This document shows, in pieces, positions 1 through 64,000 of a stretch of 64,000 bases of DNA; positions within the stretch are counted from its first letter, which is position 1, and each line of letters begins with the position of its first letter. The stretch lies in assembly GCA_049472395.1 (NCBI GenBank), contig JBLIRR010000009.1, positions 59,710 to 123,709 on the forward strand. The letters are read 5' to 3'. The DNA comes from a bacterium (GTDB lineage: Bacteria > SZUA-182 > DTGQ01 > JBLIRR01). The position numbers and the translations under genes were made by a program. The notes under the pieces were generated by a model. The model did no database searches. It was not told the DNA's origin and was given only the letters and a program-made list of their open reading frames with translations.

Positions 1-44
1 ATGGGAAAAAAGAACTATAAAGAATCGAGAGAACTAGTGCAAAA

Positions 45-610
45 GTGAACCTTGCCTGTGAAACAAAGTTAAGACGCAAGGATGGAAGGCTCATAAATGT
101 TGAAGCATCCACCGCAATCATCCAATATAACGGGAAACCGGCGACAATGGGAATTGTGCGAGATGTTACAGAACGGAAAAGAATGGAAGAAGAATTATTA
201 AAGATAGAAAAGTGTGAATCTATCTGCCGGGGTAAAGGGGAAATATTTTTTATGGATGATGATAAGGCACTGCGAGATACGATGGGAGATATATTACTAT
301 ATTTGGGTTACCAGATTGAGTTTGTGCAAAAGATGGGAGTGAGGCAATTGAACTTTATAAAAAAGCACAGTGTGAAAAGAATCCATTTGATGTGGTTGTC
401 TTAGATTTGACTATCCCTGGCGGGAGAGGTGGAAAAGAGACTATGAGGAAGCTTCATAAAATTGATCCCGATGTTAAAGCAATTATTTCAAGTGGGTATC
501 CCAATGATCCTGCTATATTTAATTATAAAAATTATGGTTTCAAAGGGGCAATTACCAAACCTTACGAAATAAATAAATTTAGCATGTTATTAAGAGAATT
601 AATTTCATGA
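45..610 (+). pseudogene. Disrupted PAS-C / response-regulator receiver gene (frameshift in an A-run near 328-331; stop codon immediately upstream of 45)
   Basis: ORF 45..404 ends a PAS-like segment and begins a receiver domain (FFMDDDKALRDTMGDILLYLGYQIEFV). Frame +2 continues the receiver from 323 (DGSEAIELYKKAQCEKNPFDVVVLDLTIPGG...KAIISSGY...ITKP). The frame switch maps to caaaag at 327-332. Confidence 0.4.
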
Positions 611-676
611 ACTTAAAAAAATTCTTTTAAGAATAGGAAAGAGCTCATAAAATGAAGAAGAAATATGCCGTGGCGC

Positions 677-721
677 TAATTGTCAACTAATTGTCAACTA
701 AAACTAAATTTTATTGTCAGC
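677..721. repeat. Tandem direct repeats TAATTGTCAAC x2 (677-687, 688-698) plus a degenerate third copy ttattgtcagc (711-721), downstream of the 704..1759 gene
   Basis: Read directly from the sequence. The same 11-mer core recurs upstream of the gene. Confidence 0.7.
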
Positions 722-1759
722 TACATGCCTTATGATTGCGGCTATTGAGGGATTAAGATTCTCTGTTTTTATCACAATGTCAGGGTGTTGTCTTTTAAAT
801 ACTCGGAATACCTCATCAGCAAATCCCTGACCAAGTGCGTTTACACCTTTAAAATTCAATATGATTTCCCTAAATTTATCAAGCCCTGCAAGGAGTCTTC
901 TTGCCTCAGAGCGTGAGATATATTCAGTTTGAAACAGCTTTACATATACACGGGTCTTTTCAAACTTATAATCAAAAGCCTCGGGGGCAAATTCCATAAA
1001 AATTCCTTCGAGGATCCTTTTTGATCCCCTTCCTATGGTAAATGTCACTTCTGTCCCTTCAATAAATCTCTTTTGTTCCACAAATACATCTTTCTTGATA
1101 TTGTCGAAGATCAGGTTTATTCTGTGCGATCTGAAAGCAACGACATCCCCCGATTTTGATGAAAAAAACACTCCTTCGCCAGAGTGTCGTTCTCTCATCG
1201 TGGTCGTTTTTCCCTTTATCAGTTCCCCTATGACTGCATTTTCATCGGGTAAGTTGAATTTTTTATAAATTGAAAAAAAAATGCCGATACCATAATCTCT
1301 TATCTTGAAAGAAAATCTGTACTGATCCATAGTCACTTCGATATCACTCACCTCAGAAGAGGAATGCTCTATTGCGTTATTTAAAATCTCGGTAAATGCA
1401 TATCTGACGATATCTAAAACATTCTCTCTCAGATCACTTTTTAAATTTGAAAGTAAAGCAATCTCACGAAAAACCTGATCTTCCTCTAAACCTTGTAAGA
1501 TAACCCTTTTTCTTGTTCTCCCTGTAGGCTTGCTTTTTCCGACAATTTTATATATAGCCCCTCTCGTAGCACCCTCTTTTATGACCTCCCCATTTTGGAT
1601 CAATGTTTTGAGATGTTTATTGAGCGCTTGTCTTGATATACCAAGGAAATCGGATAGCTCCTTTCCGGATAACGTCTTATTTTCTTTAAGATATCTCACT
1701 ATAGTCTCTTTTGTGCCCATGAAATTAATTATACCTATTGTCAACCTATTGTCAACCAT
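704..1759 (-). CDS. HTH (winged-helix) - GHKL/HATPase-like ATPase - STAS-like C-terminal domain protein (single-polypeptide partner-switching-like module)
   Basis: N-terminal wHTH (LSGKELSDFLGISRQALNKHLKTLIQNG). N-box-like NNAIEHS, DYGIGI and HSGEGVFF glycine motifs typical of GHKL ATPases. C-terminal about 100 aa resembles STAS/DUF4325. The gene is flanked by 11-mer repeats. Confidence 0.55.
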   Translation of the reverse strand: MVDNRLTIGIINFMGTKETIVRYLKENKTLSGKELSDFLGISRQALNKHLKTLIQNGEVIKEGATRGAIYKIVGKSKPTGRTRKRVILQGLEEDQVFREIALLSNLKSDLRENVLDIVRYAFTEILNNAIEHSSSEVSDIEVTMDQYRFSFKIRDYGIGIFFSIYKKFNLPDENAVIGELIKGKTTTMRERHSGEGVFFSSKSGDVVAFRSHRINLIFDNIKKDVFVEQKRFIEGTEVTFTIGRGSKRILEGIFMEFAPEAFDYKFEKTRVYVKLFQTEYISRSEARRLLAGLDKFREIILNFKGVNALGQGFADEVFRVFKRQHPDIVIKTENLNPSIAAIIRHVADNKI

Positions 1760-1780
1760 ATTTAAATTCTATTGTCAACT
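1735..1780. promoter_or_regulatory. Three direct copies of CTATTGTCAAC (1735-1745, 1746-1756, 1770-1780) immediately upstream of the 704..1759 gene; likely operator/iteron sites
   Basis: Exact 11-mer repeats seen in the sequence. They lie between the start codon (1759) and the upstream AT-rich region. Confidence 0.5.
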
Positions 1781-2019
1781 TAAGAGGGTAAGACCGTTGG
1801 GCAATCGCATGAAAGATTTCGAGTTGTTCAGTGAGAATTTTAGATATTTTCTAAAAAATTTTAAACAGGGTAACAGTTTATCCTGTCAATATAGCTGAAA
1901 AGGTCACCCTCAGTTCGAAGAATAATCGGATCATTTCCGAAAAATTATATATTTCCACAGGGGCATTGTCCCTGATGAAATAACAATAGAAATCTAAACA
2001 GAAAAAAGCAGGGATAAAA

Positions 2020-3876
2020 ATGAATAGGTGGAATGTATATTTAAACGATGAGATTAAAGGTCCCTATACAACTGAAGAATTGTCCCAACTTGAAGGATTC
2101 ACATCAAATACAAGAGTTTCCCTTGACGATTACCATGAGAGGTGGGGAGCTGCTGAAACATTTCCAGAGCTTAGAAGTCTTTTTGGCAGCCCCGAAAAGA
2201 CCGATACCGCACGGTGTCCGGAATGTGGCGCATCTTTAAAATTTAAAGATGGTGAAATCAAGACAAAGTGTGAATATTGTGGTTCCTCCCTTGCTGTTTC
2301 TAAAAAAGAGGAGATGCTTGTTGCCACTGAATGTCCAAAATGCGGCAGTTCTATAGAATACCCGGATGGATCAAATACATTTAAATGCAATTATTGTAAT
2401 TCCTCCCTTTTAATAACAAACAGGGAGAGAATCTTTCATTTCCATATCAAGCAATGTATGGATGCCCAAGAAGCAGCTAGACTTGCCTCAGAGTTCGCCA
2501 GAAATGAAAATCTCAGAATTTCAAATCTGGCCCCACGGTTATATTATGTTCCTTTCTGGCGGTATACTGCAATCTCAATGGATCAGAATATCGGAGAGAA
2601 ATTTTTTGAATTTAGTAAAACAAGACTGAAATCTACGGTGGAAAGTGTTGTTGGAACTTTACACAATGCTATTTGCGATGATTATAATGATTATAAAGAG
2701 ATACCTTCCACCATAGGCACAAAGATCAAAAAGGTTAATGAAACTGACTGTAAGCTCATAGATTATAATATTCTTGCCCGTAATGAGGCATATGGCATTG
2801 ATACGCTAGGTATACAGGCCCAGGTTTTAAAATTAGAATCTTTGCATGATGAGGAATTAAAAAAGCAGGCCATAGTATTGCCGCCAACCATATCAATTGA
2901 AGAAATAAAAGACATGGTAATAAAAAATTCGACTATCGTGTATTGTGAAGGAGGAGACATAGCACATTGCGGGGAAAATTCAAATATGGACTATGAAAAG
3001 ATATATTTCCAGAAGAAAAGTCTGCTGGGAGAAAGACTTATGCTTATCTATTTGCCTTTCTGGATATCAGATTGTTATATTGGGCAGGAAAAAGCCTTTA
3101 TAGTAATCAATGAATTGATGAAGCAAGTGGACCTTTACCACGAAGGGTTTGAATTGGAAAAGGCTCCGGCTGTATCAGAAATCTACCAGATCCCGCGGTT
3201 TGCGCCATTATGCTGCCCTGATTGTGGTAAGAGCATGGAATCAGGAGAATTCCATGCGTTACACGTATGTATGAATTGCAATCGCCTGTGGCAGGCGGAA
3301 AATGATAAATTTATAAATGTTGATTTCAGTATTATTGCACCAAATAAAAAATTATCCGGGAAACTTATCCACTTGCCAATGTGGCAGTTTGAAGCTGTCA
3401 TCGCATCAGACTCATTAAAGATGAGCACGCGTGAGGAATTCTCCAGGATAGTCCCCAGGATGAGATCTTTCTCTCTCCTGAAAGAAGAGGATAGATCAAA
3501 ACCAATAAATATATATGTTCAGGGATGGGGTGACAGGAACTTTCCGAAAGTCAGCGGGATCCCCAAGAATTTCCTTGAACGTCAACCCGCCCTGAGTTTT
3601 GCTGAAAACAGCACAATCACAGATATGGTGCGATGTATTTATGATGAAAGAGAAGCAAAGGAAATGGCGCACCTGGCGTTTATATCAGTAATCCCGGTAG
3701 ATATAGCAATTTCAACCAGGTGGCTTAAATTCATAAATGAAATGCACATCGAGTTCAGTAAAACCAGGCTATTACTTCTACCCTTTTATGAACTGGGGCC
3801 TGATCTTATCGATGGCGTCACAGGTGCCAGTGTGCCTAAAGGGGAATTACAGGAAGGAATAAGAAAAATAAAATAA
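2020..3876 (+). CDS. Multi-zinc-ribbon protein with N-terminal GYF-like (DUF4339-type) domain
   Basis: Three CxxC...CxxC pairs (CPECG...CEYCG; CPKCG...CNYCN; CPDCG...CMNCN). N-terminus WNVYLNDEIKGPYTTEELSQL is GYF_2-like. No catalytic motif recognised. Confidence 0.5.
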   Translation: MNRWNVYLNDEIKGPYTTEELSQLEGFTSNTRVSLDDYHERWGAAETFPELRSLFGSPEKTDTARCPECGASLKFKDGEIKTKCEYCGSSLAVSKKEEMLVATECPKCGSSIEYPDGSNTFKCNYCNSSLLITNRERIFHFHIKQCMDAQEAARLASEFARNENLRISNLAPRLYYVPFWRYTAISMDQNIGEKFFEFSKTRLKSTVESVVGTLHNAICDDYNDYKEIPSTIGTKIKKVNETDCKLIDYNILARNEAYGIDTLGIQAQVLKLESLHDEELKKQAIVLPPTISIEEIKDMVIKNSTIVYCEGGDIAHCGENSNMDYEKIYFQKKSLLGERLMLIYLPFWISDCYIGQEKAFIVINELMKQVDLYHEGFELEKAPAVSEIYQIPRFAPLCCPDCGKSMESGEFHALHVCMNCNRLWQAENDKFINVDFSIIAPNKKLSGKLIHLPMWQFEAVIASDSLKMSTREEFSRIVPRMRSFSLLKEEDRSKPINIYVQGWGDRNFPKVSGIPKNFLERQPALSFAENSTITDMVRCIYDEREAKEMAHLAFISVIPVDIAISTRWLKFINEMHIEFSKTRLLLLPFYELGPDLIDGVTGASVPKGELQEGIRKIK

Positions 3877-4146
3877 GCAGCAAAGGCTCACCTTCAATAA
3901 AGTTCATTTTATTTTATGAAGTACTTTTATCGTGGAATCTCTTGAAGGAATGGGGTCAGGACCAATATGGTCAAAACAAGTTTTTATATCACAGGTAAGC
4001 AAATACTCCTCTACAATATTCGGTATGCTTTCCCGAAGCTTCTCATGAGCAGCTCGTTCTACACGACATTTTTGTTTTCTTACGTTTTTGTCCATTGAAC
4101 ATACCGCCCTTCCTCTTCATGTGTTGACATTAGTATGTGTGCGTAT

Positions 4147-5313
4147 TTATTTTTTTTCTTCATTCCAATAGGGAGATAAAGCCCTTAGTTTCTCTATAAT
4201 CCCGGGCATCTTCTCTATCACGAAATCCACTTCCTTTATATTGTTATAAATGCTTAAACTGAATCGAATGGAACCATGAGCCATAGTAAAGGGAACACCC
4301 ATTGCTCGAAGTACATGTGAAGGTTGAAGAGAGCCTGAGGTACATGCGGAACCGGAGGATGCGCATATGCCATATTCATTGAGCATCAGAAGAATTGCTT
4401 CCCCCTCGATAAATTCAAAGCTAATATTGGTTGTTGTCGGAAGGCGGTTTTGACAGTCGCCATTTATACGTACATGAGGTATTTGCCGAAGAATTTCGTT
4501 CTCTAACTTATCCCTCAGACGCTTAACCTTGGTATTTTCATCCTTGATATTACTCGCAGCCAGTTCGCAAGCTTTGCCAAGTCCGATAATATTCGGGGTA
4601 TTTTCAGTACCACTTCTGCGGCTCCTCTCTTGATGTCCTCCGATTAAATAAGGAGAAAATTTTGTTCCTTTCCTCACGTAGAGCACACCTATACCCTTGG
4701 GAGCATGCAGTTTATGCCCTGATAAGGACAGCATATCAATTGCATTATTTTTCATATCCAGGGGTATTTTCCCCACTGCCTGGACAGCATCTGAGTGAAA
4801 TAAAATACCTTGTTCTCTGGCAAGCTCGGCAGCCTTTTCCACAGGGAATAGAACTCCTGTTTCATTATTAGCCCACATAAGGCTTACAATGGCGGTATCA
4901 GGGGTGAGGCTCCGTGTATACTGTTCCATGTCCAAACGCCCATTGGCATCAACGGGTATTTCGGTGATGCGGCAACCTTCATGGGCGAGATGGGCAGCGA
5001 GCGATTTAACAGCCGGATGTTCTACCCGGCTGGTTACAATATGCTTTTTATGAGGATTAACCTTGAGGGCAGACCGGATCGCGGTATTATCGCTTTCAGT
5101 GCCGCAGCTTGTAAAAATTATTTCATCAGGGTGTGCATTAAGTAATGCTGCGACCTGCTCACGCGCTGTTTTGATTTTTTGGGCTACCTGGCCCCCGAAA
5201 GAATGCATACTTGATGGATTTCCATATAAATCGGAAAAATAGGGAAGCATTTCCTCCACTACCTCAGGAGCGGCCCTCGTTGTCGCATTATTATCAAAAT
5301 AAATCGTATTCAT
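4147..5313 (-). CDS. nifS: Cysteine desulfurase NifS/IscS family (PLP-dependent)
   Basis: Class-V aminotransferase motifs including the PLP lysine context SGHKLHAPKGIG. Active-site cysteine loop SSGSACTSG. Translationally coupled to nifU. Confidence 0.9.
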   Translation of the reverse strand: MNTIYFDNNATTRAAPEVVEEMLPYFSDLYGNPSSMHSFGGQVAQKIKTAREQVAALLNAHPDEIIFTSCGTESDNTAIRSALKVNPHKKHIVTSRVEHPAVKSLAAHLAHEGCRITEIPVDANGRLDMEQYTRSLTPDTAIVSLMWANNETGVLFPVEKAAELAREQGILFHSDAVQAVGKIPLDMKNNAIDMLSLSGHKLHAPKGIGVLYVRKGTKFSPYLIGGHQERSRRSGTENTPNIIGLGKACELAASNIKDENTKVKRLRDKLENEILRQIPHVRINGDCQNRLPTTTNISFEFIEGEAILLMLNEYGICASSGSACTSGSLQPSHVLRAMGVPFTMAHGSIRFSLSIYNNIKEVDFVIEKMPGIIEKLRALSPYWNEEKK

Positions 5314-6143
5314 TATGATACCTCCTCAACCGACAGGTCTTGAGAGACCATTTCATGGAGCTTCGTTTCAACAAAATGCTTTAGGGTCTGTCCGGCCGCT
5401 TTGCAGGAGGCACATGAACCTCTTGTAGCAACAAGCACCCTGTTGCCGATGACATCAATAAGGTCCACGTCCCCGCCATCTTTCCTTAAATAAGGTCTGA
5501 TCTCACGATCAATGGTTTGCTCAATCATCTTGATTTTCTGTATATTTGAGAGCCGAGGTTTCGCAGCTCCCCTATTTTCGTTCATTACCTGGGTGATAAT
5601 CTCCTCGATCTTTTCGTGACATCCACCGCATCCTCCCCCCGCTTTTGTATAATTGGTTACTTCTTCTACTGTAGTAAGATTGTTTTCTCTTATTACTCGC
5701 TCAATTTGCCGATCCGTAATACCAAAGCATTGACATATCATTTCACCTTCTGCTTTTTTTTCAGTCCTCCCACCTCTATAATGAGCGATTGCCTTCTCAA
5801 GAGCTTCCCTCCCCAATACAGAGCAATGCATTTTTTGTTGAGGCAGTCCACCGAGATCATCAGCAATATCTTGATTAGTAATCTTTTCTATTTCATCAAT
5901 CGTTTTACCTTTGATCATCTCGGTTAATGCCGTGGCTGAAGCAATAGCACTCGCACACCCAAAGGTTTTGAATTTGGCATCTTTGACCCTCCCGTGTTCA
6001 TCCAGTTTAAACGTAAGCTTCAGTGCATCGCCGCACGCCATGGACCCCACGGTCGCCTCACCATCAGGATTTTCTATTTCTCCTACATTTTTTGGATTTA
6101 GAAAATATTCCTTCACTTTATCCGAATATTCCCACATGGTCAT
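5313..6143 (-). CDS. nifU: NifU Fe-S cluster scaffold (N-terminal IscU-like, central BFD-like [2Fe-2S], C-terminal NifU domain)
   Basis: IscU-like GSMACGDALKL...FKTFGCASAIAS. Central CQCFG...GGGCGGC. C-terminal RGSCASCKAAGQTL. Confidence 0.85.
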   Translation of the reverse strand: MTMWEYSDKVKEYFLNPKNVGEIENPDGEATVGSMACGDALKLTFKLDEHGRVKDAKFKTFGCASAIASATALTEMIKGKTIDEIEKITNQDIADDLGGLPQQKMHCSVLGREALEKAIAHYRGGRTEKKAEGEMICQCFGITDRQIERVIRENNLTTVEEVTNYTKAGGGCGGCHEKIEEIITQVMNENRGAAKPRLSNIQKIKMIEQTIDREIRPYLRKDGGDVDLIDVIGNRVLVATRGSCASCKAAGQTLKHFVETKLHEMVSQDLSVEEVS

Positions 6144-6255
6144 CTGCTCCTTTTACTCTTTCTTTTTAATTTTCATATACAAATCCTTCTCATAAGTAAA
6201 TGATACTCCTATGTCTATATTTATATCGCACCCGTCCATTTTGTCAAATATGTGA

Positions 6256-6297
6256 GGGGGATAACAAAGAGGCTTATCCCCCTTACCTATTTTCTTT
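6256..6297. terminator. GC hairpin GGGGGATAA-(9 nt loop)-TTATCCCCC followed by a T-rich run; probable intrinsic terminator between the 6337..6900 gene and the nifU promoter
   Basis: 9-bp perfect stem (6256-6264 / 6274-6282) and a T-run at 6283-6297, seen in the sequence. Confidence 0.45.
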
Positions 6298-6336
6298 AAA
6301 ACAATATGTAGGAGCCTAAAAAAATAATGTATGTGA

Positions 6337-6900
6337 TCACAGTGTGAGACCCCATATATCAGACACAGTCAGGAGACTTGCCGGATCTGTCCCAAAGAGA
6401 AAGGGAGGATATAGCGCGAGATAAAAAAGATTCGCTCCGAGAATATTGGGAAGCTCTGCCCGCGTTCCGAGCGGTGGTAAAAATGTATAGTCGGGAGGTA
6501 AGGTTATCGGGAGAGGACTTCCTGTTGCCGGATCTACGAGATATGAGGGGGGAAAGTCACCAAAGCCATAATACATATTAAAATACAGCAATCCGCCACC
6601 TGCCATTGGGGGTATATTAAAAAGCGCCCACGTAACAGGTTTAACGGGGTCCCACGCAAGTACAGGCTCGACAGGAAGAACGGTAGCAGGAGTAAGGTCT
6701 GTAACGATGGGTGTGGGGACACCTGTCGCAGGATCGGGGGGCGAGAGGACGGGAGACCAGAGAGGCCAAAGCAAATTATACGGTGGCAGTGCTGTCCAAT
6801 ATGCTTGGGCGTGCACTGAAGAGAAGGGAGTGATCGCTATCACAGAAACGATTATGAGCATAGGAAATAGTAAAAGAAATATTTTTTTATCTCTGTACAT
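6337..6900 (-). CDS. Secreted P/W/Y-rich protein, divergent member of the LPPYN(T/L)LWPLWSP family
   Basis: Signal peptide ending VHAQA. Motif ALPPYNLLWPLWSPVLSPPDPATGVPTPIVTDLTPATVLP is shared with the 12.5-16.5 kb array. Confidence 0.6.
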   Translation of the reverse strand: MYRDKKIFLLLFPMLIIVSVIAITPFSSVHAQAYWTALPPYNLLWPLWSPVLSPPDPATGVPTPIVTDLTPATVLPVEPVLAWDPVKPVTWALFNIPPMAGGGLLYFNMYYGFGDFPPSYLVDPATGSPLPITLPPDYTFLPPLGTRAELPNILGANLFYLALYPPFLFGTDPASLLTVSDIWGLTL

Positions 6901-7261
6901 CGTGTATCTCCTTGTAAAATAATTATTAAAATTAAATGTGAAGAATCATTCCCTGATATTTCTTAGAGGAGGGCCACGAATGAATCTGTCTATGATATGT
7001 TTTCGCATTATTTTAGTATTGAGTATTTAGAGAAATTTTTTCAAATTTAATTATAATATATCTTTAATATATTTATTACTATGATTCAAATATACTTTTT
7101 ATTGATTTAATGTAACCTAATCTGGATAAGCAGAAAACAAATAAAGAGGACTTAATTGTGGAATAATATTAAAATGAGCTTGTTGAGTCACAATGTGCAT
7201 ATATTATATCAGTAGCAAATATCTGAGTCTCTTTATAGTGTCAGGTCTTTTATTAGAGGTA

Positions 7262-10200
7262 TCATTCTTCATTCTTTTCACGAGACCTGCCGAGCTTATT
7301 TTCTATGGCAGCAAGCAATTCGGGTGCCCTTATAGGCTTGCTCACGTAGTCATCCATTCCGGCTTCAAGACATCTCTCCCTGTCACCCTTCATTGCATAG
7401 GCGGTGAGAGCGATTATTGATATTCTGTCCCCTTTTTTTGCTTCTGCTTCCATGGTTCTGATCGCTTTGGTTGCGTCTAAACCATCCAGCACAGGCATTT
7501 GCACATCCATCAATATCAAATCTATTGAAGGGTTAGATTTATAGAGTGAAATTGCTTCTTGTCCATCATTTGATACAACCACATTATATCCTGATTTTTC
7601 TAAAACTTTTTTGGTTATTTGTTGATTTGAGATATTATCTTCTGCGATAAGAATAGTATAGGGTGTTTTTGTTTCAATAGGAATTTTTGTGTGTGAGGCA
7701 TTATGTGGTTCTTCTATTTCTGTCGGCGTATAGGGGAGCGTAAAATAAAATGTCGTGCCGTGATCAGCTCCTGTGCGAGATGTGAGTCTAATCTTTCCGC
7801 CCATTAACTCACTTAATTTTTTACAGATTGTAAGTCCCAAGCCGGTGCCGCCATGTTTTCTTGTGTGACTTACATCTGCCTGATGAAAGGGCCTAAATAT
7901 TTCCTTCTGTTTATCTTTAGGTATTCCTACGCCGGTGTCCGACACATAGAATTCTAATGTTTTCTTATTCTTTAAAGAAACGCCATATTCTATCGATCCG
8001 CTCTCAGTAAATTTTATTGCGTTGCTCATGAGATTATGCATTATTTGTTGTATCCTTGTGGGATCGCCCATGATAAATCTGCTTATAGTGTCAGGGCAAC
8101 TTTGTCTTAAGGAAATGTCTTTTCCTTCTTGAGATATGAGCATTGAGCAGTGAGAGTCAATATTATGTAATATGGACTTAAGTGAACAAGGAATAAGTTC
8201 AATTTCTAACTGTCCTGCTTCTATCTTTGAAAGATCTAAAATATCATTAAGAATAAATAATAATAAATTCACACTCTTTTTTATAGTGTGCAAATATTCT
8301 CTATGGTCCTCTGATAATTCATCACTAAGCATTAATTCCGTATAACCAAGTATAGGATTCAGAGGTGTCCTAATCTCATGGGACACATTTGCGAGGAATG
8401 CGGATTTCAAGCAATCAGACTCTTCTGCTTTTTCTTTTGCTTGTTTGAGTTGCTCTTCATATTCCTTAGTCGCTGTGATATCAGAAAAGCAGCCTGTCAT
8501 GCCTATTGGTTTTCCATTGTCATCTGTTAATAGTGATGCTTTGAGGCTCACAAGTAATTCCGTTCCGTCTTTTTTTCTTCCAACCAGTCCTTCTCCTGAA
8601 TAAGAGCCCTCGTTGGTTATAATATTGATGATCTCTTTTGCTTTTCCCCGGCTTTCCTCTGTCCAGTATTCCAGAACATTCTTCTCATACATCTCTTCAT
8701 AATCATTAAATCCCCACATCCTCGCAGCTGACGGATTCGCATACGTTATTGTGCCTTCAAGATCTGCTATGAATATTGCATTGAGAGATGTCTCAACAGC
8801 GCTATGCACTCTTTTTAATTCTTCTTCCACTTTCTTTCTGTCTGTGATATCTTCTCCCGAGCTTAAAATAGCAGTAATTTCCCCTGTTTCATCCCTCAGC
8901 ACGCTATAGTGCCACCTTATCATTCTTTCTTCACCATTTTTTGTAAGCACAGGATTTTCAAAATACTCAGCAGGCTCAATATTCCCGGCTATTAATTTGT
9001 TAAACACAGTTTTCACCTTGTCTCTTCTTTTTTCCGGAAGAAAATGATCGAACCAATTTTTGTTAAGGATCTCCTCTTTCTTGTACCCGAGTATCTCACA
9101 CCCATTTTTATTTATGAGGGTGACCCTCTGGTCGGCATCAATATTTACCAGCATAACTCCGGCAATATCAAGATAATTTTGCGCTTCATTTCTCTGCTGT
9201 CGTAATTCATTCTCTGCGCGTCTTCGCTCAGTGATATCTCTAAAAACACCCAGCAGATATTTCCCGCCGGAAAATGAAACTAAAGTCGAGTTTACATCAG
9301 CATAAAAAACGCCGCCATCTTTTCTCTTTACCGCAATATCTGTGGCAAGCTTAAGCTCACCTTTTGCCTGCTTCTCAAATTGCTCAATGATGTATGGAAG
9401 AGCTTCCTCGGGGTGTATGTCCATTATCCCCAGTGTTTTTATCTCCTCCAGGGTATAACCGAGCATCTGGCATATTGTATTGTTACCCATATCAAATTTT
9501 TTGGTTCCACTATCTGCGATTAATATTCCGTCAGTGGCATTATCGAAAATTGCCCTAAATTTTTGTTCTGATTCTGTTATCTTCTTTTCCCATTCCTTCC
9601 GATCGGTGATATCTATGAAGTTTTCTATGAGACACTTCTGGCCCTCAAGTTCAACTTTGGTCACCGTTTTAAGAATAGGGATTTTTTCACCGCTGGCAGT
9701 AAGGAGTGTACACTCGGACTTATTCACTGTCTCCCCAAGGTCTGTGATCGGGCAGCGTACTTTCTCGTCGGGACAGATATAGTTATGGCATACACTGCCG
9801 AGCAATTTGCCTTTTGGCACTCCACACATCTCGAGAGCCTTGGGATTAGCATTTATAATCTTGTGGGTGTTCGCATCAATCATTACAATCCCCGCGTGCA
9901 CTGTATCGAAGATGGTCCTTAAGTTATACTCGCTTTGTTGCAGCAGATCCTCTGCAATCTTTTTCTCGGTAATATCTTGAATCGCGCCTATCATAATTTC
10001 CGGAGTGCCATCGTTCCCAAGGTGTCTGATTTGAGGTTCTGTAGCAATGATCCAGCGTGTTTCGCCAGAGGGTCTTATAATCCTGTATGTTAATGGTGTG
10101 CCGGTAAATTTTTTAGTAACTCCTAATGCTGCATGGATCACCATTTCTCTGTCATCAGGATGTAAGAGAGTGTCGATAAGTGATTGAAAGGTATCGAATG

Positions 10201-11377
10201 TGTTATGTGTGCATGAAATCCCAAGTATTCTGCACATTTCATCCGACATTGTGAATGAATTATCTTTAAGGTTCCATTCCCAACTTCCCACATGCGCCAA
10301 CTGTTGCGCTCGCTTGAGACTTGCCTCGTTTTCTTGCAGCGACTTTTCAGTCTGTTCGTGTTTCAAGATATTACGCTGAAGTTGCTCGTTGATTGCTCTT
10401 AATTCTTTGGTTCGTTTTGTGACCAATGCCTCAAGATGATCCCTGTTGCGACGTAAATTTCTTGACATTAAATTAAACGATTGGGCTAACTCATTCAATT
10501 CTCGGCTTTGAAGTCCGGAAACTTCCTCGCCAAGATGTGTGCCCTCCTCTGCAATTTGGATTGCCTTATCATGGATCCTTCTGATCGGTGCACACACACA
10601 CTGCCTTACTGTTACATATTGCAGAATAAAAAAGCCTAAAATGATGAGTAATAAAATGCCGGAAAGCTTTAAAGAAAAACAATCAGCCATAGCGTATGCT
10701 GTATAAAGGGGAATGCGTATGGAAACGGCGGACACCGATTCTCCCAACCTACGATTGAATCCCCTTTGGATTCCAAATATATCAATAAGCCCTTGAGGTG
10801 CTATTTCCGGTGTGCTGTGACATTTCAGGCACGGCTCCGATATGGAAAAAGACCTCTTGAGAATTGTAAGATATGGCTCTCCATTAAATTTACGGATTGT
10901 TGAACGGCTCATAAGTTCCGGATTGATATTAAGCTCATTAATGAATGTCCTTTCATAGTCGTCCGCTTCATTTTTAGGACTTCGAGCATTGATAGCACAA
11001 TTTTTAAAATATAAATTGTCGGAATTTCTCGCTTTAAAATAGTCGTCAATCCTCCTGTTGGCATAGGTAGATGACATCCAGGTCGGATTAAAATATTCAA
11101 CTGGCACGTATTTTTCACCTATTGTAAAGGCATTCGGTTTTAGATCATGAAAAAAATAATCATGAACTGCTAATGTTCTGTCGAGGATAATTTCAGCCTT
11201 TGCTTGGGCCTCTGTAAGAGCCTGCGATCGCATGTGATAATTGACGAGTAAAACGATGGATATCGAAGATAGTGTAAATATAAAGGCTGTGATGATAGTA
11301 AGATATGTGGTAATCCTTAAAGGGAAAATTCTTTTTTTATATTCATTGATAATTTTTAAAAGTCTAGTAAATACCAT
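7262..11377 (-). CDS. Hybrid sensor histidine kinase: TM - CxxCH heme-type sensor domain - TM - about 5 PAS domains - HisKA - HATPase - C-terminal receiver
   Basis: CLKCH motif in the periplasmic-loop region (DUF3365-like sensor). Repeated PAS signatures ending ...DITERK. H-box FLANVSHEIRTPLNPI. G-box GTGLGLTICKKL. Receiver LIAEDNISNQ...LILMDVQMPVLDG. Confidence 0.85.
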   Translation of the reverse strand: MVFTRLLKIINEYKKRIFPLRITTYLTIITAFIFTLSSISIVLLVNYHMRSQALTEAQAKAEIILDRTLAVHDYFFHDLKPNAFTIGEKYVPVEYFNPTWMSSTYANRRIDDYFKARNSDNLYFKNCAINARSPKNEADDYERTFINELNINPELMSRSTIRKFNGEPYLTILKRSFSISEPCLKCHSTPEIAPQGLIDIFGIQRGFNRRLGESVSAVSIRIPLYTAYAMADCFSLKLSGILLLIILGFFILQYVTVRQCVCAPIRRIHDKAIQIAEEGTHLGEEVSGLQSRELNELAQSFNLMSRNLRRNRDHLEALVTKRTKELRAINEQLQRNILKHEQTEKSLQENEASLKRAQQLAHVGSWEWNLKDNSFTMSDEMCRILGISCTHNTFDTFQSLIDTLLHPDDREMVIHAALGVTKKFTGTPLTYRIIRPSGETRWIIATEPQIRHLGNDGTPEIMIGAIQDITEKKIAEDLLQQSEYNLRTIFDTVHAGIVMIDANTHKIINANPKALEMCGVPKGKLLGSVCHNYICPDEKVRCPITDLGETVNKSECTLLTASGEKIPILKTVTKVELEGQKCLIENFIDITDRKEWEKKITESEQKFRAIFDNATDGILIADSGTKKFDMGNNTICQMLGYTLEEIKTLGIMDIHPEEALPYIIEQFEKQAKGELKLATDIAVKRKDGGVFYADVNSTLVSFSGGKYLLGVFRDITERRRAENELRQQRNEAQNYLDIAGVMLVNIDADQRVTLINKNGCEILGYKKEEILNKNWFDHFLPEKRRDKVKTVFNKLIAGNIEPAEYFENPVLTKNGEERMIRWHYSVLRDETGEITAILSSGEDITDRKKVEEELKRVHSAVETSLNAIFIADLEGTITYANPSAARMWGFNDYEEMYEKNVLEYWTEESRGKAKEIINIITNEGSYSGEGLVGRKKDGTELLVSLKASLLTDDNGKPIGMTGCFSDITATKEYEEQLKQAKEKAEESDCLKSAFLANVSHEIRTPLNPILGYTELMLSDELSEDHREYLHTIKKSVNLLLFILNDILDLSKIEAGQLEIELIPCSLKSILHNIDSHCSMLISQEGKDISLRQSCPDTISRFIMGDPTRIQQIMHNLMSNAIKFTESGSIEYGVSLKNKKTLEFYVSDTGVGIPKDKQKEIFRPFHQADVSHTRKHGGTGLGLTICKKLSELMGGKIRLTSRTGADHGTTFYFTLPYTPTEIEEPHNASHTKIPIETKTPYTILIAEDNISNQQITKKVLEKSGYNVVVSNDGQEAISLYKSNPSIDLILMDVQMPVLDGLDATKAIRTMEAEAKKGDRISIIALTAYAMKGDRERCLEAGMDDYVSKPIRAPELLAAIENKLGRSREKNEE

Positions 11378-11678
11378 CCTTATTACTTGATCTGACCGAA
11401 AAGATAATTTTATTTTCTGATACTTCCCTATGCCTCCTAAATTTTTATCGGACTATTGCATCTCTGGCATCTGATAATAAAGTGGGTAAGATATCCGGTC
11501 AATCACCAAAAATGTATAAAGGATTATATTAAGCACGTTACAATAACCAATCTATAGTAGAATTGGTAAAGAATTATATTACCAAAGAGGAGACTGAAGT
11601 CATTGCTAATGGGGCTAATTCAGATTTAAGGAGTGGAGAAGAAACGCCCTGACATAGAATTAATGAAGATAGTGCTTT

Positions 11679-12062
11679 TTATTGTATTTGAGGAATTTTC
11701 ACAAATTCACGAGTATTATTAGTAACCAATACAACAGCAAGGCTTCTGGCGTGAGCGGCAATAAGCATATCCATAGCACCAATGGGTTGGCCAATTCTCT
11801 CCAAGTATGTCCGTATATCGCCATAGTGAGAAGCTGCGCGATCGTCATAGGGGATTATCTCTAAAGGGGCCAAAAAACTATTTAAAGCATCCCTATTCTG
11901 ATCAGGTTTACTGCTCTTAGAGATACCATATTCAAGTTCAGAGAGAGTAATAGAGGAAATTCCTATGTCTGACATATTGAATGTCCGAAGTTTGTTGATA
12001 ACATTGATGGGTTTTTTTTTGATTATATAGATGCAGATATTGGTATCAACCATAAAACGCAT
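11679..12062 (-). CDS. vapC: PIN-domain toxin VapC
   Basis: N-terminal MVDTNICIYII (conserved PIN aspartate). About 127 aa. Stop of the upstream antitoxin gene abuts its start. Confidence 0.8.
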   Translation of the reverse strand: MRFMVDTNICIYIIKKKPINVINKLRTFNMSDIGISSITLSELEYGISKSSKPDQNRDALNSFLAPLEIIPYDDRAASHYGDIRTYLERIGQPIGAMDMLIAAHARSLAVVLVTNNTREFVKIPQIQ

Positions 12063-12289
12063 TAAAATCTCTCCCTTCTCTCCGTGGGAGGTTGCTCTCG
12101 GTCGGTCATAAAGTCATCGCTGAATTGATCTAAGCTGCTGATAAAAGACGCCCAAGGATCATCCTTTGGAATGAGTAAAACATTGCGACCAATTCTTTTT
12201 ATATAAACCTCTTCCCCCTGGAATTTAAATTCTTTGGGGAGCCTTACTGCTTGACTTTTTCCATTCTTAAAAATTTTTGCTGTATTCAT
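12062..12289 (-). CDS. vapB: VapB antitoxin (AbrB/MazE-type swapped-hairpin)
   Basis: 75 aa, KNGKSQAVRLPKEFKFQGEEVYIKRIGRNVLL. Adjacent to and translationally coupled with vapC. Confidence 0.7.
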   Translation of the reverse strand: MNTAKIFKNGKSQAVRLPKEFKFQGEEVYIKRIGRNVLLIPKDDPWASFISSLDQFSDDFMTDREQPPTERRERF

Positions 12290-12496
12290 TGTTCTTCCTT
12301 TTTCTTTTTTAATATATATTTAAAAGTATATACTAATAAAAAAGAATTGTAAATTTATAGGGAGCGATTCGAATGCTATTGTCGATATTGAATCAACTAT
12401 GATGCTTAATTTTTTCCTAAATGATGGTATATGGAAATTTCTGTGAGTTTTATGCAGGCATAAGGAGGTATGATTTGAAGCTATAATAAGGATAAA

Positions 12497-12538
12497 CTAC
12501 TGTCAGACCAGACCTTTGTATAGGTGGTCTGACAGTAG
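12497..12538 (-). terminator. Perfect 14-bp inverted repeat (CTACTGTCAGACCA / TGGTCTGACAGTAG) followed on the minus strand by a U-rich tract; terminator of the tandem secreted-protein array
   Basis: Stem 12497-12510 / 12525-12538 with a 14-nt loop. The minus-strand continuation reads TTTATCCTTATTAT. It lies 14 bp past the stop of 12552..13163. Confidence 0.55.
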
Positions 12539-12551
12539 TAGTACACGCAGC

Positions 12552-13163
12552 CTAAAGTCCCAGAATGAGACCTGGCGTAAGCAGTGAAATATAGGCGGGT
12601 GGAGGATTAAGAAGAGCAGCAAAGAGGGGATAACTTGCCAATGTGCCTCCTTGTGCAATCTCATAGGCAACGGCATAGGCTGTATAGCTATTATAATATG
12701 CATTATTTCCTATGGGTACATAGGTAGTAAGCCATGCTGTGGATGTGGGGGCAAGTGTGGACCAGCCTTTTATCAGACTTAGATTAATAGGCAGCGGAGT
12801 CCCCAAAAGAGGATCCAGAAGATAACTTGGCGGCCAGAGATTCACCCCATACAAAGGATCAAAATAGGCCATGCCAAGTTTCGTATTATATAAAAGGTAG
12901 GGGTAGGCCAGGTCCGGATCCCAGGTGAGACCGGGTTGTATCGGAAGAACAGTGCTGCTTGTAAGGCTGCTTACAATAGGGGTCGCAACTCCTGTTATGG
13001 GATTAGCGGGAGATAAAATAGGGGACCATAACGGCCATAATGTATTGTAAGGTGGAAGAGCAGCCCACGTTTGCGCCTTGACGAGAGGTGCATGCCACAT
13101 ATAGATGCATATTATACAAATAAAAAAGATAAGTAATTTATACACGAATTTTTTTGATGTCAT
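12552..13163 (-). CDS. Secreted LPPYNTLWPLWSP-family protein (paralog 1 of tandem array)
   Basis: Signal peptide. AALPPYNTLWPLWSPILSPANPITGVATPIV...LTPGLILGL. About 60-70% identity to neighbouring paralogs, judged by eye. Confidence 0.7.
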   Translation of the reverse strand: MTSKKFVYKLLIFFICIICIYMWHAPLVKAQTWAALPPYNTLWPLWSPILSPANPITGVATPIVSSLTSSTVLPIQPGLTWDPDLAYPYLLYNTKLGMAYFDPLYGVNLWPPSYLLDPLLGTPLPINLSLIKGWSTLAPTSTAWLTTYVPIGNNAYYNSYTAYAVAYEIAQGGTLASYPLFAALLNPPPAYISLLTPGLILGL

Positions 13164-13212
13164 ATTTCTATTCTCCTTTATTTCCCTCTATTATTGTTAA
13201 GCTATTATTGCG

Positions 13213-13854
13213 TTAAGGTCCAAGTATAAGTAGTGGAGTGAGTAAAGAGCTGTATGCAGGCGGAGGATTGATAAGAGCGGCAAAAAGCGGATAGGTTGAA
13301 AGCGTCCCTCCCGCGGCAATTTCATAAGCAGTTGCAAATGCCGCATAGGCATTATAGTATGCGCTGTTTGCTACCGGTACATTGGCAAGAAGCCAGGTAG
13401 TAGAGGTCGGAGCTAGTGTGGACCAGCCGAGAATTAAGCTTAAATCGATGGGAAGGGGATTGCCGAGAGTATCGAGCAGATCAGATGGTGGCCATAAATT
13501 GACTCCCCAGAATGGATCATAATAGGTCATTCCAAGGGGAGTATTATAGAGTAAATAAGGATAACTTTTTCGTGGATCAAGAGTAAGCCCGGGTTGGAGA
13601 GGAAGGACCGTGTTGGTCGTCAAACTGGTTATTATCGGTGTCGGAGCACCTGTGATTGGATCGATGGGGGAGAGGGAAGGAGACCATAACGGCCACAGAG
13701 TATTATAGGGTGGCACAGCGCCCCAATTTGGGGTGGCAGGTACTACCGGTAATAGTACTGCATGTGCCCTGTGCGATTGAACGAATCCCAGAATCATAAT
13801 GGCAAAGCAAATCATAATGATTTTACTTAATTTACTTCGTAATACCTTATTCAT
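13213..13854 (-). CDS. Secreted LPPYNTLWPLWSP-family protein (paralog 2)
   Basis: Signal peptide ...HRAHA. GAVPPYNTLWPLWSPSLSPIDPITGAPTPII. C-terminus LLTPLLILGP. Confidence 0.7.
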   Translation of the reverse strand: MNKVLRSKLSKIIMICFAIMILGFVQSHRAHAVLLPVVPATPNWGAVPPYNTLWPLWSPSLSPIDPITGAPTPIITSLTTNTVLPLQPGLTLDPRKSYPYLLYNTPLGMTYYDPFWGVNLWPPSDLLDTLGNPLPIDLSLILGWSTLAPTSTTWLLANVPVANSAYYNAYAAFATAYEIAAGGTLSTYPLFAALINPPPAYSSLLTPLLILGP

Positions 13855-13889
13855 ATTCTATTCCTTTTTATCTAAAATTTATAATACTT

Positions 13890-14519
13890 TTACAATCCTA
13901 AAATTAAAGCCGGAGTCAACAGAGAAATATAGGCAGGAGGTGGATTGAGCAAGGCTGCAAATAACGGAAAACTTGCGAGGGTGCCTCCGAATGCAATCTC
14001 ATACGCCACACCGTAACTTGGGTATGTATTATAATAGGCACTGTTTGCTACCGGTACGTTGAGCGAGAGCCAAGTGGTAGAAGTCGGAGCAAGGGTAGAC
14101 CATCCCAGAACTAAGGATAAATCTATAGGCAGAGGAGTGCCTAAGACCGGATCTACCAGATAACTGGGCGGCCATAAGTTTATCCCTTCAAAGGGATCAT
14201 AATATGCCATGCCTAATGGAGTGTTATAGAGGAGCCAAGGATAGTCCTTGTTCAAAGCGTCCCAGGTTAAGCCGGGTTGGACCGGAAGCACTGTGCTTGG
14301 AGTAAGGCTATTGACAATAGGATCAGGAAGCAGGGTAATTGGATTTATGGGTGATAGGGCAGGCGACCATAAGGGCCATAACGTGTTATAGGGCGGAAGT
14401 GGTATCCATGTGGTTTTACTTGTCAAAAGCACTGCATTCGACTTTGATGCATAAGCACAACATATACATAGAAAGAGTATTATCATTATTACATACTTAA
14501 AATCTTTTTTTCTTATCAA
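13890..14519 (-). CDS. Secreted LPPYNTLWPLWSP-family protein (paralog 3)
   Basis: Signal peptide. IPLPPYNTLWPLWSPALSPINPITLLPDPIV. C-terminus LLTPALILGL. Confidence 0.7.
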   Translation of the reverse strand: MIRKKDFKYVIMIILFLCICCAYASKSNAVLLTSKTTWIPLPPYNTLWPLWSPALSPINPITLLPDPIVNSLTPSTVLPVQPGLTWDALNKDYPWLLYNTPLGMAYYDPFEGINLWPPSYLVDPVLGTPLPIDLSLVLGWSTLAPTSTTWLSLNVPVANSAYYNTYPSYGVAYEIAFGGTLASFPLFAALLNPPPAYISLLTPALILGL

Positions 14520-14656
14520 GACATATCTCCTTATCTTTCTCTCTTCATCTAAATGAAATCCTTATACTTTAGCTAATAACTCATTAATCATAATTTTTCT
14601 ATAGCACTCACCCCTTTCTCTTTAAAATATATATACATTCATACAGCTATGGTCTA

Positions 14657-15310
14657 CTATGGTCTAATCAAGACCATAGTCCCATAATCACTTTGAAAAG
14701 GATTGTAAATTGAGTAAGTCCCGTCCATAAGAGTTGATGAAATCACATTGCAATTTAAGGTAATGGTAAATAATCTCTGCGAAAATGGATTGATATAAGT
14801 GCCTGTTAATTGAAAAGTACTGGCTACCCCGACCGGATTAATGATTCCTGATACAGGGAATCCGGATATTACAAGAGGGTGATTCGCAAAAAGAGCAGTT
14901 CCGGTTACTACTCCTGATATCACATCCTGCGTAAGAATAAGGCTTATTTCTCCTCCACTCACTCTGGCCAAACTGGACCATGTCCCAATCCAATTACTTG
15001 TGGCCAAATTGGAGTTTGCTACAGTCACCGTATTGAGCAACGTTGGTGGTGGCGTCGCCAAAAGTGAAGTGACGGTTAATCCGGCGGAGGTTAAGACAGG
15101 CGCCGATACAATTGTGGTCAATGCCTGCGCCTGTCTTAGCAATGGATAGAATGGATTTAGGGTTATTACAGGTAAGCGGGGTGTGAAAGCAACTGATAAA
15201 ATTGGATCTGGTGGGGGCGGCAAAAGTTGTGCGCTTGATGGAAACTGTAAAGAAAATAGTATAGCTATACATAAGATAATAGCAATCTTTAGTCTATTTA
15301 TTAATTTCAT
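14657..15310 (-). CDS. Secreted protein homologous to the C-terminal domain of the 15389..16492 product (lacks the LPPYNTLWPLWSP N-domain)
   Basis: Signal peptide. The region ...WIGTWSSLARVSGGEISLILTQD...TGTALF...TITLNCNVISSTLMDGTYSIYNP aligns with ...WSGLWNSLLNVSQLGPMNLTLSQN...TGTASL...TVTLNCTITSATTMSGTYSII of the neighbouring gene. A direct-repeat/hairpin (CTATGGTCTA x2 ... AGACCATAG) overlaps its stop. Confidence 0.6.
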   Translation of the reverse strand: MKLINRLKIAIILCIAILFSLQFPSSAQLLPPPPDPILSVAFTPRLPVITLNPFYPLLRQAQALTTIVSAPVLTSAGLTVTSLLATPPPTLLNTVTVANSNLATSNWIGTWSSLARVSGGEISLILTQDVISGVVTGTALFANHPLVISGFPVSGIINPVGVASTFQLTGTYINPFSQRLFTITLNCNVISSTLMDGTYSIYNPFQSDYGTMVLIRP

Positions 15311-15388
15311 GAAAGATATCCTTTTAATATAGTATTAATCTCTATTATCGATGATTTATAATATTACTAATCAATAGTATTGATAAAT

Positions 15389-16492
15389 CTATAGCGCGGT
15401 TACATTAAAGCTTCCAAAGTCACTTTCTTTAAGGCTTATGATAGAGTATGTTCCGCTCATTGTGGTTGCACTGGTTATGGTGCAGTTTAAGGTAACAGTA
15501 TAATCGATCGGTACGAGCACTAATCCGCTGAGGGCAAGTTGATAGTCGGTAAAAATACCTGTTAAGGTAAAGGTAGTGCCGCCGAGGAATGTACCACTTA
15601 CCGTCACAGGCAAAGGAACAAGCTTATTTAATATTAATGAAGCCGTTCCGGTAACAGCACCGGTAGTTGTATTTTGTGATAAAGTGAGATTCATAGGCCC
15701 TAATTGACTCACATTGAGAAGACTATTCCATAGTCCACTCCAATTAGTGATAACAGGAGCTGCAACAGTAGTGCTCGGAGTCAGTGATCCCCCGCCGACG
15801 CTCGGAAGAAGAAATGTAAGGGCTGAAATGGCTGCGGTTGGGACTGGCACAGTAGGAACTGGTGCAGGTATTATCGGCGTTGGAGGTGCCGGTGTAATAG
15901 GTGCCATAGGAATCCCCGGCAGAGGTGTCCCCACAATTGCAGCAGCAGTGAGGAGAGAGGTAAGGGGCGGCGGTATTACAGCTGTGGTTGCTGCCGGTCC
16001 GCCAGGAGGTAAAGTAAGAGATGGAAGAGCACTTAAGTATGCAAGATTAGCAGCAGGCACCAGGTTTTTCAATGTAGAGAAAGACGTCGGTGGAAGGGCG
16101 GAATACCCTGGTGGTAAAACTATTGGCGAAGGTGTGTTACCGTGTAGCAAATATTTAGGAGGCCAGCTATTTATTCCAAATAAGGGATCGAAATAGACCA
16201 TCCCGATAGGGGAATTATAAAGAAGCCATGGATAAATAGAAGCTGGATCCCAGGTTAATCCTGGCATCTCAGGAAGAAAAGTGTCTTGTGTGAGGCTGCT
16301 TACCAAAGGAGTGGGTAAACCTGTAGCAGGGTTTGTAGGAGATAAAGCAGAAGACCATAATGGCCATAAAGTATTATACGGTGGAAGGGCTTGCCAATTC
16401 TGAGCAAAGGTCAAGTGTGGGTATAGAAAAAGAACAATGGCAAATGTTAATAAAATTTTGATTATATGATTTCTTTTGATTATTATTTTCAT
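15389..16492 (-). CDS. Secreted two-domain protein: LPPYNTLWPLWSS N-domain + Pro-rich linker + C-domain shared with 14657..15310
   Basis: Signal peptide ...LTFAQNW. QALPPYNTLWPLWSSALSPTNPATGLPTPLV. Linker PITPAPPTPIIPAPVPTVPVPT. C-terminal domain as described for 14657..15310. Confidence 0.7.
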   Translation of the reverse strand: MKIIIKRNHIIKILLTFAIVLFLYPHLTFAQNWQALPPYNTLWPLWSSALSPTNPATGLPTPLVSSLTQDTFLPEMPGLTWDPASIYPWLLYNSPIGMVYFDPLFGINSWPPKYLLHGNTPSPIVLPPGYSALPPTSFSTLKNLVPAANLAYLSALPSLTLPPGGPAATTAVIPPPLTSLLTAAAIVGTPLPGIPMAPITPAPPTPIIPAPVPTVPVPTAAISALTFLLPSVGGGSLTPSTTVAAPVITNWSGLWNSLLNVSQLGPMNLTLSQNTTTGAVTGTASLILNKLVPLPVTVSGTFLGGTTFTLTGIFTDYQLALSGLVLVPIDYTVTLNCTITSATTMSGTYSIISLKESDFGSFNVTAL

Positions 16493-16583
16493 AATTTACT
16501 CTTCTTTCCTACTTTCTTATACAATTTTCCTAAATAAAAAAACAAAATTTTTTCTGAATAAATATCACCATCCTTTCTAGTAG

Positions 16584-17006
16584 TTACATTTTGTAATGTC
16601 TTTCTTCGTGCCTCTTAATTAATTCCATAATTGTATGTGGATAATAAGGCTTTTTTATAATCTGGATTTGGTCGGCATAGGGACTTTGCTCTATCAACGT
16701 AGAATTTGAACTGTCATCCTTCATTAGCACGAGGTGTCTGGCGATCTGTTGATGATTGTTTTCGAAAAGAAATGTAATAAATTCTAAGCCATTTTTCCCT
16801 GGTAAGCGGAAATCGACGAATCCTATTCTGATGCCCTCAGAATTTTTTCGCGTATTTTGTACTATGAGATTGTAATACTCCTCTGCAGATTTGTTAACCA
16901 TTACTTCATAACCGCATATTTCTATAAGATTTTTTAAATAATTTACCAGTAGTGTATTCATGCTAATTATGGAGGCTTTTTTATGCTCTTCATCCATAGC
17001 AATCAA
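16584..17006 (-). CDS. Stand-alone receiver-like (pseudo-receiver) domain protein
   Basis: CheY-like fold signature FVDFRLPGKNGLEF (phospho-Asp position) and IIKKPY (K-P). The N-terminal acidic pair is missing. Confidence 0.45.
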   Translation of the reverse strand: MIAMDEEHKKASIISMNTLLVNYLKNLIEICGYEVMVNKSAEEYYNLIVQNTRKNSEGIRIGFVDFRLPGKNGLEFITFLFENNHQQIARHLVLMKDDSSNSTLIEQSPYADQIQIIKKPYYPHTIMELIKRHEERHYKM

Positions 17007-17318
17007 TTGAAAAATGTGATTAATTTAATAGATTATTCTTCTTGAAAGCTTTAATTCATCCTGTAGGGAGCGATAGAGAGGATGATAAGCAACAAATATG
17101 CCAAAATCAAGATGCATGGCATTTTACCTACAAGGTTATGCGTGCAGATACGCAACTCGTGCGAGAGGACAGACTGCTTTTAAAGATGCAATAGTACCAA
17201 ATTGGTACAAAAGAAATAGATAATGTGATTTAACATATTGATTTATTTAATCTTTTCTATGTTGTCATAATTCTAATACACCTGTTAAATTTTGGTATAG
17301 TGGTATAGTTGAGGAGCA

Positions 17319-18698
17319 CTAATTTTCTGCTTCTTGTTGGTACTGCTTGAGACGCCTTATTAAGCTTTGTCTTGATATTTGCAGGATTTTTGCCGTTTGG
17401 GTTTGATTATAATTTGTTTCTTTGAATACTTTTTGGATATGAGCCTTTTCAATTTCCCAGAGTGCTTGAGGGCTATAAAAATGAGCATTTGGCACTTTCT
17501 TTCTCTCTATGACTAACTCTTCTGGTAAAGCATCCATGGACAGAAATTTTGACCTCTCTCGTAGCACTGATCCATTAATAATATTTTCTAATTCCCGGAT
17601 ATTGCCCGGATAGTCATAGCTTAAAAGTAGATTTCTCACATCTTCATGAATTCCCTTTAATGGCTTATTATGGGTGGTGGTAAATATCTTAAAGAAATGA
17701 TCAATTAAAAGTGGAATGTCTTCCCGACGTTCTCTCAAGGGAGGGAGTTTAATATCATTGATATGTAATCGGTAATAAAGATCACGTCTGAAATTTCCTT
17801 TTTCTACTTCCAAATGTAAGTTTTTATTTGACGCAACGATTATCCTCACATCGGCGCTTATAGGTCGAGAATTCCCTAATTTAAAAAATTCATTTTCTTG
17901 GAGAACACGCAACAGGTTCACCTGAAGGGCAAGATCAAGCTCTCCTATCTCATCAAGAAACAGGGTTCCTCCTTTTGCCTCTTCAAATAGTCCTTTCGCT
18001 TCTTCAATCGCCCCGGTAAATGCACCTTTTTTATGACCAAATAGTCGATCTTCAAATAATTCTTTTGAAAAGCTCCCCACATTAAACGCGATAAATGGAT
18101 TATCACGCCTGGGACTCAATGAATGAATCACACTTGCAACTAATTCTTTTCCAGTTCCACTTTCACCCAGAATGAGAACAGGGTTGGTTGATTGGGCAAT
18201 TGATTCAATAATTTTAAATAATTGCCACATCTTATCAGACGCTGTGACGATATTGTGAAATGCTTCTGGATGTTTTATTGTATCAAATAAGATCTTTTCT
18301 CTTAAGGATTTCACCTCGTTTTCTAATTCTTGTTTTTCAATGGCTCTTCTTACTGCAAGGAAAAGCTTTTCAAAATTAAAGGGTTTTAAGATATAATCAT
18401 ACGCTCCCTTTTTTATGCATGAAACCGCCGATTCAACCTCATCTATTGCTGTTAATATAATACATTCAGAATGAGGATGATTATTTTTTATAAGATCAAG
18501 TAATATAAATCCGTTTTTATCAGGCAAATTCAAATCAATGATCACCAGTGCATAAGAATTGAGTTTGATCAATCCCTCTGCTTCGTGCGCTGAGCCAGCC
18601 AGATCAATATCGGTATACCCTTTTTGTAAGAATCGAAACTGGAGACTCTCTCTTAAATTTTTTTCATCGTCAATAATAAGTATCTTAGACATTTTCAT
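17319..18698 (-). CDS. Sigma-54-dependent response regulator (NtrC family: receiver - AAA+ - Fis-type HTH)
   Basis: Receiver ILIIDDE...[11 protein letters not shown]. Walker [15 protein letters not shown] motif. C-terminal [23 protein letters not shown]. Confidence 0.85.
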
Positions 18699-18706
18699 GT
18701 ATCTTT

Positions 18707-20680
18707 TTATGGAGCAGGCAGATAAATACTAAATGTGGACCCTTTGCCTTCTTCAGAAGACACTGAGATATCTCCGCCATGTTCCTTGATTATGTTATAC
18801 GAAATAGATAATCCAAGGCCTGTTCCGCCCTTGCTCCCTTTTGTAGTATAAAATGGGTCGAATATTTTATTCATTATCTCTTGATTCATACCACACCCGT
18901 TATCACTTATTTTTATAAGTATAGCATTTTTGATATATTTTGTTATAATAGTAATTTCGCCCTTTTCGTTGTGTATGGCGTGAGATGCATTCAAGAGTAT
19001 ATTCGTTATTACTTGTTCTAATCTATAGAATTTCCCCTTTATAAGAGGAAGGTCAGGCGCCAAAATTTTCTTTATATGAGGTACTCTTTTGGAGAGTTCT
19101 TCTCGTATTAAGAGCATCGTCTGCTCAATAACGAGATTAATATTCACATCATTGATATGGTTCGAAATTTCTTGCCGGGAAAACTCTTTGAGCCCGTATG
19201 TGATTTTGTGAATACGTTCTATTCCGCATGCTATTCCATCCATAAGGGCATCGAGTCTCTCCTTGATTGCCATGTAATCTATACCTGCGGTTATAAATTG
19301 TTCGTTTCTGTATGCGCGATCTAAAATTGGTCGAATGTCTTCAATAAATTGTTTGATAACAGGAAAATTAAGCATAATGAATGTTGTCGGATTATTAATT
19401 TCATGGGCTATTCCTGAAACCATTCGGCCTAAAGAGGCCATCTTTTCAGCCTGTATAAGTTGTAGGTGTTTCCTGTCCTTCTCCTCGATAATACGAGTAA
19501 TATCAGTAATATCTTCTAATACCTCAATCACATTTTCTGGTTCTCCTTTTTCATTTAAAAGAGGGGATGCACTTACTCGATATATTCTCTTTTCATTCTT
19601 TGACACCACATGTATCTCTTGTTCCATTTCAAGCCTGCCTGTGTGGAATGCTCTCACGGCAGGACATTTTTCGCAGATTTGCTCTCTGTCCTTATAAATT
19701 GTATAGCATTTTTTGCCCCTGATCCTTTTATCCTTGAGAGTTGATTCTATTGCCTTGTTCGTCCATAATATATTCATATCTTTATCTAAAATAGAAAGCC
19801 CTACATTTACCCCCGAGACAATGGCTTTTAATTTCTCTCTTTCTGTTTTTAATTCATTTTCAATAGTGCGTTTTTCAGTAATATCGTTTCCTGAATAAAG
19901 AATGCCTATATTATTACCACTTTCATCAGATATGGGTGCATTATTCCATTCAATGAGATGTTTTTCACCCTGACTATCCACCACATATCCTTCATAATGG
20001 TGATCCTCTGCTTTATTTCCTGACAGGAGTTTTTTAAAAATTTTGGCTTCTTTATTCGCACTATTGTCCTGAGGAAGGCAGGTTTCGAACCAATTTTTAC
20101 CGATCAGTTCGTATTGAGAGCGTTTAAGAATATGTTGTGCCTTTTGATTAGCCTGAATAATGATTCCATTTCTGTTAATCACAATGAGTATGATCCCTGC
20201 TATGTCCATATATTTTCTGGCAATATCTCTTGCCTTTCGCACATATTCCGTAGATTCTATGCGTTCGACTATCTTTGATACTCTCTCTGCAACCGCATTC
20301 AGTAAAATCCTTTCTTCTTTAAGGAATGGTCCTTCATCGTGTTCAGGCTTTTTTTCTTTATAGTATATTGTTATATTTCCACGTTTTTTTTTGTGAGGAG
20401 TAATATCAGCACAGAGAGCCCATTGACTTCTGCGAAAGTGAGTGCTTCTGCATTTAAATCCATCCAGTACGATACTCGCACACGCACACTCCGAATAGCG
20501 CGATGAATGAGGGAGAATGTTAGCTATTTTCTGAAGAATTTCAAAGAGGTTCCTATTTTCTTCATCAACGATTCTTGAAATGCCATAAAGACAATTAAGT
20601 TGTTTAATGTAGGTAGTATTTTTTAATAAAATTTCGTGTTTATCTAAGTCTGCGTTGTTTTTTTTGATAATATTAACCAT
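18707..20680 (-). CDS. Cytoplasmic PAS-domain sensor histidine kinase, cognate to the 17319..18698 regulator
   Basis: PAS segments (...NDITEKR). H-box VSGIAHEINNP. HATPase NASHAI...GGTGLGLSISYNII. Overlapping stop/start with the downstream regulator. Confidence 0.8.
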   Translation of the reverse strand: MVNIIKKNNADLDKHEILLKNTTYIKQLNCLYGISRIVDEENRNLFEILQKIANILPHSSRYSECACASIVLDGFKCRSTHFRRSQWALCADITPHKKKRGNITIYYKEKKPEHDEGPFLKEERILLNAVAERVSKIVERIESTEYVRKARDIARKYMDIAGIILIVINRNGIIIQANQKAQHILKRSQYELIGKNWFETCLPQDNSANKEAKIFKKLLSGNKAEDHHYEGYVVDSQGEKHLIEWNNAPISDESGNNIGILYSGNDITEKRTIENELKTEREKLKAIVSGVNVGLSILDKDMNILWTNKAIESTLKDKRIRGKKCYTIYKDREQICEKCPAVRAFHTGRLEMEQEIHVVSKNEKRIYRVSASPLLNEKGEPENVIEVLEDITDITRIIEEKDRKHLQLIQAEKMASLGRMVSGIAHEINNPTTFIMLNFPVIKQFIEDIRPILDRAYRNEQFITAGIDYMAIKERLDALMDGIACGIERIHKITYGLKEFSRQEISNHINDVNINLVIEQTMLLIREELSKRVPHIKKILAPDLPLIKGKFYRLEQVITNILLNASHAIHNEKGEITIITKYIKNAILIKISDNGCGMNQEIMNKIFDPFYTTKGSKGGTGLGLSISYNIIKEHGGDISVSSEEGKGSTFSIYLPAP

Positions 20681-20867
20681 GATTACGTAGTTACTTTTCC
20701 CTGTTTTATTATAATACGAATTGAAGATACCCTTCGATACGGTTCCTTTTATTGTTATTTAGTAAATACTAAGATTGTGAAGTATCCTATAATAACTATT
20801 TATATTTATATATAATATACTTCTTTTTTTATATTGAAAACAACAATAAATATAATGCAGCAATTCT

Positions 20868-21836
20868 TTAATTAAGAAATTCATTAAGATTTTTTTGGGT
20901 ATCGAAATACTTCATGTCCTTAGTAGAAACCCCGACCATACCAGTCGTCAGGTTAGGTCCTCTTAGGTGAGAGAAGGCGTCTATAAGCGATTGTTGCTCC
21001 CACTCGTCATCGATAATCGAAAAAATTTTTAAGGATTCTATCACAGTGTCTTCTTCCATATCGTAAATACTTTTTAAGCATTGAGTTCCTGTCACCGGAT
21101 GTTTATAGTGTATCGGATTCTGTTTTAAAAGGACGTGAGGGATGTGAGGAAAAGAATAGAAAAGAGGAATAATCTCGTCAAAGTGAATTCCTGGGAGATA
21201 ATTGAGCGCCTGCGACAGAACCTGTAGCCACTTTTTTTTGAATAATTTTTGAATAAAACAGTGTTGTGTAATGGCCTTTCCAATCAAGGGAGCTTGATTG
21301 AGGGGTATATCATATACCAAGGAAAGAAGCCAATAAAATGCGGGAGTATCTATTTCCTTATGTTTTATAATATTTCCAAACAGGAGGCTGTTGAGGTGAG
21401 CATATCTTGTAAGGCATGCGATATCGAGGGCAGTTTCGATAGTCCGGTGACGCACAAGTGCCCGCTGCTTATTTTCATTGGTGCTGACACCGCTAAAGTA
21501 AAATATCATGGGGTGAAATTGGGCATCCGCAATAATATGGGTAATTATCCCTGCAATAAGTGCCCACATCGCTTCCTTTAATGCTTCTTGTTGTTCTCTT
21601 AAAAGACGGATAAGGGGAGCGAAGCTATTTGTATTGTTTTCATGAAGAGGAAGACTTATTTCCTGAAATGACTGTGAATCTTGACCGAAGATGAAATATA
21701 AGGGGGTATCGAATATTACTGCACCAGCTAGGTAAATATGTGTATATTGTGTGATGATTGCCTTTAAGTGGGACTCCTTCTTTAATCGTTGGGCTGCTCT
21801 TTCGGCAAGAGCCCAGTGTAAGTATTCTTTCGGCAT
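20868..21836 (-). CDS. Hypothetical protein (possible metal-dependent hydrolase; His-rich)
   Basis: Long ORF with consistent coding character and no recognisable motifs beyond several His residues (HIIADAQFH). Weak resemblance to the zinc-dependent phospholipase C family, unverified. Confidence 0.35.
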   Translation of the reverse strand: MPKEYLHWALAERAAQRLKKESHLKAIITQYTHIYLAGAVIFDTPLYFIFGQDSQSFQEISLPLHENNTNSFAPLIRLLREQQEALKEAMWALIAGIITHIIADAQFHPMIFYFSGVSTNENKQRALVRHRTIETALDIACLTRYAHLNSLLFGNIIKHKEIDTPAFYWLLSLVYDIPLNQAPLIGKAITQHCFIQKLFKKKWLQVLSQALNYLPGIHFDEIIPLFYSFPHIPHVLLKQNPIHYKHPVTGTQCLKSIYDMEEDTVIESLKIFSIIDDEWEQQSLIDAFSHLRGPNLTTGMVGVSTKDMKYFDTQKNLNEFLN

Positions 21837-22333
21837 AATATCTTATGTATCTTTCATAACACTTTTCTCCGTGCGCTCCCTATTATGTCATATTCTTGGG
21901 GGATAGACAATCCTTGGCATATCATCTCAGCAATTCTGTTATGGCGCACTCCCAAAAGTATAAGGGATTCCTGGCCAACAAAACAATTAGCCATAACAGA
22001 ATTGCAGCTCATCATGAGAGGAGTAAATATATTCAATGAGTTATTAATACATGAAAACGTAAGCACATGTATAGTAGAAAATTGATAAAAGCTTATTTAG
22101 AGCATGGTACAGTGTATATGATAAGAATATCAAATGAAGCGTATCACACCTTTCTACAAGAAACAATCAGAATTCTGAGTGCAAGTTTCAGAAATCTGAT
22201 ACATACCGAAAATAATAGCAGGGAAATTTAAGGATTCACAGGACAGATGATAGTGGCATGAATTTTGGATTTGATTATCGGATGAAACTACAAAAAAATG
22301 TATGATAGACCTTGATAACTGAAGGAGAGGATC

Positions 22334-24514
22334 ATGAAAAAATGTATTATTATCGCAATTATTATAAGCATAAGTCTTTTTTACACCTCATGTATGCAGG
22401 AGAATGAGGAGGTGCCAGAAGGTGTGCGATATGACATCACTGAACCGACAATCCATGGCAGAAGGCTAGCAGCGCTCTCCTCGGTCGATGATTGTGATGA
22501 GCTGCTTGCACATTTAAAGGAGGCTGCAATAGAGGATATGGAAGCAAAGATTGATGCCTATGCATCGAGTATCGAGGAGTGCGGCGGGTGCTGTTATATG
22601 TATGTGGGCTATGCAGAGGATATGGATGGAGGGACTATTGCTACCTCAGCCAATGACACCACAAGAAATGAAGAAGGAGGGGCTTCTGAGTATTCTACAA
22701 CGAACAATCAGGTCGTTGGCGTTGATGAAGCTGATTTTATTAAGAATGATGGTTCATATATATATATTCTTGCTGATAATAAATTTCAAATAATCAAAGC
22801 ATGGCCTCCTGGTGAGGCGGAAACGGTGAGTAAGGTTGATATTGAGGGAATCCCCAAAAAACTCTTTATTTCCTCAGACAGGGCGTTAGTCTATTCAAGT
22901 GGCGACTATATCGGGATACAGAATCAGTATCCTGAGTATTATAATTACTGGTATTCCGATAATGAGTGTACCTACGGGTATGATTGCGATTTTACGGGCG
23001 ATAACCGTCGACTGAAAATAACCGTGTATGATATTTCAGATCGATCGAATCCTTCTCTTCTCAGAGAAATTCGGTTCTCAGGTTCCTTTATTAATGCTCG
23101 ACGGATAGGAAAGGCTGTGCATACAGTAATTATTTCCCCGACATTCTCATCTCCTGATATCAAATACTGGCCGGACATCCTGCAAGAGTGTTGGTACAAT
23201 TATGAGGACACACCAACACTGCAAGAGCTTCTCTCAGCATTTGAGGAGCTTAAGCAGACAAACCGTGAAATTATTGACAATTCAACTATTATTGATTGGA
23301 TTCCCAGCATAGAGGATGTGCGTTATGAGGAGAGTGGGATAGTATCTGACAGCAGTCTTATTCAAGATTGCAGTAATTTCTATGAAACCAATCGAGGGGA
23401 GCGCCAGTCTTTTCTTACCGTGTTCTCACTTGATATTGATCAGATGGGGGAGCTTCATCAAGTAAGTATTGTGGGACGTCCGGGAGCTGCCTATGCTTCT
23501 TCCTCTGCCCTTTACATAGCTGCCAGACAGCAAGTCAATTCTGCCTATGGCTGGTTCTACGAGGATAGGGCAGGCATAGAGGAGGCGAGTATGGTTCATA
23601 AATTTAGGCTGCAAGAAAATCCCGCACGATGTGAGTATGCGGGTAGTGGCGTTGTGAAAGGCAGGGTCCTTAATCAGTTTTCTATGGATGAATATGATGA
23701 TCATTTCCGTATTGCGACAACAACCGGCCATCTTCCCAGTTCGAATGTTCACAGCACATTAACTATTCTCAAGGAAGACTCAGAGGAACTGAGAATTGTC
23801 GGACAGGTTGATAATATTGCTCCTTCCGAAGATATTAGATCAGTCAGGTTCGATGATTCCAGGGCGTTTATTGTGACCTTTAAAAAAACTGATCCGCTTT
23901 TTGCCTTCAATTTGATCGACCCTACAGCGCCGAGAATTGAGGGGGAGCTGAAAATCCCCGGATATTCCACCTATATGCATCTTATGGATGAGAACCATTT
24001 GCTCACTATAGGGTATGACGCAGATGATGTAGGAGACTTTGCCTGGTTTCAGGGCATTATGTTGCAGATATTCGATGTGTCTGATATGTCCGACCCTCAA
24101 CAGGTTCACGAGGAAGTGATCGGCACACGGGGAAGCACCTCAGAGGCAGCGACAAACCACCTTGCCTTTAATTATTTTTCTCCCAAGGACCTTCTCGCGA
24201 TCCCCATAACAATCTGTGAGGGAGAAGAGGGGGGCAGTTCCTATGGCACAGAGATGACCTTCAGCGGACTGCTCGTCTATAATGTAACCGTGGAAAATGG
24301 CTTTGCAGAGCCGGGTCGTGTCTCACATGTGGAGCCGGGGACTGAAGAGAGCGCTCATGCATGTTATAATTGGTGGACAAACTCACATTCGATCGTTCAA
24401 CGGAGTATTTTCATGGATGATTATGTGTATTCCGTGGCACTTGATGAGATTAGAATTCAGAGCCTGGATAACCTGGGAAATGATATATGTGTCATAGACC
24501 TCACAGAAGAATAA
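22334..24514 (+). CDS. Secreted lipoprotein with beta-propeller domain (Beta_propel-type), paralog of the C-terminal region of 58490..62476
   Basis: Lipobox LFYTSC. Good RBS GGAGAGG. Collinear similarity to the large protein, e.g. RIEGELKIPGYSTYMHLMDENHLLTIGYD / IFDVSDMSDPQQV versus RIEGELEIPGWSTHIEPRGERLIALGVDD / LFDVSDMKDPQLM. Confidence 0.7.
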   Translation: MKKCIIIAIIISISLFYTSCMQENEEVPEGVRYDITEPTIHGRRLAALSSVDDCDELLAHLKEAAIEDMEAKIDAYASSIEECGGCCYMYVGYAEDMDGGTIATSANDTTRNEEGGASEYSTTNNQVVGVDEADFIKNDGSYIYILADNKFQIIKAWPPGEAETVSKVDIEGIPKKLFISSDRALVYSSGDYIGIQNQYPEYYNYWYSDNECTYGYDCDFTGDNRRLKITVYDISDRSNPSLLREIRFSGSFINARRIGKAVHTVIISPTFSSPDIKYWPDILQECWYNYEDTPTLQELLSAFEELKQTNREIIDNSTIIDWIPSIEDVRYEESGIVSDSSLIQDCSNFYETNRGERQSFLTVFSLDIDQMGELHQVSIVGRPGAAYASSSALYIAARQQVNSAYGWFYEDRAGIEEASMVHKFRLQENPARCEYAGSGVVKGRVLNQFSMDEYDDHFRIATTTGHLPSSNVHSTLTILKEDSEELRIVGQVDNIAPSEDIRSVRFDDSRAFIVTFKKTDPLFAFNLIDPTAPRIEGELKIPGYSTYMHLMDENHLLTIGYDADDVGDFAWFQGIMLQIFDVSDMSDPQQVHEEVIGTRGSTSEAATNHLAFNYFSPKDLLAIPITICEGEEGGSSYGTEMTFSGLLVYNVTVENGFAEPGRVSHVEPGTEESAHACYNWWTNSHSIVQRSIFMDDYVYSVALDEIRIQSLDNLGNDICVIDLTEE

Positions 24515-24754
24515 AATAACCGGAGTTACAAAAGTGCAGCATAATTAGGGCTTTTTAAATTTACCACAGAGAGGACAGAGGACACAAATATTTCATACTC
24601 CCTCTGTGATCTTTATGTTCTCTGTGGTAAAATAATAATCACCGTGAGGCACCTTTTCAGGTATATTGACAGGATAACAGGATTGACAAGATAATTGTAA
24701 AGTAAGGCTGGGTGAAATGAACTATAATATTCGATTAAGGGGGATACCACTTTC

Positions 24755-25630
24755 ATGAAGAAATTAGAGCCCATGATTATTATGGGACGGGACTTTAGCG
24801 TTGAGGAACTCAAGCTTATCAAGGAGATGGTGGAGTTATACCCTAAATTGAGCAGGACGGAATTGGCAAAAACCATATGCGAGAACATCTTCTGGGAAGC
24901 GCCTAATGGGATAATAAAACATAATAGTTGTCTTAAAGCGCTTGAGAAACTGGAAGAACAGGGACATATTGAACTGCCGGTGCTGCGATCACCAAAATCC
25001 AGAAAGCAAACAAAAATATGCATTACTCCGAGGAGCGATCCTGCTGAGATGATGGAGGGGCGCATAGATCAATGGGGAAGTATTACTATAGAAAAAACAA
25101 ATACAAAAAATGTTGGATTATGGAATGAATATATCGAGAGATATCACTACCTGGGATATAAAATCCCCTTTGGTCTGCATCAAAAATATTTTGTGACATT
25201 AGGGGGACGAGTGGTTGCGTGTATGTTATATACTTCCTCAGCTTGGGCGTTGGAGTGCAGAGATAAATGGATCGGATGGTCGGCAAGGCAGAAAGAAAAA
25301 AACCTCACCCGTATTGCCAATATGAGCCGCTTTCTTATATTGCCCTGGGTGAGGCTGAAGAATCTCGCCAGTTGCACCATCTCTTTATCGTCAAAGCTTA
25401 TAGAGGGGGATTGGGAGGAAAGATTTGGGTATAAGCCTGTTTTACTTGAGAGTTTTGTTGATGCTACCCTCTATAAAGGGACTTGTTACCGGGCGGCAAA
25501 CTGGATTTATCTGGGGCAGAGCAAAGGCCGTGGCAGGCAAGATCGCTATAATAAAGGTTTGTCCACTATTAAAGACGTATTTGTGTATCCACTCTGTGAT
25601 GACTTTAGAGAAGAGTTATACAAGATATGA
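24755..25630 (+). CDS. Conserved hypothetical protein, tentatively DUF4338-like
   Basis: Motifs YHYLGY and NMSRFLILPWV that I associate with DUF4338-type proteins. A possible sigma-70 promoter upstream has TTGACA-18 bp-GATAAT at about 24706-24735. Confidence 0.45.
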   Translation: MKKLEPMIIMGRDFSVEELKLIKEMVELYPKLSRTELAKTICENIFWEAPNGIIKHNSCLKALEKLEEQGHIELPVLRSPKSRKQTKICITPRSDPAEMMEGRIDQWGSITIEKTNTKNVGLWNEYIERYHYLGYKIPFGLHQKYFVTLGGRVVACMLYTSSAWALECRDKWIGWSARQKEKNLTRIANMSRFLILPWVRLKNLASCTISLSSKLIEGDWEERFGYKPVLLESFVDATLYKGTCYRAANWIYLGQSKGRGRQDRYNKGLSTIKDVFVYPLCDDFREELYKI

Positions 25631-25642
25631 CTATTCAGTAAA

Positions 25643-27001
25643 TTACATCATTGTTTTTGCTTTTTCATTCATCGAAGCTCTCTGTTGTAATTGTTTCTTA
25701 CTCTCCATCTTGTATATGGTGAAAGCAATATCTTCCGCGAGTTCTTTAAATAAACATTGCTCTTCCTTATCTTTTATCAGATACACAGAGGTGGAAACCG
25801 AAAATAATCCGTACACTGTGCCATTAAATTCAAGTCGTGTGGTCATTGCTCCCACATCACTGCAATCAGCTGCAAGCGGACAGAAAGGGCAGTCAGATGA
25901 GGGATTTTCGATGACCGTAATACCTTCATGGGAGAGGGATTTTTCTGCACAGGTGGGTAACGCGCCTTTCCCCAAAAGTTTTTTAAAGTATTGAAAATTT
26001 TTACTTTGACCTTGCCCTGTAATGAATGTAAAGTTATGGTGCTCATCCCACAGAGCTATCCATACGCTATGATAACAATGGGATTCCATAAGAGTGCTGC
26101 AAATCATTTGAATCATTTTTCTCATATTTTTTTCTTTGATACATTTCGTATGGATGCTGCGAATTTTGCTCAGAATCATATTTAGATGTCTGCTTTTCTC
26201 GTCACTTGGATAGGTGTAAAATATATTTCCCCTGATTTCAGGCTTTCTTCGTTGTGTGACATCACGGAAGATCAATACCATACCGCTAATATTTCCCTTT
26301 CCATCCTTAATGGGAGAGCCACTGTCATCAATAGGTATTTTTTTCTTTTTTTTATTTATTATTGACACATTATTCGCCACGCTCACAACCGAACCCTCTT
26401 TAAGCACTCTATTAAAAGGAATTTTAACAGATTCTCCCGTATCTTCATTGACCATTATTAATACCTCTTCGAGCAGTTTATCTTTTACTTCGGGCAGGTT
26501 CCACCCGGTGAGTTTTTCAGCCATAGGATTCATAAAGGAGATTTTTCCTGTTTTATCTGTAGTAATTACTGCATCGCCTATACTTTGCAAGGTAGTAAAG
26601 AGCCATGCCTCCTTCTCTTTTAATTGTTTTTCCATTTTATGTTTATAGAGAGCGGTTTCAATTACCCCATGGAGTTCTTTATATTGAAAAGGTTTAAAAA
26701 TAAAGCCATACGGCTCGGATTGAATCATTTCTTGCAGTGTAGTATCGTCAGCATAACCCGTCACAAAAACGATAGGAATATCAAAATCACTATGTATCAA
26801 ATGAGCAGCTTCAATACCATTCATTTCACCTTTCAGTTTGATATCCATGAGTATAAGATGCGGAGGATTTTCTTTCACCTGTTTTACCGCATCTTCCCCT
26901 GACGACACAATTGCGGAGACCTCATATCCGAGAAACTGCAGGCATCTTTTATAGTCTTCTGCGACTATAAGTTCATCCTCAACGACCATGATTTTATTCA
27001 T
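25643..27001 (-). CDS. Response regulator with receiver - PAS - Cys-rich GAF-like C-terminal domain
   Basis: Receiver IMVVEDE...LILMDIKLKGEMNG...VFVTGY. PAS ends VLIFRDVTQRRK. The C-terminal region carries CxxC...C motifs. Confidence 0.7.
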   Translation of the reverse strand: MNKIMVVEDELIVAEDYKRCLQFLGYEVSAIVSSGEDAVKQVKENPPHLILMDIKLKGEMNGIEAAHLIHSDFDIPIVFVTGYADDTTLQEMIQSEPYGFIFKPFQYKELHGVIETALYKHKMEKQLKEKEAWLFTTLQSIGDAVITTDKTGKISFMNPMAEKLTGWNLPEVKDKLLEEVLIMVNEDTGESVKIPFNRVLKEGSVVSVANNVSIINKKKKKIPIDDSGSPIKDGKGNISGMVLIFRDVTQRRKPEIRGNIFYTYPSDEKSRHLNMILSKIRSIHTKCIKEKNMRKMIQMICSTLMESHCYHSVWIALWDEHHNFTFITGQGQSKNFQYFKKLLGKGALPTCAEKSLSHEGITVIENPSSDCPFCPLAADCSDVGAMTTRLEFNGTVYGLFSVSTSVYLIKDKEEQCLFKELAEDIAFTIYKMESKKQLQQRASMNEKAKTMM

Positions 27002-27123
27002 ATTGCGCGCCTCCCCTCAGAGGCTGATAGAGTCTCTTTTTTCTCTGATAATTAAAATCTGTCATAAAAAAAAAAGGATGTCAAGAATCAAGATAAAAAT
27101 GTGGTAAAAAAATCTGTATCTCC

Positions 27124-29061
27124 TTATTCCCTCCCTGTTGGAAGATCAATAGTAATTGTTGTACCTTTGCCCTTTTCACTTTCGATGCCTATTGACCCGC
27201 CATGAATATTTACCAATTCATTGGAGATTGTAAGGCCTAATCCTGTTCCTTTTGATTTTTTCGTAAAAAAGGGGGTAAATACTTTCTCAAGATCTTCTTT
27301 ATCTATCCCCATCCCATTGTCTTTGAAGCTAATTCTGATTGCTTTTTCTTTCACGAGGTGCGCCTTAATCTCTATTTTGCCGCTATTATTCTGACAAGAT
27401 TGATATGCATTGTCTAAAATATTATTAAAGACCTCTCCGAGCTGGAATGGGTCCGCCTCGATAAACAGGTGTTTTATGGATTCACATTTATTGTCAATCG
27501 TGATACGTTTTTCAGAAAATATTTTGTTTTTATTGATAATACATTCATTAAGGAGTGTATAAATGGAGATTTTCGAATAATGAGGCATTTTTATCCGTGA
27601 GTAGGCAAGAAGATTATTAATAATCTGATTGCCTTCTGATATTTTTTTATCAATATTCTTGATATGTGTATCAATCGATGTATTATTATTTTTTCTTTTT
27701 ATGTTATAGGTTGCTGCTTGTATGACACCTAAAGGATTGCGAAGTTCGTGGGCAACTATCGCTGCAAGAGTGCCAATATCTGAGAGCCGCTTTGCTTGCT
27801 CTAATTCTTTTTGTGCGCGAAACAATTGAGTGGTCTTTTCGTTGACCAATTTTTCAATATCCTCTTTATCTCTTTTCAATATCTCTTCTGCTTTCTTTCT
27901 CTCAGTGATGTCTCTGACAATACAACTGTAAAATAATTTTTCTTTTTCCTTCCATGTAGCAAATGATAACTCAGAAGGAAATTCTGTTCCATCTTTTTTC
28001 ACACTCTCCAATTCGATAAGTTCATTGTTCATGTGCGCTTTGTCGATTGCGTCTATGTGTTTGACTATATTCTGAAGAGATGTTTTGGATAAATCAGATA
28101 TTAACATCGTGAGGGGTTTGCCTATTATTTCTTTTACTTCATAGCCATAAATAGCCTGCGCACCTTTGTTCCATGAGATTATTGTGAATTGATTATCGAT
28201 GGAAATAATCGCGTCATTGGCTGACTGCACGAGAGAATTTAACCTCATCTTGGATTCGCGAAGCGCTCTCTCGCTTTTTTTTAAATTGCTGAAAAGTAAA
28301 TTGTAAGGACTCCTTAGGCCTATCTCAACAATCGCCTTATAAATATAGTAAAATGAAAGTATCTTAAAATAATGCCCCACGAGATTGGACAGGCTGTAAG
28401 CATGAGCATACAATGTAAACGCCAGTTCTGCGCATATGGTTGTTATTATAGATACAATGATATAGTAAAATACCTTTTGTTCGATAAGGTTCTGTTTTAC
28501 CACGTGAAAGATAATTGCACAAAGAAGAATAAACGATATCATATACTCGCTCATTTTCTTAAAGCGTGTCAGTCCACCGCCTTCAATAAAACAATCGGGA
28601 AAGATCTGCCAATAAAAGATGGATCCCAATAAGAGGAGTACTGCTGAAAAATAAATGAGGAAGAGTGTCTTATTATTCTTAAGAGTAAGTTTGAGGAATA
28701 AGGGCGCGAGAAAAAGGGTTATGCTTTCAAGATACCGTGCACCAATCCATAACTGCGTTGGCAGGTTTGTTCCATATCCCTGGAATATATTCATGCCGGG
28801 GTATGTCAGCGTATGCAATAAATCAATGATGCCAATGAATAAATAGGCGATACCTAAGAACAGAAGATAACTGTTATCCGTTAATTGGCGCGAATTCCAT
28901 GCAAATATAAATATACTGGCGGCAATAATTATACTGAATAATTCAGCGATGTTGTGAAAGAGGAGATAATGGTAGAGGCTGGTGAGATAAAGGCCTAAAA
29001 GAACCATACCCCCGCAAAGAATGTGTATATAAGTGGTATATACACCAGAGTGTTCTTCCAT
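27124..29061 (-). CDS. Membrane sensor histidine kinase (multi-TM N-terminal sensor - PAS - HisKA - HATPase)
   Basis: At least 6 hydrophobic helices in the N-terminal segment. PAS ending VRDITERKKAEE. H-box AHELRNPLGVIQ. HATPase GTGLGLTISNELV. Confidence 0.8.
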   Translation of the reverse strand: MEEHSGVYTTYIHILCGGMVLLGLYLTSLYHYLLFHNIAELFSIIIAASIFIFAWNSRQLTDNSYLLFLGIAYLFIGIIDLLHTLTYPGMNIFQGYGTNLPTQLWIGARYLESITLFLAPLFLKLTLKNNKTLFLIYFSAVLLLLGSIFYWQIFPDCFIEGGGLTRFKKMSEYMISFILLCAIIFHVVKQNLIEQKVFYYIIVSIITTICAELAFTLYAHAYSLSNLVGHYFKILSFYYIYKAIVEIGLRSPYNLLFSNLKKSERALRESKMRLNSLVQSANDAIISIDNQFTIISWNKGAQAIYGYEVKEIIGKPLTMLISDLSKTSLQNIVKHIDAIDKAHMNNELIELESVKKDGTEFPSELSFATWKEKEKLFYSCIVRDITERKKAEEILKRDKEDIEKLVNEKTTQLFRAQKELEQAKRLSDIGTLAAIVAHELRNPLGVIQAATYNIKRKNNNTSIDTHIKNIDKKISEGNQIINNLLAYSRIKMPHYSKISIYTLLNECIINKNKIFSEKRITIDNKCESIKHLFIEADPFQLGEVFNNILDNAYQSCQNNSGKIEIKAHLVKEKAIRISFKDNGMGIDKEDLEKVFTPFFTKKSKGTGLGLTISNELVNIHGGSIGIESEKGKGTTITIDLPTGRE

Positions 29062-29214
29062 TTCTCTATATTAATAATGTTTTCTTATAATATGTGAATA
29101 CAACTGATGATAAAAAAATTTATATTATTATCTTATATGAAATAATAATAGAGAATTTTAATGATTATGTCAATCTCTATGCAACACTATAAACGTATGC
29201 CCTTGATCGAATGG

Positions 29215-29310
29215 CGTTGGGCCTGTGGGGGGGAATTGCGGGATGCCGGCAACCGGACGCCGGTTATACCGGCATCCAGTTGTGCGATCGGCATCCGGAA
29301 TCATTGAACC
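29215..29310. other. GC-rich structured element (nested perfect hairpins GATGCCGG...CCGGCATC enclosing AACCGG-ACG-CCGGTT) in an otherwise AT-rich intergenic region
   Basis: Read from the sequence. Local GC is far above its surroundings. It lies between the kinase start (29061) and the end of the repeat-protein gene (29357). Confidence 0.35.
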
Positions 29311-29356
29311 TCGCATTTTGATTTACATGTATATGTTTTTGCTTTATTAAAAACGG

Positions 29357-29995
29357 TTACTCCATAGGCTTTGTTCCATAAGGTCGTATCCCATAGAGAG
29401 GAACAACACGAGGTGGTGTCACAGGTTCAGGGTCACTAATAGGATTTTTCCAGTCATCTATCTTTCTTGGAGGAGGCCCCGGATAGGAAGTATCGATAGG
29501 TTTTATTTGAGAAGGATGAATAGGAGTTATGATATCAGGATATTCAGTGAGGGGGATAGGTGTTGTTATTCCGTAATAGGTAACAACCGGATCAATCGGA
29601 TATAGTGATGAGGGGATATCAGGAATCTCAATGGGATTTACAGGAGAGGGAAAGACGCCATACAGGAGGACAGGCTGCTCTATCGGAGGAATAGGATTAC
29701 TCCAATCAGGAAATTCAATGACTTTCCATGGAGAAGGGTTTACTCCATAGAGCGGAAAAACAATGTCAATGGGATTCCAGGGATACGTGGGTTGTTTCCA
29801 AGAAGGGATTTCAATGGGCTGCCAAGGAGCAGGAACGCCATAATAAGCTACCACTCGACTGGTTGGATATTGAGGCGTATTACGGAAAGAGAAAGAAGAA
29901 GGGGAGCCCCACTGCCCGGCAAATTGACTTATTTCCCAGAACAAGGTTTGTGTATTTTTTCTGTTTTCCAGTTTTTCAAAAAATATATGCGCCAT
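29357..29995 (-). CDS. Leaderless P/W/Y-rich repetitive protein (degenerate repeats YG(V)xPSPWxxIE(I/F)PxW); last gene of the radical-SAM operon
   Basis: No signal peptide. Repeats YYGVPAPWQPIEIPSWKQ / LYGVNPSPWKVIEFPDWSN / LYGVFPSPVNPIEIPDIPS. Its start lies 7 bp from the stop of the upstream radical-SAM gene. Confidence 0.5.
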   Translation of the reverse strand: MAHIFFEKLENRKNTQTLFWEISQFAGQWGSPSSFSFRNTPQYPTSRVVAYYGVPAPWQPIEIPSWKQPTYPWNPIDIVFPLYGVNPSPWKVIEFPDWSNPIPPIEQPVLLYGVFPSPVNPIEIPDIPSSLYPIDPVVTYYGITTPIPLTEYPDIITPIHPSQIKPIDTSYPGPPPRKIDDWKNPISDPEPVTPPRVVPLYGIRPYGTKPME

Positions 29996-30001
29996 AAAGT
30001 T

Positions 30002-31111
30002 TCACCTCCTTTCATTGTGAGACTCTGCACGGTAAAGGCATAAAGGATTATTAAAGATTGAGCCACTATAACAGTATGCGGTAGACTTGCAGCCTCCCCT
30101 GCATACATAATTATATTCACAGCTGCTGCACTCTCCTTTCAGCATGCTGGTATCAAAATCGCGGTTATACGAGAAATTCCCCGGCTTATTCCAGATATAA
30201 GCGAGTGATTCCCTGCGGATATTCCCTTCAATGAATTCCGGGAGGGTGGGCATGGAAAGACACCCTTTAATGTCTCCGTTTGCTTCTATACCAAGGGCCT
30301 GTATCCCCGCAAAACACCCTGTAAAGAAGGGGAGATGTCGTTGCCGTGATACACTGCTTCGAAGCATTTCTTCATTCCGGCTAAAATAACCGATATTGTC
30401 AGCCACATCAACTTGTATTCGCCTATTGTTACGGACCTTGAGAATAAATTGTTCAATAGCAGGGAGGTCTTCCGGTTGTACCACAAAGTTCCGGTGTTCG
30501 CACAGATTCCCCCGTGGTACGCCAATTTGAAGCTGCCATATCTCTACTCCTTTATCACATGCAATATGGAAGAGCTCATCGAGTTCCATTATATTATCTT
30601 TGGTAATAGTCGTGACAACAGCTGAGGAGACCTCATTTTGGCGAAGCAGGGATAAGGCATTCATCACCCGCTCATATGATCCTGGCTTTCGCCGGATTTT
30701 TTCATGAGTGTCCTTGAGCCCGTCCAGACTAATAGCGACATTGGCGAGGTGTGCTTTTTTGATGCGGTCGACGAGCGCTTGGTCCATGAGGTAGCCATTT
30801 GAGATGGCATTTACCTTAACATTATAGCGATTAAGGCAAAGGGCGAGATCATCCCAGTCTTCCCGCAAGAACGGCTCTCCACCTAAGAGTGTCAGAAGCT
30901 CGCAGCCCATCTGTCCTAATTGATGACAGAAATCGAGGGCTTCTTCATGGTTCAGTTCTTCTCCTCGTCTCTCACCCGCTTCAGAACCACAGTGTGCACA
31001 ATTCATATTGCAGCGAAGGGTTAACTCCCACACCACACTGCGTGGATAATATTTTATCTTATCCAGGTAATACCTCGGATTTTCCTTCATGAGCTTCAGT
31101 ATATAACGCAT
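30002..31111 (-). CDS. Radical SAM enzyme with C-terminal SPASM domain
   Basis: CNMNCAHC (CxxxCxxC) within WELTLRCNMNCAHCGSE. SPASM cysteines GCFAG...GDIKGCLS...CSSCEYNYVCRGGCKS. Confidence 0.8.
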   Translation of the reverse strand: MRYILKLMKENPRYYLDKIKYYPRSVVWELTLRCNMNCAHCGSEAGERRGEELNHEEALDFCHQLGQMGCELLTLLGGEPFLREDWDDLALCLNRYNVKVNAISNGYLMDQALVDRIKKAHLANVAISLDGLKDTHEKIRRKPGSYERVMNALSLLRQNEVSSAVVTTITKDNIMELDELFHIACDKGVEIWQLQIGVPRGNLCEHRNFVVQPEDLPAIEQFILKVRNNRRIQVDVADNIGYFSRNEEMLRSSVSRQRHLPFFTGCFAGIQALGIEANGDIKGCLSMPTLPEFIEGNIRRESLAYIWNKPGNFSYNRDFDTSMLKGECSSCEYNYVCRGGCKSTAYCYSGSIFNNPLCLYRAESHNERR

Positions 31112-32942
31112 GTGATATCTCCTGATAAATTTGTTCAGCCTCTGGCAGGAAACAGGGATTTAATCCCTGAACCCTGAAAAGCCAACAGCCTCCCCTGCAT
31201 CGGGAAAGGTGTGAACAGCGTTTACATTCATCGGGTAGAGATGATGGAACCTTACCTCGAAAGTCAGCAAAACCTCTCGCCCAGATGTTTTTCAAAGAGG
31301 AGGTAAGAAAATTCCCTTCTTCTCGCCCTACACTCCCCGGAACAGCACAACCAGTCACATCTCCTTCTGAGTTTAAACAGAAGGTATTCCAGCCAGAGCC
31401 ACATGAAAATGGCTGAGCGCGCACAAGAGATTCCAGCGGGCCCAGATAACCGAAAGCCTCGCTAAGTTCAACCATAAATCCCCTCCGCCGGGCCTCGAGG
31501 ACAAATCGGAATGCCTGTTTAACCAGCTCAGGTGTATTTCTCTCTGGTGCTCCATTGCGATACAGAAGCGGCTGAAGCTGTAATCTTCGTGCTCCGCAAC
31601 GAAACACCTCTTCTGTGAGCTGTGAAAGTTCACGGATATTCTCTTCTAATAGAATAGTGGTGACACTGATAGAGGGAACGCCGACATCATGGAAAAATTC
31701 AATGGATCGAATTCCTCGCTCATACGCATTATTGCTTTTGCGAATCCGATCTTGTGCGTCTCTGTATCCATCGAGAGTAATTGCGACAGAATCGAAGTGT
31801 GCCTGCTCCAATGCGGCAAGATGATCCTCAGTTGCCTGCCCATTGGTTGTTAAGCCGACTTTTATCCCTTTCTGGTGGGCATAATGGGTGATATCAAATA
31901 TGTCCCGGCGAAGCAGAGGCTCGCCCCCGATAATAGAGAGAAACTCACACCCCAGGGAAGCAAGCTCATCTATTGCTTTGAGAACCTGACGTGTAGTTAA
32001 TTCTTTGGGATTGGCCTGCTTTGATGTAGTATCGCAATGACTGCAGTTGAATTGACACCTGTCCGTGCTTAACCATTGAACAAACTGCGGCATTTTCGAT
32101 TGGGCAGGGAAGTCCTGAAATGATGGCGCTTCTGTGTTCTGCCTGCTCGAGCCTTTTTCTTGCCTGCTATGCTCCGGGCCCTTCTTTTCAGGGCTGTAAT
32201 GCTTAAAGGCGCTCAGGAGGTCTAATGGAAAAGGAAAAACAATAGTAGAGCCTTTTTGAACAGACATATCTCTCATGGTTTGAAGGTAACGCAATTGTAA
32301 GCTCTGGGGATTATCACTAAGAATTTTGCCCGCTTTTACTAAAGTCTGGGCAGCCTGGTATTCCCCTTCCGCATCAATGATCCTTGCTCTTCTCTCTCGT
32401 TCAGTTTCAGCCTGTTTCGCCATAACACGTTTCATCTCTTCAGGCAGGGTTATTTCTTTTATCTCGACAATGGGGATACTGATTCCCCAATCACTGGTAT
32501 GATCACTTATCACCTGCTGCAGTTCCGTATTAATTTTTTCTTGCTGGCATAGCAAATCATCCAGATTCACCTGGCCAAGTATACTGCGCAACGTTGTCTG
32601 AGCGATAAGAAAGGTTGATTGGTAAATATTTTGAATCCTTATGATTGCCCGGGCTGGATCGGTAATTTGGAAATAGACCACCGCATCCACAGTGACCGGT
32701 ACATTGTCCCGTGTCATGATCTCTTGGCGAGGCACATCTATGGAGACGAGCCTGAGATCGACTTTTCTGACTCTATCAACGAGCGGGATGAGGAAGATTA
32801 ATCCGGGCCCCTTGCTGCTGTGCAATTTCCCGAGGCGAAACACGACTACCCGTTCATATTCTTTCAATATCTTGAATGTTGAGGTGAAAAGAGCGCCAGC
32901 AGCGATGATTAATAGAAGAATTTTTATAAGTCCAAGATACAT
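31059..32942 (-). CDS. Fusion protein: N-terminal SPFH/band-7 (stomatin/prohibitin-like) domain + radical SAM/SPASM domain
   Basis: N-terminal TM plus an SPFH signature (YERVVVFRLGKL...VSIDVPRQEIMTRDNVPVTVDAVVYFQITDP...AETERERRARII). Then WLSTDRCQFNCSHCD (CxxxCxxC) and SPASM-type C-terminal cysteines (CGSGWNTFCL...GCAV...CKRCSHLSRCRGGCW). Confidence 0.7.
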   Translation of the reverse strand: MYLGLIKILLLIIAAGALFTSTFKILKEYERVVVFRLGKLHSSKGPGLIFLIPLVDRVRKVDLRLVSIDVPRQEIMTRDNVPVTVDAVVYFQITDPARAIIRIQNIYQSTFLIAQTTLRSILGQVNLDDLLCQQEKINTELQQVISDHTSDWGISIPIVEIKEITLPEEMKRVMAKQAETERERRARIIDAEGEYQAAQTLVKAGKILSDNPQSLQLRYLQTMRDMSVQKGSTIVFPFPLDLLSAFKHYSPEKKGPEHSRQEKGSSRQNTEAPSFQDFPAQSKMPQFVQWLSTDRCQFNCSHCDTTSKQANPKELTTRQVLKAIDELASLGCEFLSIIGGEPLLRRDIFDITHYAHQKGIKVGLTTNGQATEDHLAALEQAHFDSVAITLDGYRDAQDRIRKSNNAYERGIRSIEFFHDVGVPSISVTTILLEENIRELSQLTEEVFRCGARRLQLQPLLYRNGAPERNTPELVKQAFRFVLEARRRGFMVELSEAFGYLGPLESLVRAQPFSCGSGWNTFCLNSEGDVTGCAVPGSVGREEGNFLTSSLKNIWARGFADFRGKVPSSLPDECKRCSHLSRCRGGCWLFRVQGLNPCFLPEAEQIYQEISHALYTEAHEGKSEVLPG

Positions 32943-32953
32943 AGATGTCTCCT

Positions 32954-33874
32954 TTATCTGAAAAATAGTGAGGGGATGAACTTACCCAAAAGATTTATTG
33001 CAAACCAGGCTAAACCGAGAAATGAAAAAAGAGAAAAGATTAAAGATAAAAGGCCATACATTGAAATCCAATTTATTTTGCCTTTTCGCAGCTCTTTGTT
33101 GCCCTTTTGCCCGAGATTGACGGTCTTGGAAATATCAGATAAGAGCCAGTATCCGTCGCCATGAACCAGCGGATTTAAAATAATACTCCAGCGAGTGTAC
33201 TGGAGAATTAAGAGGGGAGTTACATAATATTCAATGCGAGGGTATACTGCTACAAGGAATATAAGAATGCTATTAAAGGCGAGATCCATGAGCAGGCCCG
33301 ATGAATTAATCAATAATCGAATATTTTGCGGAAGGCACCATGCTTCCTGAGTATCAATGTATACTGCCGGGAAAATCCAGAGAAAGGTAAAACCAAGACG
33401 TGAAGGGAAATAAGGTCTTGATGCCATATAATGCCCCATTTCATGTGAAATTATCGGTAACGCGGAAATCAAGGCAATCAGGAGGCCTTCATACCACCGA
33501 TTAAGACGAAAAGTACGGGCAACATTTTGAAAATAGTAGAGTTGGATTAATCCTAAAAGGAGAGAGATGAAAATATATGGAGACAGATGGATGTCATCAA
33601 TCTGTCGTCCTCTGGTTATTTTGCCCTGCCTTAGGGGAACCACTGCCCCCTCTTTTTCCATGCTGGTTAAAAGCGAGCGGACTTCTTTGAGGCCAATTTT
33701 GTATTTTTTAACAAGATAGCTCACGGTGGCACCTGCATTTAATTCAAGCAGAAGGCGAAGTGTAAGCCAGTCAATATGATATAATCGTTTTCTGGGAGTA
33801 CGAATCCAGAGGGTCCCGTCATCCAACGGCCCGTATTCAAAACGAAAACAAAGGTGATACTTTTCTCTTTCCAT
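32954..33874 (-). CDS. Membrane M50-type zinc metalloprotease (HExxH) with N-terminal PqqD-like (RiPP-recognition-element-like) domain
   Basis: HEMGHYMASR in a multi-TM region. The N-terminal about 90 aa (LWIRTPRKRLYHIDWLTLRLLLELNAGATVSYLVKKYKIGLKEVRSLLTSMEKEGAVV) resembles PqqD/RRE domains by pattern. Confidence 0.55.
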   Translation of the reverse strand: MEREKYHLCFRFEYGPLDDGTLWIRTPRKRLYHIDWLTLRLLLELNAGATVSYLVKKYKIGLKEVRSLLTSMEKEGAVVPLRQGKITRGRQIDDIHLSPYIFISLLLGLIQLYYFQNVARTFRLNRWYEGLLIALISALPIISHEMGHYMASRPYFPSRLGFTFLWIFPAVYIDTQEAWCLPQNIRLLINSSGLLMDLAFNSILIFLVAVYPRIEYYVTPLLILQYTRWSIILNPLVHGDGYWLLSDISKTVNLGQKGNKELRKGKINWISMYGLLSLIFSLFSFLGLAWFAINLLGKFIPSLFFR

Positions 33875-34008
33875 TAATAATATCTAGATTAGTAGTTTAC
33901 TATAGTATAGAAAGTAGACATAATCTATTTCATTTTCTTTCACCTGCGAGTGTAATACATCTATTTTTTGATATGAATTATAGGGAGGTTTTTTAACAGC
34001 AGCAATTT

Positions 34009-35157
34009 CTACTTTTCAATCAATGCGAGAAAATGATCAACAAGAAAAGGATTGAAGGTGGTGCCTTTTTCTTCTTTGAGTATTTCTAATATTACCTCCC
34101 GGGGCTTCGGTCCTTGGTAGGGACGTTTGCTTCGCATGGCATCGAATACATCTGAGATGGAAATGATCTGACTTACAATATTCGGCTTCCAGTTTTCCCT
34201 GATTTTGGGGTAACCGGTTCCGTCAAATCTTATGTGATGCTCAAGGGCGCTAAGCACGGCAATCTTGGGAACTTCTTCAAGCCGTAATATATAGCGAGCG
34301 CCCTTAACCGTATGGGTCTCTATGATGGCTCTTTCCTCAGGGGTAAGCTTTCCCGGTTTGGTGATGATTTCATTGGGAATAAATAATTTCCCTGAATCAT
34401 GAAGGATTGAAGCGATCCCTATATTGTATAAATGATCCCCTTTAAAACCAAGAGATTGCGCCTGACTCATAGTTAATATACACACATTAATAACATGGGT
34501 AAAGGTATACTCATCAGATGATTTTAAGGATGCCAATATACGAAAGGGATTGATGCCTTGGGCAAATGCCTTGACAAATTCTTGGATCATATCATCGATA
34601 CCTTGGATTTCTATCTTTTTATAATTCTGTATGCGGTAATAAAGCTCTTTTAATTCGTCAAGCTTGCTGTCTCTCAGCATGATTAATTCCTGAATCTTCT
34701 CTTCCTCGTTTGATTCCGAGAGAGAATCTTTACCATGAGCCTTATTTTTATCAATCTTAAGTTCTACCTTGCCGATTTTAATAAACTTGCTGGCATGTAT
34801 GGAGCCGCTCTCAAGTGTTGAGAATTTCTGGATTAAATCTTGAAACTCTATTTTGGGGATACCTTCAATGAAGGTAAGTCTCTCGATCGAATTTTCTTTC
34901 AAGATACTGATGAATTTTTGTGTAGAGTGCTCGCTTGATGAAGAAAAGCAACTGTTGTTTACAATCAAATCATTATCAACCAAAAAAAAGGTTATCTCAG
35001 GGCTCAAATGGAGCAGGTCCGAAAGATCCGTATATGCATTCTCGAGAAAGCGCATTGTCTGTGGATGATTAAGTGAATAAAAGCGGGCATTGGCAATTGT
35101 TGAAGTAAACTTGATAATTACCTGTGATAAGGCTTTTTCATATGCTAAGTCCGGCAT
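34009..35157 (-). CDS. HD-GYP domain c-di-GMP phosphodiesterase-like protein with N-terminal domain of unknown function
   Basis: HD motif ILHDSGK. HHIRFDGTGYPK (GYP). Confidence 0.8.
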   Translation of the reverse strand: MPDLAYEKALSQVIIKFTSTIANARFYSLNHPQTMRFLENAYTDLSDLLHLSPEITFFLVDNDLIVNNSCFSSSSEHSTQKFISILKENSIERLTFIEGIPKIEFQDLIQKFSTLESGSIHASKFIKIGKVELKIDKNKAHGKDSLSESNEEEKIQELIMLRDSKLDELKELYYRIQNYKKIEIQGIDDMIQEFVKAFAQGINPFRILASLKSSDEYTFTHVINVCILTMSQAQSLGFKGDHLYNIGIASILHDSGKLFIPNEIITKPGKLTPEERAIIETHTVKGARYILRLEEVPKIAVLSALEHHIRFDGTGYPKIRENWKPNIVSQIISISDVFDAMRSKRPYQGPKPREVILEILKEEKGTTFNPFLVDHFLALIEK

Positions 35158-35247
35158 GCTGACCTTTTAATTGAATGTTACGTTGTTGATTCATGAACGG
35201 TCTTCTATTATATTATCGGCATAACTCACGGATATCTTCTGCTTTTT

Positions 35248-37482
35248 TTATTGTCTCGCCATAAGTTTTGTGCATGCCGCGCGGATTCTCTCATCATTTG
35301 ATTTTTTTCCAATAGCAAGGAGTGTGGTGAGCGTGTGTGGCGGATAGTGGTAAAGAGATTCAAACAGAACCGCTTTCATCTTTAAATGACTTTTTGGATG
35401 GATGGTAAAAAAAGACCGGGCAAGTTTTTCAAGGGCCGGTAGAGCACAAGGATCACCTATCTGTCCAAGTGCTTTGATAATTTTTTCATTTTTTATATAG
35501 TATTCTTCAAATAATATGAAGCGTTTTATTAGTGAGACAAGATCCATGGCAACATCTCTAATCCGATATTTTCCTGCCTGGAGAATCGCATGGTTATATT
35601 CGTCAGGATTATTCGACCGAATTGCATTGCGAAGCTGACGGATTCCCCATGGATCTTTAAAGGTGAGGAGCGTGATGAGGGCCTCAATGCGAATATTTTG
35701 GTCCCAATGTTTGCACAGGGGCATCAAATAGGGCGTAAGTTCCTTATTTCCCATTGTGCGAAGAAGAAACAGGATATTCTGCACAGATCCTACTTTACTA
35801 CTGTTAAGCATTGTTTTTGCGTGATCCACAGTTGCGTGGCCAAACCCTTGTAATATCTTAAAGATTATATCTCCTTCATCAATAAATTCCTGCGAAGCAT
35901 AGACTTGGAGGAGATAGGGAATCACCACTGGTCCGAGTGATATAATAAAATCATGCGCATCTTTGTTCTCCTCGTGTGACACTTTATTAAAGCATGTAAC
36001 CGCTTTTGACACTATCTGGGAATCCTTGAATCCTTCAAGAGCCTCCTGTGCCGCAGATCTGAGGGCCTGCCGTGGTTTCTCAGTGCTGTGCCTGGCGAGT
36101 GTAGCAAATAATTCCAAAAGGAAGGTGAATTCACCCATCTCAATGAGTGAGGGGAAAGTGCGCACGAGCTTTTTAGCAAACTCTCTATATTCATCATCTT
36201 GAATGTCCTCTTCCTCCATAAAGGTGATTAAGATACGGGCAAATCGCGCATCGATACAAGTATCTTCAAGGGTTTCAAGATACTCATCAATTGAAAATCC
36301 ATGACGGTCTTTGAATAATCCTTGTCTTGGCTCATTAGTCAGATATTTGATCAGGTTTTCATATTCTGAGATAACATATTTTTCATATTCTTCCTGTTTA
36401 AATAAATTCTGTAATTCCTCTGAGCGCTCTTCGGCAGCTCTTTCGGAAGGGAGTGGATCAGGGGTCTTTTTTGTAAGCCTGGTGTCAGTGTCATCCTTTG
36501 TTTGTGATAACTTTTGAACAAGTGCCATGAGAGAAGAAGATATTTCTTCACCCCTTTTATTGGCCTCTATGAGCATTTCAATAACAAGATCTTGAGATAA
36601 ATGATTCAGAAATGCCTCCCTCTGGTTCGCATTCTTAGCTGATGAGCAGTGTTTAAAGGTGGTTGCAAGAAACTGTTTTTTTAGTTCCGGTTTGAGTTGT
36701 TGCATAAGAGTATTGAGCTTTTCAAAAATCGGCGAGTTCCTCCGATCCATACGTTGTTTCATATCTGCTTCATGAAGGTGCCTGGTGATAATATTTTCAT
36801 AACTTTGGAGCGCAGCGTTTGTGTCAATTTTATACTCATTAATAAAGTATGCAAGTTGAGCGGGATTAATCTGCTTCAAATCCCTGAGAGATAATCCATC
36901 CTCTGATTCCGTGAGTGTATCTGTGAGGAGATGAGCGACAAAATCATGCCAGATTCCCGCCTCATTTTTAATGTCTGCTTTTTCCTTTATTATCTCTGCC
37001 TCTTCAGTAAGATGGAATTTACTGTAGTCGAGTAACTGGATTTTGATGTGAAGAAACCCTTTATCTTCAATAGCTTTCTCAATGCCGCCCATTGATTGCA
37101 GGTTTTCTCGCGTGCGTGAGATAAGGTTGAGGAAGAAGAAAAGTTCCTCTTTGTCAATACCTTGATAAAACGTGATCCCTGCAATGCCGTGCTCACTTAA
37201 AGCAGTTGCGAATTCTTTATACACAGGATTTTTTTTATCAAGATAGCCTGATCCTACAAGCAGTGTGTCCTTTGCAATGCCCAGGGTAATTTCAGGGGTG
37301 AGCTCAAATATTTTGATGAGGATCTCATGTGCTCGTTCGTTGCTCATTTTCACTTGAATATGATCAGCCGGGTAAATCAATACATTTTTTCGTGCAATAT
37401 TAAGTTCAATAAGAGCTTGTGCCAAATGCTTGGTATCGAGGGGCACCTCTTTTGAGACGTTGTGCTCATGTATATCGATCAT
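35248..37482 (-). CDS. Large cytoplasmic protein with C-terminal HEAT-like repeats, function unknown
   Basis: 744 aa with coding-like composition. C-terminal repeats of the HEAT/PBS-lyase type (…NIRIEALITLL…, …DPCALPALEKLA…). Upstream of HD-GYP in the same orientation. Confidence 0.45.
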   Translation of the reverse strand: MIDIHEHNVSKEVPLDTKHLAQALIELNIARKNVLIYPADHIQVKMSNERAHEILIKIFELTPEITLGIAKDTLLVGSGYLDKKNPVYKEFATALSEHGIAGITFYQGIDKEELFFFLNLISRTRENLQSMGGIEKAIEDKGFLHIKIQLLDYSKFHLTEEAEIIKEKADIKNEAGIWHDFVAHLLTDTLTESEDGLSLRDLKQINPAQLAYFINEYKIDTNAALQSYENIITRHLHEADMKQRMDRRNSPIFEKLNTLMQQLKPELKKQFLATTFKHCSSAKNANQREAFLNHLSQDLVIEMLIEANKRGEEISSSLMALVQKLSQTKDDTDTRLTKKTPDPLPSERAAEERSEELQNLFKQEEYEKYVISEYENLIKYLTNEPRQGLFKDRHGFSIDEYLETLEDTCIDARFARILITFMEEEDIQDDEYREFAKKLVRTFPSLIEMGEFTFLLELFATLARHSTEKPRQALRSAAQEALEGFKDSQIVSKAVTCFNKVSHEENKDAHDFIISLGPVVIPYLLQVYASQEFIDEGDIIFKILQGFGHATVDHAKTMLNSSKVGSVQNILFLLRTMGNKELTPYLMPLCKHWDQNIRIEALITLLTFKDPWGIRQLRNAIRSNNPDEYNHAILQAGKYRIRDVAMDLVSLIKRFILFEEYYIKNEKIIKALGQIGDPCALPALEKLARSFFTIHPKSHLKMKAVLFESLYHYPPHTLTTLLAIGKKSNDERIRAACTKLMARQ

Positions 37483-37601
37483 AATGTAATGATTTAATCT
37501 ATTTTTAAAAATTAGATATATATAAATATAGTATCGGTTAAAAATTGATTTTTCTTGATTTGCAAAGAATAAATGAATATGATATTCCGAAAGAATAGAA
37601 A

Positions 37602-39332
37602 GTGCTCATAAAAGAAAGGAGAGGGCTGATGAAAATAAAAGTCGTAAGTGTAATATGTGTAGTTGTATTATTACTCTCAATCCATCCATCCATCGCTCAG
37701 ACCATAGAGTATTTGGATGCGAAATCTCTGAAAGAAGTTATACATGTGAAGGCGAAGCCGGTCTCTGAAGGCACGTTGCGTGTCCCCTTGATTACATGGG
37801 GAGGTGATACCGCAACAATCCTTGCCTTGACAAGCGGGATTTTTAAGGAAGAGGGATTGAATGTTGAATTGTTTGCGGAAAATAATTTTCCAAAACAGAT
37901 TGAGGAATGTCTTTCTGGAAAATCACCTTACCTGCGCGGCACCATGGGTATGATTAATGCTGCATCTGAAGTATTTAACGAGCAAGGCAAAGACCTTACT
38001 GTCATTTACCAGATGACATGGTCGACGGGTGGTGATGCGATGGTCGTGCGCCCTCAAAAGAATCTCGCTAATATCCGCACCGTGGCCCTTCAGTTATATG
38101 GACCACATATGGATTATGCGGCCAATCTATTCAGAAATAATCGGCGGCTTTCCGAGGTAAAATTCAAATGGCTTAAGGAATTGTCACTCCCGACGTACAG
38201 TACGGATAAAATAGTTGATCCTGTCAGTGCTTTTGCTAGTCAAGCGTCGCTTGATGCGGTTATGTGTATTATTCCTGACGCGCTCGCACTCACTTCAGGA
38301 GGAAAGGAGGGCACCGGCGCTGCCGGATCGGTAAAGGGCGCCACAATATTGCTTTCAACCAAGACCGCGTCGCGCATTATTGCAGATGTCTATGCAGTGC
38401 GGAAAGATTATCTGGATACGAATCGAAAAAGCGTTGAGAAATTCGTTCATGCTCTTATGAGAGGTGAGGAGGCACTGAGAGACTTATTAAAAAATAAAAA
38501 AACAGAGCAGGCAAAATATCAGCAGCTCTTAACAAAGTCTGCAGAATTATTGCTTGATGCCCCCCAGGCTACTGCCGATGTGGAAGCGTTGCTTGCAGAT
38601 TGTGAATTTGTTGGGTATACGGGCAATCTAAGTTTTTTTACTGGTAAAGGGACAACTCGCACCCTCAATACGCTCACAGGTGAGATTCAATCTGCATTTA
38701 TTCAATTAAAGCTTTTAAATAAAGAAGTGCCGATTGCTTCGGCTGAATGGGACTATAATACAATGGCGGAAGGATTAAAATATGCCACAAGCATACCGGC
38801 CTCTAAGACAAAATTTGATAAAAAAAAGGTTGCGGCAAAAGTGGAGAAGCAAATAACTGTTGAGCCGACAACCTGGGCAGAAGAGGGGATGCTGTTTGAG
38901 GTTGAGATCAACTTCAAGCCGAACCAGAGTGATTTCACAGAAGCAGAATATGCAAAGGATTTTCAAAAAGCGATTCAGATTGCGCAAACCTATGGAGGCT
39001 CCCTTGTGGTGATTGAGGGACATTCTGATCCGCTTGGCATTCTAAAGGCTCGTCAGAAAGGACAATCTCAAGTGGAGCTTAGCATGATGGAGCAGCAAGC
39101 GCGAAACCTTTCACTGAAACGCGCAGATTCGGTGAGGAAAAGCTTCTTAAAGTTTTCAAACAACAAAGGATTGGTAATAGATGACTCCCAGTTTATAGCT
39201 GTGGGTATAGGCGTAAAATACCCAAAATTTAATCCGCCAAGGACAAAGGATGAATGGGCTGCAAACCGTCGAGTCGTCTTTCGAATAAAAGAAGTGGAGG
39301 CGGAACTCGAAGAATTCACTCCCTTAAACTAA
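37602..39332 (+). CDS. Periplasmic SsuA/NMT1-like substrate-binding-fold protein fused to C-terminal OmpA-like peptidoglycan-binding domain
   Basis: Signal peptide ...SIAQT. SBP-like pattern LRVPLITWGGDTATILALTSGIFKEEGLNVEL. OmpA-like GHSDPLG...LSLKRADSV...NRRVVF. Confidence 0.6.
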   Translation: MLIKERRGLMKIKVVSVICVVVLLLSIHPSIAQTIEYLDAKSLKEVIHVKAKPVSEGTLRVPLITWGGDTATILALTSGIFKEEGLNVELFAENNFPKQIEECLSGKSPYLRGTMGMINAASEVFNEQGKDLTVIYQMTWSTGGDAMVVRPQKNLANIRTVALQLYGPHMDYAANLFRNNRRLSEVKFKWLKELSLPTYSTDKIVDPVSAFASQASLDAVMCIIPDALALTSGGKEGTGAAGSVKGATILLSTKTASRIIADVYAVRKDYLDTNRKSVEKFVHALMRGEEALRDLLKNKKTEQAKYQQLLTKSAELLLDAPQATADVEALLADCEFVGYTGNLSFFTGKGTTRTLNTLTGEIQSAFIQLKLLNKEVPIASAEWDYNTMAEGLKYATSIPASKTKFDKKKVAAKVEKQITVEPTTWAEEGMLFEVEINFKPNQSDFTEAEYAKDFQKAIQIAQTYGGSLVVIEGHSDPLGILKARQKGQSQVELSMMEQQARNLSLKRADSVRKSFLKFSNNKGLVIDDSQFIAVGIGVKYPKFNPPRTKDEWAANRRVVFRIKEVEAELEEFTPLN

Positions 39333-39344
39333 GGAGGATTTTCG

Positions 39345-40112
39345 ATGAAAAAATATCTATTATACCTGTGCCTTCTCTGTTGTATCCTGATGATGAATGT
39401 TTCCTGTGAGGCACCACAAAAGCAAAGCCGGAACAAAAAAAAAGAGATCAATAGAGAAATAGATCTTGCAAAGATTAAACGCATAGACATTCCCATTGAT
39501 GAAAGTCTTGTCACGAGTGAGGCATCACTGACGCGTAATTTTTACTTTATTTTTGACGGCAGTGGAAGCATGCAGGACGCGCCGGGAGGTGCGTGCAGGG
39601 GAGATCAACGATTTGGCAGCAAACTTGAGGGTGCCAAGTGGGCCGTGCAAGAATTTATGAAAAAGGTACCTGATACTATTAACATAGCTCTCTATGTGTT
39701 TGATACCTACTATGGGAGACGGGAGGTTGTGCCGCTTGGAACAAATAATAGGCAGGAATTTATTCGGGCGGTGAATACAATTCGCCCCGGAGGTATGACG
39801 CCGCTTGCCGACGCAATAAAATTTGCCACTGATCAGCTTGTGAGCCAATATAAGAAACAGCTCGGATATGGGGAATACAGAATAGTCGTTATCACGGACG
39901 GTATTGCTGAGGATATACCAGAGGCTGTTATTTACTCTGCAAAGCGAGGCATGCCGATTTACGCTATAGGATTGTGTATTGGCGATGACCATCCGTTGCG
40001 GCGATATGCTCTTTCATACAGAGCAGCGGATAATTTTGCCGATTTGGCAAAAGGATTGGAAGAGACCCTGGCTGAGTCGGAGGTGTTTGATCCCACGGAA
40101 TTCAAATTTTAA
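39345..40112 (+). CDS. Lipoprotein with von Willebrand factor A (VWA) domain
   Basis: Lipobox MMNVSC. MIDAS-like FIFDGSGSMQD plus downstream T/D residues. Confidence 0.7.
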   Translation: MKKYLLYLCLLCCILMMNVSCEAPQKQSRNKKKEINREIDLAKIKRIDIPIDESLVTSEASLTRNFYFIFDGSGSMQDAPGGACRGDQRFGSKLEGAKWAVQEFMKKVPDTINIALYVFDTYYGRREVVPLGTNNRQEFIRAVNTIRPGGMTPLADAIKFATDQLVSQYKKQLGYGEYRIVVITDGIAEDIPEAVIYSAKRGMPIYAIGLCIGDDHPLRRYALSYRAADNFADLAKGLEETLAESEVFDPTEFKF

Positions 40113-40127
40113 GTGAGGTAAAGCGCG

Positions 40128-41678
40128 GTGAAAAAATCAACTGTAGGCGCACTATTACTTATAATCATAGGCATTATCGGCGTTGTCGGCTATTCATTTT
40201 TAAAACCCTGGCTTTTTGAAAAATCCATTCGGAAGACCTCGGATGCATCAAAGACATACCAAACCATACGAATAGGTGGGGACAATTACCTCGGATACTG
40301 GTTCATCACATCGCCTGAGATGCGCAAATTTGCTGCACGAAGGGGTTTGCAGATCGATTTTACCGATGATGAAGGGGCTTACAGGGAACGCTTAGAAAAA
40401 TTTGCAAAGGGGCAGTATGAGTGTATTGTGTTGCCGGTGAATTCCTATCTTGAGCATGGCGCCCCACATAGCTTCCCTGGTGTGATCGTCGCCTCAATCT
40501 CAGAATCAAAGGGTGCGGACGGGATTGTTGCCTTCTCCGATATCCTTTCTACCGGCACAATCAATGACCTTAATGATGCAAATATTAAAATTGTCTATAC
40601 AAGTGAATCTCCGAGTTCTTTCTTGCTCGATTTAACTATTGTTGATTTTGATCTTTTTCAACTCCAAAACAATGACGCCTGGCGTGTTGAAGTTGCAAGT
40701 TCCAAGGAAGTATATACCCGCGCGAAAAAAAATGAAGGAGATGTGTTTGTACTGTGGGAGCCTGATTTATCAAAAGCTATAGAACTGCCAGGAATGAAAT
40801 ATCTTTGGGGCTCTGATAAATTCGCGGGGTATATTTTAGATGTGTTCGTCTTCAACCGTAAGTTTTTCGAAAAGCAAAGTGATACAGTGCGTGATTTCCT
40901 CAATGCTTATTTCCGTGTAATGAGCATCTATAAAAATAATAGGGATCAAATGGTGAAGGAAATGAGCAAATCAACCAGGTTGAAAAAGGAGGTGATTGAG
41001 GATATGCTCAATAAGATAGAATGGTTTGATTTGCATGAGAACAGCAGTATGCAGTTTGGCATTACCTCCCGGGTTGGTGTACCGGTCAATGATGGCCTTA
41101 TTACGACTATTATTGCCTGTACCGAGGTAATGATAAAAACCAAAAAATTTGATAAGGACCCGCTTCAAGGAAATCCCTATTTGATTACCAACAGTCAAAT
41201 TATTGAGGAATTATCCAAGACGGGTATTGTCTCTGCCCTGGCTGGGTCCACAGGAGATTCCGTAGATTTTAAGCCTCTTGATGATGCAGGTTGGGAAGCC
41301 CTTCGCGAGATTGGGACGCTCCGTGTTGAGCCGATTACCTTCCAGAGATGGGATAATCTGATGGATGCGGCGGGAAAAAAGATCGTGGACAAGATTGCCC
41401 AGATGCTCGAGCATAATTACCCTCACTATCGGATAGTCATTCGGGGCCACACCGAACCAGGTGGAGATGAGAGGGAGAATGAAAAATTATCAATGCAGAG
41501 GGCCCAGACTGTAAGGCAATATTTAATTGCAGTACATACTATTAATCCTCACCGGCTGAGGGCAGAGGGGAGGGGGTCGAAATCGCCGCCAGCGCAAAGG
41601 CCGGGTGAGTCTCCACGAGCGTATCGCTATCGTTTATCACGGGTTGAGTTGGTGGCTTTTGAGGAAAATCTTTTGTAA
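40128..41678 (+). CDS. Membrane-anchored SsuA/NMT1-like substrate-binding-fold protein fused to C-terminal OmpA-like domain
   Basis: N-terminal TM helix. IRIGGDNYLGYWFITSPEMRKF...GVIVASISESKGADGIVAF. OmpA-like YRIVIRGHTEPGGDERENEKLSMQRAQTVRQYL...RVELVAF. Confidence 0.6.
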   Translation: MKKSTVGALLLIIIGIIGVVGYSFLKPWLFEKSIRKTSDASKTYQTIRIGGDNYLGYWFITSPEMRKFAARRGLQIDFTDDEGAYRERLEKFAKGQYECIVLPVNSYLEHGAPHSFPGVIVASISESKGADGIVAFSDILSTGTINDLNDANIKIVYTSESPSSFLLDLTIVDFDLFQLQNNDAWRVEVASSKEVYTRAKKNEGDVFVLWEPDLSKAIELPGMKYLWGSDKFAGYILDVFVFNRKFFEKQSDTVRDFLNAYFRVMSIYKNNRDQMVKEMSKSTRLKKEVIEDMLNKIEWFDLHENSSMQFGITSRVGVPVNDGLITTIIACTEVMIKTKKFDKDPLQGNPYLITNSQIIEELSKTGIVSALAGSTGDSVDFKPLDDAGWEALREIGTLRVEPITFQRWDNLMDAAGKKIVDKIAQMLEHNYPHYRIVIRGHTEPGGDERENEKLSMQRAQTVRQYLIAVHTINPHRLRAEGRGSKSPPAQRPGESPRAYRYRLSRVELVAFEENLL

Positions 41679-41705
41679 CATAATATAAATAAAAAGGTGA
41701 GTTGA

Positions 41706-42560
41706 ATGCGGAACCGATGCCTGAAAAGACCGACGGCAAAACCAGAAAAATTGCCCACTGTTGCTGATTTTTCATCCGCTGCTGTGCAGAAAGCCATACT
41801 CTCTGAAACCCTTCAGCATCCGATAACGTTGTATCCGGCAGGTATCTCGTTGGTGAGTCTCCTCTACATGGGCCTTGTGAGCTTTAATCCAACGTCATTT
41901 GCCATTTGCTTCGGGAGTGGCTTATTTAGTCTTGGCTCCTGGGTATATAATTTTTTCCTTAGGGGCAAGGATTTTGAATCGAAATATATTAGAAACCTCC
42001 AGAATGCTTTGGCACAACAGACCGAAAAAGCCTTAAGGGACTTAAAAAGCGATCTTCTTGATAATGAGTGCCCGGAGGCAGCTGAGCAACTTGATAAATT
42101 AAAGGAAAAATTCGAAAGTCTTGATGAACTGTTAAGGGAGAAGCTTGATGAAAAAGAACTCACCTTCGGACGATATCATGGCATTGGGCAACAGGTCTAT
42201 TTTTCAGGGATCGATAACCTGCAGGATGCTGCAGCAGCATTAAAAAGCATTAGCGCCATTGATCCGGCGCGTATAAAGAAGTTGCTTAAAAAACTTCGAA
42301 GCATCAAAGAACCTGATGGGGTAACGTTGAAGGAAATGGAGACATTAGAGGAGAGACAAAAACTAAGGGATGATCAACTTCGGAAAGTGAAACAGCTCAT
42401 GATTCAGAATGAGGCCGCCATGACTCAATTGGATAAAACCACCATTGCCATTGCTGAAATGGATACGATGAAGGGCCAGTCTGACGTAGATATGGAAACA
42501 GCCATGACAGAGCTTGCACAGATTACGGAACGGGCAAAGGATTATTCAAATAGCGTATAA
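41706..42560 (+). CDS. Membrane protein (2 TM) with long coiled-coil region
   Basis: Two hydrophobic helices near residues 55-100, followed by a heptad-rich charged region. Confidence 0.4.
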   Translation: MRNRCLKRPTAKPEKLPTVADFSSAAVQKAILSETLQHPITLYPAGISLVSLLYMGLVSFNPTSFAICFGSGLFSLGSWVYNFFLRGKDFESKYIRNLQNALAQQTEKALRDLKSDLLDNECPEAAEQLDKLKEKFESLDELLREKLDEKELTFGRYHGIGQQVYFSGIDNLQDAAAALKSISAIDPARIKKLLKKLRSIKEPDGVTLKEMETLEERQKLRDDQLRKVKQLMIQNEAAMTQLDKTTIAIAEMDTMKGQSDVDMETAMTELAQITERAKDYSNSV

Positions 42561-42615
42561 AATTTTTATTCCGGCGCAGCCGGCAATATTATCTTTACAA
42601 GGGGGAGGATAATTT

Positions 42616-43821
42616 ATGGAAGCACAAGGAAACGTAACAGTCAAAGAGAGAGCTTCAACCGGCTTGATTGTGCCGGATGAAGTCGCAGTGAAACAGGAGC
42701 TGCAGCTTGTGGACCCAACATCCATATCAACGCAGGCCGTGGATTCGAATTTAGAAAAACAGGCTGATGATTTCATTGAGATGCTACTGAGCGGTGATAT
42801 AGATGATCAGAAAAAAAAGATGGCTGTTGATCAGATGGGTGCAAAGACCCAGAAAATAGCGGCGCAACGAAGCAAGATGCTTCAGCAGCCAATTAATAAC
42901 CTCGTAAAAACGGGTGAAGATGGGGGGCCTGTTGCCAAGTCACTTGTAGACCTGAAAATGCAGGTAGAAGCGCTTGATCCGGTAAAATTTGATTTTGCTC
43001 CCGGATGGTTTTCACGATCACTTGGATTCCTGCCTTTTATCGGCACGCCACTTAAAAAATATTTTACCCAATATGAAAGTGCTCAAACTGTTATTGACGC
43101 TATTATTAAATCTCTCGAGAAGGGGAGGGACCAATTAAGGAGAGATACGATTACCTTGTCAGCGGACCAAAAAAGTATGCGGGAGATGACCATACGGTTA
43201 GAGCGGGCTATTCAGCTTGGCCAACTTCTTGATCAAAAACTCCAGTATAAACTTGACAGGGATATCCCCCCCGAAGATCCGAAATACAATTTTATATCTG
43301 ATGAACTATTATTTCCTCTGCGCCAGCGGGTAATGGACTTGCAGCAACAGTTGGCGGTGAATCAACAGGGTGTCCTTGCAACAGAGATCATCATTCGAAA
43401 TAACAGAGAGCTTATGCGAGGCGTGAACCGGGCATTAAATGTCACCGTTAACGCCCTGCAAGTGGCGGTCACCGTTGCTCTGGGACTTGCCAATCAAAAA
43501 ATCGTGTTAAAGAAGATCGAGGCCATTAATAAGACCACATCAGACCTCATTGCAAATACCGCCCAACAGTTGCGGATGCAAGGCGCCCAGATTCATAAAC
43601 AAGCCTCTCAGGCAGCGCTCGATATGAATTCATTGGAGAAGGCTTTTGCAGATATAAATGCAGCGTTAGATGATATTTCAAAATTCCGGAGAGAGGCACT
43701 TCCGCAAATGGCTAATTCAATATTGCGCATGAACACTCTGACTGACCAGGCTGAAGAAAGTATCAGTAAGATAGAGCAGGGGACACAACTGCAATCAGAA
43801 ATTATTATTGATGTAGAATAA
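42616..43821 (+). CDS. TelA-like (toxic anion resistance family) protein
   Basis: About 400 aa, soluble and highly alpha-helical/coiled-coil. Overall pattern reminiscent of TelA/KlaA/YceH from memory. No diagnostic motif confirmed. Confidence 0.4.
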   Translation: MEAQGNVTVKERASTGLIVPDEVAVKQELQLVDPTSISTQAVDSNLEKQADDFIEMLLSGDIDDQKKKMAVDQMGAKTQKIAAQRSKMLQQPINNLVKTGEDGGPVAKSLVDLKMQVEALDPVKFDFAPGWFSRSLGFLPFIGTPLKKYFTQYESAQTVIDAIIKSLEKGRDQLRRDTITLSADQKSMREMTIRLERAIQLGQLLDQKLQYKLDRDIPPEDPKYNFISDELLFPLRQRVMDLQQQLAVNQQGVLATEIIIRNNRELMRGVNRALNVTVNALQVAVTVALGLANQKIVLKKIEAINKTTSDLIANTAQQLRMQGAQIHKQASQAALDMNSLEKAFADINAALDDISKFRREALPQMANSILRMNTLTDQAEESISKIEQGTQLQSEIIIDVE

Positions 43822-43840
43822 AAACAAGGGGGAGATATAA

Positions 43841-44917
43841 ATGCGTGAATCACGATTTTTTACTTTATTTTTAATAAGCATTATTACTATTATGGTGGTC
43901 GCTACAATTCCTCTGCATTCTTTTGCGCGACCGAAAAAATACACCGTTGCATGGTCAATTTATGCTGGCTGGATGCCCTGGGATTATGCGGGATATGCAG
44001 GTATTCTCAAGAAATGGGCAGATAAATATGGCATAGCCATTGATCTTGTAAGGATGGATTATATCCCATCGGTAGAGGCTTTTGTCGCAAAAAAGGTAGA
44101 TGGGTGCGTTATGACGAATATGGAATGTCTTGATATGCCGGCATCCTCTGGCATTGATTGCACGGTGCTTATCATGGGGGATTTTTCAAATGGCAATGAT
44201 GCTATTTTGACGCGCGATGGGATCGGGATCGCGGGATTGAAGGGCAAGGATATTTACCTGGTGGAGCTTTCCGTATCTCACTATCTTCTGGCACGCTGTC
44301 TTGAAATGAATGGCTTAAAGGAGAAAGATGTGAGGATAGTAAATACCTCTGACAGCGATATCGGACCGGTTTTTCTCTCAAATAAATCACAAAAGGCAGT
44401 CGTCACGTGGAATCCGATAGTTATGGAAATAGAGCAGGTGCCAGGAATAAGTAAAATATATACCTCAGCGAATATCCCTGGTGAAATCCTCGATCTTATG
44501 GTTGTAAGCACCGATGTACTTAATAAGAATCCTGATTTTGGTAAGGCTCTCACCGGCGCATGGTATGAAGTTATGGATATGATGTCGAAAAGAGGACCTG
44601 TGGCGGATAAAGCCCTCACATATATGGCTGAATCCGCAGGTACGTCACTTGTGGAATATAAGAGGCAACTTGCAACAACAGCAATGTTCTATACCCCTCA
44701 ATCGGCGACTGATTATACAAAGGGCAGTGAGATCAAAGAAAAAATGAATTTTGTGCGAAAATTCTGTTTTGATCATGGATTGCTCGGTGAGAATGCCCCT
44801 TCAATGGACATTGTCGGTATTTCCTATCCTGATGGCACCATTCAGGGGGATAGGAAGAATATTAAAATGCGGTTTGACAGCACCTATATGCAGCGTGTCG
44901 CTGATGAGCACCTTTAA
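43841..44917 (+). CDS. ABC transporter periplasmic substrate-binding protein, SsuA/TauA/NMT1 family
   Basis: Signal peptide. KKYTVAWSIYAGWMPWDYAG... pattern typical of nitrate/sulfonate/bicarbonate-family SBPs. Followed by permease and ATPase genes. Confidence 0.75.
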   Translation: MRESRFFTLFLISIITIMVVATIPLHSFARPKKYTVAWSIYAGWMPWDYAGYAGILKKWADKYGIAIDLVRMDYIPSVEAFVAKKVDGCVMTNMECLDMPASSGIDCTVLIMGDFSNGNDAILTRDGIGIAGLKGKDIYLVELSVSHYLLARCLEMNGLKEKDVRIVNTSDSDIGPVFLSNKSQKAVVTWNPIVMEIEQVPGISKIYTSANIPGEILDLMVVSTDVLNKNPDFGKALTGAWYEVMDMMSKRGPVADKALTYMAESAGTSLVEYKRQLATTAMFYTPQSATDYTKGSEIKEKMNFVRKFCFDHGLLGENAPSMDIVGISYPDGTIQGDRKNIKMRFDSTYMQRVADEHL

Positions 44918-44934
44918 AGGTAAATGGGCCAAAG

Positions 44935-45744
44935 ATGCAATTCTTTAAGATCAATGCTCGGCCACGCCGTACAAGTGCGCTTATCATCTCCTCTCTCTTG
45001 TTTATTATCTGTATCACTACGTATTTTGTGGGCTCCTACTTAAGGCATAAGGAGAATCCTCAGGATAAAGTTATGCCCACAATTTCCGAGATGGTACAGG
45101 GATTGTATCGGTCAGCATTCACGCGGGATCGAAAGGGAGAATATAGACTTCTTGTTGACAGTGTGGCCAGTGCCAGAAGGTTCTTTATCGGAACAGCGCT
45201 GCTTTTTCTTGCCATGATACTTGGTCTTAATATGGGCGTGTTCCCCTATATCGAGGAATTATTTTTGGGGTTTACACTATTTTTCGATAAAGTACCCGCC
45301 CTTGCCTTGCTTCCGATCTTATTTATTGTATTTGGTCTTGGAGAGGTCTCCAAGATCGCTCTTATTGTGGTTGGGGTGTTCCCGACGATTATTTTAGATA
45401 CGTATTTAAGGGCAAAGGAAGTGCCGAGAGAGCAAATTATCAAAGGATTGACTCTAGGGGCCAGTGATTTTGAGATCGCCTATCGGATTGTCCTCCCTCA
45501 AATATTTCCCAAAGCCCTTGATACGATAAGATTGAATTTTAAAGCGGTTATGCTCTATTTGATCGCCGGCGAATCACTCGCTGCCACGGTTGGCCTTGGG
45601 TATCGGATCTTCGTTGTGAGGCGCTACATTGCCATGGACATAATTATTCCCTATGTCATATGGATGAGCCTTCTGCTTTTTATTACTGATATGGCGGTCC
45701 GGATATGGATTAATAAACGCTATCCCTGGCTTGATAAAGAGTAA
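44935..45744 (+). CDS. ABC transporter permease (SsuC/TauC-like)
   Basis: Six hydrophobic helices. EAA-like loop region (...AKEVPREQIIKGLTLGAS...). Confidence 0.8.
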   Translation: MQFFKINARPRRTSALIISSLLFIICITTYFVGSYLRHKENPQDKVMPTISEMVQGLYRSAFTRDRKGEYRLLVDSVASARRFFIGTALLFLAMILGLNMGVFPYIEELFLGFTLFFDKVPALALLPILFIVFGLGEVSKIALIVVGVFPTIILDTYLRAKEVPREQIIKGLTLGASDFEIAYRIVLPQIFPKALDTIRLNFKAVMLYLIAGESLAATVGLGYRIFVVRRYIAMDIIIPYVIWMSLLLFITDMAVRIWINKRYPWLDKE

Positions 45745-45749
45745 AGACA

Positions 45750-46673
45750 ATGGATGATTCACGGCACTATATACTCTATCTTGAGAATATTTATCAGAAA
45801 TATCCGGATAAGGAAGGAAGATTCAGAACGATACTCAATGATATTGATCTGAGGGTCAGGGAGGGAGAGTTCTTAACGGTTGTCGGGCCGACCGGATGTG
45901 GCAAATCCACGCTCCTTCGATTGATTTTAGGATCAGAGCGCCCATTTAGCGGAAATCTCCTGGTGAATGATTCCAAGGTGAGCAGCCCTGACAGAAATCG
46001 AGGAATCGTGTTTCAAAAGTATTCTCTCTTTCCTCACCTTACTGTGCTTGAAAATGTCATCTTCGGGCTTCAACTTGAGAAATTCACTCTCCCCGGACGT
46101 CTCCTAGGGCCTATTCACTTTCGGAAAAAGTCAATGGAATTTAAAAAGCAGGCGATTGAGTATTTAAAGCGGGTGGGCATGGATAACGATGTGAATAAGT
46201 ATCCCTATCAATTATCAGGCGGAATGCGCCAAAGGGTGGCCATTGTGCAAGCCTTAATAATACAGCCTGCCCTTTTGCTCATGGATGAACCCTTTGGAGC
46301 TCTCGATGATGGAACACGTCAGGTGATGCAGCTTTTTATGCTTGAGCAGTGGGAAAAGACAAAAATGACCATATTCTTTGTCACTCATGATCTTGAGGAA
46401 GCATTATTCCTCGGAACCCGTGTTATTGTCCTGTCTCCATATTATAAAACCGACTGTGAAGAGTGTGAAGGCTCAAAGATAGTAACCGATAAGGCCATTT
46501 CAGGGAGCCACCCCAAACCGACTGATTTCAAATATACCCCAGAATTTAATAAGCTGCTTGAGCAGATACGAAGAGATGGCCTCGATCCATCCCACACACA
46601 ACATATCAGCCAATTCGACCTCAGCCACGCTGATTCCTACCGTTCAGTGACAGGCGATGAATGGAGAAGATAA
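45750..46673 (+). CDS. ABC transporter ATP-binding protein (SsuB/TauB-like) with C-terminal extension
   Basis: Walker A GPTGCGKST. Signature LSGGMRQRV. Walker B LLMDEPFGALD. Confidence 0.85.
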   Translation: MDDSRHYILYLENIYQKYPDKEGRFRTILNDIDLRVREGEFLTVVGPTGCGKSTLLRLILGSERPFSGNLLVNDSKVSSPDRNRGIVFQKYSLFPHLTVLENVIFGLQLEKFTLPGRLLGPIHFRKKSMEFKKQAIEYLKRVGMDNDVNKYPYQLSGGMRQRVAIVQALIIQPALLLMDEPFGALDDGTRQVMQLFMLEQWEKTKMTIFFVTHDLEEALFLGTRVIVLSPYYKTDCEECEGSKIVTDKAISGSHPKPTDFKYTPEFNKLLEQIRRDGLDPSHTQHISQFDLSHADSYRSVTGDEWRR

Positions 46674-46692
46674 ATAACTACATTGCATAATA

Positions 46693-46790
46693 CTGTCACT
46701 TTATGACAGTATTCTACAATTATATCAAGAAATCATTTGAAATAACTTTCAAATATCGATATAATGTAAGAAACTGTTATTTATTGACAG
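46693..46790. promoter_or_regulatory. Palindromic operator-like sites ACTGTCA-N5-TGACAGT (46693-46710) and CTGTTA-N5-TGACAG (46774-46790) upstream of the AbiEi gene
   Basis: Inverted repeats seen in the sequence. AbiEi antitoxins are known to autoregulate by binding inverted repeats in their own promoter. Confidence 0.4.
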
Positions 46791-46811
46791 TAACATGCAA
46801 AAAACATCGAT

Positions 46812-47456
46812 ATGCAAAAGATTGTAGAATTAATTTTAGAAAAAAGTCCAGTTGACTATATTACAACAGATTTGTTGCATATGATTTTAGGGGGATCAAA
46901 AGATAGGTTATATAGTATTGTGAAACGAGCTTTAGCTTCAAAGGACTTGGTGAGAGTGCGTAGAGGACTTTATGTTCTTGGCGAAAAATACCGTCGTTTT
47001 AAAATTTCGGAAGTCATTTTGTCTCAAAGAATTTATTCTCCTTCATATTTAAGCTTTGAATATGCGTTATCATTTCATGGATTGATTCCGGATATAGTTC
47101 AAAGAGTATTATCCGCCTCATATTATAGATCACAAGTATTTGAAACTCAGGTTGGGATTTATGAATACTATCATATTCCTTTAAAACCATTTTTTTTAGG
47201 TGTCCAAAGGCATAAAAATCAATTTGGAAATGGATTCTTGATTGCTGGACCAGAACGAGCGCTTTGTGATTTGATTTATAAAAAGAAAATAAAATGGGTA
47301 AATATATCTGTACTTGTGCAGGGTTATAGAGTTGAAGAAGAAGAACTATTAAAATTTAATCAAAAATTATTAATTGATGTTGCTGATAATTATCCTGTGA
47401 TTTTTGTTAAGAAATTTATTAACAAATTAGTGAAGGAAATTAATAATGTCTTATAG
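46812..47456 (+). CDS. AbiEi-family type IV antitoxin (wHTH + C-terminal domain)
   Basis: About 214 aa, directly upstream of an AbiEii-like gene and overlapping it by 11 bp. The N-terminal region is compatible with a winged helix. Family-level call from gene context and length. Confidence 0.55.
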   Translation: MQKIVELILEKSPVDYITTDLLHMILGGSKDRLYSIVKRALASKDLVRVRRGLYVLGEKYRRFKISEVILSQRIYSPSYLSFEYALSFHGLIPDIVQRVLSASYYRSQVFETQVGIYEYYHIPLKPFFLGVQRHKNQFGNGFLIAGPERALCDLIYKKKIKWVNISVLVQGYRVEEEELLKFNQKLLIDVADNYPVIFVKKFINKLVKEINNVL

Positions 47457-48294
47457 GTCACTGATTGAGGAGCGTCTACGAGAATCTGAATACCGATCTG
47501 AATTAGAAGAAGAGAATGCATTAAAACAAATCTTTCAAGAAATTATTTTATATGCACTTTATGAAGCCCGATTTTTTAATATTGCGGCATTCCATGGTGG
47601 GACAGAACTTCGGATTTTAAGAAATTCGAATAGATTCTCAGAAGATTTAGATTTTGCGTTGTATGTAAAAAACAAAGCATTTGATTTTTCTCTTATGACA
47701 AAACAGGTTAAAGAAAGTTTGTTCAACTGGGAGGTAGAAATGGAGGTTATTGATAAGTCAAAAGCAGGCAATGTTATAAAAAAAATGTTGCTAAAAGATA
47801 CTTCCATGGCTAAGTTACTGATTCTTAATCCTCTATATGATAAACGAAAAACTGTAAGCGTTAAGGTTGAATTAGATACACATCCCCCAGAAGGAATTAA
47901 CACCGAAATTAAATACTTAGAATATCCTGTTACATTTCCTGTGACAAGCTTCGACTTATCTACAAGTTTTTCTGGTAAGTTACATGCATTATTATGTAGA
48001 AATTATATCAAGGGACGTGATTGGTATGATTTTATTTGGTACACCCAAAAAAAACCTGAATTAAACATTAAATTTATTAGAAATGCATTTTTTCAACAAG
48101 GCCCATGGGAAAAACAGAATATTGAGATAGATAAAGAATGGATTATAGAAAAATTGAAACAAAAGATCAATGAGATAGATTGGAAACAGGCAAAAGAGGA
48201 TGTCCGACCATTTTTGAAGCATGATTATGTTGGAGGACTTGAACACTGGAGTAAAGCATATTTTCAACAAGCCCTTATGAGATTATATGAGTAA
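47446..48294 (+). CDS. AbiEii/AbiGii-family nucleotidyltransferase toxin (DUF1814)
   Basis: FHGGTELRILRNSNRFSEDLDF matches the conserved GG[ST]xL...R.S.DlDf nucleotidyltransferase core of AbiEii. Confidence 0.75.
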   Translation: MSYRSLIEERLRESEYRSELEEENALKQIFQEIILYALYEARFFNIAAFHGGTELRILRNSNRFSEDLDFALYVKNKAFDFSLMTKQVKESLFNWEVEMEVIDKSKAGNVIKKMLLKDTSMAKLLILNPLYDKRKTVSVKVELDTHPPEGINTEIKYLEYPVTFPVTSFDLSTSFSGKLHALLCRNYIKGRDWYDFIWYTQKKPELNIKFIRNAFFQQGPWEKQNIEIDKEWIIEKLKQKINEIDWKQAKEDVRPFLKHDYVGGLEHWSKAYFQQALMRLYE

Positions 48295-48510
48295 TAATTT
48301 AATGTCGCATTCGAATATCGAATGGGGTCAGACTGCTCTTTTCCATTATGAATATTTGATATCAGGCAGACAGGCACATCAGTATTATTCAACTGGTATG
48401 AATCCTGCCAAAAAATACTTGTTTCTTCCTCGTTCCCCTTCAGCGATTAGAATTCTTTTTTTCATTACCATGAGTCATCTTGGAATGATAAATCACTGTC
48501 CCAGTCTCTT

Positions 48511-48882
48511 CATTTCTCTCACCTTATCGTACTTGAAAATGTCATATTCTGTCTTCAACTTGAAAAATTCACTCTCACCGGACGTCTCCTAAGGCCCATC
48601 CACTTTCGGAAAAAGTCATCGGAACCCGTGTTATTGTCCTTTCTCCATATTATCACACTGATTGTGAAGAGTGTGAAGGCTCAAAGATAGTAACAGATAA
48701 GGCCATTTCAGGGAGCTACCCCAAACCGACTGATTTTAAATATACCCCAGAATTTAATGAGTTGCTTAAACAGATACGAAGAGATGGCCTCGATCCATCC
48801 CACAGACATCATATCAGTCAATTCGACCTAAGCCACGCTGATTCTTACCGTTCAGTGACACCCGATGAATGGAGAAGATAAA
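48511..48882 (+). pseudogene. Degenerate, internally deleted duplicate of the 3' end of the ABC ATPase gene (45750..46673)
   Basis: 48511-48618 is about 90% identical to 46025-46133, and 48619-48882 is about 90% identical to 46408-46676, with about 274 bp of intervening gene sequence missing. By-eye alignment in the sequence. Confidence 0.7.
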
Positions 48883-48902
48883 TAAGGAATTTTACGGACC
48901 CA

Positions 48903-49352
48903 TTACTGTAATAGAGCCCAGCTTAAATAGACATCGGGTGTACCATAAACAAATGTTGGATACTCGGACTGGGCATAGGGAAAGGTAATCCCAGGCAAAG
49001 TCGTATATGAAAATGTAGTTTCATAAGGAGAGCTTGGATAGGGATACGTCGGAATACCGGTGGTGGTGTATAACCCTGTTATATCAGGGGGCAGAAAAGG
49101 GCTGAATGTAGAGAATCCGAGCAGAGTTCCATTGATACTATTGAAATATGCATAAAAATAATAAGGACGCATGGTCTGTTGTAATAAAATAAAAGCTAAA
49201 GGCGCAGGGAGAATATCGAAGGGTGGCCAAATGATTATTGGCCAGGGCTCGATAGAGTATTGTCCCCGGACATTTGATCCGGGTGTTAAGGCGAAAACAC
49301 TCATAACTATAACAATTATTATGGCGGCTTTAAAGAATTTATAATTATGCAT
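48903..49352 (-). CDS. Small secreted P/Y/W-rich protein (possible distant relative of the LPPYNTLWPLWSP family)
   Basis: Signal peptide. PWPIIIWPPFDILPAP. Tyr/Pro-rich C-terminus. Confidence 0.45.
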   Translation of the reverse strand: MHNYKFFKAAIIIVIVMSVFALTPGSNVRGQYSIEPWPIIIWPPFDILPAPLAFILLQQTMRPYYFYAYFNSINGTLLGFSTFSPFLPPDITGLYTTTGIPTYPYPSSPYETTFSYTTLPGITFPYAQSEYPTFVYGTPDVYLSWALLQ

Positions 49353-49514
49353 ACGTTCTCCTCATCTTTTTGTGTATTATGCGTACTTTGTCAGAAAAAA
49401 ATAAAAAAATCTTTCTACTGAATAGTATAGTTCTCATTATATCATAGAAAGGGTATATATTAGAGAAAATGTTTTTATTATTTTTTAGCCCTTTTTGAAA
49501 AAAGGGAGAGAAGG

Positions 49515-49961
49515 TTATGGAAATATTAATATATTATTGGTAATTCCCTTTATACCGTAAACAGTGCAAGCCAGTTCTTCTATCAGATATTTCTCCCACA
49601 ATTGCTGAACATGTCCTTCAAGTGTTACCCATCGGTTATTTATTAAAACCTCGATATGATAAATATCAATATCTGCATACAATTTAAGAACATTGATAAG
49701 ATTTGATTTCAGATTCGCGTCATCCGGCAGCACCTCTGTGCTCGGATATTGAACCACTATATTATTAATGACGCGCGAGACTCCTAGTATATGCGAGGCA
49801 TAGACTTCAGCCTTATGCGAGGCTAAATAACCGAATACGGCGCCTGACAATGTCACTTGCCCATCTTTAACAGCGACCTTAACATTGGCGAGATCGACCT
49901 GGCCGTCCTGACAAAGACGATCTATGAGTACTTTTTTGATGTGTTGATCTAGGCGAGACAT
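49515..49961 (-). CDS. Tandem BON-domain protein (OsmY-like), no signal peptide
   Basis: Two repeats of the BON pattern (...VKVAVKDGQVTLSGAV... / ...IEVLINNRWVTLEGHV...). Confidence 0.5.
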   Translation of the reverse strand: MSRLDQHIKKVLIDRLCQDGQVDLANVKVAVKDGQVTLSGAVFGYLASHKAEVYASHILGVSRVINNIVVQYPSTEVLPDDANLKSNLINVLKLYADIDIYHIEVLINNRWVTLEGHVQQLWEKYLIEELACTVYGIKGITNNILIFP

Positions 49962-50532
49962 AGTTATCCCTTTTCCCTTATTCTTTCTCTTCTCGGAGGT
50001 ATTATTCTCTTTTCTATTTTCAGGATCTTAACATACTATTTAAAAAATTATTATATATAATGATTAAATTCTCATCAATTGTTTATTGCCTCTTTTATTT
50101 GACTTTTTACTACCTGTTATATGAATACATCCTTATCTTTCAATGTATGATTCTTATAACAATAGTAAGACGTATTCATTGTCGAAGTTCAATTTTCCAT
50201 TGATTATTCGTACACTCATTTATAGCAATTGTAATATCAATTAAACCGTCGAATAATTTTTTATCGCTCCACCACCCAACAAATAGCCGGAATCCCTTGT
50301 ATATCTAAGAGTACGCCATAATGAGATTGCTGATATTTCAGTTACTGTGTTGAAAAATTATCAATAATTATATATAATTCTATTATTAAAAACAAAGAAC
50401 ACATTACTTCTCTTACCGTTATTCGTATGAGTTCGAAGCCTTGAATGTTGAACCTATGAACGTCCAGGAAAAACAGAAGAGAAAGCAGGGGAGGGGCATT
50501 ATGAGGAAAATAAAAAATGAGATCAAGAGTAT

Positions 50533-51972
50533 ATGAAAACCTTTAAAAGAGGAGAAAAGAATATGAGATGGATGAACAAAACTATATTTTCTATAATAGT
50601 GTTCATTGCATGTAGTTATGTGTTACACATACCATGTTCAGCGCAACAATACCAGGTGTATATGGGAGCACCTCTTTACATGGCAGCGAAGAATATGTAT
50701 CAGTATTCACCCTCCTTTTCCATAGTGAACAAATGGACTTCCCTTATGGAAAATAACTGGATAAATACCATGAATATCCAAGTACGTAGTTACGCACCAT
50801 CAATTTTTACACCGCATGATTTCTGGTGGACAATGTACCCAATCGATACGCAGACAGAGGAGCTGCCGGAGGAGGGACATCAGACTCAAGGATTAATGCT
50901 TCTCATTGAATTTGAGGGAATAGAGGGACTGAGTAATTTTGTCTATGAGCTTCAAAGCAGGGAAATTGTTTCACTATTATTAGCCTCAGCACAGTTTGTA
51001 GAGGAGAATTGCGAACAGGTAAAAATGCTTCAACAGTATGGATTGGAAGTGGGGGCTGTGTACTCGAATGTAGCGCTTTGGGATGTACCCTATGAGGAGC
51101 AGTTTGATATTATGAAAACAACTGTCGAGGATATTGAGGCGTGTATCGGTAAACCGGTAAGAATATTCGGATCGAGGTATTTTGCCTACGATGAAAATAC
51201 CGTGAGGGCTGCTGAAGCCCTTGGCATTCCTTATGTGCTCGCACGGGGAACCACTGGGGCTAAGGCAACGATTTATCAACCGGAAGAATATGATGTTAAA
51301 ATCTTTTCGGTTTCAAATGTGTCATCAGAGAAGTATGGAACAGGAAGTCTCTGTGACTACAGTTATTGGGCGCGCGAGGGAACGTCAGAGCAGTTCAGAG
51401 AAGAGCTGTATGGAGCGCTCACATTTGATAAAATCTCTCCGGTGTCCCATACCTATATCGGGGGATTAAAAGCAGCATGGAATGAAGTGTATATAGATTT
51501 TTTCGACAATGCTGATGTTGTATGGGTTGATTTGGATACCTTCGGAAGTATTGATAGCACACTTCCTTTTGCAGAGATCCCACAGAATCGAGAGGTCCAA
51601 TATACTACACCAAAACCGGCCGTCCCTTTAGAGGAAGAACCTAATGTGGCAAACCCCTGTGCTCTTGAAGATTTTCCCTTTTATAATGATCAGGGAGGGA
51701 ATGTAGGGGACAAGATCGTGTTCTTTCATAACGGGACTGGCCCCATGTGTCTGGATTTCCTTGATTTTATTGCCACAATCGAGTATCCCATAGAGGAATA
51801 TCTCATAGGTGATGAAGAATTCAGGGATGCATTGAATGCCCTTAAAGCTGAATTCGGATCAAGTGAAGGTGTCTCAGCCTCTTTTGGCTATTTCCCCATA
51901 ATATTCATTCGCAATAAAGCGTATTCAGGATTTAATGAGACGATTCAGTCTGATATAGAGGGGATGCTGTAA
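50533..51972 (+). CDS. Secreted hypothetical protein
   Basis: Signal peptide (...PCSAQQ). 479 aa with no confident motif. A possible polysaccharide-deacetylase-like central region is unverified. Confidence 0.4.
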   Translation: MKTFKRGEKNMRWMNKTIFSIIVFIACSYVLHIPCSAQQYQVYMGAPLYMAAKNMYQYSPSFSIVNKWTSLMENNWINTMNIQVRSYAPSIFTPHDFWWTMYPIDTQTEELPEEGHQTQGLMLLIEFEGIEGLSNFVYELQSREIVSLLLASAQFVEENCEQVKMLQQYGLEVGAVYSNVALWDVPYEEQFDIMKTTVEDIEACIGKPVRIFGSRYFAYDENTVRAAEALGIPYVLARGTTGAKATIYQPEEYDVKIFSVSNVSSEKYGTGSLCDYSYWAREGTSEQFREELYGALTFDKISPVSHTYIGGLKAAWNEVYIDFFDNADVVWVDLDTFGSIDSTLPFAEIPQNREVQYTTPKPAVPLEEEPNVANPCALEDFPFYNDQGGNVGDKIVFFHNGTGPMCLDFLDFIATIEYPIEEYLIGDEEFRDALNALKAEFGSSEGVSASFGYFPIIFIRNKAYSGFNETIQSDIEGML

Positions 51973-51989
51973 GGGGTTTAAGGGACAAA

Positions 51990-53345
51990 TCAAATAGTAT
52001 TATCAGATAAAAGAAACGCGGTTTCTCCGGCTTTGATATGAATGGTATCAAGATGCTGTGAGCCCCCACAGTGATTGACAGAAATACAGTACTCTCCTTC
52101 AGGCACAAAACTGCGCGCCAAGTAAATCTCACCCGGTAATGTTTTCCATGATCGCGTGTCCGCCTTTTCTATAAAAACAGTATTTGTCACATTGGCCGCA
52201 AACCTGAGAAAAGGATCATCTATCTTTTTCGTTGCTGTTTGTTTGAGAGCGACCCTGGCAATTGCTTTGGCCATAATCCTGCCTTTGCGGTCGTCAAGGT
52301 TTTTAACCGCGATTTTATTAATATCTTCCACTAATTCAGCCTCAACAGTAATTGTTTTTGATGGTCCCTTAATAATCATTGTGCTGGCGCTGCACTGGGG
52401 TTTATTTACCACATAGCGAGGGAACGCCATTGACACCGGCCCCTCTTTTGTTCCCACAATGAGTTTATCTTCAATCTTTACAGGCGATTTTCCGTTAAGG
52501 TGAATCATTACGATCCTGCCCATCTTCTCTGCATTTTTCTGTTGTATCCCCGTATAGTGATCTGCACCTATGTTGTACCTGTCGAGCTCATCAGCTCTGC
52601 CGGTGGCCTGGGCGACTCTTATGATGTCATGGAGTAATGATTCCGGCATGCGAGTGCCATAATGCTTCCCATAATCCTGAAAAGCCTTGAATGCCTTGAA
52701 GTAATCTATATACGCATCCTCAAGGTTCCCGTTGGCCTCATAAAGCATACCGCTTAAGTATCTGCCGAAGGCATCCTCCTTATACACATTCTTTTTTTCA
52801 TATTTATCATTAAATGACAGAAGCAAGGAATCAAGACGCCGACACTCAACCAGAGCATCTTCATTCTTCCCCTCTATCACGTAATTTAAAGCGGAAAAAA
52901 GATTAATAAGCGCCCTCTCAAAATCCTCTCCATTGTAAGGGAGTATAAAGTCATTCGTAATAAATGAAGCAGCTTCTTTTGATAATTTCTTGGTCCAAAG
53001 CTCTTCAGCAAGTTTTTCAGCCTTGTGAAAATAGGTGTTGCTTTCATCATAATTTCCGCATCTAAGATTGATCATGGCAGAATCAAGTAAGAAAATCAGG
53101 GTATTGTTATGCCCATACGATTTCTTATTTTTTTTTAGAAACTCAATCGCAACGGGGCAATTGCGGGCTCGCATATGATTCTCTAACGTACGGTAATTAA
53201 GCGCCGGTGCACAGCCCCCGCACAAGGTGAATCCTACCATGATAATAATAAAGTATAAGTGAAGGGGAGAGGAACGCATACCGGACAGGGGGACCACCGC
53301 AGGTGGAAGCTCCCCCTGTTCTCTATGGTGTGCTAATAATTTCAT
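51990..53345 (-). CDS. TPR-like lipoprotein (COG3014-like); the true start is probably the internal Met giving the lipobox LCGGC (about 53279)
   Basis: Lipoprotein signal MRSSPLHLYFIIIMVGFTLCGGC. Helical repeat region. Sits in a lipoprotein operon. Confidence 0.45.
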   Translation of the reverse strand: MKLLAHHREQGELPPAVVPLSGMRSSPLHLYFIIIMVGFTLCGGCAPALNYRTLENHMRARNCPVAIEFLKKNKKSYGHNNTLIFLLDSAMINLRCGNYDESNTYFHKAEKLAEELWTKKLSKEAASFITNDFILPYNGEDFERALINLFSALNYVIEGKNEDALVECRRLDSLLLSFNDKYEKKNVYKEDAFGRYLSGMLYEANGNLEDAYIDYFKAFKAFQDYGKHYGTRMPESLLHDIIRVAQATGRADELDRYNIGADHYTGIQQKNAEKMGRIVMIHLNGKSPVKIEDKLIVGTKEGPVSMAFPRYVVNKPQCSASTMIIKGPSKTITVEAELVEDINKIAVKNLDDRKGRIMAKAIARVALKQTATKKIDDPFLRFAANVTNTVFIEKADTRSWKTLPGEIYLARSFVPEGEYCISVNHCGGSQHLDTIHIKAGETAFLLSDNTI

Positions 53346-53930
53346 TTATTTGAATTCACCGAACTCTTTCTCTATTTCTTCATCAAGCTCTTCCTGGGCC
53401 TTTTGCGCCTGGAATTTTTGCCATAATGATTTTTCATTTTTGTAGCTGGTCATCATTGAATTTTTCACAGCTTGGGCTGCCATCTCAGAATCAAGGGTAA
53501 CAAGCACATATATCTCTCCGCTTGGAGATATCCATACATCCTTTTGCCTTGAACCTGTAATGACCTGGCTTGCAACCTGTTTTGAAACATTTGTGGATAC
53601 CTTGTCCACGGTTTCGTCATCGCCAATTCCCGTATTTTCTGTGAAATTCTTGACCATATTCTTTACTTTTACGTTCATCATTCTGGCTAATTCATCCCGT
53701 GCATTTGCTAAAGCCATGGTCCTGGTGTGCTGCACGCCTGCTTTGCTTTTTTGTGATGAACCAACCGCAGCTAATCCCTGGTCCGCCGATGCCCCAAGAA
53801 CCCATTGTGGGGCATTGGCAAATTCGTTCGCCAAATCTTTATCCTGTATCTTTGTGCCCTTTTTACGCCCGCAACCGGACACGGTGATAAAGAGCATTAA
53901 AATTATCGTGCACCATGCAATTTTTTTCAT
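53346..53930 (-). CDS. LPP20/FlgP-like lipoprotein
   Basis: Lipobox VSGC. ...QHTRTMALANARDELARMMNVKV resembles the LPP20 fold signature. Confidence 0.45.
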   Translation of the reverse strand: MKKIAWCTIILMLFITVSGCGRKKGTKIQDKDLANEFANAPQWVLGASADQGLAAVGSSQKSKAGVQHTRTMALANARDELARMMNVKVKNMVKNFTENTGIGDDETVDKVSTNVSKQVASQVITGSRQKDVWISPSGEIYVLVTLDSEMAAQAVKNSMMTSYKNEKSLWQKFQAQKAQEELDEEIEKEFGEFK

Positions 53931-53966
53931 ATACTGTCTCCTTTCATGTGGTTAAAATTTTGGTCG

Positions 53967-55442
53967 TTATGTTGACTCATGAAAATAAATCACTTTCGGT
54001 TTTTCATTTTTGAATTGGGGCATGGCCATTCCGATATCAGCATTAATATAGGTTGGATCACATATGATATAGCGGATGCCATTGGCGAGGATACTGTCAC
54101 CTTCTAGAGGGTCTGTAAACTTGACTGCCGTTGCCAGATGATTCGGATAATGAAGACCGATGACGGAAAGCCCGGTAAGTTTTCTCACTAAAAATGCAAA
54201 AAGAATGGATCGGTCTTCGCAATCTGAGAAAGGATAATAGAGAGTTTCTTCAGAAAGCATATACTTCTCTCTTCCGAATTGGGCATCGTCAGTCTTATAT
54301 TCAAAGGCTGTCTGCACAAAGTGGAGTAAGAAATTGACAGCCTCTCCCTCAGATTTCCCTCCAATATACGGTCTTAATCCATTGAGTAACGATTCTGTTG
54401 CTTCATCCGAGACCGGGGCTTGAAAATATACCTCAAAATTTGTCTGGGGGTAAAACCTAAAGAATTCAATAAGTTCTGCATTAAAGGTGACAGGAATCTC
54501 ATAACGCTTCCCCTGATAGTCAAATGAGAGGTTTTTTGTACTGGGTATATGCGTTATGTTCGGAGAAAATTGAATGCTCGTATCCATCACGCGATCAGCT
54601 TCAGGATAACTTCCTTTATAGGTATATAACGCTCCAAGCTGCTTTTTGGTTTCATCAAATGAAATGGCATAATATTTTTTTCCATCCAATTTGATAAAAG
54701 GAACCGCGTAGAGTGTAGTGTGTGAAGGCAGCAATAGATTTACTTTATTTTCATTATAACCTATACGCGCCTCATAACCTGATTTTGAAAGGATGAACCA
54801 GGCTAAAAGCGTCGTTTCATTGGCGTTTTCTTTACCATAGAGTGCTTCACCCATTTTATATATAAGAAAATAGTAGCCCCAGTCATTGAGCTGGAGGTCG
54901 TTCTTATATGTGTGGATAGCATGGACAGTATTTTCATAGGACGCTTTGCTCAAAGTTTCCCAGAAAGAGCTGATATTATTCTTATCTATACTCCCTTTTA
55001 TTGTGAGCTTCATGGCAGGATCGTAAGGGATATCAAGTGATTGTCCGAAAAAAGTTATCGTCACAGACCTTCCCTCTATCTTCTGCCCAACAGGCTCTTT
55101 CTTCGGAGTCGGTTTTGGAGGAGCCTGTGCGGGTATTTTTTCTATTTTCGTGCCCTGAAAAGATTTTTCTTTATCTGCCGCTTTCTGAGAGGGAGCACGA
55201 GGGACTCTTACAGGTTTTGGTTTCTCATATATTTTAGCACCCGCAAAGAGGGTGAATTCTTTCCACTGTCTTTTAAGGTACCTGGTAAATTCCTTGTCCC
55301 GTTTATCTTTGAATTCCTGAAAATCACCAAGTTCCTGTTTTTTCCACTTCTCAAATTCACTTTCTGCACCTGTGTGATGTATGAGAACAAATGAAAATAG
55401 AATAAAAATCAAGACACAAGAATTTTTCCATTTTATCATCAC
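53967..55442 (-). CDS. Secreted protein with possible transglutaminase-like/papain-fold Cys-His-Asp domain
   Basis: Signal peptide. C-terminal ...YPFSDCEDRSILFAFLVRK...HYPNHLATAV...YIICDPT is arranged like the C/H/D triad of transglutaminase-like cysteine peptidases. Low certainty. Confidence 0.35.
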   Translation of the reverse strand: MMIKWKNSCVLIFILFSFVLIHHTGAESEFEKWKKQELGDFQEFKDKRDKEFTRYLKRQWKEFTLFAGAKIYEKPKPVRVPRAPSQKAADKEKSFQGTKIEKIPAQAPPKPTPKKEPVGQKIEGRSVTITFFGQSLDIPYDPAMKLTIKGSIDKNNISSFWETLSKASYENTVHAIHTYKNDLQLNDWGYYFLIYKMGEALYGKENANETTLLAWFILSKSGYEARIGYNENKVNLLLPSHTTLYAVPFIKLDGKKYYAISFDETKKQLGALYTYKGSYPEADRVMDTSIQFSPNITHIPSTKNLSFDYQGKRYEIPVTFNAELIEFFRFYPQTNFEVYFQAPVSDEATESLLNGLRPYIGGKSEGEAVNFLLHFVQTAFEYKTDDAQFGREKYMLSEETLYYPFSDCEDRSILFAFLVRKLTGLSVIGLHYPNHLATAVKFTDPLEGDSILANGIRYIICDPTYINADIGMAMPQFKNEKPKVIYFHEST

Positions 55443-55451
55443 AAGATACCT

Positions 55452-56444
55452 TTATTCTGGATCTTTAAAATAGTCGAGAATCCTCACGGTAAGTACCTTA
55501 GAAACTTTTTTTATGGCATTATGTGCCGCTTCGGAATAAGTGAGATGTGAACCTCTCTTATTCTCCTCAATCTTACCAACTATTTCATTGGTATGAGTAT
55601 CCATAATAGCAACTGATACAGTGGCACGCGCATACTTCCAATCAGGATTTTTAATGTCCACCTGTTCGAGAGTGACGGAGCCTTTAAGAGTGATATTGGA
55701 ATTGTCCCTTTCCGTGGTTATGATATACCCCTCCTGACCCAACTGTTCTGAAATCAAGCTCGCCACTGTCTTTGTATAGTTATCCTCGGCAAAATCGAGG
55801 TATATTCTCATACTCGCCTTTATACTGTGTATTTTTTTGTAAATATCCCGTATTTCATAATCAGTGATGGACGCATCCTCAAAGCCAAGAACTCTCAATC
55901 TGCTTGCGATGACCTGCCTTTCAAGCCAAAGCTTATTAATGTGCAGGAGCGATCGTAACTTCGAGAAGGGGCTAGGCATACTCTCAAGAGAATTAAGAGT
56001 TATTTCTATTTTATCATCCATACTGTCTATTTTTTCCTGCCACTCCCTCCTCGCTTTTTGTCTGTTAAGAACCGCAAGAGCATAATAGACATTTTGTTTC
56101 TCGTCATACCATGTTTTCCCTATCGTGACCCCTTTAAGCTCAACGGCCGAGAGTACCCCGATTTTTTGTTCAGCATCCCTCGTGACAGTCTCTTCTCCGG
56201 ATTCACTTGTGGCTGATCTTACTATACTAAGTACGCTGCTCATTACGGTGGATTCAAAAATGGATGACATCTCTGCCTTTGCCTGACGCCGTGCCTCTTG
56301 CTCTGATTGGCCGATTCCTGTTGCGGTAAGGTATTTTGAGGCTGAATACTCTGGGGTGATATCCGGTTTTTTTGATGCTGCAAATGCCGGGAGTGCGCTC
56401 AATAAAAACATCAGTAAAAGGAGTTTTTTCATTGTGCCTCTCAT
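55452..56444 (-). CDS. LPP20/FlgP-like lipoprotein with C-terminal extension
   Basis: Signal peptide ...FAAS. YLTATGIGQSEQEARRQAKAEM matches the LPP20-type motif. Confidence 0.5.
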   Translation of the reverse strand: MRGTMKKLLLLMFLLSALPAFAASKKPDITPEYSASKYLTATGIGQSEQEARRQAKAEMSSIFESTVMSSVLSIVRSATSESGEETVTRDAEQKIGVLSAVELKGVTIGKTWYDEKQNVYYALAVLNRQKARREWQEKIDSMDDKIEITLNSLESMPSPFSKLRSLLHINKLWLERQVIASRLRVLGFEDASITDYEIRDIYKKIHSIKASMRIYLDFAEDNYTKTVASLISEQLGQEGYIITTERDNSNITLKGSVTLEQVDIKNPDWKYARATVSVAIMDTHTNEIVGKIEENKRGSHLTYSEAAHNAIKKVSKVLTVRILDYFKDPE

Positions 56445-57040
56445 AGAGAAAAGCGAGGACGTTTAATGAATTTCTTTATTTTCTTCTCACCTATCCATGC
56501 TTTTCTATTCGTTTCAACATCAATAAGCTCGAGATTAACCTGATAGAACATGACCGCTTTGCCCCCAATCTTATCCTGTATGGTGCTTATGGTCCCTTTT
56601 AACATAAAGTCAGCGCCTATTTCCTCGCCAGCTGATTTCGCCGTGTCTTCAGATGAATGAATAGCTTGATCTTTACGCTCATCCCGTATCTCTTCTCTTT
56701 CCTCTTTTGCCGCGACAAAGTCCACCTCGCCTGAGTTTATTAATGCCCGTTCAAGGTCTTTGACAAAGGTTTGCACATTAATATGCTCATGACTGCGATT
56801 CTTGATCGTTCCCACAATAACAACGGGTAATGTCCCCCCATGCCCCTTTTTAAAATTATTAAGCCATGGACGTTGGAGAGAGTCACCGATCATCTCTTCA
56901 GATACGAGACGGGAATCGGTGTCATTCCACCGTCCGCTCAGATCAACTGTTTCGGTGGTGTCAATTCTCTTTACGGATGTCGCGCATCCAATGGCGAGAA
57001 ACAGGGTAAAAACAAGCAGTAATTTTAATAAATTCTTCAT
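56441..57040 (-). CDS. LpoB/FlgO-like (COG3417-type) lipoprotein
   Basis: Lipobox LAIGC. Central GTIKNRSHEHINVQTF...LERALINSG pattern as in LpoB-family lipoproteins. Confidence 0.5.
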   Translation of the reverse strand: MKNLLKLLLVFTLFLAIGCATSVKRIDTTETVDLSGRWNDTDSRLVSEEMIGDSLQRPWLNNFKKGHGGTLPVVIVGTIKNRSHEHINVQTFVKDLERALINSGEVDFVAAKEEREEIRDERKDQAIHSSEDTAKSAGEEIGADFMLKGTISTIQDKIGGKAVMFYQVNLELIDVETNRKAWIGEKKIKKFIKRPRFSL

Positions 57041-57195
57041 CTCACAATTTCCTCCCCAGAAAATTAATAATTTTTTTTATGAAGATAACAGCTTATTAAA
57101 AATATGTCAAATTATAATGTATAATATCAGCAATTCTAATTTTGACTGTTAAATTTCTCGCCATATTTTATATACCCATAATGAGATTGATTATA

Positions 57196-58209
57196 TTATA
57201 TAAGATCAGCAAGAAAGTCATAATTTCTTGTTTTATTAAATTTTTCAAGCTCCTCGATAAGTAATTCATCACCAGGGCGGATAAAGGAGCCCCCCTCAAC
57301 GGCTAATCCTTCATCAAATAGCCCAATAAATATGGAAATATTTTTTCCCTTGCCATGATACGCAGCCCGTGCCACATCAATAAGGAATGGCGGCATATAG
57401 TGGCCCTCAATAAATTGTTCTTCAAGCACTGTTCCTTTGGCTGCATAGGTAGGATTAAGATGCATATTGATGCGAATATTATATTTATCGGCTATGGTGC
57501 TCAAATAGTCAATTCCCTGTTCAATATCCTTCCGTGCCTTTTCGTCACTCATGTCTGATACGGGTTTTTGCATGAAATAGCATTTAAGCCTGTATTTGTA
57601 AGGCGCGATCTTTTTTATAAAGTTTTCAAAAAGCTCAAAGCTTAAACCCTTCTGAAATATCTCATTACGGATCTTTTCATTAAAAGCTTCAAAGCCTATA
57701 GCCAGCTCAAGTTCCGTTGGCGTGTCCCCCTCCTTCAATGCTCGCGACAGAAATTCCAATTCCTCCACTTCCACATATTCAGGTCGTGTTTCCATGCACA
57801 AGGTGTGCAGATTCGGGAAGGAGAGATTTATCTTCGCCATAAGGTACATGAGTGCAGTTGAAGAAAAGGTTACTTCATCAAGCACTGAGCCATTATTGCT
57901 TAGAATTATTTTTTGAATGGATTCTTTGTGCTCCAGTACTTTCGGATCATTGAAAATATGGTCAACCTGAGCGATGAGGGCCTTGTAGCTTACATGCTCC
58001 TTTGACATCTTGGAGGGAAGGTTACAGCCGATACATCGTGACCACCGACATGCCTGGGTGTAAAATACTGTAAAGAGAATAAGCCCTTCATCTGAGTTCT
58101 GGAACCACATTTGGGCAGGCTTATTTTCATTATGCGATTCATTAAAGGTGTATTTCTTAAATCCTTTTTCAGATCCACTTTGAATTTGTTTTTCCGCGAT
58201 CTTTTTCAT
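57196..58209 (-). CDS. Putative Fe-S (radical-SAM-like) enzyme with non-canonical Cx4Cx2C motif
   Basis: TQACRWSRCIGCN near the N-terminus. About 337 aa with a TIM-barrel-like length. Family not recognised with confidence. Confidence 0.35.
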   Translation of the reverse strand: MKKIAEKQIQSGSEKGFKKYTFNESHNENKPAQMWFQNSDEGLILFTVFYTQACRWSRCIGCNLPSKMSKEHVSYKALIAQVDHIFNDPKVLEHKESIQKIILSNNGSVLDEVTFSSTALMYLMAKINLSFPNLHTLCMETRPEYVEVEELEFLSRALKEGDTPTELELAIGFEAFNEKIRNEIFQKGLSFELFENFIKKIAPYKYRLKCYFMQKPVSDMSDEKARKDIEQGIDYLSTIADKYNIRINMHLNPTYAAKGTVLEEQFIEGHYMPPFLIDVARAAYHGKGKNISIFIGLFDEGLAVEGGSFIRPGDELLIEELEKFNKTRNYDFLADLI

Positions 58210-58489
58210 AAATCATAATTATATAGAGGCGATTTTTTTTTTCAAGAAAGATGATAATTTTTTCGCAATTTTCATTTTGGATTATAGATTATATAAGAAA
58301 TGCCGGCAATTTTTCAGGCATTTTTTTTGCATAAAATTTTTTTTAGTACTTAGAAAATGAAAGAATAGTATAATTTCGTTGTCTTTTCATAAAAGATTAA
58401 AGTAACAAATAGCGCATGAGCGCATGACTTTTTTGTTAAAATTAATAAATAAAATGTATATATACATTTCAAAAAAAGGGGCGGAGAGA

Positions 58490-61400
58490 ATGATTAAAAG
58501 AATCAAAAAAATAATAGCATCTATATTTATTTTAAGTTGTATTTTTTTTATTTTTTCAGGAGCATTGCATGCACAATTCTTTGGATTTGATCAATTTATT
58601 ACAAATACGACAAATACTAATATATTTACTTCTACATCATGGCCTTTATTCCAGACTGCGACCACTCAACCTGTTAATTCGTTGTTGTTCATTAATTCCA
58701 TTTTTCCCCAGTCTCCCTTCCCGCAGAATACTAGCCTGAGTTCTTTATTTCCTCAAACTAATCAGCTCTTCTCTAACTGGCCAGTGACTTCCATAACTCC
58801 CATAACCTTCCCTACACTCTCAACCTCGCTCCTTCCTTCATGGTTCTCTCCTTTTGACCGAGGGGGGTGGAACTGGCCACAAGATATAGCCCAAATTGAG
58901 ATTGAGCAGGTGATCAATGAATCATTCGATGAGCAATCGATTTATTTGACTCAGGGAAATTTGATCAGGATTGAGCTTACGGCCAATCCCAGCACCGGCT
59001 ATCAATGGCAAGGAGAGTGGGATAAATCAAAGCTGTCTCTCCATGACCATTTCAATATAATCCCGTCGTCTGTTGGATTGTTGGGTGCAAGTGGGAAGGA
59101 GGTATGGATATTTAAAGCTCTCGCTTTGGGGAAAACAGAAATTTCCTTTGAGTATAAGCGACCATGGAATTTTTATGCTGCTCCTTTAAAGGAGCTCGTG
59201 TTTACTATCATTATCCATGCTGAAGGAAGTATGAATGATCTTGTGGGCAAGGACTCTGACTTTGTGTCCGCGGGCACCGAGAGCCCTGTGTATGGTGCAT
59301 ATGGAAGCGCAATGTACAGTGCAAACGCGACCGCTGCTCCGGAAGCAGCTTTAAGAGATGACCAGGCCCAGATTGCCAGGGAGATTGAAGAGGCTGATAT
59401 AATAAAGATTGAGGGAACGTATCTTTATTTACTGAATAGGTACCGTGGCTTGATAATTTGCAATATTGCAAATCCCCGCAAGCCTTCGATGGAAGGGAGA
59501 ACCCCAATTCCCTCAGGTGATCCCAAGGATATGTATATTGATGGCACTCGTGCCTACATCATAGTCAATTCAGTGAATAGTGAGCTTTCCTATACAACGG
59601 ATCTTTTTGATAATGAAAGCGCAAGTGATCCTTTCATTCCCCCTTCACAACAATCAAGCAGCATTGTAATAGTTAATATATCGAATAAATCGAATCCTCA
59701 CGTAATAACCACCATTGACGTGGAAGGCACTGTAACAGACTCCCGCATTGTCGGAAACATTTTATATGTGGTTTCCTCCGAATACCCTTTATACTATTAT
59801 GCTCAACCACTACCTGTTGCAGTCTTAGAGGGAACTACAACCAGCACGGCACCTGTTGATATTGCTGTTCCTTTGAATGTTGGGATCGGCGAGGCGGTAG
59901 CTATTGAAGTTGTCGCCGGTGAAGGAGTAGCGGTTGGATCTATGGATTCTGAAATGGATGAGAGCATCCCGGAGAGAACCGAACACACTATCCATGTGAC
60001 CTCAATTGATATCTCAAGTGCCGCGAATACGCGAGTTGTCGATCGTCTTGATTTTATCGGCTATACCAACTATATTCATGTCACGGACAAGGCAATATTT
60101 ATCGAATCATACAATAATTCTTACCGTGACGCGAGCACCACTATCACCTTTGTAGACATTTCAGATCATTACGGTGCCATTGAGGAGAGGGGTTCAGTCC
60201 AGATTCCAGGTAGTGTAAAAGATAAATTCAAGATGGATTACTATGATGGCTATTTAAGGGTATGTACCTATAAATGGGACAATGAGGGCGGGGTGAGCAT
60301 TCTCTCTATAATAGATGTGCGCAATCCTGATCGCTTAAATGTAGTAAGTGAGGTGCCAGTGGGACGAGGTGAACAACTCTTCGCCACACGATTCGACGGG
60401 GAGCGTGGCTACCTTGTAACCTTTGAACGGATTGATCCCCTCTGGGTAATTGATCTGAGCAACCCACGTGAGCCTCGAATCGAAGGAGAACTGGAGATAC
60501 CAGGATGGTCAACACACATCGAACCTCGGGGTGAGCGGCTCATTGCGTTGGGAGTAGATGATACAATCGGCCGCAAGGTGTCAGTGTCCCTTTTTGATGT
60601 AAGTGATATGAAGGACCCCCAGCTCATGAGGCGCGTATCATTCGGTGAGGGCAATGGGTGGAGCTCCTCCACAGCCTATGGGGATGTGAAGGCATTAACC
60701 GTGATAGATGATTCGGGATTGATTCTTCTCCCCTATTCTACATCAGTTACTACAGGCGGGAGGTATACCCAGGATCATAGATTGCAGCTTATTGACTTCT
60801 CATATGATGATATAGAGGCGCGCGGCTGGGTGAGCCAGAAGGGCAGTGTCCAGAGAAGCCGCAATATTGCTAACTATCTCTTTTCCGTGTCTCTCGATGA
60901 ACTTCAGGTTATTGATGCAACCAATCGGGATAAACCAGAGATCATCAGTTCACTCCCCTTGGCGCGCAATAGTATAGATTTTGTAGCCCTTAACAATGGC
61001 TATGGCGTGCATTTGACAACCGACGATTACAGCAGCTATTCCCTAAGCGCCGTCCCGCTCTCTGATCCGGAAGACGGAACGGTGATCAGCAGAATTGACC
61101 TTGATGCTCAGAGCACACCCTCTCTTATCGCAAATGGAAACATGGTCTATGTCATAATGACAGAGTATAACACCTACTATCCTTATGGTGTAGAGCCGGC
61201 CATCCCCGTCGTAGATATAGCTGTAAACACAATGGAGGTATCCACGGAGCCGGCGGAACCTTCACGACAGGCAGGTATCACAACGACAGAACCGATGGTC
61301 TTTGCAGCAAATCCGGTCGTCAATTCAACCGAGCCGTCCGTCGGTTCAACCTCAGCGAGTGCTGTGTCCCCATCAGTGGATATAGAAGCTATTGCACCGC

Positions 61401-62476
61401 CGGAGAAGTATTATCCTGTTGCCATGACAACAGTGCAAATTTATGATTTTAGCACTATTACAAGGCCTCGAAAACGAGGCTTTTTAGAGGTCCCGGGGAC
61501 CTATTACGGTCTAAGGGCACGAGGGGAAGCTCTTCCTGTGCATTCATCATCGTATAGCAATTATAATATTATCCAGATTGCCAGTGATGTGCTTGTATTT
61601 AATAAAGCCGAGCCATACTATTATGGGGATAGATACTATATCGCTGCTGAAGGCCCCACTGATGATTCGGCAGATATGGAGGAATTTAGAGGATTGTTGG
61701 TTGTCGATCTTTCAAATCCCGACAAACCGGAATTGGCAGCCCAGGTCCCATATGGTGACATTAATCCCAGGTCACTTTTTGCTGAGGATGAAATACTCTA
61801 TTACTCCTACAGTCGCGACATTAAAGAAGAGGATCAGAAGCGGCCCCAAAGCAAGTATTATTTGGCGAGAGTAAACCTGGCTGATCCTTCTCATCCTTAC
61901 GAGTTTCACCATATTAATATACCAGGATACTGTGTTGGCCTGAATAATTCAGGGGAGTTTGCCTATACAATCAACATTGAGTGGTCGGATGAGGAAGAAG
62001 ATTCCTGGTATCAGGATTATTCATTTAATGTGGTAAAGATTGTGGATGATACAGCTTACTTGTTCGATACGATCCCACTGGACGGCCAGTGGTATAATAC
62101 GATCATTGACAGCGGGTATGCGTACCTTTCCGGATCAGGAGGATATGTGCGGTATTATGACAGTATGCAGTATGGCGCCATCCGCGCTCCATACTATGGC
62201 GGGTATGGTGAATTTATAATTATTGATCTTTCAAATCCGGAAAACCTCGTTGAATATAAACATTCACCCAGCGGAGGGAGCTTTGATATATTTGCTGCGA
62301 GAAACCATTCTCTCTTTGCCCGGGTAAATGGGGGACTCGCCTGCTACGACGTTGCTGATCCGGAGCACCCAAACCTTGAGGAATCAAGACAGGGCTATTC
62401 TTCTACCATTGTATTTTTAAACAATAAAGCATATCTCCCCCTTGGCTATTATGGCCTATGGGTGAAAGGTTTATAA
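58490..62476 (+). CDS. Very large secreted protein: signal peptide - chagasin-like (I42) peptidase-inhibitor domain - extended beta-propeller region (paralog of 22334..24514)
   Basis: Start at ATG 58490 (RBS GGGGCGGAGAG), preferred over the ORF-track start 58424. Signal peptide ...GALHAQ. All three chagasin loops are present: NPSTGYQW, LGASGKE, KRPWN. Downstream region is collinear with the 726-aa beta-propeller protein. Confidence 0.75.
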   Translation: MIKRIKKIIASIFILSCIFFIFSGALHAQFFGFDQFITNTTNTNIFTSTSWPLFQTATTQPVNSLLFINSIFPQSPFPQNTSLSSLFPQTNQLFSNWPVTSITPITFPTLSTSLLPSWFSPFDRGGWNWPQDIAQIEIEQVINESFDEQSIYLTQGNLIRIELTANPSTGYQWQGEWDKSKLSLHDHFNIIPSSVGLLGASGKEVWIFKALALGKTEISFEYKRPWNFYAAPLKELVFTIIIHAEGSMNDLVGKDSDFVSAGTESPVYGAYGSAMYSANATAAPEAALRDDQAQIAREIEEADIIKIEGTYLYLLNRYRGLIICNIANPRKPSMEGRTPIPSGDPKDMYIDGTRAYIIVNSVNSELSYTTDLFDNESASDPFIPPSQQSSSIVIVNISNKSNPHVITTIDVEGTVTDSRIVGNILYVVSSEYPLYYYAQPLPVAVLEGTTTSTAPVDIAVPLNVGIGEAVAIEVVAGEGVAVGSMDSEMDESIPERTEHTIHVTSIDISSAANTRVVDRLDFIGYTNYIHVTDKAIFIESYNNSYRDASTTITFVDISDHYGAIEERGSVQIPGSVKDKFKMDYYDGYLRVCTYKWDNEGGVSILSIIDVRNPDRLNVVSEVPVGRGEQLFATRFDGERGYLVTFERIDPLWVIDLSNPREPRIEGELEIPGWSTHIEPRGERLIALGVDDTIGRKVSVSLFDVSDMKDPQLMRRVSFGEGNGWSSSTAYGDVKALTVIDDSGLILLPYSTSVTTGGRYTQDHRLQLIDFSYDDIEARGWVSQKGSVQRSRNIANYLFSVSLDELQVIDATNRDKPEIISSLPLARNSIDFVALNNGYGVHLTTDDYSSYSLSAVPLSDPEDGTVISRIDLDAQSTPSLIANGNMVYVIMTEYNTYYPYGVEPAIPVVDIAVNTMEVSTEPAEPSRQAGITTTEPMVFAANPVVNSTEPSVGSTSASAVSPSVDIEAIAPPEKYYPVAMTTVQIYDFSTITRPRKRGFLEVPGTYYGLRARGEALPVHSSSYSNYNIIQIASDVLVFNKAEPYYYGDRYYIAAEGPTDDSADMEEFRGLLVVDLSNPDKPELAAQVPYGDINPRSLFAEDEILYYSYSRDIKEEDQKRPQSKYYLARVNLADPSHPYEFHHINIPGYCVGLNNSGEFAYTINIEWSDEEEDSWYQDYSFNVVKIVDDTAYLFDTIPLDGQWYNTIIDSGYAYLSGSGGYVRYYDSMQYGAIRAPYYGGYGEFIIIDLSNPENLVEYKHSPSGGSFDIFAARNHSLFARVNGGLACYDVADPEHPNLEESRQGYSSTIVFLNNKAYLPLGYYGLWVKGL

Positions 62477-62492
62477 GTCGTATAGATCCATA

Positions 62493-62539
62493 ATATGTGT
62501 TCCTGCACTGTCTGGGTAAGGCGGGGCAGGAACACATAT
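62493..62539 (+). terminator. Perfect 14-bp hairpin (ATATGTGTTCCTGC / GCAGGAACACATAT, 19-nt loop) 17 bp after the stop of the large gene
   Basis: Seen in the sequence. No U-tract follows, so it is not a canonical intrinsic terminator. Confidence 0.4.
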
Positions 62540-63059
62540 GAAAAAGATTATAGGAAATTCCTTTTATGATCCAAAATGTTTCATCCGCACCAGCATGCTC
62601 TTGTTCCTTATACCTTTAGGTTTCCGGCTAGCTGGTTAACCTAGAGTCATCTCCCTGACTCTCCTCGCTTTATGAGGTACACACAATAATGCCTGATGGC
62701 GCACGGCTAAATCCGCTATGACGCCAGCTGAGCAAATTGGCAATAATAGCATCGTTAAAAAGACGCCATGAAAATTCAAGAATTGAGCTTGCAGCATGGA
62801 AAATCATTGTAAAATTTCCTAATTAAGCTCGTACCGCGAAATTGCTAAACTCACTTACATTCAAACAGTTGCAATTTTCTTAATTTATAGGAATGTGTTA
62901 CAATTATCTTTAAGAGCGTGTCTGAAAAATATTTGTATGCCCTATGGACAAAAGGAAACCTCTAATATAAGATTAAATACGGTAAAAGAGTAAAATATAA
63001 GAACAGCGAAAAGAAATAGGGTGTTACTGAAAGGCATAAAGGAGGAAAGGGTAGCTCGA

Positions 63060-64000
63060 ATGTATAAGGTTTTTATCTCCAGTACTTATCTCGATAATAT
63101 ACAAAGACGGAAGGTTGTTCAGGATGCCATCACTGCGGCGAAAATGGTATGGCATGGTATGGAAATCTTTACTGCCAGCACACGGCCTACGGTAGAGGAA
63201 TGTCGCCGATGTGCAAAGGAGGCGGATCTGCTGGTGGGGATCATTGCCTGGCGTTATGGATGGGTGCCCGATGGTGAAGAAAGGTCCATAACCGAAATGG
63301 AATACGATGCTGCCAGGGATAAGTTGATGTTTCAACTGGACCCGAAGCTTCCGGTTAATCCTGATCAGGATTTTGATCCGGGAGAAGATCGATGGGATAA
63401 ACAGAAAAAGCTGGAGGCCTTTAAAAAACGTTTTGCCAAAGAGCAGATGCCTGCCTATTTCAGGGAAGAGACCTTGGGTCAGAAAGTCCTGGATGCTTTA
63501 AACAAGTGGAGGGAAGGTCGTGAGAAACAAACTGAAAAGAAGGGATGGAAGCGATCATCAAGGCCAAGCCAAGGCCCTTCCCGCAGCAAAAAAGAAAGAG
63601 AGGCTGAAGAGATAGCCTCATACTGCAAAAAAGTGGAATCCCTCCATGTGAATCTGCCGGTCGCCGGATTTGCCGAACATATTAAAGTTCCCATCGATAT
63701 TGAGGATCTCTACGTGCCCTTAAGGGCTATGATGGATTTAAGAGGCATTGCCGGAGAGATCTTTCATGATGCAGATCATGCTGAAAAGTGTCTCAGGGCC
63801 TGCAAAGGAGGCTGTGAGATTGCCCTTACCGACGCCTTTAAGCAGGCAGAATCACGCAAGCAGAAAGGGCTCGTCATTCTTGGTGATCCCGGATCAGGGA
63901 AAACCACCCACTTAAAATGTTTACTCCTGTGGTGCCTGCGAAAAGGGCCGCAGACCCTCGGCCTTCCTCCTGAAATGATCCCTGTGTTTTTACCTTTGAG
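63060..64000 (+). CDS. DUF4062-like N-terminal domain + P-loop (NACHT/STAND-type) NTPase, 3'-truncated by the window end (not in the ORF track because it has no stop)
   Basis: ATG at 63060 preceded by AAGGAGG (63039-63045). Open frame to 64000. MYKVFISSTYLDNIQRRKVV...ADLLVGIIAWRYGWVP resembles DUF4062. Walker A ILGDPGSGKTTHL at the end of the window. Confidence 0.6.
   Translation, partial: MYKVFISSTYLDNIQRRKVVQDAITAAKMVWHGMEIFTASTRPTVEECRRCAKEADLLVGIIAWRYGWVPDGEERSITEMEYDAARDKLMFQLDPKLPVNPDQDFDPGEDRWDKQKKLEAFKKRFAKEQMPAYFREETLGQKVLDALNKWREGREKQTEKKGWKRSSRPSQGPSRSKKEREAEEIASYCKKVESLHVNLPVAGFAEHIKVPIDIEDLYVPLRAMMDLRGIAGEIFHDADHAEKCLRACKGGCEIALTDAFKQAESRKQKGLVILGDPGSGKTTHLKCLLLWCLRKGPQTLGLPPEMIPVFLPL

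Follow-up and report, generated by a model that had tools for sequence, protein, structure and literature searches.

Which task brings together, in one bacterial gene cluster, three substrate-binding folds, two of them fused to OmpA-like domains, with a VWA protein, a TelA-family protein and an ABC importer? The cluster lies within a window of 64,000 nucleotides (the whole stretch of DNA analyzed), and the original prediction described it as a nine-gene operon in which all gaps were below 30 bp. The open reading frames between 37602 and 46673 amount to eight (g1 to g8), as do the products named in the title of that prediction. All are indeed co-directional on the + strand, with consecutive gaps of 12, 15, 27, 55, 19, 17 and 5 bp, of which only the one between g4 and g5 exceeds 30 bp. 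The predicted domains (TelA, VWA, OmpA-like and three SsuA/NMT1-type folds) were all recovered, giving the following features:

37483..37628, + strand: upstream intergenic region, common to g1 and a divergent HEAT-repeat gene, with the likely promoter
37602..39332, + strand: g1, secreted SsuA/NMT1-type fold with C-terminal OmpA-like peptidoglycan-binding domain (Pfam)
39345..40112, + strand: g2, periplasmic membrane-tethered VWA protein with lipoprotein-like N-terminus (Pfam)
40128..41678, + strand: g3, 516 aa, inner-membrane-anchored by an N-terminal helix, SsuA-type fold with OmpA-like domain (Pfam, AlphaFold)
41706..42560, + strand: g4, 284 aa, inner-membrane protein, two-helix membrane hairpin with cytoplasmic helical bundle of ~200 residues (AlphaFold)
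42616..43821, + strand: g5, 401 aa, cytoplasmic TelA-family protein (PF05816)
43841..44917, + strand: g6, 358 aa, periplasmic binding protein of the ABC importer, GimA/TIGR03427 (guanidine) type (NCBIfam)
44935..45744, + strand: g7, ABC importer permease, NitT/TauT family (BPD_transp_1, 58.9 bits)
45750..46673, + strand: g8, ABC importer ATPase (ABC_tran, 115.4 bits)

The true start of g1 is likely the ATG at 37629, which is preceded by the ribosome-binding site AAAGGAGAGG and would yield a protein of probably 567 aa (576 aa from the GTG start). Upstream lie two weak sigma-70-like matches (37504-37532 and 37555-37583, 9/12 each), and an Rfam search of this region returned no family, guanidine riboswitches included. 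After g8, the last operon gene in the window, come 138 bp of non-coding DNA containing an 11/12 promoter-like site and then an unrelated AbiEii toxin-antitoxin pair.

The gene order g1-g2-g3-g4-position 5-g6-g7-g8 recurs in around 40 species representatives of more than 10 phyla, which is far beyond chance, and on the strength of this conservation the eight genes are to be regarded as one functional unit. Carriers include Acidobacteriota, Poribacteria, Zixiibacteriota, KSB1, Planctomycetota, Verrucomicrobiota, Fibrobacteria, Nitrospinota and Victivallales, and several of them come from marine or sponge-associated samples or strains. Between phyla, identity lies at 37-70% for most of the proteins (about 55-70% when Verrucomicrobiota are set aside), whereas g4 is far more divergent (down to ~16% identity). 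One locus (L057) holds the complete gene set in permuted order. The importer is not obligatory, since one locus has only g1-g4 (L009) and another lacks the importer (L041).

Position 5 exists in two versions. In the majority form it is taken by a PspA/IM30-like coiled-coil protein of ~275 aa and the operon has an AAA+ ATPase gene as its ninth member, whereas the window represents a minority form, with TelA at position 5 and no AAA+ gene after g8. The TelA assignment of g5 clearly passes the profile threshold (PF05816, 237.6 bits against a cut-off of 30; profile positions 10-331 of 332). Together with the window, the loci that carry its orthologues at the same position (L018, L023, L028, L033, L034, L054 and L057) constitute the TelA type. 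The AAA+ gene is absent from those whose contig passes g8 (the window, L023, L033, L034 and L057), while PspA-like-type loci usually have it. The best Pfam match of the majority protein is PspA_IM30 (positions 30-214 of 220, E 1.7e-4 to 5e-3), found in 7 of 23 members and under the gathering score. Its PDB matches to Vipp1/PspA are weak, and hhalign comparison with E. coli PspA found nothing. Nor did hhalign detect homology between g5 and this protein (probability 0.3%). Which of the two partners is present is mirrored in g4: identity to the g4 of the window is 33-47% for the TelA type versus 16-29% for the PspA type, and the C-terminal motif AARRVExRLR...DD is missing from the TelA type. The split is deep in g4 but does not occur in g3 or g6. 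This co-variation suggests that g4 works together with whichever protein occupies position 5.

The claim that such a combination had not been described stands in part. Ravi et al. (mSystems 2024; PMC11237479) mention in passing operons that combine PspA, TM-Snf7 and AAA+ proteins with an ABC transporter and a PBPB+OmpA protein, for example around OGG56892.1 of Candidatus Handelsmanbacteria; VWA and TelA (0 occurrences) are not mentioned in that paper, and the literature holds mention of a related arrangement only. Common to both are a binding fold with OmpA domain, the permease and ATPase of an ABC transporter, a helical protein anchored in the membrane, one PspA-like protein and one with two AAA+ domains. 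The published description suits the majority variant, whose AAA protein of ~575 aa agrees in length and domain position with the 'inactive AAA + AAA'; homology between OGG56892.1 and g4 was not confirmed, and neither was Snf7-likeness of g4. The published example has another gene order, contains one binding-fold/OmpA fusion only and lacks the VWA protein and the separate binding protein, while the window differs from these operons by having TelA instead of PspA and no AAA+ gene.

The three SsuA/NMT1-type folds (g1, g3 and g6) are homologous to each other at 97% probability in profile-profile comparison, and g1 and g3 are paralogous over 429 columns (hhalign 97.6%, E 3.7e-12). As foreseen, OmpA-like domains are attached to two of them, the secreted g1 and the membrane-anchored g3; the fusions do not pass every profile threshold. 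In g1, which starts with a signal peptide ending in ...SIA/QT, the fold passes (NMT1 26.4 bits, cut-off 20.5; NMT1_2 25.5 bits, cut-off 24.7) and the OmpA match (26.1 bits, E 1.1e-5) stays slightly below its cut-off of 27.2. In g3 the OmpA domain passes that same cut-off with 61 bits, but no binding-protein family of Pfam is matched. Here the fold is evident from the AlphaFold model (pLDDT 85.4, helix at 3-37), with SsuA/TauA as best Foldseek hits (E 3e-13, target TM-score 0.75), next to profile matches to TIGR03427 (E 3.5e-10) and SsuA_fam (E 8.6e-8). Orthologues of g1 in other phyla show 56-70% identity; the relatives of g3 among the matches listed (120 clusters of 464 hits) are at least 57% identical and each ~516 aa long. 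In the OmpA 'GHTD' motif of g3 the canonical Asp is replaced (GHTE/GHTG) and the conserved Arg is kept, which leaves that Arg as the only ground for assuming that g3 binds peptidoglycan.

The OmpA-like domain of g3 matches MotB, the long form of TssL and Pal/YiaD-type lipoproteins (E 1e-15 to 1e-5), in all cases with scores below the cut-offs of those families. Like MotB and TssL the protein has an N-terminal membrane anchor; unlike them it carries a complete SsuA-type fold between anchor and OmpA domain. The same domain weakly matches ZorB models (E 6e-6), which, in conjunction with the AbiEii gene immediately downstream in the window, brings to mind an anti-phage or other conflict system (compare the MotB-like anchors of Zorya and VWA-containing systems). 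Such a role is hardly credible, considering that the PADLOC models matched concern generic OmpA and ABC domains only, that the flanks in other loci are neither conserved nor defence islands and that 55-70% identity across phyla is unlike fast-evolving conflict systems.

With respect to the importer, g6 scores 482.8 bits against TIGR03427 (cut-off 333.9) and 29.1 bits against NMT1. Identity of g7 is 65-72% in most syntenic loci and lower in the most divergent ones. The proteins g6, g7 and g8 are 51%, 46% and 47% identical to the importer proteins of an Azospirillum operon with a Guanidine-I riboswitch at its head (79 bits, gathering score 63). GimA of the GimABC system (Synechocystis Sll1080-1082) binds guanidine with a KD of 97 nM via W59, W62, F205, D135 and D233 (PMC12704784). 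With one constant offset, W44, W47, D120, W190 and D218 of g6 correspond to W59, W62, D135, F205 and D233, a match deduced from the published residue numbers, not by aligning g6 with GimA itself; at the next best offset 2/5 residues agree, and the cage residues are kept in 25-30 of 30 orthologues. Judged by profile and cage, g6-g8 are an importer of the GimABC or 'urea-carboxylase-associated' type within the NitT/TauT family, a guanidine-type nature that had been missed earlier. The guanidinium cage of g6 is complete, which points to guanidine, or a small guanidinium-type cation closely related to it, as the most likely solute. In g3, four of these five positions are invariant (Y57, D131, W210 and D238, in 42 sequences, aligned to the cage of g6), and for that reason its ligand is probably the same or a related one. 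In the orthologue alignment of g1, D145, D262 and R507 of the OmpA motif are invariant and the aromatic cage positions are lost, so that g1 may have another ligand or a scaffold role.

Unlike the GimABC/TIGR03427 transporters, the importer of the window comes without riboswitch, carboxylase or hydrolase: Rfam searches of the window and 15 related loci found no guanidine riboswitch, and near the operon there is no guanidine/urea carboxylase or hydrolase; guanidine assimilation is therefore not evidently its purpose. Instead, the operon adds wall-anchored paralogues of g6, the VWA protein, g4 and TelA. This bears on pure nutrient scavenging, in which g1 and g3 would be a wall-bound high-affinity sink concentrating a scarce nitrogen-rich solute for g6-g8, and the VWA protein, g4 and TelA or the PspA-like protein would only assemble or stabilise the complex, with no stress function. 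The close kinship to nitrogen-assimilation transporters under guanidine riboswitch control, the nanomolar affinity of GimA (PMC12704784) and the marine or sponge-associated carriers speak for it. Given that none of the loci examined has a linked enzyme for breaking down the solute, that plain assembly would hardly call for something as costly as a PspA-like protein with a dedicated AAA+ ATPase and that elsewhere the TelA and PspA families are associated with envelope stress (PMC11237479, PMC6811118), we consider scavenging alone rather unlikely.

The VWA protein g2 (VWA 49.9 bits, cut-off 23.8; VWA_2 43.1 bits) is always found between g1 and g3 in the syntenic loci. Its MIDAS metal-site motif (D71-x-S73-x-S75) is invariant in 33/33 orthologues, many of which have a canonical lipobox and others an N-terminal membrane helix. 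The presence of VWA and TelA in one cluster had invited a comparison with Ter, that is, a toxic-anion or xenobiotic stress cluster with a VWA (TerY/TerF-like) protein and TelA as its core. TelA and the TerF vWA protein are both listed as sub-membrane components of Ter (PMC7824862), and TelA and VWA genes adjoin elsewhere, e.g. on the Sphaerotilus plasmid NZ_CP035710. However, the VWA protein of the window is periplasmic and its orthologues are kept in loci with or without TelA, a Pfam domain search found no TerB, TerC or TerD among the operon proteins, and TelA itself is a replaceable part, exchangeable for a PspA-like protein. The analogy is thus largely refuted by the majority variant, and a Ter-like function is very improbable.

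The g4 family is not assigned to any Pfam or PDB entry (g4 itself matches neither Pfam nor NCBIfam), comprises 1231 representatives at E<=1e-3 and occurs within this operon type in every context examined; the AlphaFold model is all-helical (pLDDT 86.8). In Firmicutes, TelA and a membrane partner have been implicated in envelope stress: in Enterococcus faecium the XpaC-TelA pair is connected to daptomycin tolerance as well as envelope stress and acts on membrane properties (PMC6811118). XpaC-TelA and g4-TelA resemble each other in that the TelA gene adjoins one for a small membrane protein whose cytoplasmic part is helical. One g4 relative bears an XpaC-type name in UniRef, but the family members match neither XpaC nor any other Pfam model, and the g4-TelA pair is set in a much larger, Gram-negative envelope operon.

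The binding folds could also serve ligand-gated signaling, as the tethered sensors of the original prediction, which would not feed the transporter. Occupancy would pass via the g3 helix to g4 and switch the assembly of TelA, or of the PspA-like polymer and AAA+ protein, while the importer merely removes or resets the signal. A membrane-anchored, immobilised g3 is ill-suited to ligand shuttling and its cage positions are invariant; g4 is the sole other integral membrane protein besides the permease and co-varies with the cytoplasmic partner, and loci without adjacent importer exist (L009 and L041). Yet the domain search found no output domain (kinase, cyclase, DNA-binding) in the operon, the g3-g4 contact is putative and the importer is adjacent in most loci, which makes signaling unlikely as the main function.

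An envelope-associated role, as originally suggested, is the most reasonable reading. More explicitly, we propose, with a probability of around 0.5, an envelope-spanning complex in which capture and import of a guanidinium-type solute are coupled to a membrane-stabilising g4-TelA module. Three modules would be involved: a periplasmic one (g1-g3), a transport one (g6-g8) and a membrane/cytoplasmic one (g4 and TelA). As each fold is fused to an OmpA-like peptidoglycan-binding domain, g1 and g3 would be immobilised on the cell wall, where the tethered binding domains may capture or report a periplasmic ligand beside the importer, and g2 probably clamps a partner protein, putatively g1 or g3, via its intact MIDAS site. 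On the inner side, g4 and TelA would pair up beneath the inner membrane and, as an assembly, stabilise or remodel it around the importer. Given that most relatives swap g4-TelA for a g4 variant, a PspA/IM30-like protein and an AAA+ ATPase, TelA in the form found in the window may do a PspA-like membrane-protective job without the ATPase.

The operon at 37602-46673 consists of eight ORFs on the + strand; the original prediction spoke of nine genes, yet the products named in its title also total eight. The genes (g1 to g8 in their order) are separated by 12, 15, 27, 55, 19, 17 and 5 bp, so that the proposed spacing of less than 30 bp applies to six of the gaps (5-27 bp) and is exceeded at one (55 bp). 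No terminator-like sites were found between the operon genes on the + strand. The GTG at 37602 is merely the earliest possible start of g1; an alternative ATG at 37629 has AAAGGAGAGG in front of it and yields a typical signal peptide that ends in MKIKVVSVICVVVLLLSIHPSIA/QT, and is the likelier start. A gap of 138 bp, in which there is a strong promoter-like site, separates g8 from an AbiEii toxin-antitoxin pair downstream that is unrelated to the operon. The operon and the neighbouring genes that we considered are:

30002-31111 (-): second radical SAM/SPASM protein, adjoining the fusion gene that follows
31059-32942 (-): 627-aa fusion of SPFH/Band-7 (E 1.7e-36), radical SAM and SPASM domains, an unusual architecture
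34009-37482 (-): 744-aa HEAT-repeat protein and HD_5 (HD-GYP-type) protein, divergent from the operon
37602-46673 (+): the operon, coding for a secreted binding fold with OmpA-like domain (g1), a VWA protein (g2), a membrane-anchored binding fold with OmpA-like domain (g3), an inner-membrane helical protein (g4), TelA (g5, 'position 5') and the binding protein, permease and ATPase of an ABC importer (g6-g8)
46812-47456 (+): gene without a Pfam match, directly 3' of the operon; may encode an AbiEi-like antitoxin
47446-48294 (+): AbiEii nucleotidyltransferase toxin (PF08843, E 4.6e-22), overlapping the preceding gene
58424-62476 (+): 1350-aa protein with Beta_propel (PF09826, E 8e-89), LVIVD repeats and a chagasin-type peptidase inhibitor I42

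The AbiEii pair does not adjoin the operon in a conserved way at other loci. A HEAT_2 protein is also encoded upstream of the operon, on the opposite strand, in an Aminicenantes genome (L005), which may be a coincidence.

Judged by sequence comparison, the single proteins can be assigned to the TelA, VWA, OmpA-like and SsuA/NMT1 families, and the corresponding calls of the original prediction were upheld by Pfam/NCBIfam, in the case of the g3 binding fold by TIGR03427/SsuA_fam and Foldseek. The SsuA/NMT1-type fold was confirmed for g1, g3 and g6 by sequence or structure matches: g1 scored above the Pfam cut-offs for both NMT1 and NMT1_2, and g6 above those for NMT1 and TIGR03427, while g3 matched none of the Pfam binding-protein families and was recognized by the NCBIfam models TIGR03427 (E 3.5e-10) and SsuA_fam, at E-values of the order of 1e-8 to 1e-10 for the two. 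The AlphaFold model of g3 (pLDDT 85.4) has an N-terminal helix (3-37), an SsuA-type fold and then the OmpA-like domain, and the structure prediction that had been proposed as a check put this fold closest to SsuA/TauA (Foldseek E 3e-13, target TM-score 0.75). Profile-profile comparison with hhalign showed g1 and g3 to be full-length paralogues (429 columns, 97.6%) whose binding folds are both homologous to that of g6 (~97%).

The OmpA-like domain (PF00691) of g3 scored 61 bits against a gathering score of 27.2; that of g1 reached 26.1 bits (E 1.1e-5), slightly under this score, and the hhalign alignment of g1 and g3 extended across the OmpA region. In OmpA-like domains diaminopimelate is contacted by a conserved Asp (GH[ST]D) and a conserved Arg (LSxxRA). 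The Arg is invariant in g1 (R507) and g3 (R458); the Asp is kept in g1 (H474-S475-D476) and replaced in g3, where the motif reads GHTE in the window and GHTG in the consensus. With 49.9 bits, g2 clears the cut-off of 23.8 for the VWA domain (PF00092), and all of the 33 orthologues compared (33 of 33) share its MIDAS motif DxSxS (D71-x-S73-x-S75). Given the lipoprotein or signal-anchor sequences at the N-termini of g2 and its orthologues, the protein should be periplasmic.

To establish the spread of the operon, one genome per species was scanned, which gave 47 loci, and the ORFs were classed against the proteins of the window. The order g1-g2-g3-g4-[position 5]-g6-g7-g8 was recovered in about 40 of these loci, which answers the question of synteny raised by the original prediction, and mere chance adjacency of the genes is unlikely. 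The g3 family is under striking constraint, as the 120 clusters listed, out of 464 matches, were without exception at least 57% identical and ~516 aa in length. The carriers include Acidobacteriota (Aminicenantes, Holophagae, Acanthopleuribacter pedis and Sulfidibacter corallicola) as well as Poribacteria, Zixiibacteriota, KSB1, Planctomycetota, Verrucomicrobiota (Haloferula), Victivallales, Fibrobacteria and Nitrospinota. In one TelA-type operon (L057, 3154-12154) the order is permuted to permease, ATPase, g1, VWA, g3, g4, TelA and binding protein, and the gene set is complete in spite of this rearrangement. A few loci are partial, with g1-g4 alone (L009) or the importer absent (L041). Scaffolds 2 and 6 of Acanthopleuribacter pedis KCTC 12899 (L030 and L031) carry two full nine-gene copies with the same ORF coordinates and identities, which could reflect a recent duplication or a duplication in the assembly. 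A very divergent version (23-40% identity) with g1, g2, g3, g6-g8 and an AAA protein occurs in a metagenome-assembled genome labelled Methanosarcinales (L050), in which BLAST did not detect homologues of g4 and the position-5 protein; either a far-diverged variant or wrong binning of the contig could explain it.

The importer is, by its similarities, predicted to be of the guanidine type, within the TIGR03427/GimABC group. The g6 protein scored 482.8 bits against TIGR03427 ('urea-carboxylase-associated' binding protein; equivalog cut-off 333.9), and homologues on plasmid pAB510b of Azospirillum sp. B510 are 51% (g6), 46% (g7) and 47% (g8) identical. On pAB510b (L060) the importer genes are the last of an operon that further encodes UAAP1, UAAP2, urea carboxylase and allophanate hydrolase and that is headed by a Guanidine-I riboswitch (RF00442; 1685-1807; 79.1 bits, gathering score 63). 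An agmatinase gene lies just downstream of this operon. GimA, the NitT/TauT-type binding protein of the Synechocystis guanidine importer GimABC, binds guanidine with a KD of 97 nM, for which a guanidinium cage of W59, W62, F205, D135 and D233 was proposed (PMC12704784). In g6, W44, W47, W190, D120 and D218 cover all five cage positions of the published GimA numbering at a constant offset of 15, where the runner-up offset fits two of the five, and 25-30 of 30 orthologues share these residues. At the equivalent positions g3 has Y57, D131, W210 and D238 (hhalign against g6), each invariant in 42 sequences, and the second cage Trp falls within a four-residue deletion; g1 has kept the two Asp (D145 and D262) and not the aromatic residues.

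Two readings are the main rivals of the one that we favour (below). In the first, the operon would serve nothing but the scavenging of a scarce nitrogen-rich solute, in line with the type of importer. Neither the window nor any of 15 related loci gave a match to a guanidine riboswitch (Rfam), and no guanidine-degrading carboxylase or hydrolase was seen in the flanks of the window and related loci; the genomic tie to guanidine metabolism that the Azospirillum homologue has, with its riboswitch and enzymes, is thus absent from the operon, and its purpose may therefore be other than simple assimilation. We regard pure scavenging as rather unlikely. In the second, the tethered binding folds would act as sensors only; the retained cage residues of g3 would suit such a role, the importer genes are part of the conserved gene order, and we consider this reading rather unlikely too.

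The position between g4 and the importer genes is variable. In the window it is filled by a full-length TelA (PF05816; 237.6 bits, cut-off 30; aligned to positions 10-331 of the 332 in the profile), for which no solved TelA structure was found in a search by sequence. In most loci it is taken by a ~275-aa coiled-coil protein with a conserved C-terminal tail (MLAAR...RPKI), and the operon has in addition a ninth gene, for a ~575-aa protein whose AAA domain is of the classical type (PF00004). TelA was present at position 5 in the window, L018 (Zixiibacteriota), L023, L028, L033 (Fibrobacteria), L034 (KSB1), L054 and L057, and no AAA gene follows g8 in the TelA-type loci where the contig reaches past it (the window, L023, L033, L034 and L057). 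The nearest TelA-type relatives of the window are metagenome-assembled genomes of Zixiibacteriota, Fibrobacteria and KSB1. TelA and the coiled-coil protein showed no homology (hhalign probability 0.3%), and the swap is therefore between non-homologous proteins. PspA_IM30 (PF04012) was the top Pfam match of the coiled-coil protein in 7 of 23 members, over profile positions 30-214 of 220, with E-values of 1.7e-4 to 5e-3 and scores of 17-22 bits that are below the cut-off of 33.9. Its profile gave weak matches to Vipp1/PspA chains in the PDB (E 1-5), and nothing was found in an hhalign comparison with the single PspA sequence of E. coli.

The identity of the position-5 protein is reflected in g4. 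The g4 proteins of TelA-type loci are 33-47% identical to that of the window and those of the other loci 16-29%, whereas g3 is similar to both groups alike (52-59% versus 54-65%). Likewise, the first split in the neighbour-joining tree of g4 is by partner, and that in the trees of g3 and g6 separates the Verrucomicrobiota from the rest. A C-terminal motif (LExAVxAARRVExRLR...DD) is conserved in the g4 of the AAA-containing variant and missing from TelA-type g4. The model of g4 (pLDDT 86.8) shows a membrane hairpin of two helices and, after it, a helical bundle in the cytoplasm, and this bundle co-evolves with TelA or with the PspA-like protein and the AAA+ ATPase. Because g4 tracks the type of its partner, we infer that g4 and the position-5 protein, together with the AAA protein where present, were exchanged as a cassette and would be in physical contact. 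Pfam/NCBIfam gave no family assignment for g4 and Foldseek no match in the PDB below E 0.77. An assignment to Snf7/ESCRT-III was not supported, though it may still apply, helical proteins being hard to classify: there was no Snf7 or PspA Pfam match in sets of 32, 30 and 106 family members, and the profile retrieved nothing but designed helical bundles among the PDB sequences. XpaC was dismissed as well, since no XpaC Pfam match was found in 106 family members at E<=1 and the link derives solely from a transferred UniRef name on one relative. Next to a TelA homologue of Bacillus (L058) a membrane protein is encoded, which bears no relation to g4.

Comparison with known systems started from the analogy, made in the original prediction, with tellurite-resistance (Ter) clusters, in which VWA and TelA proteins co-occur. 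VWA proteins of the TerY/TerF type are cytoplasmic; the VWA protein g2 has a secretory/lipoprotein N-terminus, and TerB, TerC or TerD was found in none of the eight operon products. The vWA of TerF has been described as sub-membrane (PMC7824862). The operon is not a Ter cluster; a Ter-like function, for which the joint presence of VWA and TelA could be cited, is consequently unlikely and the analogy was abandoned. The kind of TelA-vWA pairing that had been in mind occurs on the Sphaerotilus sulfidivorans plasmid NZ_CP035710 (L059, 4698-9414: hypothetical protein, TelA, 551-aa vWA-domain protein, hypothetical protein), in a context that differs from that of the operon in the window. Nor is it a known defence system, and a role in anti-phage defence is likewise unlikely, as the system-specific PADLOC models remained unmatched and the matches were limited to generic MotB/OmpA and ABC ATPase models. 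In its way of working, the operon would come closest to transport-coupled membrane-maintenance operons of the PSP/ESCRT-III type, as sketched in a paper on PspA/TM-Snf7/AAA+ operons, whose authors proposed an ATP-dependent membrane remodelling tied to solute transport (PMC11237479). The general theme has thus been noted computationally once, briefly. The example operon in that paper differs in gene order and has a single fusion protein, and VWA and TelA, both present in the window operon, are absent from its text. As there is no PspA or Snf7 family protein among the products of the window operon, this version falls outside the PSP/ESCRT-III family. In the literature searched we did not find the full nine-gene architecture, the VWA component and the duplicated wall-anchored binding folds in which the cage is conserved, the assignment of this operon's importer to the guanidine type, or the swap of TelA for a cassette of PspA-like protein and AAA+ ATPase.

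The conserved unit joins wall-anchorable binding folds and a MIDAS-competent VWA protein with a guanidine-type importer and the membrane protein g4. Our main reading, to which we give roughly even odds (around 0.5), combines capture of guanidinium beside the importer with a g4-recruited TelA that acts on the membrane. In this scheme the ligand of g3, and perhaps of g1, would be the guanidinium-type cation of the importer or a relative of that cation, bound close to the transporter, and the MIDAS site of g2 might bridge the components. Recruited by g4 to the membrane's inner face, TelA would stabilize or remodel the membrane in the way of PspA/IM30 proteins, without an ATPase. We also considered a ligand-gated envelope machine of a new kind, which is unlikely. 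Its guanidinium-cage domains, tethered to the wall, would respond to a cation in the periplasm (free guanidine or another guanidinium-bearing compound) and, via the membrane segments of g3 and g4, would trigger the assembly of a polymer beneath the inner membrane, to protect or remodel it. The polymer would be formed by TelA alone, or by a PspA/ESCRT-III-like protein that is recycled by the dedicated AAA+ ATPase. If this ligand-gated reading were true, TelA would stand in functionally for PspA and its ATPase without being homologous to PspA, which would provide the first mechanistic context for this long-enigmatic 'tellurite resistance' protein, and a pair resembling Vps4-like ATPase and ESCRT-III would be wired to a periplasmic receptor in bacteria.

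TelA is widespread and tied to the tolerance of tellurite and membrane-active antibiotics. Its presence in a slot that in most relatives is filled by a PspA-like protein and an AAA+ ATPase amounts to a natural 'swap experiment', which points to a PspA-like membrane function for TelA that is directly testable. The carriers belong to many poorly studied phyla, and since cultured ones exist (Acanthopleuribacter pedis, Sulfidibacter corallicola and Haloferula species) experiments are feasible. Guanidine has been recognized as a bacterial metabolite only recently. The operon ties a guanidine-type importer to wall-anchored copies of its binding protein and to membrane-protection genes, which suggests either a new mode of scarce-solute capture or that envelope homeostasis is connected with a chaotropic cation.

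Follow-up and report, generated by a model that had tools for sequence, protein, structure and literature searches.

An AbiE toxin-antitoxin cassette in the window (the whole stretch of DNA analysed, 64,000 nucleotides long) lies between an intact ABC-transporter ATPase gene and a decayed partial copy of that gene's own 3' end. The question raised by this locus is how the cassette, which is about 1.83 kb long (46678-48504), came to be bracketed by two copies of the same gene end with the gene itself spared. We consider it probable that the cassette was acquired horizontally and was integrated by one Campbell-type crossover at the 3' end of the ATPase gene. The features of the locus are collected in Table 1.

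Table 1. Coordinates of the ATPase gene, the AbiE cassette and the repeat copies in the window
Feature	Position (strand)	Description	Basis
ABC-transporter ATP-binding gene	45750..46673 (+)	307 aa, intact	Pfam ABC_tran 3.8e-33
Left repeat copy, gene-attached	46023..46677 (+)	Final 651 bp of the ATPase ORF and 4 nt past the stop	BLASTN
Cassette leader	46678..46811 (+)	Two extended palindromes and a promoter-like element	
Extended palindrome 1	46682-46720	ACTGTCA-N5-TGACAGT core at 46692-46710, perfect	
Promoter-like element	46737-46765	TTGAAA-17-TATAAT	Promoter scan, 11/12 matches
Extended palindrome 2	46765-46800	Core at 46773-46791, 1 mismatch; just 3' of the -10 element	
abiEi	46812..47456 (+)	214 aa; putative antitoxin and transcriptional repressor	PADLOC, NCBIfam
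abiEii	47446..48294 (+)	282 aa; predicted DUF1814 nucleotidyltransferase toxin	Pfam, PADLOC
Spacer	48295..48504	210 bp, abiEii stop to right repeat copy; GC ~0.35	
Right repeat copy, part A	48505..48618 (+)	Matches 46023-46133; 100/114 = 88%, 3 extra bases	BLASTN, E 3e-34
Right repeat copy, part B	48616..48885 (+)	Matches 46408-46677; 250/270 = 93%, ungapped	BLASTN, E 5e-112

The cassette and its leader

Both genes of the cassette are intact; the start of abiEii overlaps abiEi by 11 nt, and the two form one operon. AbiEii matches Pfam PF08843 (4.6e-22; 79.6 bits, cut-off 22.5) and the PADLOC AbiEii profile (1.1e-85). It is a DUF1814/AbiEii nucleotidyltransferase with conserved catalytic motifs, keeping 49 of the 49 alignment columns that are invariant across 28 homologues, among them G51 G52, S65 E66 D67 D69, K140 E142 D144 and K189 G190 R191 D192 W193 D195. 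The product of the upstream gene is a predicted antitoxin of the AbiEi type, a type that is COG5340-like and has a winged-helix and a C-terminal domain. PADLOC recognizes it as AbiEi over residues 1-210, its full length (3e-45); NCBIfam TAA_AbiEi gives 1.8e-10 and 40.8 bits, below the cut-off of 150, and a Pfam search of the protein gives no match. The profile searches thus bear out the original prediction of an AbiEi/AbiEii cassette downstream of the ABC ATPase gene, by PADLOC for both proteins and by Pfam for AbiEii only, and the cassette is a bona fide AbiEi/AbiEii pair. AbiEii would act as a nucleotidyltransferase toxin, and the pair may serve in defence. No credible gene other than these two is found in 46678-48504 by ORF list, Pfam or PADLOC.

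AbiE is a type IV toxin-antitoxin and abortive infection system, for which the AbiEi-AbiEii pairs of Lactococcus lactis and Streptococcus agalactiae (Dy et al. 2014, PMC3985639) are points of comparison. The window cassette resembles these in its bicistronic, overlapping abiEi-abiEii genes, the DUF1814 motifs of the toxin, the AbiEi-type antitoxin and the inverted repeats of the promoter. It differs from known AbiE systems in its distance from them: besides the Pfam and NCBIfam results of AbiEi, a search of 5.8 billion proteins finds no AbiEii nearer than 58% identity, with the majority of relatives at 45% or less. The cassette is also compositionally foreign, with a GC content of about 0.31 (0.29-0.32) against about 0.44 (0.41-0.47) in the flanks. 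Searches of phage and plasmid collections for AbiEii relatives identified no vehicle, the phage collection holding none and the plasmids only 23 distant ones (~40%). The 210-bp spacer behind abiEii has no match elsewhere in the 64-kb window or in about 110 fetched loci.

The leader places palindrome 1 upstream of the -35 element, and the two cores, about 80 bp apart, are both upstream of abiEi. The motif ACTGTCA-N5-TGACAGT has two matches in the whole window, both in the leader, where 0.01 would be expected by chance. The operator-like sites first noticed in this sequence are real and conserved across the clade: the motif stands in the equivalent position at 37 of 72 related AbiE loci, against 1 match in 526 kb elsewhere, and the locus with the 58% identical AbiEii (L022) has two perfect copies. 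Judged from this conservation, it is an operator-like site of this AbiE clade; apart from it, no conserved sequence is found at the cassette ends across the sister loci. AbiEi proteins bind inverted repeats of their own promoters (PMC7319586), and AbiEi most likely binds both palindromes here and would thereby repress the operon. The arrangement differs from that of the S. agalactiae operator, which has two 23-bp repeats 3 bp apart (PMC7319586). The M. tuberculosis pair Rv2827c-Rv2826c, with an AbiEi-like antitoxin and two inverted-repeat pairs, resembles the window in having at least two sets of inverted repeats, overlapping the promoter, in the 130 bp or so that precede the antitoxin gene (PMC7319586). 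The likeness concerns the promoter repeats, which differ in sequence and spacing between the two systems.

The ATPase gene end and its displaced copy

The ABC ATPase gene closes a cluster of genes for TelA, a substrate-binding protein, a permease and the ATPase; the substrate-binding protein matches TIGR03427 (putative urea ABC substrate-binding protein) at 4.8e-145. The ATPase aligns over its full length with its relatives at 69-74% identity. When the region 48291-48900 is compared with the ATPase gene by BLASTN, two collinear direct matches define the repeat. The right copy (48505-48885) is 381 bp long and represents 655 bp of the gene region (46023-46677). It lacks 277 internal bp, approximately 46134-46410, which leaves a net length difference of 274. 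The original prediction, a degenerate copy of about 370 bp derived from the last 650 bp or so with about 274 bp deleted, was accurate within a few bases. Parts A and B are joined at a TC(A) microhomology of 2-3 nt, and the deletion shifts the frame, which puts part B in a different reading frame from part A. In both copies the homology stops 4 nt past the stop codon (TAAATAA). The left copy forms part of the complete gene, whereas the right copy begins abruptly at the equivalent of position 46023 and runs into the downstream DNA. No other copy of the ATPase 3' end occurs in the window.

Overall the two copies are about 91% alike, and their longest identical run is 34 bp. In the displaced copy, translation gives changes at conserved residues in part A (T>I, G>C and P>S) and derived H>Y, E>K and Q>H changes at conserved positions in part B. 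Amino-acid polarization assigns only two derived changes to the gene-attached copy, R>G and R>T, where the displaced copy is ancestral. The polarized changes are mostly derived in the displaced copy and are spread over its entire length, with no clean mosaic. Substitutions toward the displaced copy are biased, 21 of them GC>AT and 6 AT>GC. The claim that the module is recently mobile finds no support in this decay, which includes a divergence of 7-12%, the 3-bp insertion, the frameshifting deletion and the replacement of conserved residues, or in the 58% identity of the closest AbiEii. The dN/dS between the copies is 0.23, which suggests that part of the divergence dates from a time when both copies were functional alleles.

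The two nearest syntenic relatives (L018 and L104/L105, at ~70% amino-acid identity) lack the insert. Seven upstream genes are in common with the window, the next gene follows the ATPase after 47-57 bp, and neither AbiE nor an ATPase duplicate is present. The proposal of an insertion that duplicated the gene end thus withstands comparison with relatives, because those that are syntenic carry neither the cassette nor the duplicate. L019/L020, L106 and L109 are uninformative on the site because they share the ATPase without the neighbourhood. No ATPase relative exceeds 74% amino-acid identity among the 5.8 billion proteins, or 62% in a scan of genome contigs, so that these searches yielded no empty site at the species level.

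Bracketing repeats around sister cassettes

Direct repeats of host sequence also bracket other members of the clade. In 1-kb flanks, a strong repeat (E < 1e-6) is found at 6 of 34 real AbiE loci and at 1 of 196 mock cassettes placed in the same contigs (Fisher p = 4e-5); in 2.5-kb flanks, host-sequence repeats are found at 10 of 57 distinct related loci. Three other apparent bracketing repeats were discarded: purine-rich low complexity at L078, a short REP-like repeat at L098 and, at L099, what is left of the 3' end of a second abiEii. The repeats of the sister loci are the ends of neighbouring genes or tRNAs and are 27-191 bp long. At L032 the repeat comprises the 5' end of a tRNA together with the region upstream of it, and at L088 it comes from a PIN gene's 5' end; L065 has tandem AbiE and Fic units bracketed by three 27-nt pieces of tRNA-Lys. 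The orientation of the cassette relative to the duplicated gene end is opposite at different loci, and therefore no single polarity rule applies. The end of the ybbN/thioredoxin gene is empty, filled with AbiE or filled with DUF433-PIN among close relatives. Our search of the literature on repeat-flanked toxin-antitoxin insertions found nothing specific.

The most instructive sister locus is L087, whose sequence was also recovered from a second metagenome (as L089) and whose empty site is supplied by the close relatives L110/L111. Its repeat copies have 5 displaced-derived sites at 15-73, followed by 6 attached-derived sites at 140-175, and the displaced copy continues into native downstream DNA. 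This reciprocal mosaic is the pattern expected of a single crossover, and it fits a site-specific recombinase equally well as RecA.

Route of entry and significance

In the crossover reading, the incoming DNA would have come from a close relative as a circular or circularized molecule that contained the cassette and a copy of about 655 bp of the ATPase 3' end. One reciprocal, homology-guided crossover at this gene end, made by RecA or perhaps by a recombinase acting in trans, would leave the insert flanked on either side by the homologous segment, now directly repeated. The upstream copy would remain joined to the 5' part, keeping the gene intact; the downstream copy, with no 5' part, would have no function and would have decayed by the 277-bp deletion, the 3-bp insertion and AT-biased substitutions. 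The geometry of the repeat is exactly that of the product of a single crossover by a circle carrying the gene's 3' end, with foreign DNA flanked by a direct duplication of which one copy is cut off where the incoming fragment ended, as in Campbell-type insertions. In E. coli conjugation experiments, duplications of 109-950 bp of the homologous locus flank the insert (PMC3240628), compared with 655 bp here and 27-191 bp at the sister loci; the E. coli case is a laboratory construct. Against the crossover, the donor that it requires, with AbiE beside the same gene, was not found, the AbiEii nearest to that of the window being the one at 58%. The longest identical run of 34 bp, the lack of a clean mosaic and the derived changes all along the displaced copy also count against it. 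The crossover is not visible in the window itself because the collections hold no close relative of the genome.

Alternatively, the 655-bp segment could have been doubled in place during an illegitimate insertion, in which case the copies began as identical sequences and diverged only through subsequent decay. We regard this as rather unlikely. It could have come about by a staggered break with fill-in, by template switching in replication or by homology-facilitated illegitimate recombination, the last with its non-homologous end attached at a point upstream of the anchor. The predominance of displaced-derived changes along the full copy and the 21 to 6 bias agree with duplication in place, as does the fact that the copies are far nearer to each other than to any other known sequence (74% amino-acid identity or less). 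A codon-based test of in-place duplication against a donor allele gives a synonymous excess with p = 0.09 and does not reject it. However, a dN/dS of 0.23 is lower than the value of about 0.5 expected with one lineage neutral throughout, and the attached copy has its own derived R>G and R>T where the displaced copy is ancestral. Duplication in place also cannot yield the reciprocal mosaic of L087, and target duplications of hundreds of bp are not known from bacterial insertion enzymes.

The layout equals that of icd/e14/icdC in E. coli K-12, where a housekeeping gene likewise has an insert at its 3' end yet is intact, and a diverged C-terminal pseudogene lies on the far side; loss of that insert would give a chimeric gene (PMC13626634). 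The window insert might then be a remnant or satellite of an integrase-bearing element that targets gene 3' ends and carries a substitute 3' end, its integrase having been lost or acting in trans, as for a cis-mobilizable element. The intact gene with its 3' end directly repeated at both borders, the partial-tRNA repeats at some sister loci (for example tRNA-Lys at L065) and the L087 mosaic are all compatible with such an origin, which we nevertheless consider improbable. Neither this insert nor any other repeat-bracketed unit examined has an integrase or recombinase between its repeats; the e14 prophage, 15 kb long, brings its own site-specific recombination system, whereas the window insert is 1.8 kb long with only a toxin-antitoxin pair. 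Cis-mobilizable elements and cargo islets are recombinase-less units flanked by att repeats beside tRNA genes. The window and sister units resemble cargo islets in their small size, the absence of a recombinase, the direct repeats of gene ends and the tandem units of L065. Their repeats are unlike att sites: that of the window is long, locus-specific protein-gene sequence, and no integrase-bearing partner element is seen. Every locus has its own repeat sequence, repeat length (27-655 bp) and target, and this origin would call for a large number of distinct integrases acting in trans; the absence of a conserved end sequence other than the operator also argues against it.

An assembly artefact, in which a contig of this metagenome-assembled genome joins two strain variants of the ATPase locus, is very improbable, even though proteins identical to the ATPase and AbiEii are recorded from one such contig only. 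The downstream copy is not an allele, since it starts inside the gene and contains the frameshifting deletion and the 3-bp insertion; it is altered at residues invariant in relatives, and its longest exact match to the gene is 34 bp. The bracketed layout is moreover found in about 10 independent assemblies, including the two metagenomes that yielded L087. Neither a transposon or insertion sequence (no transposase, ends that are not mutual inverted repeats, a 655-bp rather than a short fixed-length duplication) nor an integron gene cassette (the repeat is ATPase coding sequence, with no similar repeat elsewhere in the window) fits this locus, and a tRNA-linked island was rejected because the 64-kb window contains no tRNA gene.

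Because AbiE is already well characterized, the cassette itself contributes no more than one distant member of the system and a clade-wide operator consensus. The scar around it is of wider interest: it records the entry of a recombinase-less defence or addiction module that spared the gene at which it landed, and scars of the same kind recur around related cassettes at unrelated gene ends. Our tentative suggestion is that the cassettes of this AbiE clade, perhaps along with small toxin-antitoxin and defence cassettes generally, spread as integrase-less units that carry a piece of a host gene end and enter homologous gene ends of related genomes by host-mediated single crossover. Each event would regenerate the repeat-cassette-repeat structure, which could loop out again as a circle. 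If so, the toxin-antitoxin pair would select against loss, and gene 3' ends such as that of ybbN/thioredoxin would be recombination-driven landing pads for toxin-antitoxin modules. A general shuttle of this kind would help to explain the scatter of small defence and toxin-antitoxin modules outside classical mobile elements, and a low-GC insert bracketed by a partial gene-end duplicate would be the signature by which such events may be found.

The AbiE insert and its surroundings

The low-GC insert directly 3′ of the ABC ATPase gene (GC 0.29-0.32, against 0.41-0.47 in both flanks) carries abiEi and abiEii, which overlap by 11 nt. Profile searches agree with the assignment of both genes in the original prediction: abiEi is recognized by PADLOC over its full length, with no match in Pfam and a sub-threshold match only in NCBIfam, and abiEii retains all the residues that are invariant among 28 aligned homologues. 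When 48291-48900 is compared with the ATPase gene by BLASTN, two stretches match, collinear and in direct orientation, just where a degenerate duplicate of the gene's 3′ end with about 274 bp deleted had been predicted. This downstream copy has 381 bp, corresponding to the final 655 bp of the ATPase gene region; it has lost 277 bp (about 46134-46410) at a TC(A) microhomology, and the net length difference from the copy attached to the gene is 274. Its two surviving parts are in different reading frames, and in both copies the homology ends 4 nt past the stop codon (TAAATAA). No further sequence resembling the repeat or the cassette is found elsewhere in the window. The spacer behind abiEii, unmatched both in the window and among about 110 fetched related loci, may derive from the sequence context of the donor.

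Coordinates of the window features and of the related loci
Feature	Position	Strand	Description
Window, TelA gene	42616-43821	+	ORF map, sequence
Window, substrate-binding protein (SBP)	43841-44917	+	TIGR03427, putative urea SBP, 4.8e-145
Window, permease	44935-45744	+	ORF map, sequence
Window, ATPase	45750-46673	+	Pfam ABC_tran 3.8e-33
Window, ACTGTCA-N5-TGACAGT, perfect	46692-46710		inside inverted repeat 46682-46720
Window, ACTGTCA-N5-TGACAGT, one mismatch	46773-46791		inside inverted repeat 46765-46800
Window, abiEi	46812-47456		214 aa; PADLOC AbiEi 3e-45
Window, abiEii	47446-48294		282 aa; Pfam PF08843 4.6e-22; PADLOC AbiEii 1.1e-85
Window, spacer	48295-48504		210 bp, between abiEii and displaced copy
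Window, repeat, proximal part	48505-48618 = 46023-46133	direct	100/114, 88%, three extra bases, E 3e-34
Window, repeat, distal part	48616-48885 = 46408-46677	direct	250/270, 93%, ungapped, E 5e-112
L087 (= L089), AbiE site	5040-7159		AbiE with 191-bp repeat, thioredoxin/YbbN gene 3′ end
L110/L111, empty site	L110 6001-6966		thioredoxin gene, then RND membrane-fusion gene
L112, same site	6001-7977		DUF433 + PIN_10/DUF5615 toxin-antitoxin pair, without repeat
L032, repeat	1089-1255 and 3333-3452		120 bp, 97.5%; tRNA-Gly(CCC) 5′ end (24 nt) + 96 bp upstream
L022, repeat			DUF4143 ATPase gene, 3′ end
L041, repeat			NifU-like gene, 3′ end
L065, repeat			partial tRNA-Lys
L066, L067, repeats			terminator regions
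L088, repeat			PIN gene, 5′ end

An ATPase and an AbiEii identical to those of the window are on record solely in one NCBI "MAG: bacterium" contig. The next-closest proteins are 74% (ATPase) and 58% (AbiEii) identical, and a search of the species-representative genome set gave nothing above 62%. In loci L018 and L104/L105 (a more distant relative, two contigs) the ATPase is 70-71% identical and seven upstream genes are in common with the window. These loci have neither AbiE nor a second ATPase end, the next gene beginning 47-57 bp after the ATPase, which is neither of the outcomes that would have refuted the original prediction.

The gene order NMT1/OmpA-like, VWA, OmpA, unknown, TelA, SBP, permease, ATPase (37602-46673) recurs at ~70% identity in L018 and L104, contigs that come from unrelated metagenomes, and it ties a putative urea-type ABC importer to a TelA-type protein. 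The same-strand gene right after the ATPase in L018 and L104/L105 is a homologue (74-76% aa) of window 57196-58209. Since the latter is on the minus strand, a ~9.3-kb block (region 48886-58423) is inverted relative to these loci. The block holds LpoB/LPP20 lipoprotein genes, a polysaccharide-deacetylase-like gene and a BON-domain gene; one breakpoint falls where the ATPase gene ends, adjoining the displaced repeat copy, and no repeat was found at the other end.

Palindromes upstream of abiEi

The motif ACTGTCA-N5-TGACAGT has two matches in all 64 kb, against 0.01 expected. A strong promoter-like site (TTGAAA-17-TATAAT, 46737-46765) has one of them 5′ of its -35 and the other just 3′ of its -10. 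L022, the nearest AbiE relative (AbiEii 58% identical), has two perfect cores at the equivalent position. Among 72 loci fetched by AbiEii alignment, 37 have the motif, with ≤2 mismatches allowed, in the 350-bp zone 5′ of abiEi, versus a single match in 526 kb elsewhere; symmetric variants such as ACTTTCA...TGAAAGT also occur in related loci. AbiEi proteins repress their own operons by binding to promoter inverted repeats, of which there are two of 23 bp in the S. agalactiae AbiE promoter and two pairs for M. tuberculosis Rv2827c (PMC7319586). The conserved position and these known promoter repeats lend good comparative support to the operator-like character that had been predicted, and AbiEi presumably binds the window palindromes. 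The AbiE cassette, its foreign origin, the operator-like motif and the bracketing duplication are all real.

Origin and decay of the duplicated gene end

The full ATPase gene is followed by the insert and then by a 5′-truncated second gene end that runs into downstream DNA. This geometry is the expected product of a single crossover. Homology-guided integration by such an event is the most likely history and a reasonably probable one. Cassette DNA already carrying an ATPase 3′ end would have been guided by homology, a circular molecule with both segments joining the chromosome by one reciprocal crossover, and the displaced copy would then have decayed over a long period. In E. coli, single crossovers of this kind left foreign DNA flanked by duplications (109-950 bp) of the homologous locus (PMC3240628).

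When the copies are polarized by alignment with ten relatives, the downstream copy has T>I, G>C, P>S with an inserted residue, H>Y, E>K and Q>H replacements where all ten agree, and the attached copy has two derived changes at sites where the downstream copy retains the ancestral arginine. Substitutions from attached to displaced are biased (GC>AT 21, AT>GC 6, other 4; p = 0.006), and the differences (17 synonymous, 14 non-synonymous) correspond to dN = 0.054, dS = 0.24 and dN/dS = 0.23. With mutations simulated from the observed spectrum, neutrality of both lineages is rejected (p = 0.001), but neutrality of one copy with the other constrained is not (p = 0.09). From the conserved-site replacements, the GC>AT bias, dN/dS and the simulations, the downstream copy is a pseudogene fragment long in decay; the event is not recent, and the recent mobility once proposed for the cassette is not borne out. 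Part of the divergence may be older than the event.

One neutral and one constrained copy would be expected if the ATPase end had been duplicated in place, an explanation that is nonetheless unlikely in view of L087, an AbiE locus with close relatives (95% aa). There the thioredoxin/YbbN gene 3′ end is a toxin-antitoxin landing site, and the displaced copy runs on into DNA matching the L112 downstream flank. Polarized against relatives, the differences between the L087 copies form a reciprocal mosaic, in which five displaced-derived sites (repeat positions 15-73) are followed by six attached-derived sites (140-175) and one displaced-derived site (185), a 66-bp identical tract separating the displaced-derived and attached-derived groups. 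The mosaic is the mark of a single crossover in which the incoming copy had already diverged, not of duplication in place, and RecA and a recombinase acting in trans fit it alike. The layout is also that of icd/e14/icdC, in which a site-specific element supplies a substitute 3′ end (PMC13626634). Unlike elements of that type, the window repeats enclose no recombinase gene. An e14-like element with its integrase lost or acting in trans is improbable. Mis-assembly is very unlikely, because a fragment with a frameshift and an internal deletion, such as the downstream copy, is not an allele, and the same layout recurs in independent assemblies.

Repeats around related AbiE cassettes

A strong direct repeat (E < 1e-6) common to the upstream and downstream 1-kb flanks is present at 6/34 related AbiE loci versus 1/196 mock cassettes set at other positions on these contigs (Fisher p = 4e-5), or at 5/33 with a duplicate sequence removed (p = 3e-4). 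In 2.5-kb flanks, host-sequence repeats of 27-655 bp bracket 10 of the 57 distinct loci, counting the window, with three repeats of other nature and one duplicate sequence left out. None of the repeat-bracketed units at the sister loci contains an integrase. The L032 repeat comes from a 5′ end instead of a 3′ end; what the loci seem to share is that the neighbouring gene survives in one intact copy, and not that 3′ ends are targeted.

Extra cargo consists of an IS200-like (Y1_Tnp) gene inside the L041 unit (6852-7526, 2.5e-11) and DUF4160 with DUF2442 in the L088 unit. An IS200-like match beside the L022 unit (3657-4304) is weak (5e-4, below the cut-off), and no such gene is found near the window's cassette. 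In L065 (168-3483), three 27-nt internal tRNA-Lys pieces bracket an AbiE cassette and a DUF4172-Fic gene in tandem; these units adjoin the intact tRNA-Lys, and the 3.5-kb contig has no integrase. The apparent flanking repeat of L099 (4808-4901, 6769-6862) was rejected as a host repeat, since it belongs to the 3′ end of another abiEii, a truncated one upstream of the intact cassette that is left over from AbiE cassettes in tandem or from a replaced cassette.

The window's AbiE system is a distant new member of a kind already known, and it is the integrase-less, repeat-bracketed arrangement, together with its recurrence, that forms the moderately interesting part of the finding.

Follow-up and report, generated by a model that had tools for sequence, protein, structure and literature searches.

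Chagasin-like inhibitors (ICPs; MEROPS family I42), that of P. aeruginosa included, are believed to target endogenous peptidases, host peptidases or both by means of a wedge of the loops L2, L4 and L6, and an NPTTG-type motif has been described for the L2 loop (PMC2845656). Those ICPs that have been characterised stand alone, with a length of about 110-130 aa. Inhibitor modules are also common in exported multi-domain proteins with tandem I42, Kazal or BsuPI domains. For example, many BsuPI homologues are secreted proteins of the cell surface with several domains, and a review of that family questions whether such Ig-like 'inhibitors' are inhibitors primarily (PMC3901451). The second family of relevance here, PF09826, is described as 'uncharacterized secreted protein with C-terminal beta-propeller domain'. 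We found no experimental function for it in the literature, and nothing there on the combination of chagasin with a beta-propeller. LVIVD repeats have been described in archaeal and bacterial cell-surface proteins (PMC2447325).

The window, by which we mean the whole 64-kb stretch of bacterial DNA that was analysed, encodes a protein that joins these families (Table 1). Unlike the characterised ICPs, its I42 domain is a single module within a chain of 1328 aa, behind a low-complexity tail of 100 aa and ahead of two propellers. The protein also differs from the multi-domain inhibitors in carrying a single I42 on a very large non-inhibitor body. The chagasin-type domain itself is a routine member of a well-studied inhibitor family. 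The architecture, I42 on a double propeller, is a new one of a known kind, and it is the surrounding pattern of modules that may prove useful.

Table 1. Features of the gene for the propeller-fused I42 protein, and its distant relative, by position in the window
Feature	Residues	Position	Strand	Basis and remarks
Shine-Dalgarno-like purine-rich stretch AAGGGGCGGAG		58476..58486	+	sequence reading; immediately 5' of ATG 58490
Signal peptide MIKRIKKIIASIFILSCIFFIFSGALHA, followed by Q	1-29	58490..58576	+	read from translation; predicted signal peptidase I cut after ALHA, site inferred
Low-complexity uncharged tail	30-132	58577..58885	+	T/F/S/P/N-rich; 4 charged of 103 residues
Ig-like inhibitor domain, chagasin family (MEROPS I42)	133-252	58886..59245	+	Pfam, PDB sequence matches, AF2, Foldseek
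L2 loop motif NPSTGY	166-171	58985..59002	+	alignment to solved ICPs
L4 loop LLGASGKE	197-204	59078..59101	+	alignment to solved ICPs
L6 loop motif RPW	224-226	59159..59167	+	aligned to RPW of EhICP2, P. aeruginosa ICP and chagasin
Linker, including family-conserved FVSAG	253-297	59246..59380	+	AF2 pLDDT <50 at model residues 13-45; FVSAG from family consensus
First beta-propeller region (Pfam Beta_propel, PF09826)	298-811	59381..60922	+	Pfam; the 726-aa protein is collinear with this part
Second, divergent LVIVD-type propeller region	812-1328 and stop	60923..62476	+	weak Beta_propel (E 4e-8) and LVIVD; boundary with first propeller approximate
Distant family member, 726-aa single-propeller PF09826 protein		22334..24514	+	Beta_propel E 3e-137; N-terminus lipoprotein-like (...LFYTSC)

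An exported protein with a chagasin-type domain

The frame 58424..62476 (+) is open without interruption, and translation from the ATG at 58490 (58490..62476, +) gives a product of 1328 aa that is identical to NCBI protein P0001. A start at 58424, which would lengthen the ORF, was rejected; the one at 58490 is favoured by the ribosome-binding stretch, the signal peptide and the NCBI protein. The export signal, as read from the sequence, is of the classical type, with MIKRIKK, a hydrophobic core and ALHA ahead of the Q, in line with the original prediction of a large secreted protein of about 1330 aa. Such a signal would direct passage across the inner membrane, and the periplasm is as likely a destination as the cell surface. 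The tail that follows is probably disordered, and regions resembling it are also found in the relatives P0002 and P0013. Most of the linker between the I42 domain and the propellers is likewise predicted by AF2 to be disordered. Rfam yielded no match anywhere in the window, and scans for promoters and terminators gave no excess over shuffled expectation.

The identity of the inhibitor domain is upheld by a profile search, by sequence matches to solved structures and by the predicted fold. With the full-length protein as query, Pfam Inhibitor_I42 (PF09394) matches residues 153-239 (nt 58946-59206) at 68.9 bits against a gathering score of 27.2 (E 4.8e-19), covering profile positions 2-90 of 91, and the isolated N-terminal part scores 72.2 bits. 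It is the sole Pfam match within residues 1-297, and none falls in the tail. Matches to PDB sequences include EhICP2, also called amoebiasin-2 (5e-12), P. aeruginosa ICP, a bacterial member like the domain in the window (5.5e-8), and chagasin (2.7e-5). The AF2 model of residues 133-252 has eight strands (pLDDT 86.4, pTM 0.77), and the best 12 Foldseek matches in the PDB are all ICP-family structures, which have in common the Ig-like beta-sandwich (TM 0.62-0.85). Among these are EhICP2 (E 1e-12, TM 0.77/0.84) and chagasin (2oul, TM 0.76/0.85).

The three signature loops expected near the N-terminus were all located, and they align with L2, L4 and L6. NPSTGY in L2 corresponds to NPSTGY in EhICP2 and to NPTTGF in chagasin and P. 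aeruginosa ICP, an NPxTG(Y/F) pattern, and RPW in L6 is also intact. L4, by contrast, departs from the GxGG of the chagasin family, and reads G199-A-S-G202, with Ser for the third Gly, in a loop that is modelled with low confidence (about 63). Its counterparts are LLGAGGTE in chagasin and LVGSGGE in P. aeruginosa ICP; EhICP2 also does without GxGG and reads GFPS. Across 12 propeller-fused I42 domains, residues N166, T169, G170, W173, G199, R224 and W226 are invariant and G202 nearly so. In this alignment, the invariant columns cluster in the predicted inhibitory loops L2, L4 and L6.

The double propeller and its relatives

The remainder of the protein, about 1030 aa, is modelled by AF2 as an all-beta propeller structure (pTM 0.81). 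The Beta_propel match to its first half reaches 299 bits against a cutoff of 22.4 (E 7e-89, profile positions 10-493 of 495), and LVIVD repeats (PF08309) are also present. Around residues 906-968 a disordered insert interrupts the second propeller region, which is conserved throughout a clade of 900-1150-aa proteins. The profile match, the export signal, the propeller model and the LVIVD repeats are all shared with PF09826. Within that family the protein belongs to a subclass with the second, divergent propeller, few members of which have inhibitor modules. The double-propeller subclass (900-1400 aa) is found in Desulfobacterales, Myxococcota, Planctomycetota, Hydrogenedentota and some archaea. 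A sequence-profile search of the body against the PDB returned nothing significant, and fold searches retrieved generic propellers only, so no function can be transferred. Eight charged residues of the first propeller are invariant (E301, D303, R419, D556, R590, R634, D655 and R789), which suggests a conserved binding or catalytic site.

The 726-aa protein was confirmed as a strong Beta_propel member, and the blocks RIEGELEIPGWST (663-675) and FDVSDMKDPQ (702-711) of the large protein do align with it. However, the collinearity, which was originally put at about 1000 aa, extends over only about 510 aa: BLASTP aligns residues 299-428 (27% identity) and 564-807 (29% identity), and residues from about 812 to 1328 have no counterpart in the smaller protein. 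Moreover, its nearest relatives are the single-propeller proteins P0035, P0036, P0033 and P0032 (class P0032-P0036) rather than the double-propeller clade. Because the two proteins share 25-29% identity, with one propeller against two, and fall into different subclasses, the pair does not represent a recent expansion of a surface-protein family, as had been proposed.

Fusions of an inhibitor to the propeller are uncommon, as anticipated: I42 is carried by 9 of the 120 closest body relatives, and the fusion occurs at 4 of 80 species-level genome loci obtained by an alignment-based scan. More than 90% of those 120 relatives lack an inhibitor module. Since most members of the propeller clade manage without one, the inhibitor is an accessory. 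The double propeller is the ancestral and widespread part of the protein. Inhibitor domains of two unrelated families precede the same body elsewhere. A BsuPI module (PF12690) is found in P0002/P0003, and Kazal modules (PF00050/PF07648) are found in P0006-9, P0023, L005, L008 and L011, with P0023 and L011 having tandem I42 as well. The protein in the window has neither Kazal nor BsuPI at E <= 1.

The I42 domains themselves form distinct groups. Those of group A (the window protein, P0002 and P0003) are 24-29% identical to group B and 35-44% identical to free-standing I42 proteins, and on a neighbour-joining body tree, computed without bootstrap support, the two groups are kept apart by proteins that have no I42. 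In P0032, the I42 domain lies at the C-terminus of a single propeller. These differences in position and in nearest relatives suggest that I42 was captured independently, perhaps two or three times.

Proposed role and competing explanations

We consider it fairly probable that this is an exported modular protein whose I42 module inhibits papain-like peptidases outside the cytoplasm and is carried on a double-propeller scaffold. The protein is Sec-exported, monocistronic and acidic, and consists of a signal peptide, a tail of about 100 aa, the I42 domain, a flexible linker of about 45 aa and the two-propeller body of about 1030 aa. The I42 module most likely works like the solved inhibitors of the chagasin family, with NPSTGY, GASG and RPW as its loops L2, L4 and L6. 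The double propeller is probably associated with the envelope, as a scaffold or a platform for interactions, with the inhibitor module protecting or arming it. Extracytoplasmic peptidases are the likely targets, and these are possibly foreign. If they are, the protein would add to the few defences against proteolysis that are known for the bacterial envelope.

The genomic context of the gene is variable. A divergent gene and a gap of 580 nt border it, and a conserved operon was rejected: three homologous loci have unrelated neighbours. A scan of 19 window ORFs, and of the three homologous loci, revealed no adjoining cysteine peptidase gene. The context therefore gives no pointer to the target, which weighs against the proposed role, as do the degenerate L4 motif and the many propeller relatives that lack an inhibitor module. 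At one locus (L001), a giant Peptidase_C13-containing protein is encoded, and it is absent from the other loci compared.

Alternatively, the I42 domain could be a mere Ig-like spacer or adhesion module, and the protein an adhesin, an enzyme or an envelope scaffold built on the propeller. PKD or HYDIN-like Ig modules precede the propeller in some body relatives (P0022 and P0187), the L4 motif is degenerate, a cognate peptidase gene is missing nearby, and the doubts about BsuPI noted above apply to Ig-like domains of this sort. Nevertheless, we regard this explanation as unlikely: invariant residues are concentrated in the three inhibitory loops, and the nearest solved relatives are inhibitor structures. 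Moreover, spacers would hardly account for Kazal and BsuPI modules ahead of the same body, and the unrelatedness of these modules argues that selection acted on inhibition and not on a generic Ig spacer.

A further alternative is that the I42 module controls an exported papain-like peptidase of the organism itself, which is encoded elsewhere and which the propeller localises or hands over. Chagasin-like ICPs of several protozoa have been proposed as regulators of endogenous peptidases (PMC2845656), and the region examined covers 64 kb of a contig of at least 200 kb. However, neither the scanned window ORFs nor the three homologous loci provide a linked peptidase, and the Peptidase_C13 protein of L001 is not kept at other loci, which leaves such self-regulation rather improbable.

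A broader reading concerns the whole family. It is conceivable, though speculative and rather improbable, that the PF09826 double propeller is an envelope platform facing foreign proteases, and that in Desulfobacterales-type lineages it repeatedly and independently captured inhibitor modules of three unrelated families, I42 to counter cysteine peptidases, Kazal and BsuPI to counter serine peptidases, as a modular anti-proteolysis 'armour'. The proteases could come, for example, from protist grazers, as digestive cathepsins, or from competing bacteria, as secreted peptidases. If true, a large family that is still uncharacterised would gain its first clue to function, and the armour would be of a previously undescribed type.

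Least likely, and in our judgment very doubtful, is a multi-inhibitor trap comparable to bacterial alpha-2-macroglobulin or ecotin-type envelope defence, in which the body would bind peptidases as bait and the N-terminal inhibitors would neutralise the catch: three unrelated inhibitor families ahead of one body, apparently captured independently, and the invariant charged residues of the first propeller are compatible with it, but the inhibitor is missing from the great majority of the closest body relatives, at the other genome loci no I42 gene stands unfused within 10 kb of the propeller gene, and the body bears no structural likeness to known protease-binding proteins beyond the generic propeller fold.

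Whichever peptidases are involved, the presence of I42, Kazal and BsuPI on one body provides 'guilt by fusion' in that the propeller family may operate where extracytoplasmic proteases act. The inhibitor domains, being small and well folded, offer a simple experimental entry to a widespread family of exported double-propeller proteins. In an exhaustive search with the I42 profile, the top of the results was dominated by tandem I42 proteins with 2-10 copies of the domain.

The inhibitor domain and its gene

On the + strand, positions 58424 to 62476 form one unbroken ORF, and the start at 58490 is preferred to the longer one at 58424 because a purine-rich stretch (AAGGGGCGGAG, 58476-58486) lies upstream, a classical signal peptide is predicted (MIKRIKKIIASIFILSCIFFIFSGALHA|Q), and the product is identical to P0001, a 1328-aa NCBI protein on a 199,786-bp contig annotated solely as "MAG: beta-propeller domain-containing protein [bacterium]". 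The original prediction of a chagasin-type inhibitor domain (Inhibitor_I42, hereafter I42) and a Beta_propel domain in this large protein is borne out by profile scores above the Pfam cutoffs, and the three signature motifs lie near the N-terminus where they had been placed (see table). The matches are not due to chance.

Features of the large protein (residues) and of other window genes (nucleotide positions)
Feature	Position	Strand	Assignment	E value	Bits (cutoff)
Inhibitor_I42	153-239		Pfam	4.8e-19	68.9 (27.2)
Beta_propel (PF09826)	298-811		Pfam	7e-89	299 (22.4)
LVIVD repeats			Pfam	1.5e-11	43.9 (20.2)
NPSTGY	166-171		L2		
LLGASGKE	197-204		L4		
RPW	224-226		L6		
Low-complexity tail	30-132 (58577..58885)	+			
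726-aa ORF	22334..24514	+	PF09826	3e-137	
291-aa ORF	24755..25630	+	DruA family (PF14236)	8e-36	
337-aa ORF	57196..58209	-			
Lipoprotein cluster	53346..57040	-			
Cluster gene	56441-57040	-	LpoB-like		
Cluster genes	55452-56444, 53346-53930	-	LPP20		
Large cluster ORFs	53967-55442, 51990-53345				
NTPase ORF	63060..64000	+	DUF4062	1.9e-18	
627-aa ORF	31059..32942	-	SPFH/Band 7, radical SAM + SPASM		
1371-aa ORF	7262..11377	-	Hybrid histidine kinase		
Further signalling proteins	18707-20680, 27124-29061, 17319-18698				

In a phmmer search of PDB sequences, the best solved relative of the I42 domain was EhICP2/amoebiasin-2 (E 5.4e-12), with matches also to the Pseudomonas aeruginosa inhibitor of cysteine peptidase (ICP; E 5.5e-8) and chagasin (E 2.7e-5); the L2, L4 and L6 loops of all three align with the motifs. 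Structure prediction likewise gave a chagasin-family fold: the AlphaFold2 model of residues 133-252, computed from an alignment of 12 fused I42 domains, has eight strands (pLDDT 86.4, pTM 0.77), and its best 12 Foldseek matches in the PDB are all ICP-family structures (TM 0.62-0.85). Invariant columns among the 12 propeller-fused domains fall mostly within the three loops (N166, T169, G170, W173, G199, R224 and W226). The L4 loop, modelled with low confidence, reads GASG rather than GxGG, which is also missing from EhICP2 at the aligned position. This is an ordinary new member of the I42 family. In chagasin-like ICPs, the L2/L4/L6 wedge binds the active-site cleft of papain-like peptidases, and host enzymes are the thought target of the P. 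aeruginosa protein (PMC2845656).

Between the signal peptide and I42 lies an uncharged 103-aa tail, rich in T, F, S, P, N and W, for which a family search gave no match. It might serve as an anchor, as a secretion signal or as a linker; similar aromatic low-complexity regions occur in the database proteins P0002 and P0013.

The propeller body and the 726-aa relative

The body comprises the PF09826 propeller and a divergent LVIVD-type second propeller, and its AlphaFold2 model (residues 253-1328), built with 116 homologues, is all-beta (pLDDT 81.6, pTM 0.81) with low-confidence inserts at residues ~265-297, 365-384, 435-487, 906-968 and 1218-1237. A search of PDB sequences found no solved relative of the body, and literature searches yielded no paper about either PF09826 or COG4880. 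Invariant charged residues of the first propeller (E301, D303, R419, D556, R590, R634, D655 and R789) hint at a conserved site.

The 726-aa protein is a strong PF09826 member. It had been described as collinear with the large protein over about 1000 aa, but the collinear part is about 510 aa, as BLASTP aligns just residues 299-428 (27% identity) and 564-807 (29%); the C-terminal ~510 aa of the large protein, which have a weak Beta_propel match (E 4e-8) and an LVIVD match, have no counterpart there. The proposal of an expanding surface-protein family also fails. Because the 726-aa protein is closest to the single-propeller proteins P0035, P0036, P0033 and P0032 (27-29% identity) and merely 22-25% identical to the double-propeller clade, we infer no recent expansion and read the two genes as ancient family members with different architectures. 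Directly 3′ of the 726-aa gene is a DruA-family ORF, apparently solitary, the rest of the Druantia system not being seen nearby.

Distribution and acquisition of inhibitor modules

A profile search returned 674 relatives (E <= 1e-5); I42 is present in just 9 of the best 120, most of which measure ~900-1250 aa. Many of the relatives that lack it are lipoproteins whose N-termini are short. Scanning species-level genomes yielded 228 relatives, including some from Desulfobacterales, Myxococcota and Polyangia, Planctomycetota, Hydrogenedentota, Thermoplasmata and Bathyarchaeia; that in the complete genome of Desulfonema magnum 4be13 (Desulfobacterales) lacks I42. With the I42 HMM, fused domains were found in the window and in the homologous loci L002 and L003, in two loci from Desulfatirhabdium butyrativorans MAGs (L005, L008), in one from Desulfococcaceae HSG8 (L009) and in one from Desulfobacteraceae bin_101 (L011), and no fetched locus has a separate neighbouring I42 gene, the domain being solely fused. 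We found no literature description of this I42-propeller architecture. The protein is not a new kind of system.

In group A, the window protein has the order signal peptide, low-complexity tail, I42 and body, and P0002 and P0003 have signal peptide, low-complexity region, BsuPI, I42 and body. Group B (P0004-9, P0023, L005, L008 and L011) has a signal peptide, one or two I42 domains, Kazal (missing from P0004 and P0005), Ca-binding-like repeats with an unknown domain, and the body. P0032, ungrouped, has a single propeller and a C-terminal I42. In the group B relatives P0004-P0010 and P0185, the Kazal-to-propeller stretch (~residues 135-450) contains a Cys-rich beta domain to which Pfam assigns no family, as well as Ca-binding repeats of dockerin/EF-hand-like type (D-x-N/D-x-D-G). 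The lack of I42 in P0010 and P0185, whose signal peptides are real, shows that this clade gains and loses modules.

Group A I42 domains share 48-53% identity with one another, 24-29% with those of group B, and 35-44% with the free-standing tandem-I42 proteins P0080, P0057 and P0090, whereas group B domains are nearest to different free proteins, P0046 and P0047. In a neighbour-joining body tree (800 columns, without bootstrap values), A and B are distinct clades, and proteins that lack I42 branch between the two and also inside B. Together with the differing I42 positions, these identities and the tree favour at least two independent captures in the double-propeller clade, or three with P0032 counted.

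Predicted role and gene neighbourhood

We consider it probable that the large protein acts outside the cytoplasm, in the periplasm or at the surface, where its I42 module would block papain-like cysteine peptidases, foreign or endogenous, by the chagasin wedge mechanism, with the double propeller as its scaffold. Alternatively, I42 might be a non-inhibitory Ig spacer, but three unrelated inhibitor families precede one body, which makes this unlikely and argues that inhibition itself was selected. Slightly less likely again is that the module regulates an endogenous peptidase; no peptidase gene was found among the 19 window ORFs scanned. A propeller-based protease trap seems the least probable. 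The fusion with a predicted inhibitor is valuable chiefly as a hint at the function of the PF09826 family.

The gene stands alone, with the 337-aa ORF and the LpoB/LPP20 lipoprotein cluster upstream on the opposite strand and, after a 580-nt gap, a DUF4062/nSTAND3 NTPase gene on its 3′ side. No neighbours are conserved, as three homologous loci are flanked by unrelated genes. In L001 (Desulfococcaceae HSG8, JAUCGG010000074.1), a giant protein (1..3557, 1919 residues called) combining Peptidase_C13, a legumain-type cysteine peptidase domain, with NHL repeats lies ~6.5 kb upstream of the I42-Kazal-propeller homologue; it is not kept in the other loci.

The 337-aa ORF, for which no Pfam match was found at E <= 1e-3, carries the cysteine cluster C-x4-C-x2-C (CRWSRCIGC), a pattern that recalls Fe-S/radical-SAM-like enzymes. 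The lipoprotein cluster, whose two large ORFs have no Pfam match, looks like an envelope-associated module. The NTPase ORF (start MYKVFISSTYLD…) extends past the window end. Its DUF4062 domain precedes GDPGSGKTT, a Walker A motif, and a region that matches nSTAND3 weakly, and the product looks like a STAND-type NTPase, a kind frequently linked to defence. Elsewhere in the window, the 627-aa protein unusually pairs SPFH/Band 7 (residues 25-194) with a radical SAM + SPASM enzyme (292-576), and the hybrid histidine kinase combines a Tll0287-like periplasmic sensor with HAMP, multiple PAS, HisKA/HATPase and receiver domains.

Follow-up and report, generated by a model that had tools for sequence, protein, structure and literature searches.

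Three preprints from 2026 (including 10.64898/2026.09.04.749371 and 10.64898/2026.05.01.722283) establish DUF4062, named NIR in one of them, as a TIR-like NADase. They report that it acts as effector in an Avs2 protein and other NLR-like proteins, and also in the Swarozyc, Evangelion, Vulcan, and Vesta systems. The domain also precedes NACHT in the human proteins TEP1, NWD1, NWD2, and NPHP3. STAND-CLec/FGE sensors that are diversified by diversity-generating retroelements (DGRs) were described by Kaur et al. (eLife 2020; PMC7159879) and Dore et al. (PNAS 2024; PMC10907252), and FGE-sulfatase-like sensors on defense-associated STANDs were noted in a 2026 survey in Nature (PMC13581612). Neither Kaur et al. 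nor Dore et al. name DUF4062, and DGRs are unmentioned in the DUF4062 papers and in the Nature STAND paper. In the literature examined, the NADase (in 2026) and the STAND-CLec sensors targeted by DGRs (in 2020 and 2024) are treated separately, with neither a link between them nor an experimentally tested member of the exact family described here.

The window analyzed here is a stretch of 64,000 bp, the end of which cuts its last gene. The product of positions 63060 to 64000 is probably the N-terminal third of an NLR-like immune sensor made as a single polypeptide, with a NADase effector, a NACHT module, and an expected lectin-fold sensor, and this gene may be served by a DGR.

Results

Gene start and upstream spacer

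The following features were assigned at and upstream of the gene start.
62493 to 62539, plus strand: strong stem-loop with 21-nt arms (86% complementary), 17 nt after the stop codon of the upstream gene.
62540 to 63039, plus strand: noncoding spacer with nothing recognizable in scans.
63040 to 63051, plus strand: purine-rich ribosome-binding tract, AGGAGGAAAGGG, read directly from the sequence.
63060 to 64000, plus strand: partial coding sequence, the first 313 codons of a DUF4062(NIR)-NACHT protein (stop-free translation; best homologs 67% identical over 100% of the query).

The ATG at 63060 opens a frame that, in translation of the window sequence, was free of stop codons through base 63998, so that 313 of an expected ~970 codons are visible before the window end cuts the gene. 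The first-pass annotation had proposed a ribosome-binding site and this ATG at the head of a frame running off the window, and both parts of that proposal held. The sequence AGGAGG was located at 63040 to 63045, within the purine tract AGGAGGAAAGGG. The tract reaches 63051, leaving 8 nt to the ATG. From AGGAGG to the ATG the distance is 14 nt, which is rather far. An in-frame GTG at 63021 provides a weaker alternative start. The gene was indeed missing from the ORF track, as had been remarked, only because ORFs that run off the end of the source go unlisted.

The gene upstream stops at 62476, leaving a noncoding gap of 583 bp (62477 to 63059). A 520-bp leader at 62540 to 63059 had been proposed earlier; a long noncoding gap is present, but its size is 583 bp rather than 520 bp, and position 62540 is the base immediately following the hairpin with 21-bp arms at 62493 to 62539. 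The gap had also been called unusually long, but its size is not exceptional, since even larger gaps separate ORFs of 150 aa or more at other places in the window. RNA folding of positions 62477 to 62560 (84 nt) gave −36.3 kcal/mol (z = −8.4 versus 200 shuffles). No T-run follows the hairpin on either strand, and a terminator scan found no canonical site. The hairpin is likely the 3′ end or terminator of the upstream beta-propeller gene, which would place the boundary of the NACHT transcription unit there.

The spacer (GC content, 38.6%) presumably contains the promoter. Three promoter-like sites were found versus 2.6 expected. The spacer had no Rfam match at an E value of ≤1 (and the whole window had none at the gathering score). 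Repeat searches of the window yielded nothing significant, and none of the 105 related loci fetched for comparison resembled the spacer. Two small minus-strand ORFs within it (53 and 45 aa) had no Pfam match. A mobile element in the spacer was rejected on the basis of the absence of repeats, of similarity to related loci, and of Pfam matches to the small ORFs. Neither an RNA family, nor an excess of promoter or terminator motifs, nor repeats, nor conservation was thus found in support of the earlier suggestion that the leader holds regulatory RNA or promoter elements. Control of the toxic gene by a cis-regulatory RNA (riboswitch, attenuator, or sRNA) from the spacer is highly improbable. The 583-bp gap would be consistent with such an RNA, as would the gaps of 400 to 740 bp at several orthologous loci, where upstream gaps ranged from ~30 to 740 bp. 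However, other orthologs have gaps of just 30 to 200 bp, the sole strong structure abuts the stop codon of the upstream gene, and the spacer lacks Rfam matches, conservation across the 105 loci, terminator-like sites, and an excess of promoter-like sites.

N-terminal DUF4062/NIR domain

Two features were assigned to the N-terminal part of the protein.
63060 to 63554, plus strand: predicted TIR-like NADase effector domain (DUF4062/NIR), aa 1 to 165, from Pfam, a profile-structure match, and AlphaFold2/Foldseek.
63294 to 63296, plus strand: codon of Glu79 in the motif S-I-T-E-M-E-Y, predicted catalytic glutamate, from alignment with the FTE of KpSwz.

Residues 3 to 85 (63066 to 63314) matched Pfam DUF4062 (PF13271) with an E value of 1.9e-18 and 66.9 bits (cutoff, 24.7), and the match covered the full profile (positions 1 to 82 of 82). 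The family profile matched the solved structure of the KpSwz DUF4062 domain (10wc_A; E value, 2.5e-16; profile positions 10 to 162) and the structure of human TEP1 (11gz; E value, 1.5e-7), and the window protein alone matched KpSwz with an E value of 5.6e-5 (phmmer). An AlphaFold2 model of the window protein, built from 107 sequences, had a mean pLDDT of 87.6, with values of 87 to 98 over aa 1 to 160, most of them above 90. The top Foldseek matches of this model in the PDB were the TIR domains of TIR-STING, RPS4, SPARTA TIR-APAZ, SARM1, and AbTir, followed by SEFIR domains and nucleoside 2-deoxyribosyltransferases; the best matches had a probability of 1.00, with TM scores normalized to the target of up to 0.62. 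The modeled domain has a TIR-like or flavodoxin-like three-layer fold. The real domain is ~165 residues long, twice the length of the Pfam model.

In both the phmmer alignment and the profile alignment, the S-I-T-E79 of the window protein was aligned with the F-T-E of KpSwz, and in the family alignment E79 was conserved at 90% or more. The aligned glutamate of KpSwz (chain residue 82) corresponds to E97, as reckoned from a construct starting at residue 15/16. KpSwz E97 is required for NADase activity and defense (10.64898/2026.05.01.722283). By alignment, E79 is the predicted catalytic residue, equivalent to KpSwz E97 and PsAvs2 E108, and NADase activity is predicted for the window protein by homology.

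Linker and NACHT module

The remainder of the visible coding sequence was divided into two features.
63555 to 63824, plus strand: basic low-complexity linker (aa 166 to 176) followed by a conserved pre-NACHT segment (aa 177 to 255), from the pLDDT dip and conserved columns.
63825 to 64000, plus strand: start of the NACHT NTPase module, from the Walker A motif and the PF05729 matches of orthologs over the equivalent region.

The pLDDT dipped to 61 over aa 161 to 170. In the family alignment, conserved features of the pre-NACHT segment included Y188, LPVAGF, VPIDIEDLYVPL, and DADHAE. This segment and the NACHT module stay together in proteins that have another N-terminal domain, for which matches cover only aa ~170 to 313. 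The Walker A motif GDPGSGKTT spans aa 275 to 283 (63882 to 63908; Lys281), fits the pattern GxxxxGK[ST], and aligned with the P-loop of PF05729-positive homologs. The part of the NTPase in the window comprises ~39 to 45 residues, and the best Pfam match was nSTAND3 at 25.5 bits (cutoff, 27.2); STAND/AAA matches remained below threshold because no more than ~45 NTPase residues are present. In the orthologs, PF05729 was matched over the region equivalent to the NACHT start with E values of 1e-15 to 1e-18. The first-pass reading of an N-terminal DUF4062-like domain followed by the P-loop of a NACHT/STAND ATPase agrees with the Pfam match and with the homologs carrying both PF13271 and PF05729. 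Its further proposal that this is probably a defense gene of the NACHT/STAND kind is likewise in line with the 2026 work placing the DUF4062 NADase as an effector of Avs and NLR-like defense proteins.

Architecture and integrity of related genes

The best matches to the window protein were 67% identical in the protein search, 66% identical in the scan of GTDB genomes, and 67% identical over the whole fragment in the metagenome scan. When 1.84 billion cluster representatives were scanned exhaustively with HMMER, 129 matched with E values of ≤1e-30 and 879 with E values of ≤1e-10, and many matches covered aa ~170 to 313 only. Other N termini found on the same NACHT-FGE chassis were PNP_UDP_1, Metallophos (calcineurin-like phosphoesterase), TIR_2, or unknown domains. 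Head-swapping of this kind is a signature of the effector slot in NLR-like immune proteins, and DUF4062 therefore sits in the effector slot of this family.

Among the 105 related loci, 30 gene copies had an unbroken reading frame, most of them coding for 938 to 990 aa, and the intact orthologs were 41 to 67% identical to the window protein. The closest full-length orthologs were L080 (67%; 974 aa), L083 (64%; 986 aa), and L085 (63%; 973 aa), and L080 aligned end to end with L083 and other orthologs. All six scanned proteins of ~940 to 990 aa consisted of DUF4062 (1 to 85), NACHT (~260 to 425), and FGE-sulfatase (PF03781; ~743 to 970), the last with E values of 1e-49 to 1e-61. The orthologous ORFs run on to ~970 aa rather than ending shortly after the point at which the window cuts the gene, and they do not encode a housekeeping ATPase. 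TPR/WD or effector domains had been named at first as ones to look for at the C terminus; the orthologs instead end in an FGE-sulfatase/C-type-lectin-fold domain that is often diversified by a DGR. As expected from orthology, the window gene should code for ~660 more residues, comprising the rest of NACHT, a helical region, and the FGE-sulfatase/C-type-lectin fold.

It is unlikely that the same N terminus is joined in the window gene to another C terminus, either a second NTPase or TPR/WD40 repeats, with neither an FGE domain nor a DGR. One relative, L033 (60% identity over the N terminus), is an exception of this kind, coding for 1,719 aa with extra AAA/NACHT modules and without FGE. Modules are freely exchanged in the family, and fusions of DUF4062 to TPR (PsAvs2) and to WD40 (TEP1-like proteins) are known. 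The remaining intact relatives, from 41% to 67% identity, are nevertheless all 938 to 990 aa in length, and every one examined ends in FGE-sulfatase.

Searches against defense families with PADLOC, which had been recommended for the extended region, and with NCBIfam returned no significant match for the fragment, nor did PADLOC for four full-length orthologs, for which the only candidate was a weak match to PDC-S60 (3e-8). Neither the fragment nor these orthologs matched Avs in PADLOC, so membership in Avs1 to Avs4 was not supported.

Disrupted copies accounted for 22 of the 52 with enough sequence (~40%), namely, 3 with single nonsense codons, 13 with frameshifts, and 6 partial copies. The nonsense codons (TAG, TAA, and TGA) replaced Q, Y, C, W, or E. 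Read-through with selenocysteine or pyrrolysine in these relatives was rejected, since stops of all three kinds at unrelated positions are ordinary nonsense mutations. Frameshifts and internal deletions were found in Illumina as well as nanopore assemblies. This degree of disruption, the varied positions and codons of the nonsense mutations, and the frameshifts in Illumina assemblies would be consistent with decay of the window gene into a nonfunctional pseudogene, with a nonsense mutation, frameshift, or truncation past the window and none within the visible 313 codons. Such decay is considered somewhat unlikely for the window copy, in which the visible third of the gene has no defect, every invariant and nearly invariant family residue is kept (including E79 and the Walker A motif), and the ribosome-binding tract is present; part of the frameshifts in relatives are, moreover, probably nanopore assembly errors (MFD MAGs).

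Diversity-generating retroelements in orthologous loci

A motif scan identified DGR-type reverse transcriptases (RTs) directly downstream of the gene in L004, L009, L015, L026, L080, and L087, and an HMM made from five of these RTs added L016, L018, L089, L034, L014, and L036. The RTs carried IGNLTSQ/YMDD motifs and were confirmed as RVT_1 by Pfam. The 115-aa ORF preceding the RT was assigned by Pfam to bAvd, and the small ORF after the target gene to HRDC, in some loci. A second FGE-bearing gene often followed, such as an AAA_35-FGE gene in L004 and the gene bearing VR2 in L080.

The last ~125 nt of the target gene had a near-copy adjoining the RT, the template repeat (TR), with 80 to 91% identity. 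Mismatches between this TR and the variable repeat (VR) in the gene fell on TR adenines in 16 of 17 cases in L009, 11 of 11 in L021, 12 of 12 in L018, 16 of 17 in L004, 15 of 16 in L034, and 17 of 23 in L080. Judged from the aligned repeats, such adenine-restricted mismatches are the diagnostic TR/VR pattern of mutagenic retrohoming.

Of 32 orthologous loci that included the 3′ end of the gene and at least ~2 kb beyond it, or that showed DGR evidence on shorter flanks, 15 had a DGR, including the closest full-length ortholog, L080, and none was detected in the other 17. DGR-positive and DGR-negative loci were intermingled across the range of 41% to 67% identity with the window protein, which suggests that the association of DGR and gene is old and has often been lost.

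No RT, Avd, HRDC, TR, or FGE sequence was found anywhere in the 64-kb window (1 to 64000). The sole ORF in the window containing YxDD (25646 to 27001, minus strand) was rejected as an RT, being a response regulator with PAS domains. Any DGR serving the window copy would therefore be beyond base 64000, downstream of the gene, where the cassette is positioned in most relatives, and by analogy with these the window copy may be served by one. It is tentatively proposed, as a plausible rather than a probable reading, that the gene belongs to an as yet unnamed family of genes for NLR-like proteins that combine a DUF4062/NIR NADase as executioner with a lectin-fold sensor rewritten by a DGR, and that the window copy is served by a DGR just past 64000. 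If true, a hypermutable receptor would be wired straight to NAD+ depletion.

Genomic neighborhood

The upstream neighbor of the window gene encodes a secreted beta-propeller protein of 1,350 aa with a chagasin-type inhibitor domain, and the neighbors upstream are envelope genes (beta-propeller/chagasin, LpoB, and LPP20 lipoproteins) rather than defense genes. The nearest defense gene in the window, an AbiEii toxin gene, is 15 kb away. From the ORFs sampled, the wider window is rich in two-component, sigma-54, and radical-SAM genes, and it contained no tRNA or rRNA. Paralogous STAND-FGE genes were among the neighbors of orthologs, for instance a DUF4062-nSTAND1-FGE gene just upstream in L007, as was, in L083, a gene for a type I restriction R subunit. 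A conserved operon partner was sought by clustering neighboring ORFs over all loci, which recovered only the paralogous STAND-FGE genes and the DGR cassette.

The lack of a defense island around the window gene would also suit a regulated signaling or self/non-self switch, in which DUF4062 makes a nucleotide signal or acts as a scaffold without NAD+ depletion. TIR domains carry out NAD+ depletion, nucleotide signaling, and scaffolding in different systems, functional diversification of NIR domains was raised by the authors of 10.64898/2026.09.04.749371, and bacteria of multicellular habit show an enrichment of STAND-FGE systems (PMC10907252 and PMC7159879). A switch of this kind is nonetheless very unlikely: every DUF4062 domain tested so far hydrolyzes NAD+, yielding ADPR and nicotinamide, the window protein retains the catalytic Glu, and no gene for a signal-reading partner is conserved beside the orthologs.

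Discussion

Proposed mechanism and implications

In the preferred reading, that of an immune sensor with a NADase executioner, the visible parts would be the DUF4062/NIR TIR-like NADase effector (aa 1 to 165, with Glu79), the linker and pre-NACHT segment, and the first strand and P-loop of NACHT. Binding of an invader-derived ligand to the lectin-fold domain would release autoinhibition, whereupon the NACHT module would bind NTP and oligomerize, and the oligomer would activate the NADase and lead to abortive infection. By homology, this chain from ligand-triggered NACHT oligomerization to NADase activation and abortive infection is likely. Since the last ~125 nt of the gene are a DGR variable repeat in roughly half of the loci, sensor specificity in the DGR-bearing relatives would be reprogrammed by adenine-directed mutagenic retrohoming.

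An intact full gene would encode a compact NLR-type receptor that kills by NAD+ depletion. In the relatives, a receptor end that can be diversified by targeted hypermutation would represent the closest bacterial analog of an adaptive receptor joined to an innate executioner. The family, with 129 cluster representatives at E values of ≤1e-30, would offer a natural partner for the DUF4062/NIR effector, with ligand specificity that could be read from metagenomic VR variation, and it could make the ligands of DGR-diversified cytoplasmic sensors experimentally tractable. The yield of the window alone is modest, namely, the correct annotation of a truncated gene; the pairing of DUF4062 with DGRs is not established by the window alone.

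Comparison with known systems

PsAvs2 (10.64898/2026.09.04.749371) resembles the window protein in that a single polypeptide carries an N-terminal DUF4062 TIR-like effector, in which the catalytic Glu is conserved, and then a STAND NTPase. It differs in being an Avs2-type STAND with a TPR sensor for phage terminase, whereas the NTPase here is of the NACHT type and the orthologs carry an FGE-sulfatase/lectin-fold domain. The Swarozyc protein KpSwz (10wc, 11cq, and 11cv; 10.64898/2026.05.01.722283) is the closest solved homolog of the N-terminal domain and shares the S/T-x-T-E motif; unlike the window protein, it has no NTPase, binds the phage portal directly through a C-terminal auxiliary domain, and forms fiber-like assemblies.

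The human proteins TEP1 (11gz, matched at an E value of 1.5e-7), NWD1, NWD2, and NPHP3 share the order of DUF4062 and NACHT but have WD40 or TPR ends, function in vault, telomerase, or ciliary contexts, and are without FGE and DGR. The anti-phage bNACHT proteins (Kibby et al., 10.1101/2022.07.19.500537) have in common with this family a NACHT core, a swappable N-terminal effector, and a C-terminal sensor, although PADLOC returned only the weak PDC-S60 candidate for the orthologs.

The STAND-CLec "antigen sensors" of multicellular bacteria (PMC10907252 and PMC7159879) were described without DUF4062 being named as an effector, with many of their N termini termed "uncharacterised," and the DGR part of the window copy would be beyond the window. 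The orthologs share the layout of these sensors, with an N-terminal effector, NACHT, and a VR-bearing C-terminal FGE-type lectin fold, and their DGR systems likewise have the RT, accessory genes, and TR adjacent to the target gene, often together with a second FGE-bearing target.

Genomic surroundings of the DUF4062-NACHT gene

Two features lie upstream of the partial DUF4062-NACHT coding sequence:

58424-62476, beta-propeller gene (1350-aa product) with a chagasin-family peptidase inhibitor domain (I42) and a Beta_propel/LVIVD propeller
62493-62539, stem-loop

The combination of both domains in one 1350-aa protein is an unusual fusion. The stem-loop begins 17 nt 3' of the stop codon of this gene, occurs once in the window, and is highly stable, with the 84 nt around it folding at -36.3 kcal/mol (z = -8.4). 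No T-run was found beside it on either strand. The sole recognizable defense or toxin-antitoxin gene near the DUF4062-NACHT gene encodes AbiEii and is followed by an ORF-poor stretch:

46812-48294, AbiEii nucleotidyltransferase toxin gene (PF08843, E 4.6e-22) and an overlapping 214-aa ORF
48295-50532, ~2.2 kb with no ORF of at least 150 aa, tRNA, or Rfam family

The 214-aa ORF had no match in a Pfam search and is presumably the AbiEi partner.

Decay, architecture, and retroelement gene order among relatives

Relatives were examined in fetched loci (L-numbers; coordinates are those of each locus). Approximately 40% of the family copies examined were disrupted, and family members are often pseudogenes (loci L008, L019, L005, L011, L079, and L087; also L010 and L046), with either a single nonsense codon in an otherwise full-length alignment or copies duplicated in tandem with many frameshifts. 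Two loci contained the following architectures:

L007, 6887-9613 and 10001-12904, tandem DUF4062-headed STAND genes with FGE-sulfatase (FGE) domains
L033, 10001-15157, 1719-aa relative with a DUF4062-NACHT head

The tandem genes differ in NTPase clade (nSTAND1 versus NACHT), and no diversity-generating retroelement (DGR) was detectable within 8 kb. In the 1719-aa protein, further P-loop modules (AAA_22/AAA) replace the FGE domain.

DGR genes adjoining the DUF4062-NACHT-FGE target gene included the following:

L004, 3837-4343; L009, 4594-5091; L019, 13148-13534; L026, 13058-13564, small HRDC-domain protein (~128-168 aa)
L016, 1111-2420; L014, 3-737, reverse transcriptase directly upstream of the target gene

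The HRDC gene lies between the target gene and bAvd in all four loci, whose DGRs therefore have both HRDC and Avd accessory genes. The template repeat of L016 is also upstream of the target gene, along with the reverse transcriptase. The reverse transcriptase-then-target order of L016 and L014 is the opposite of the usual order.
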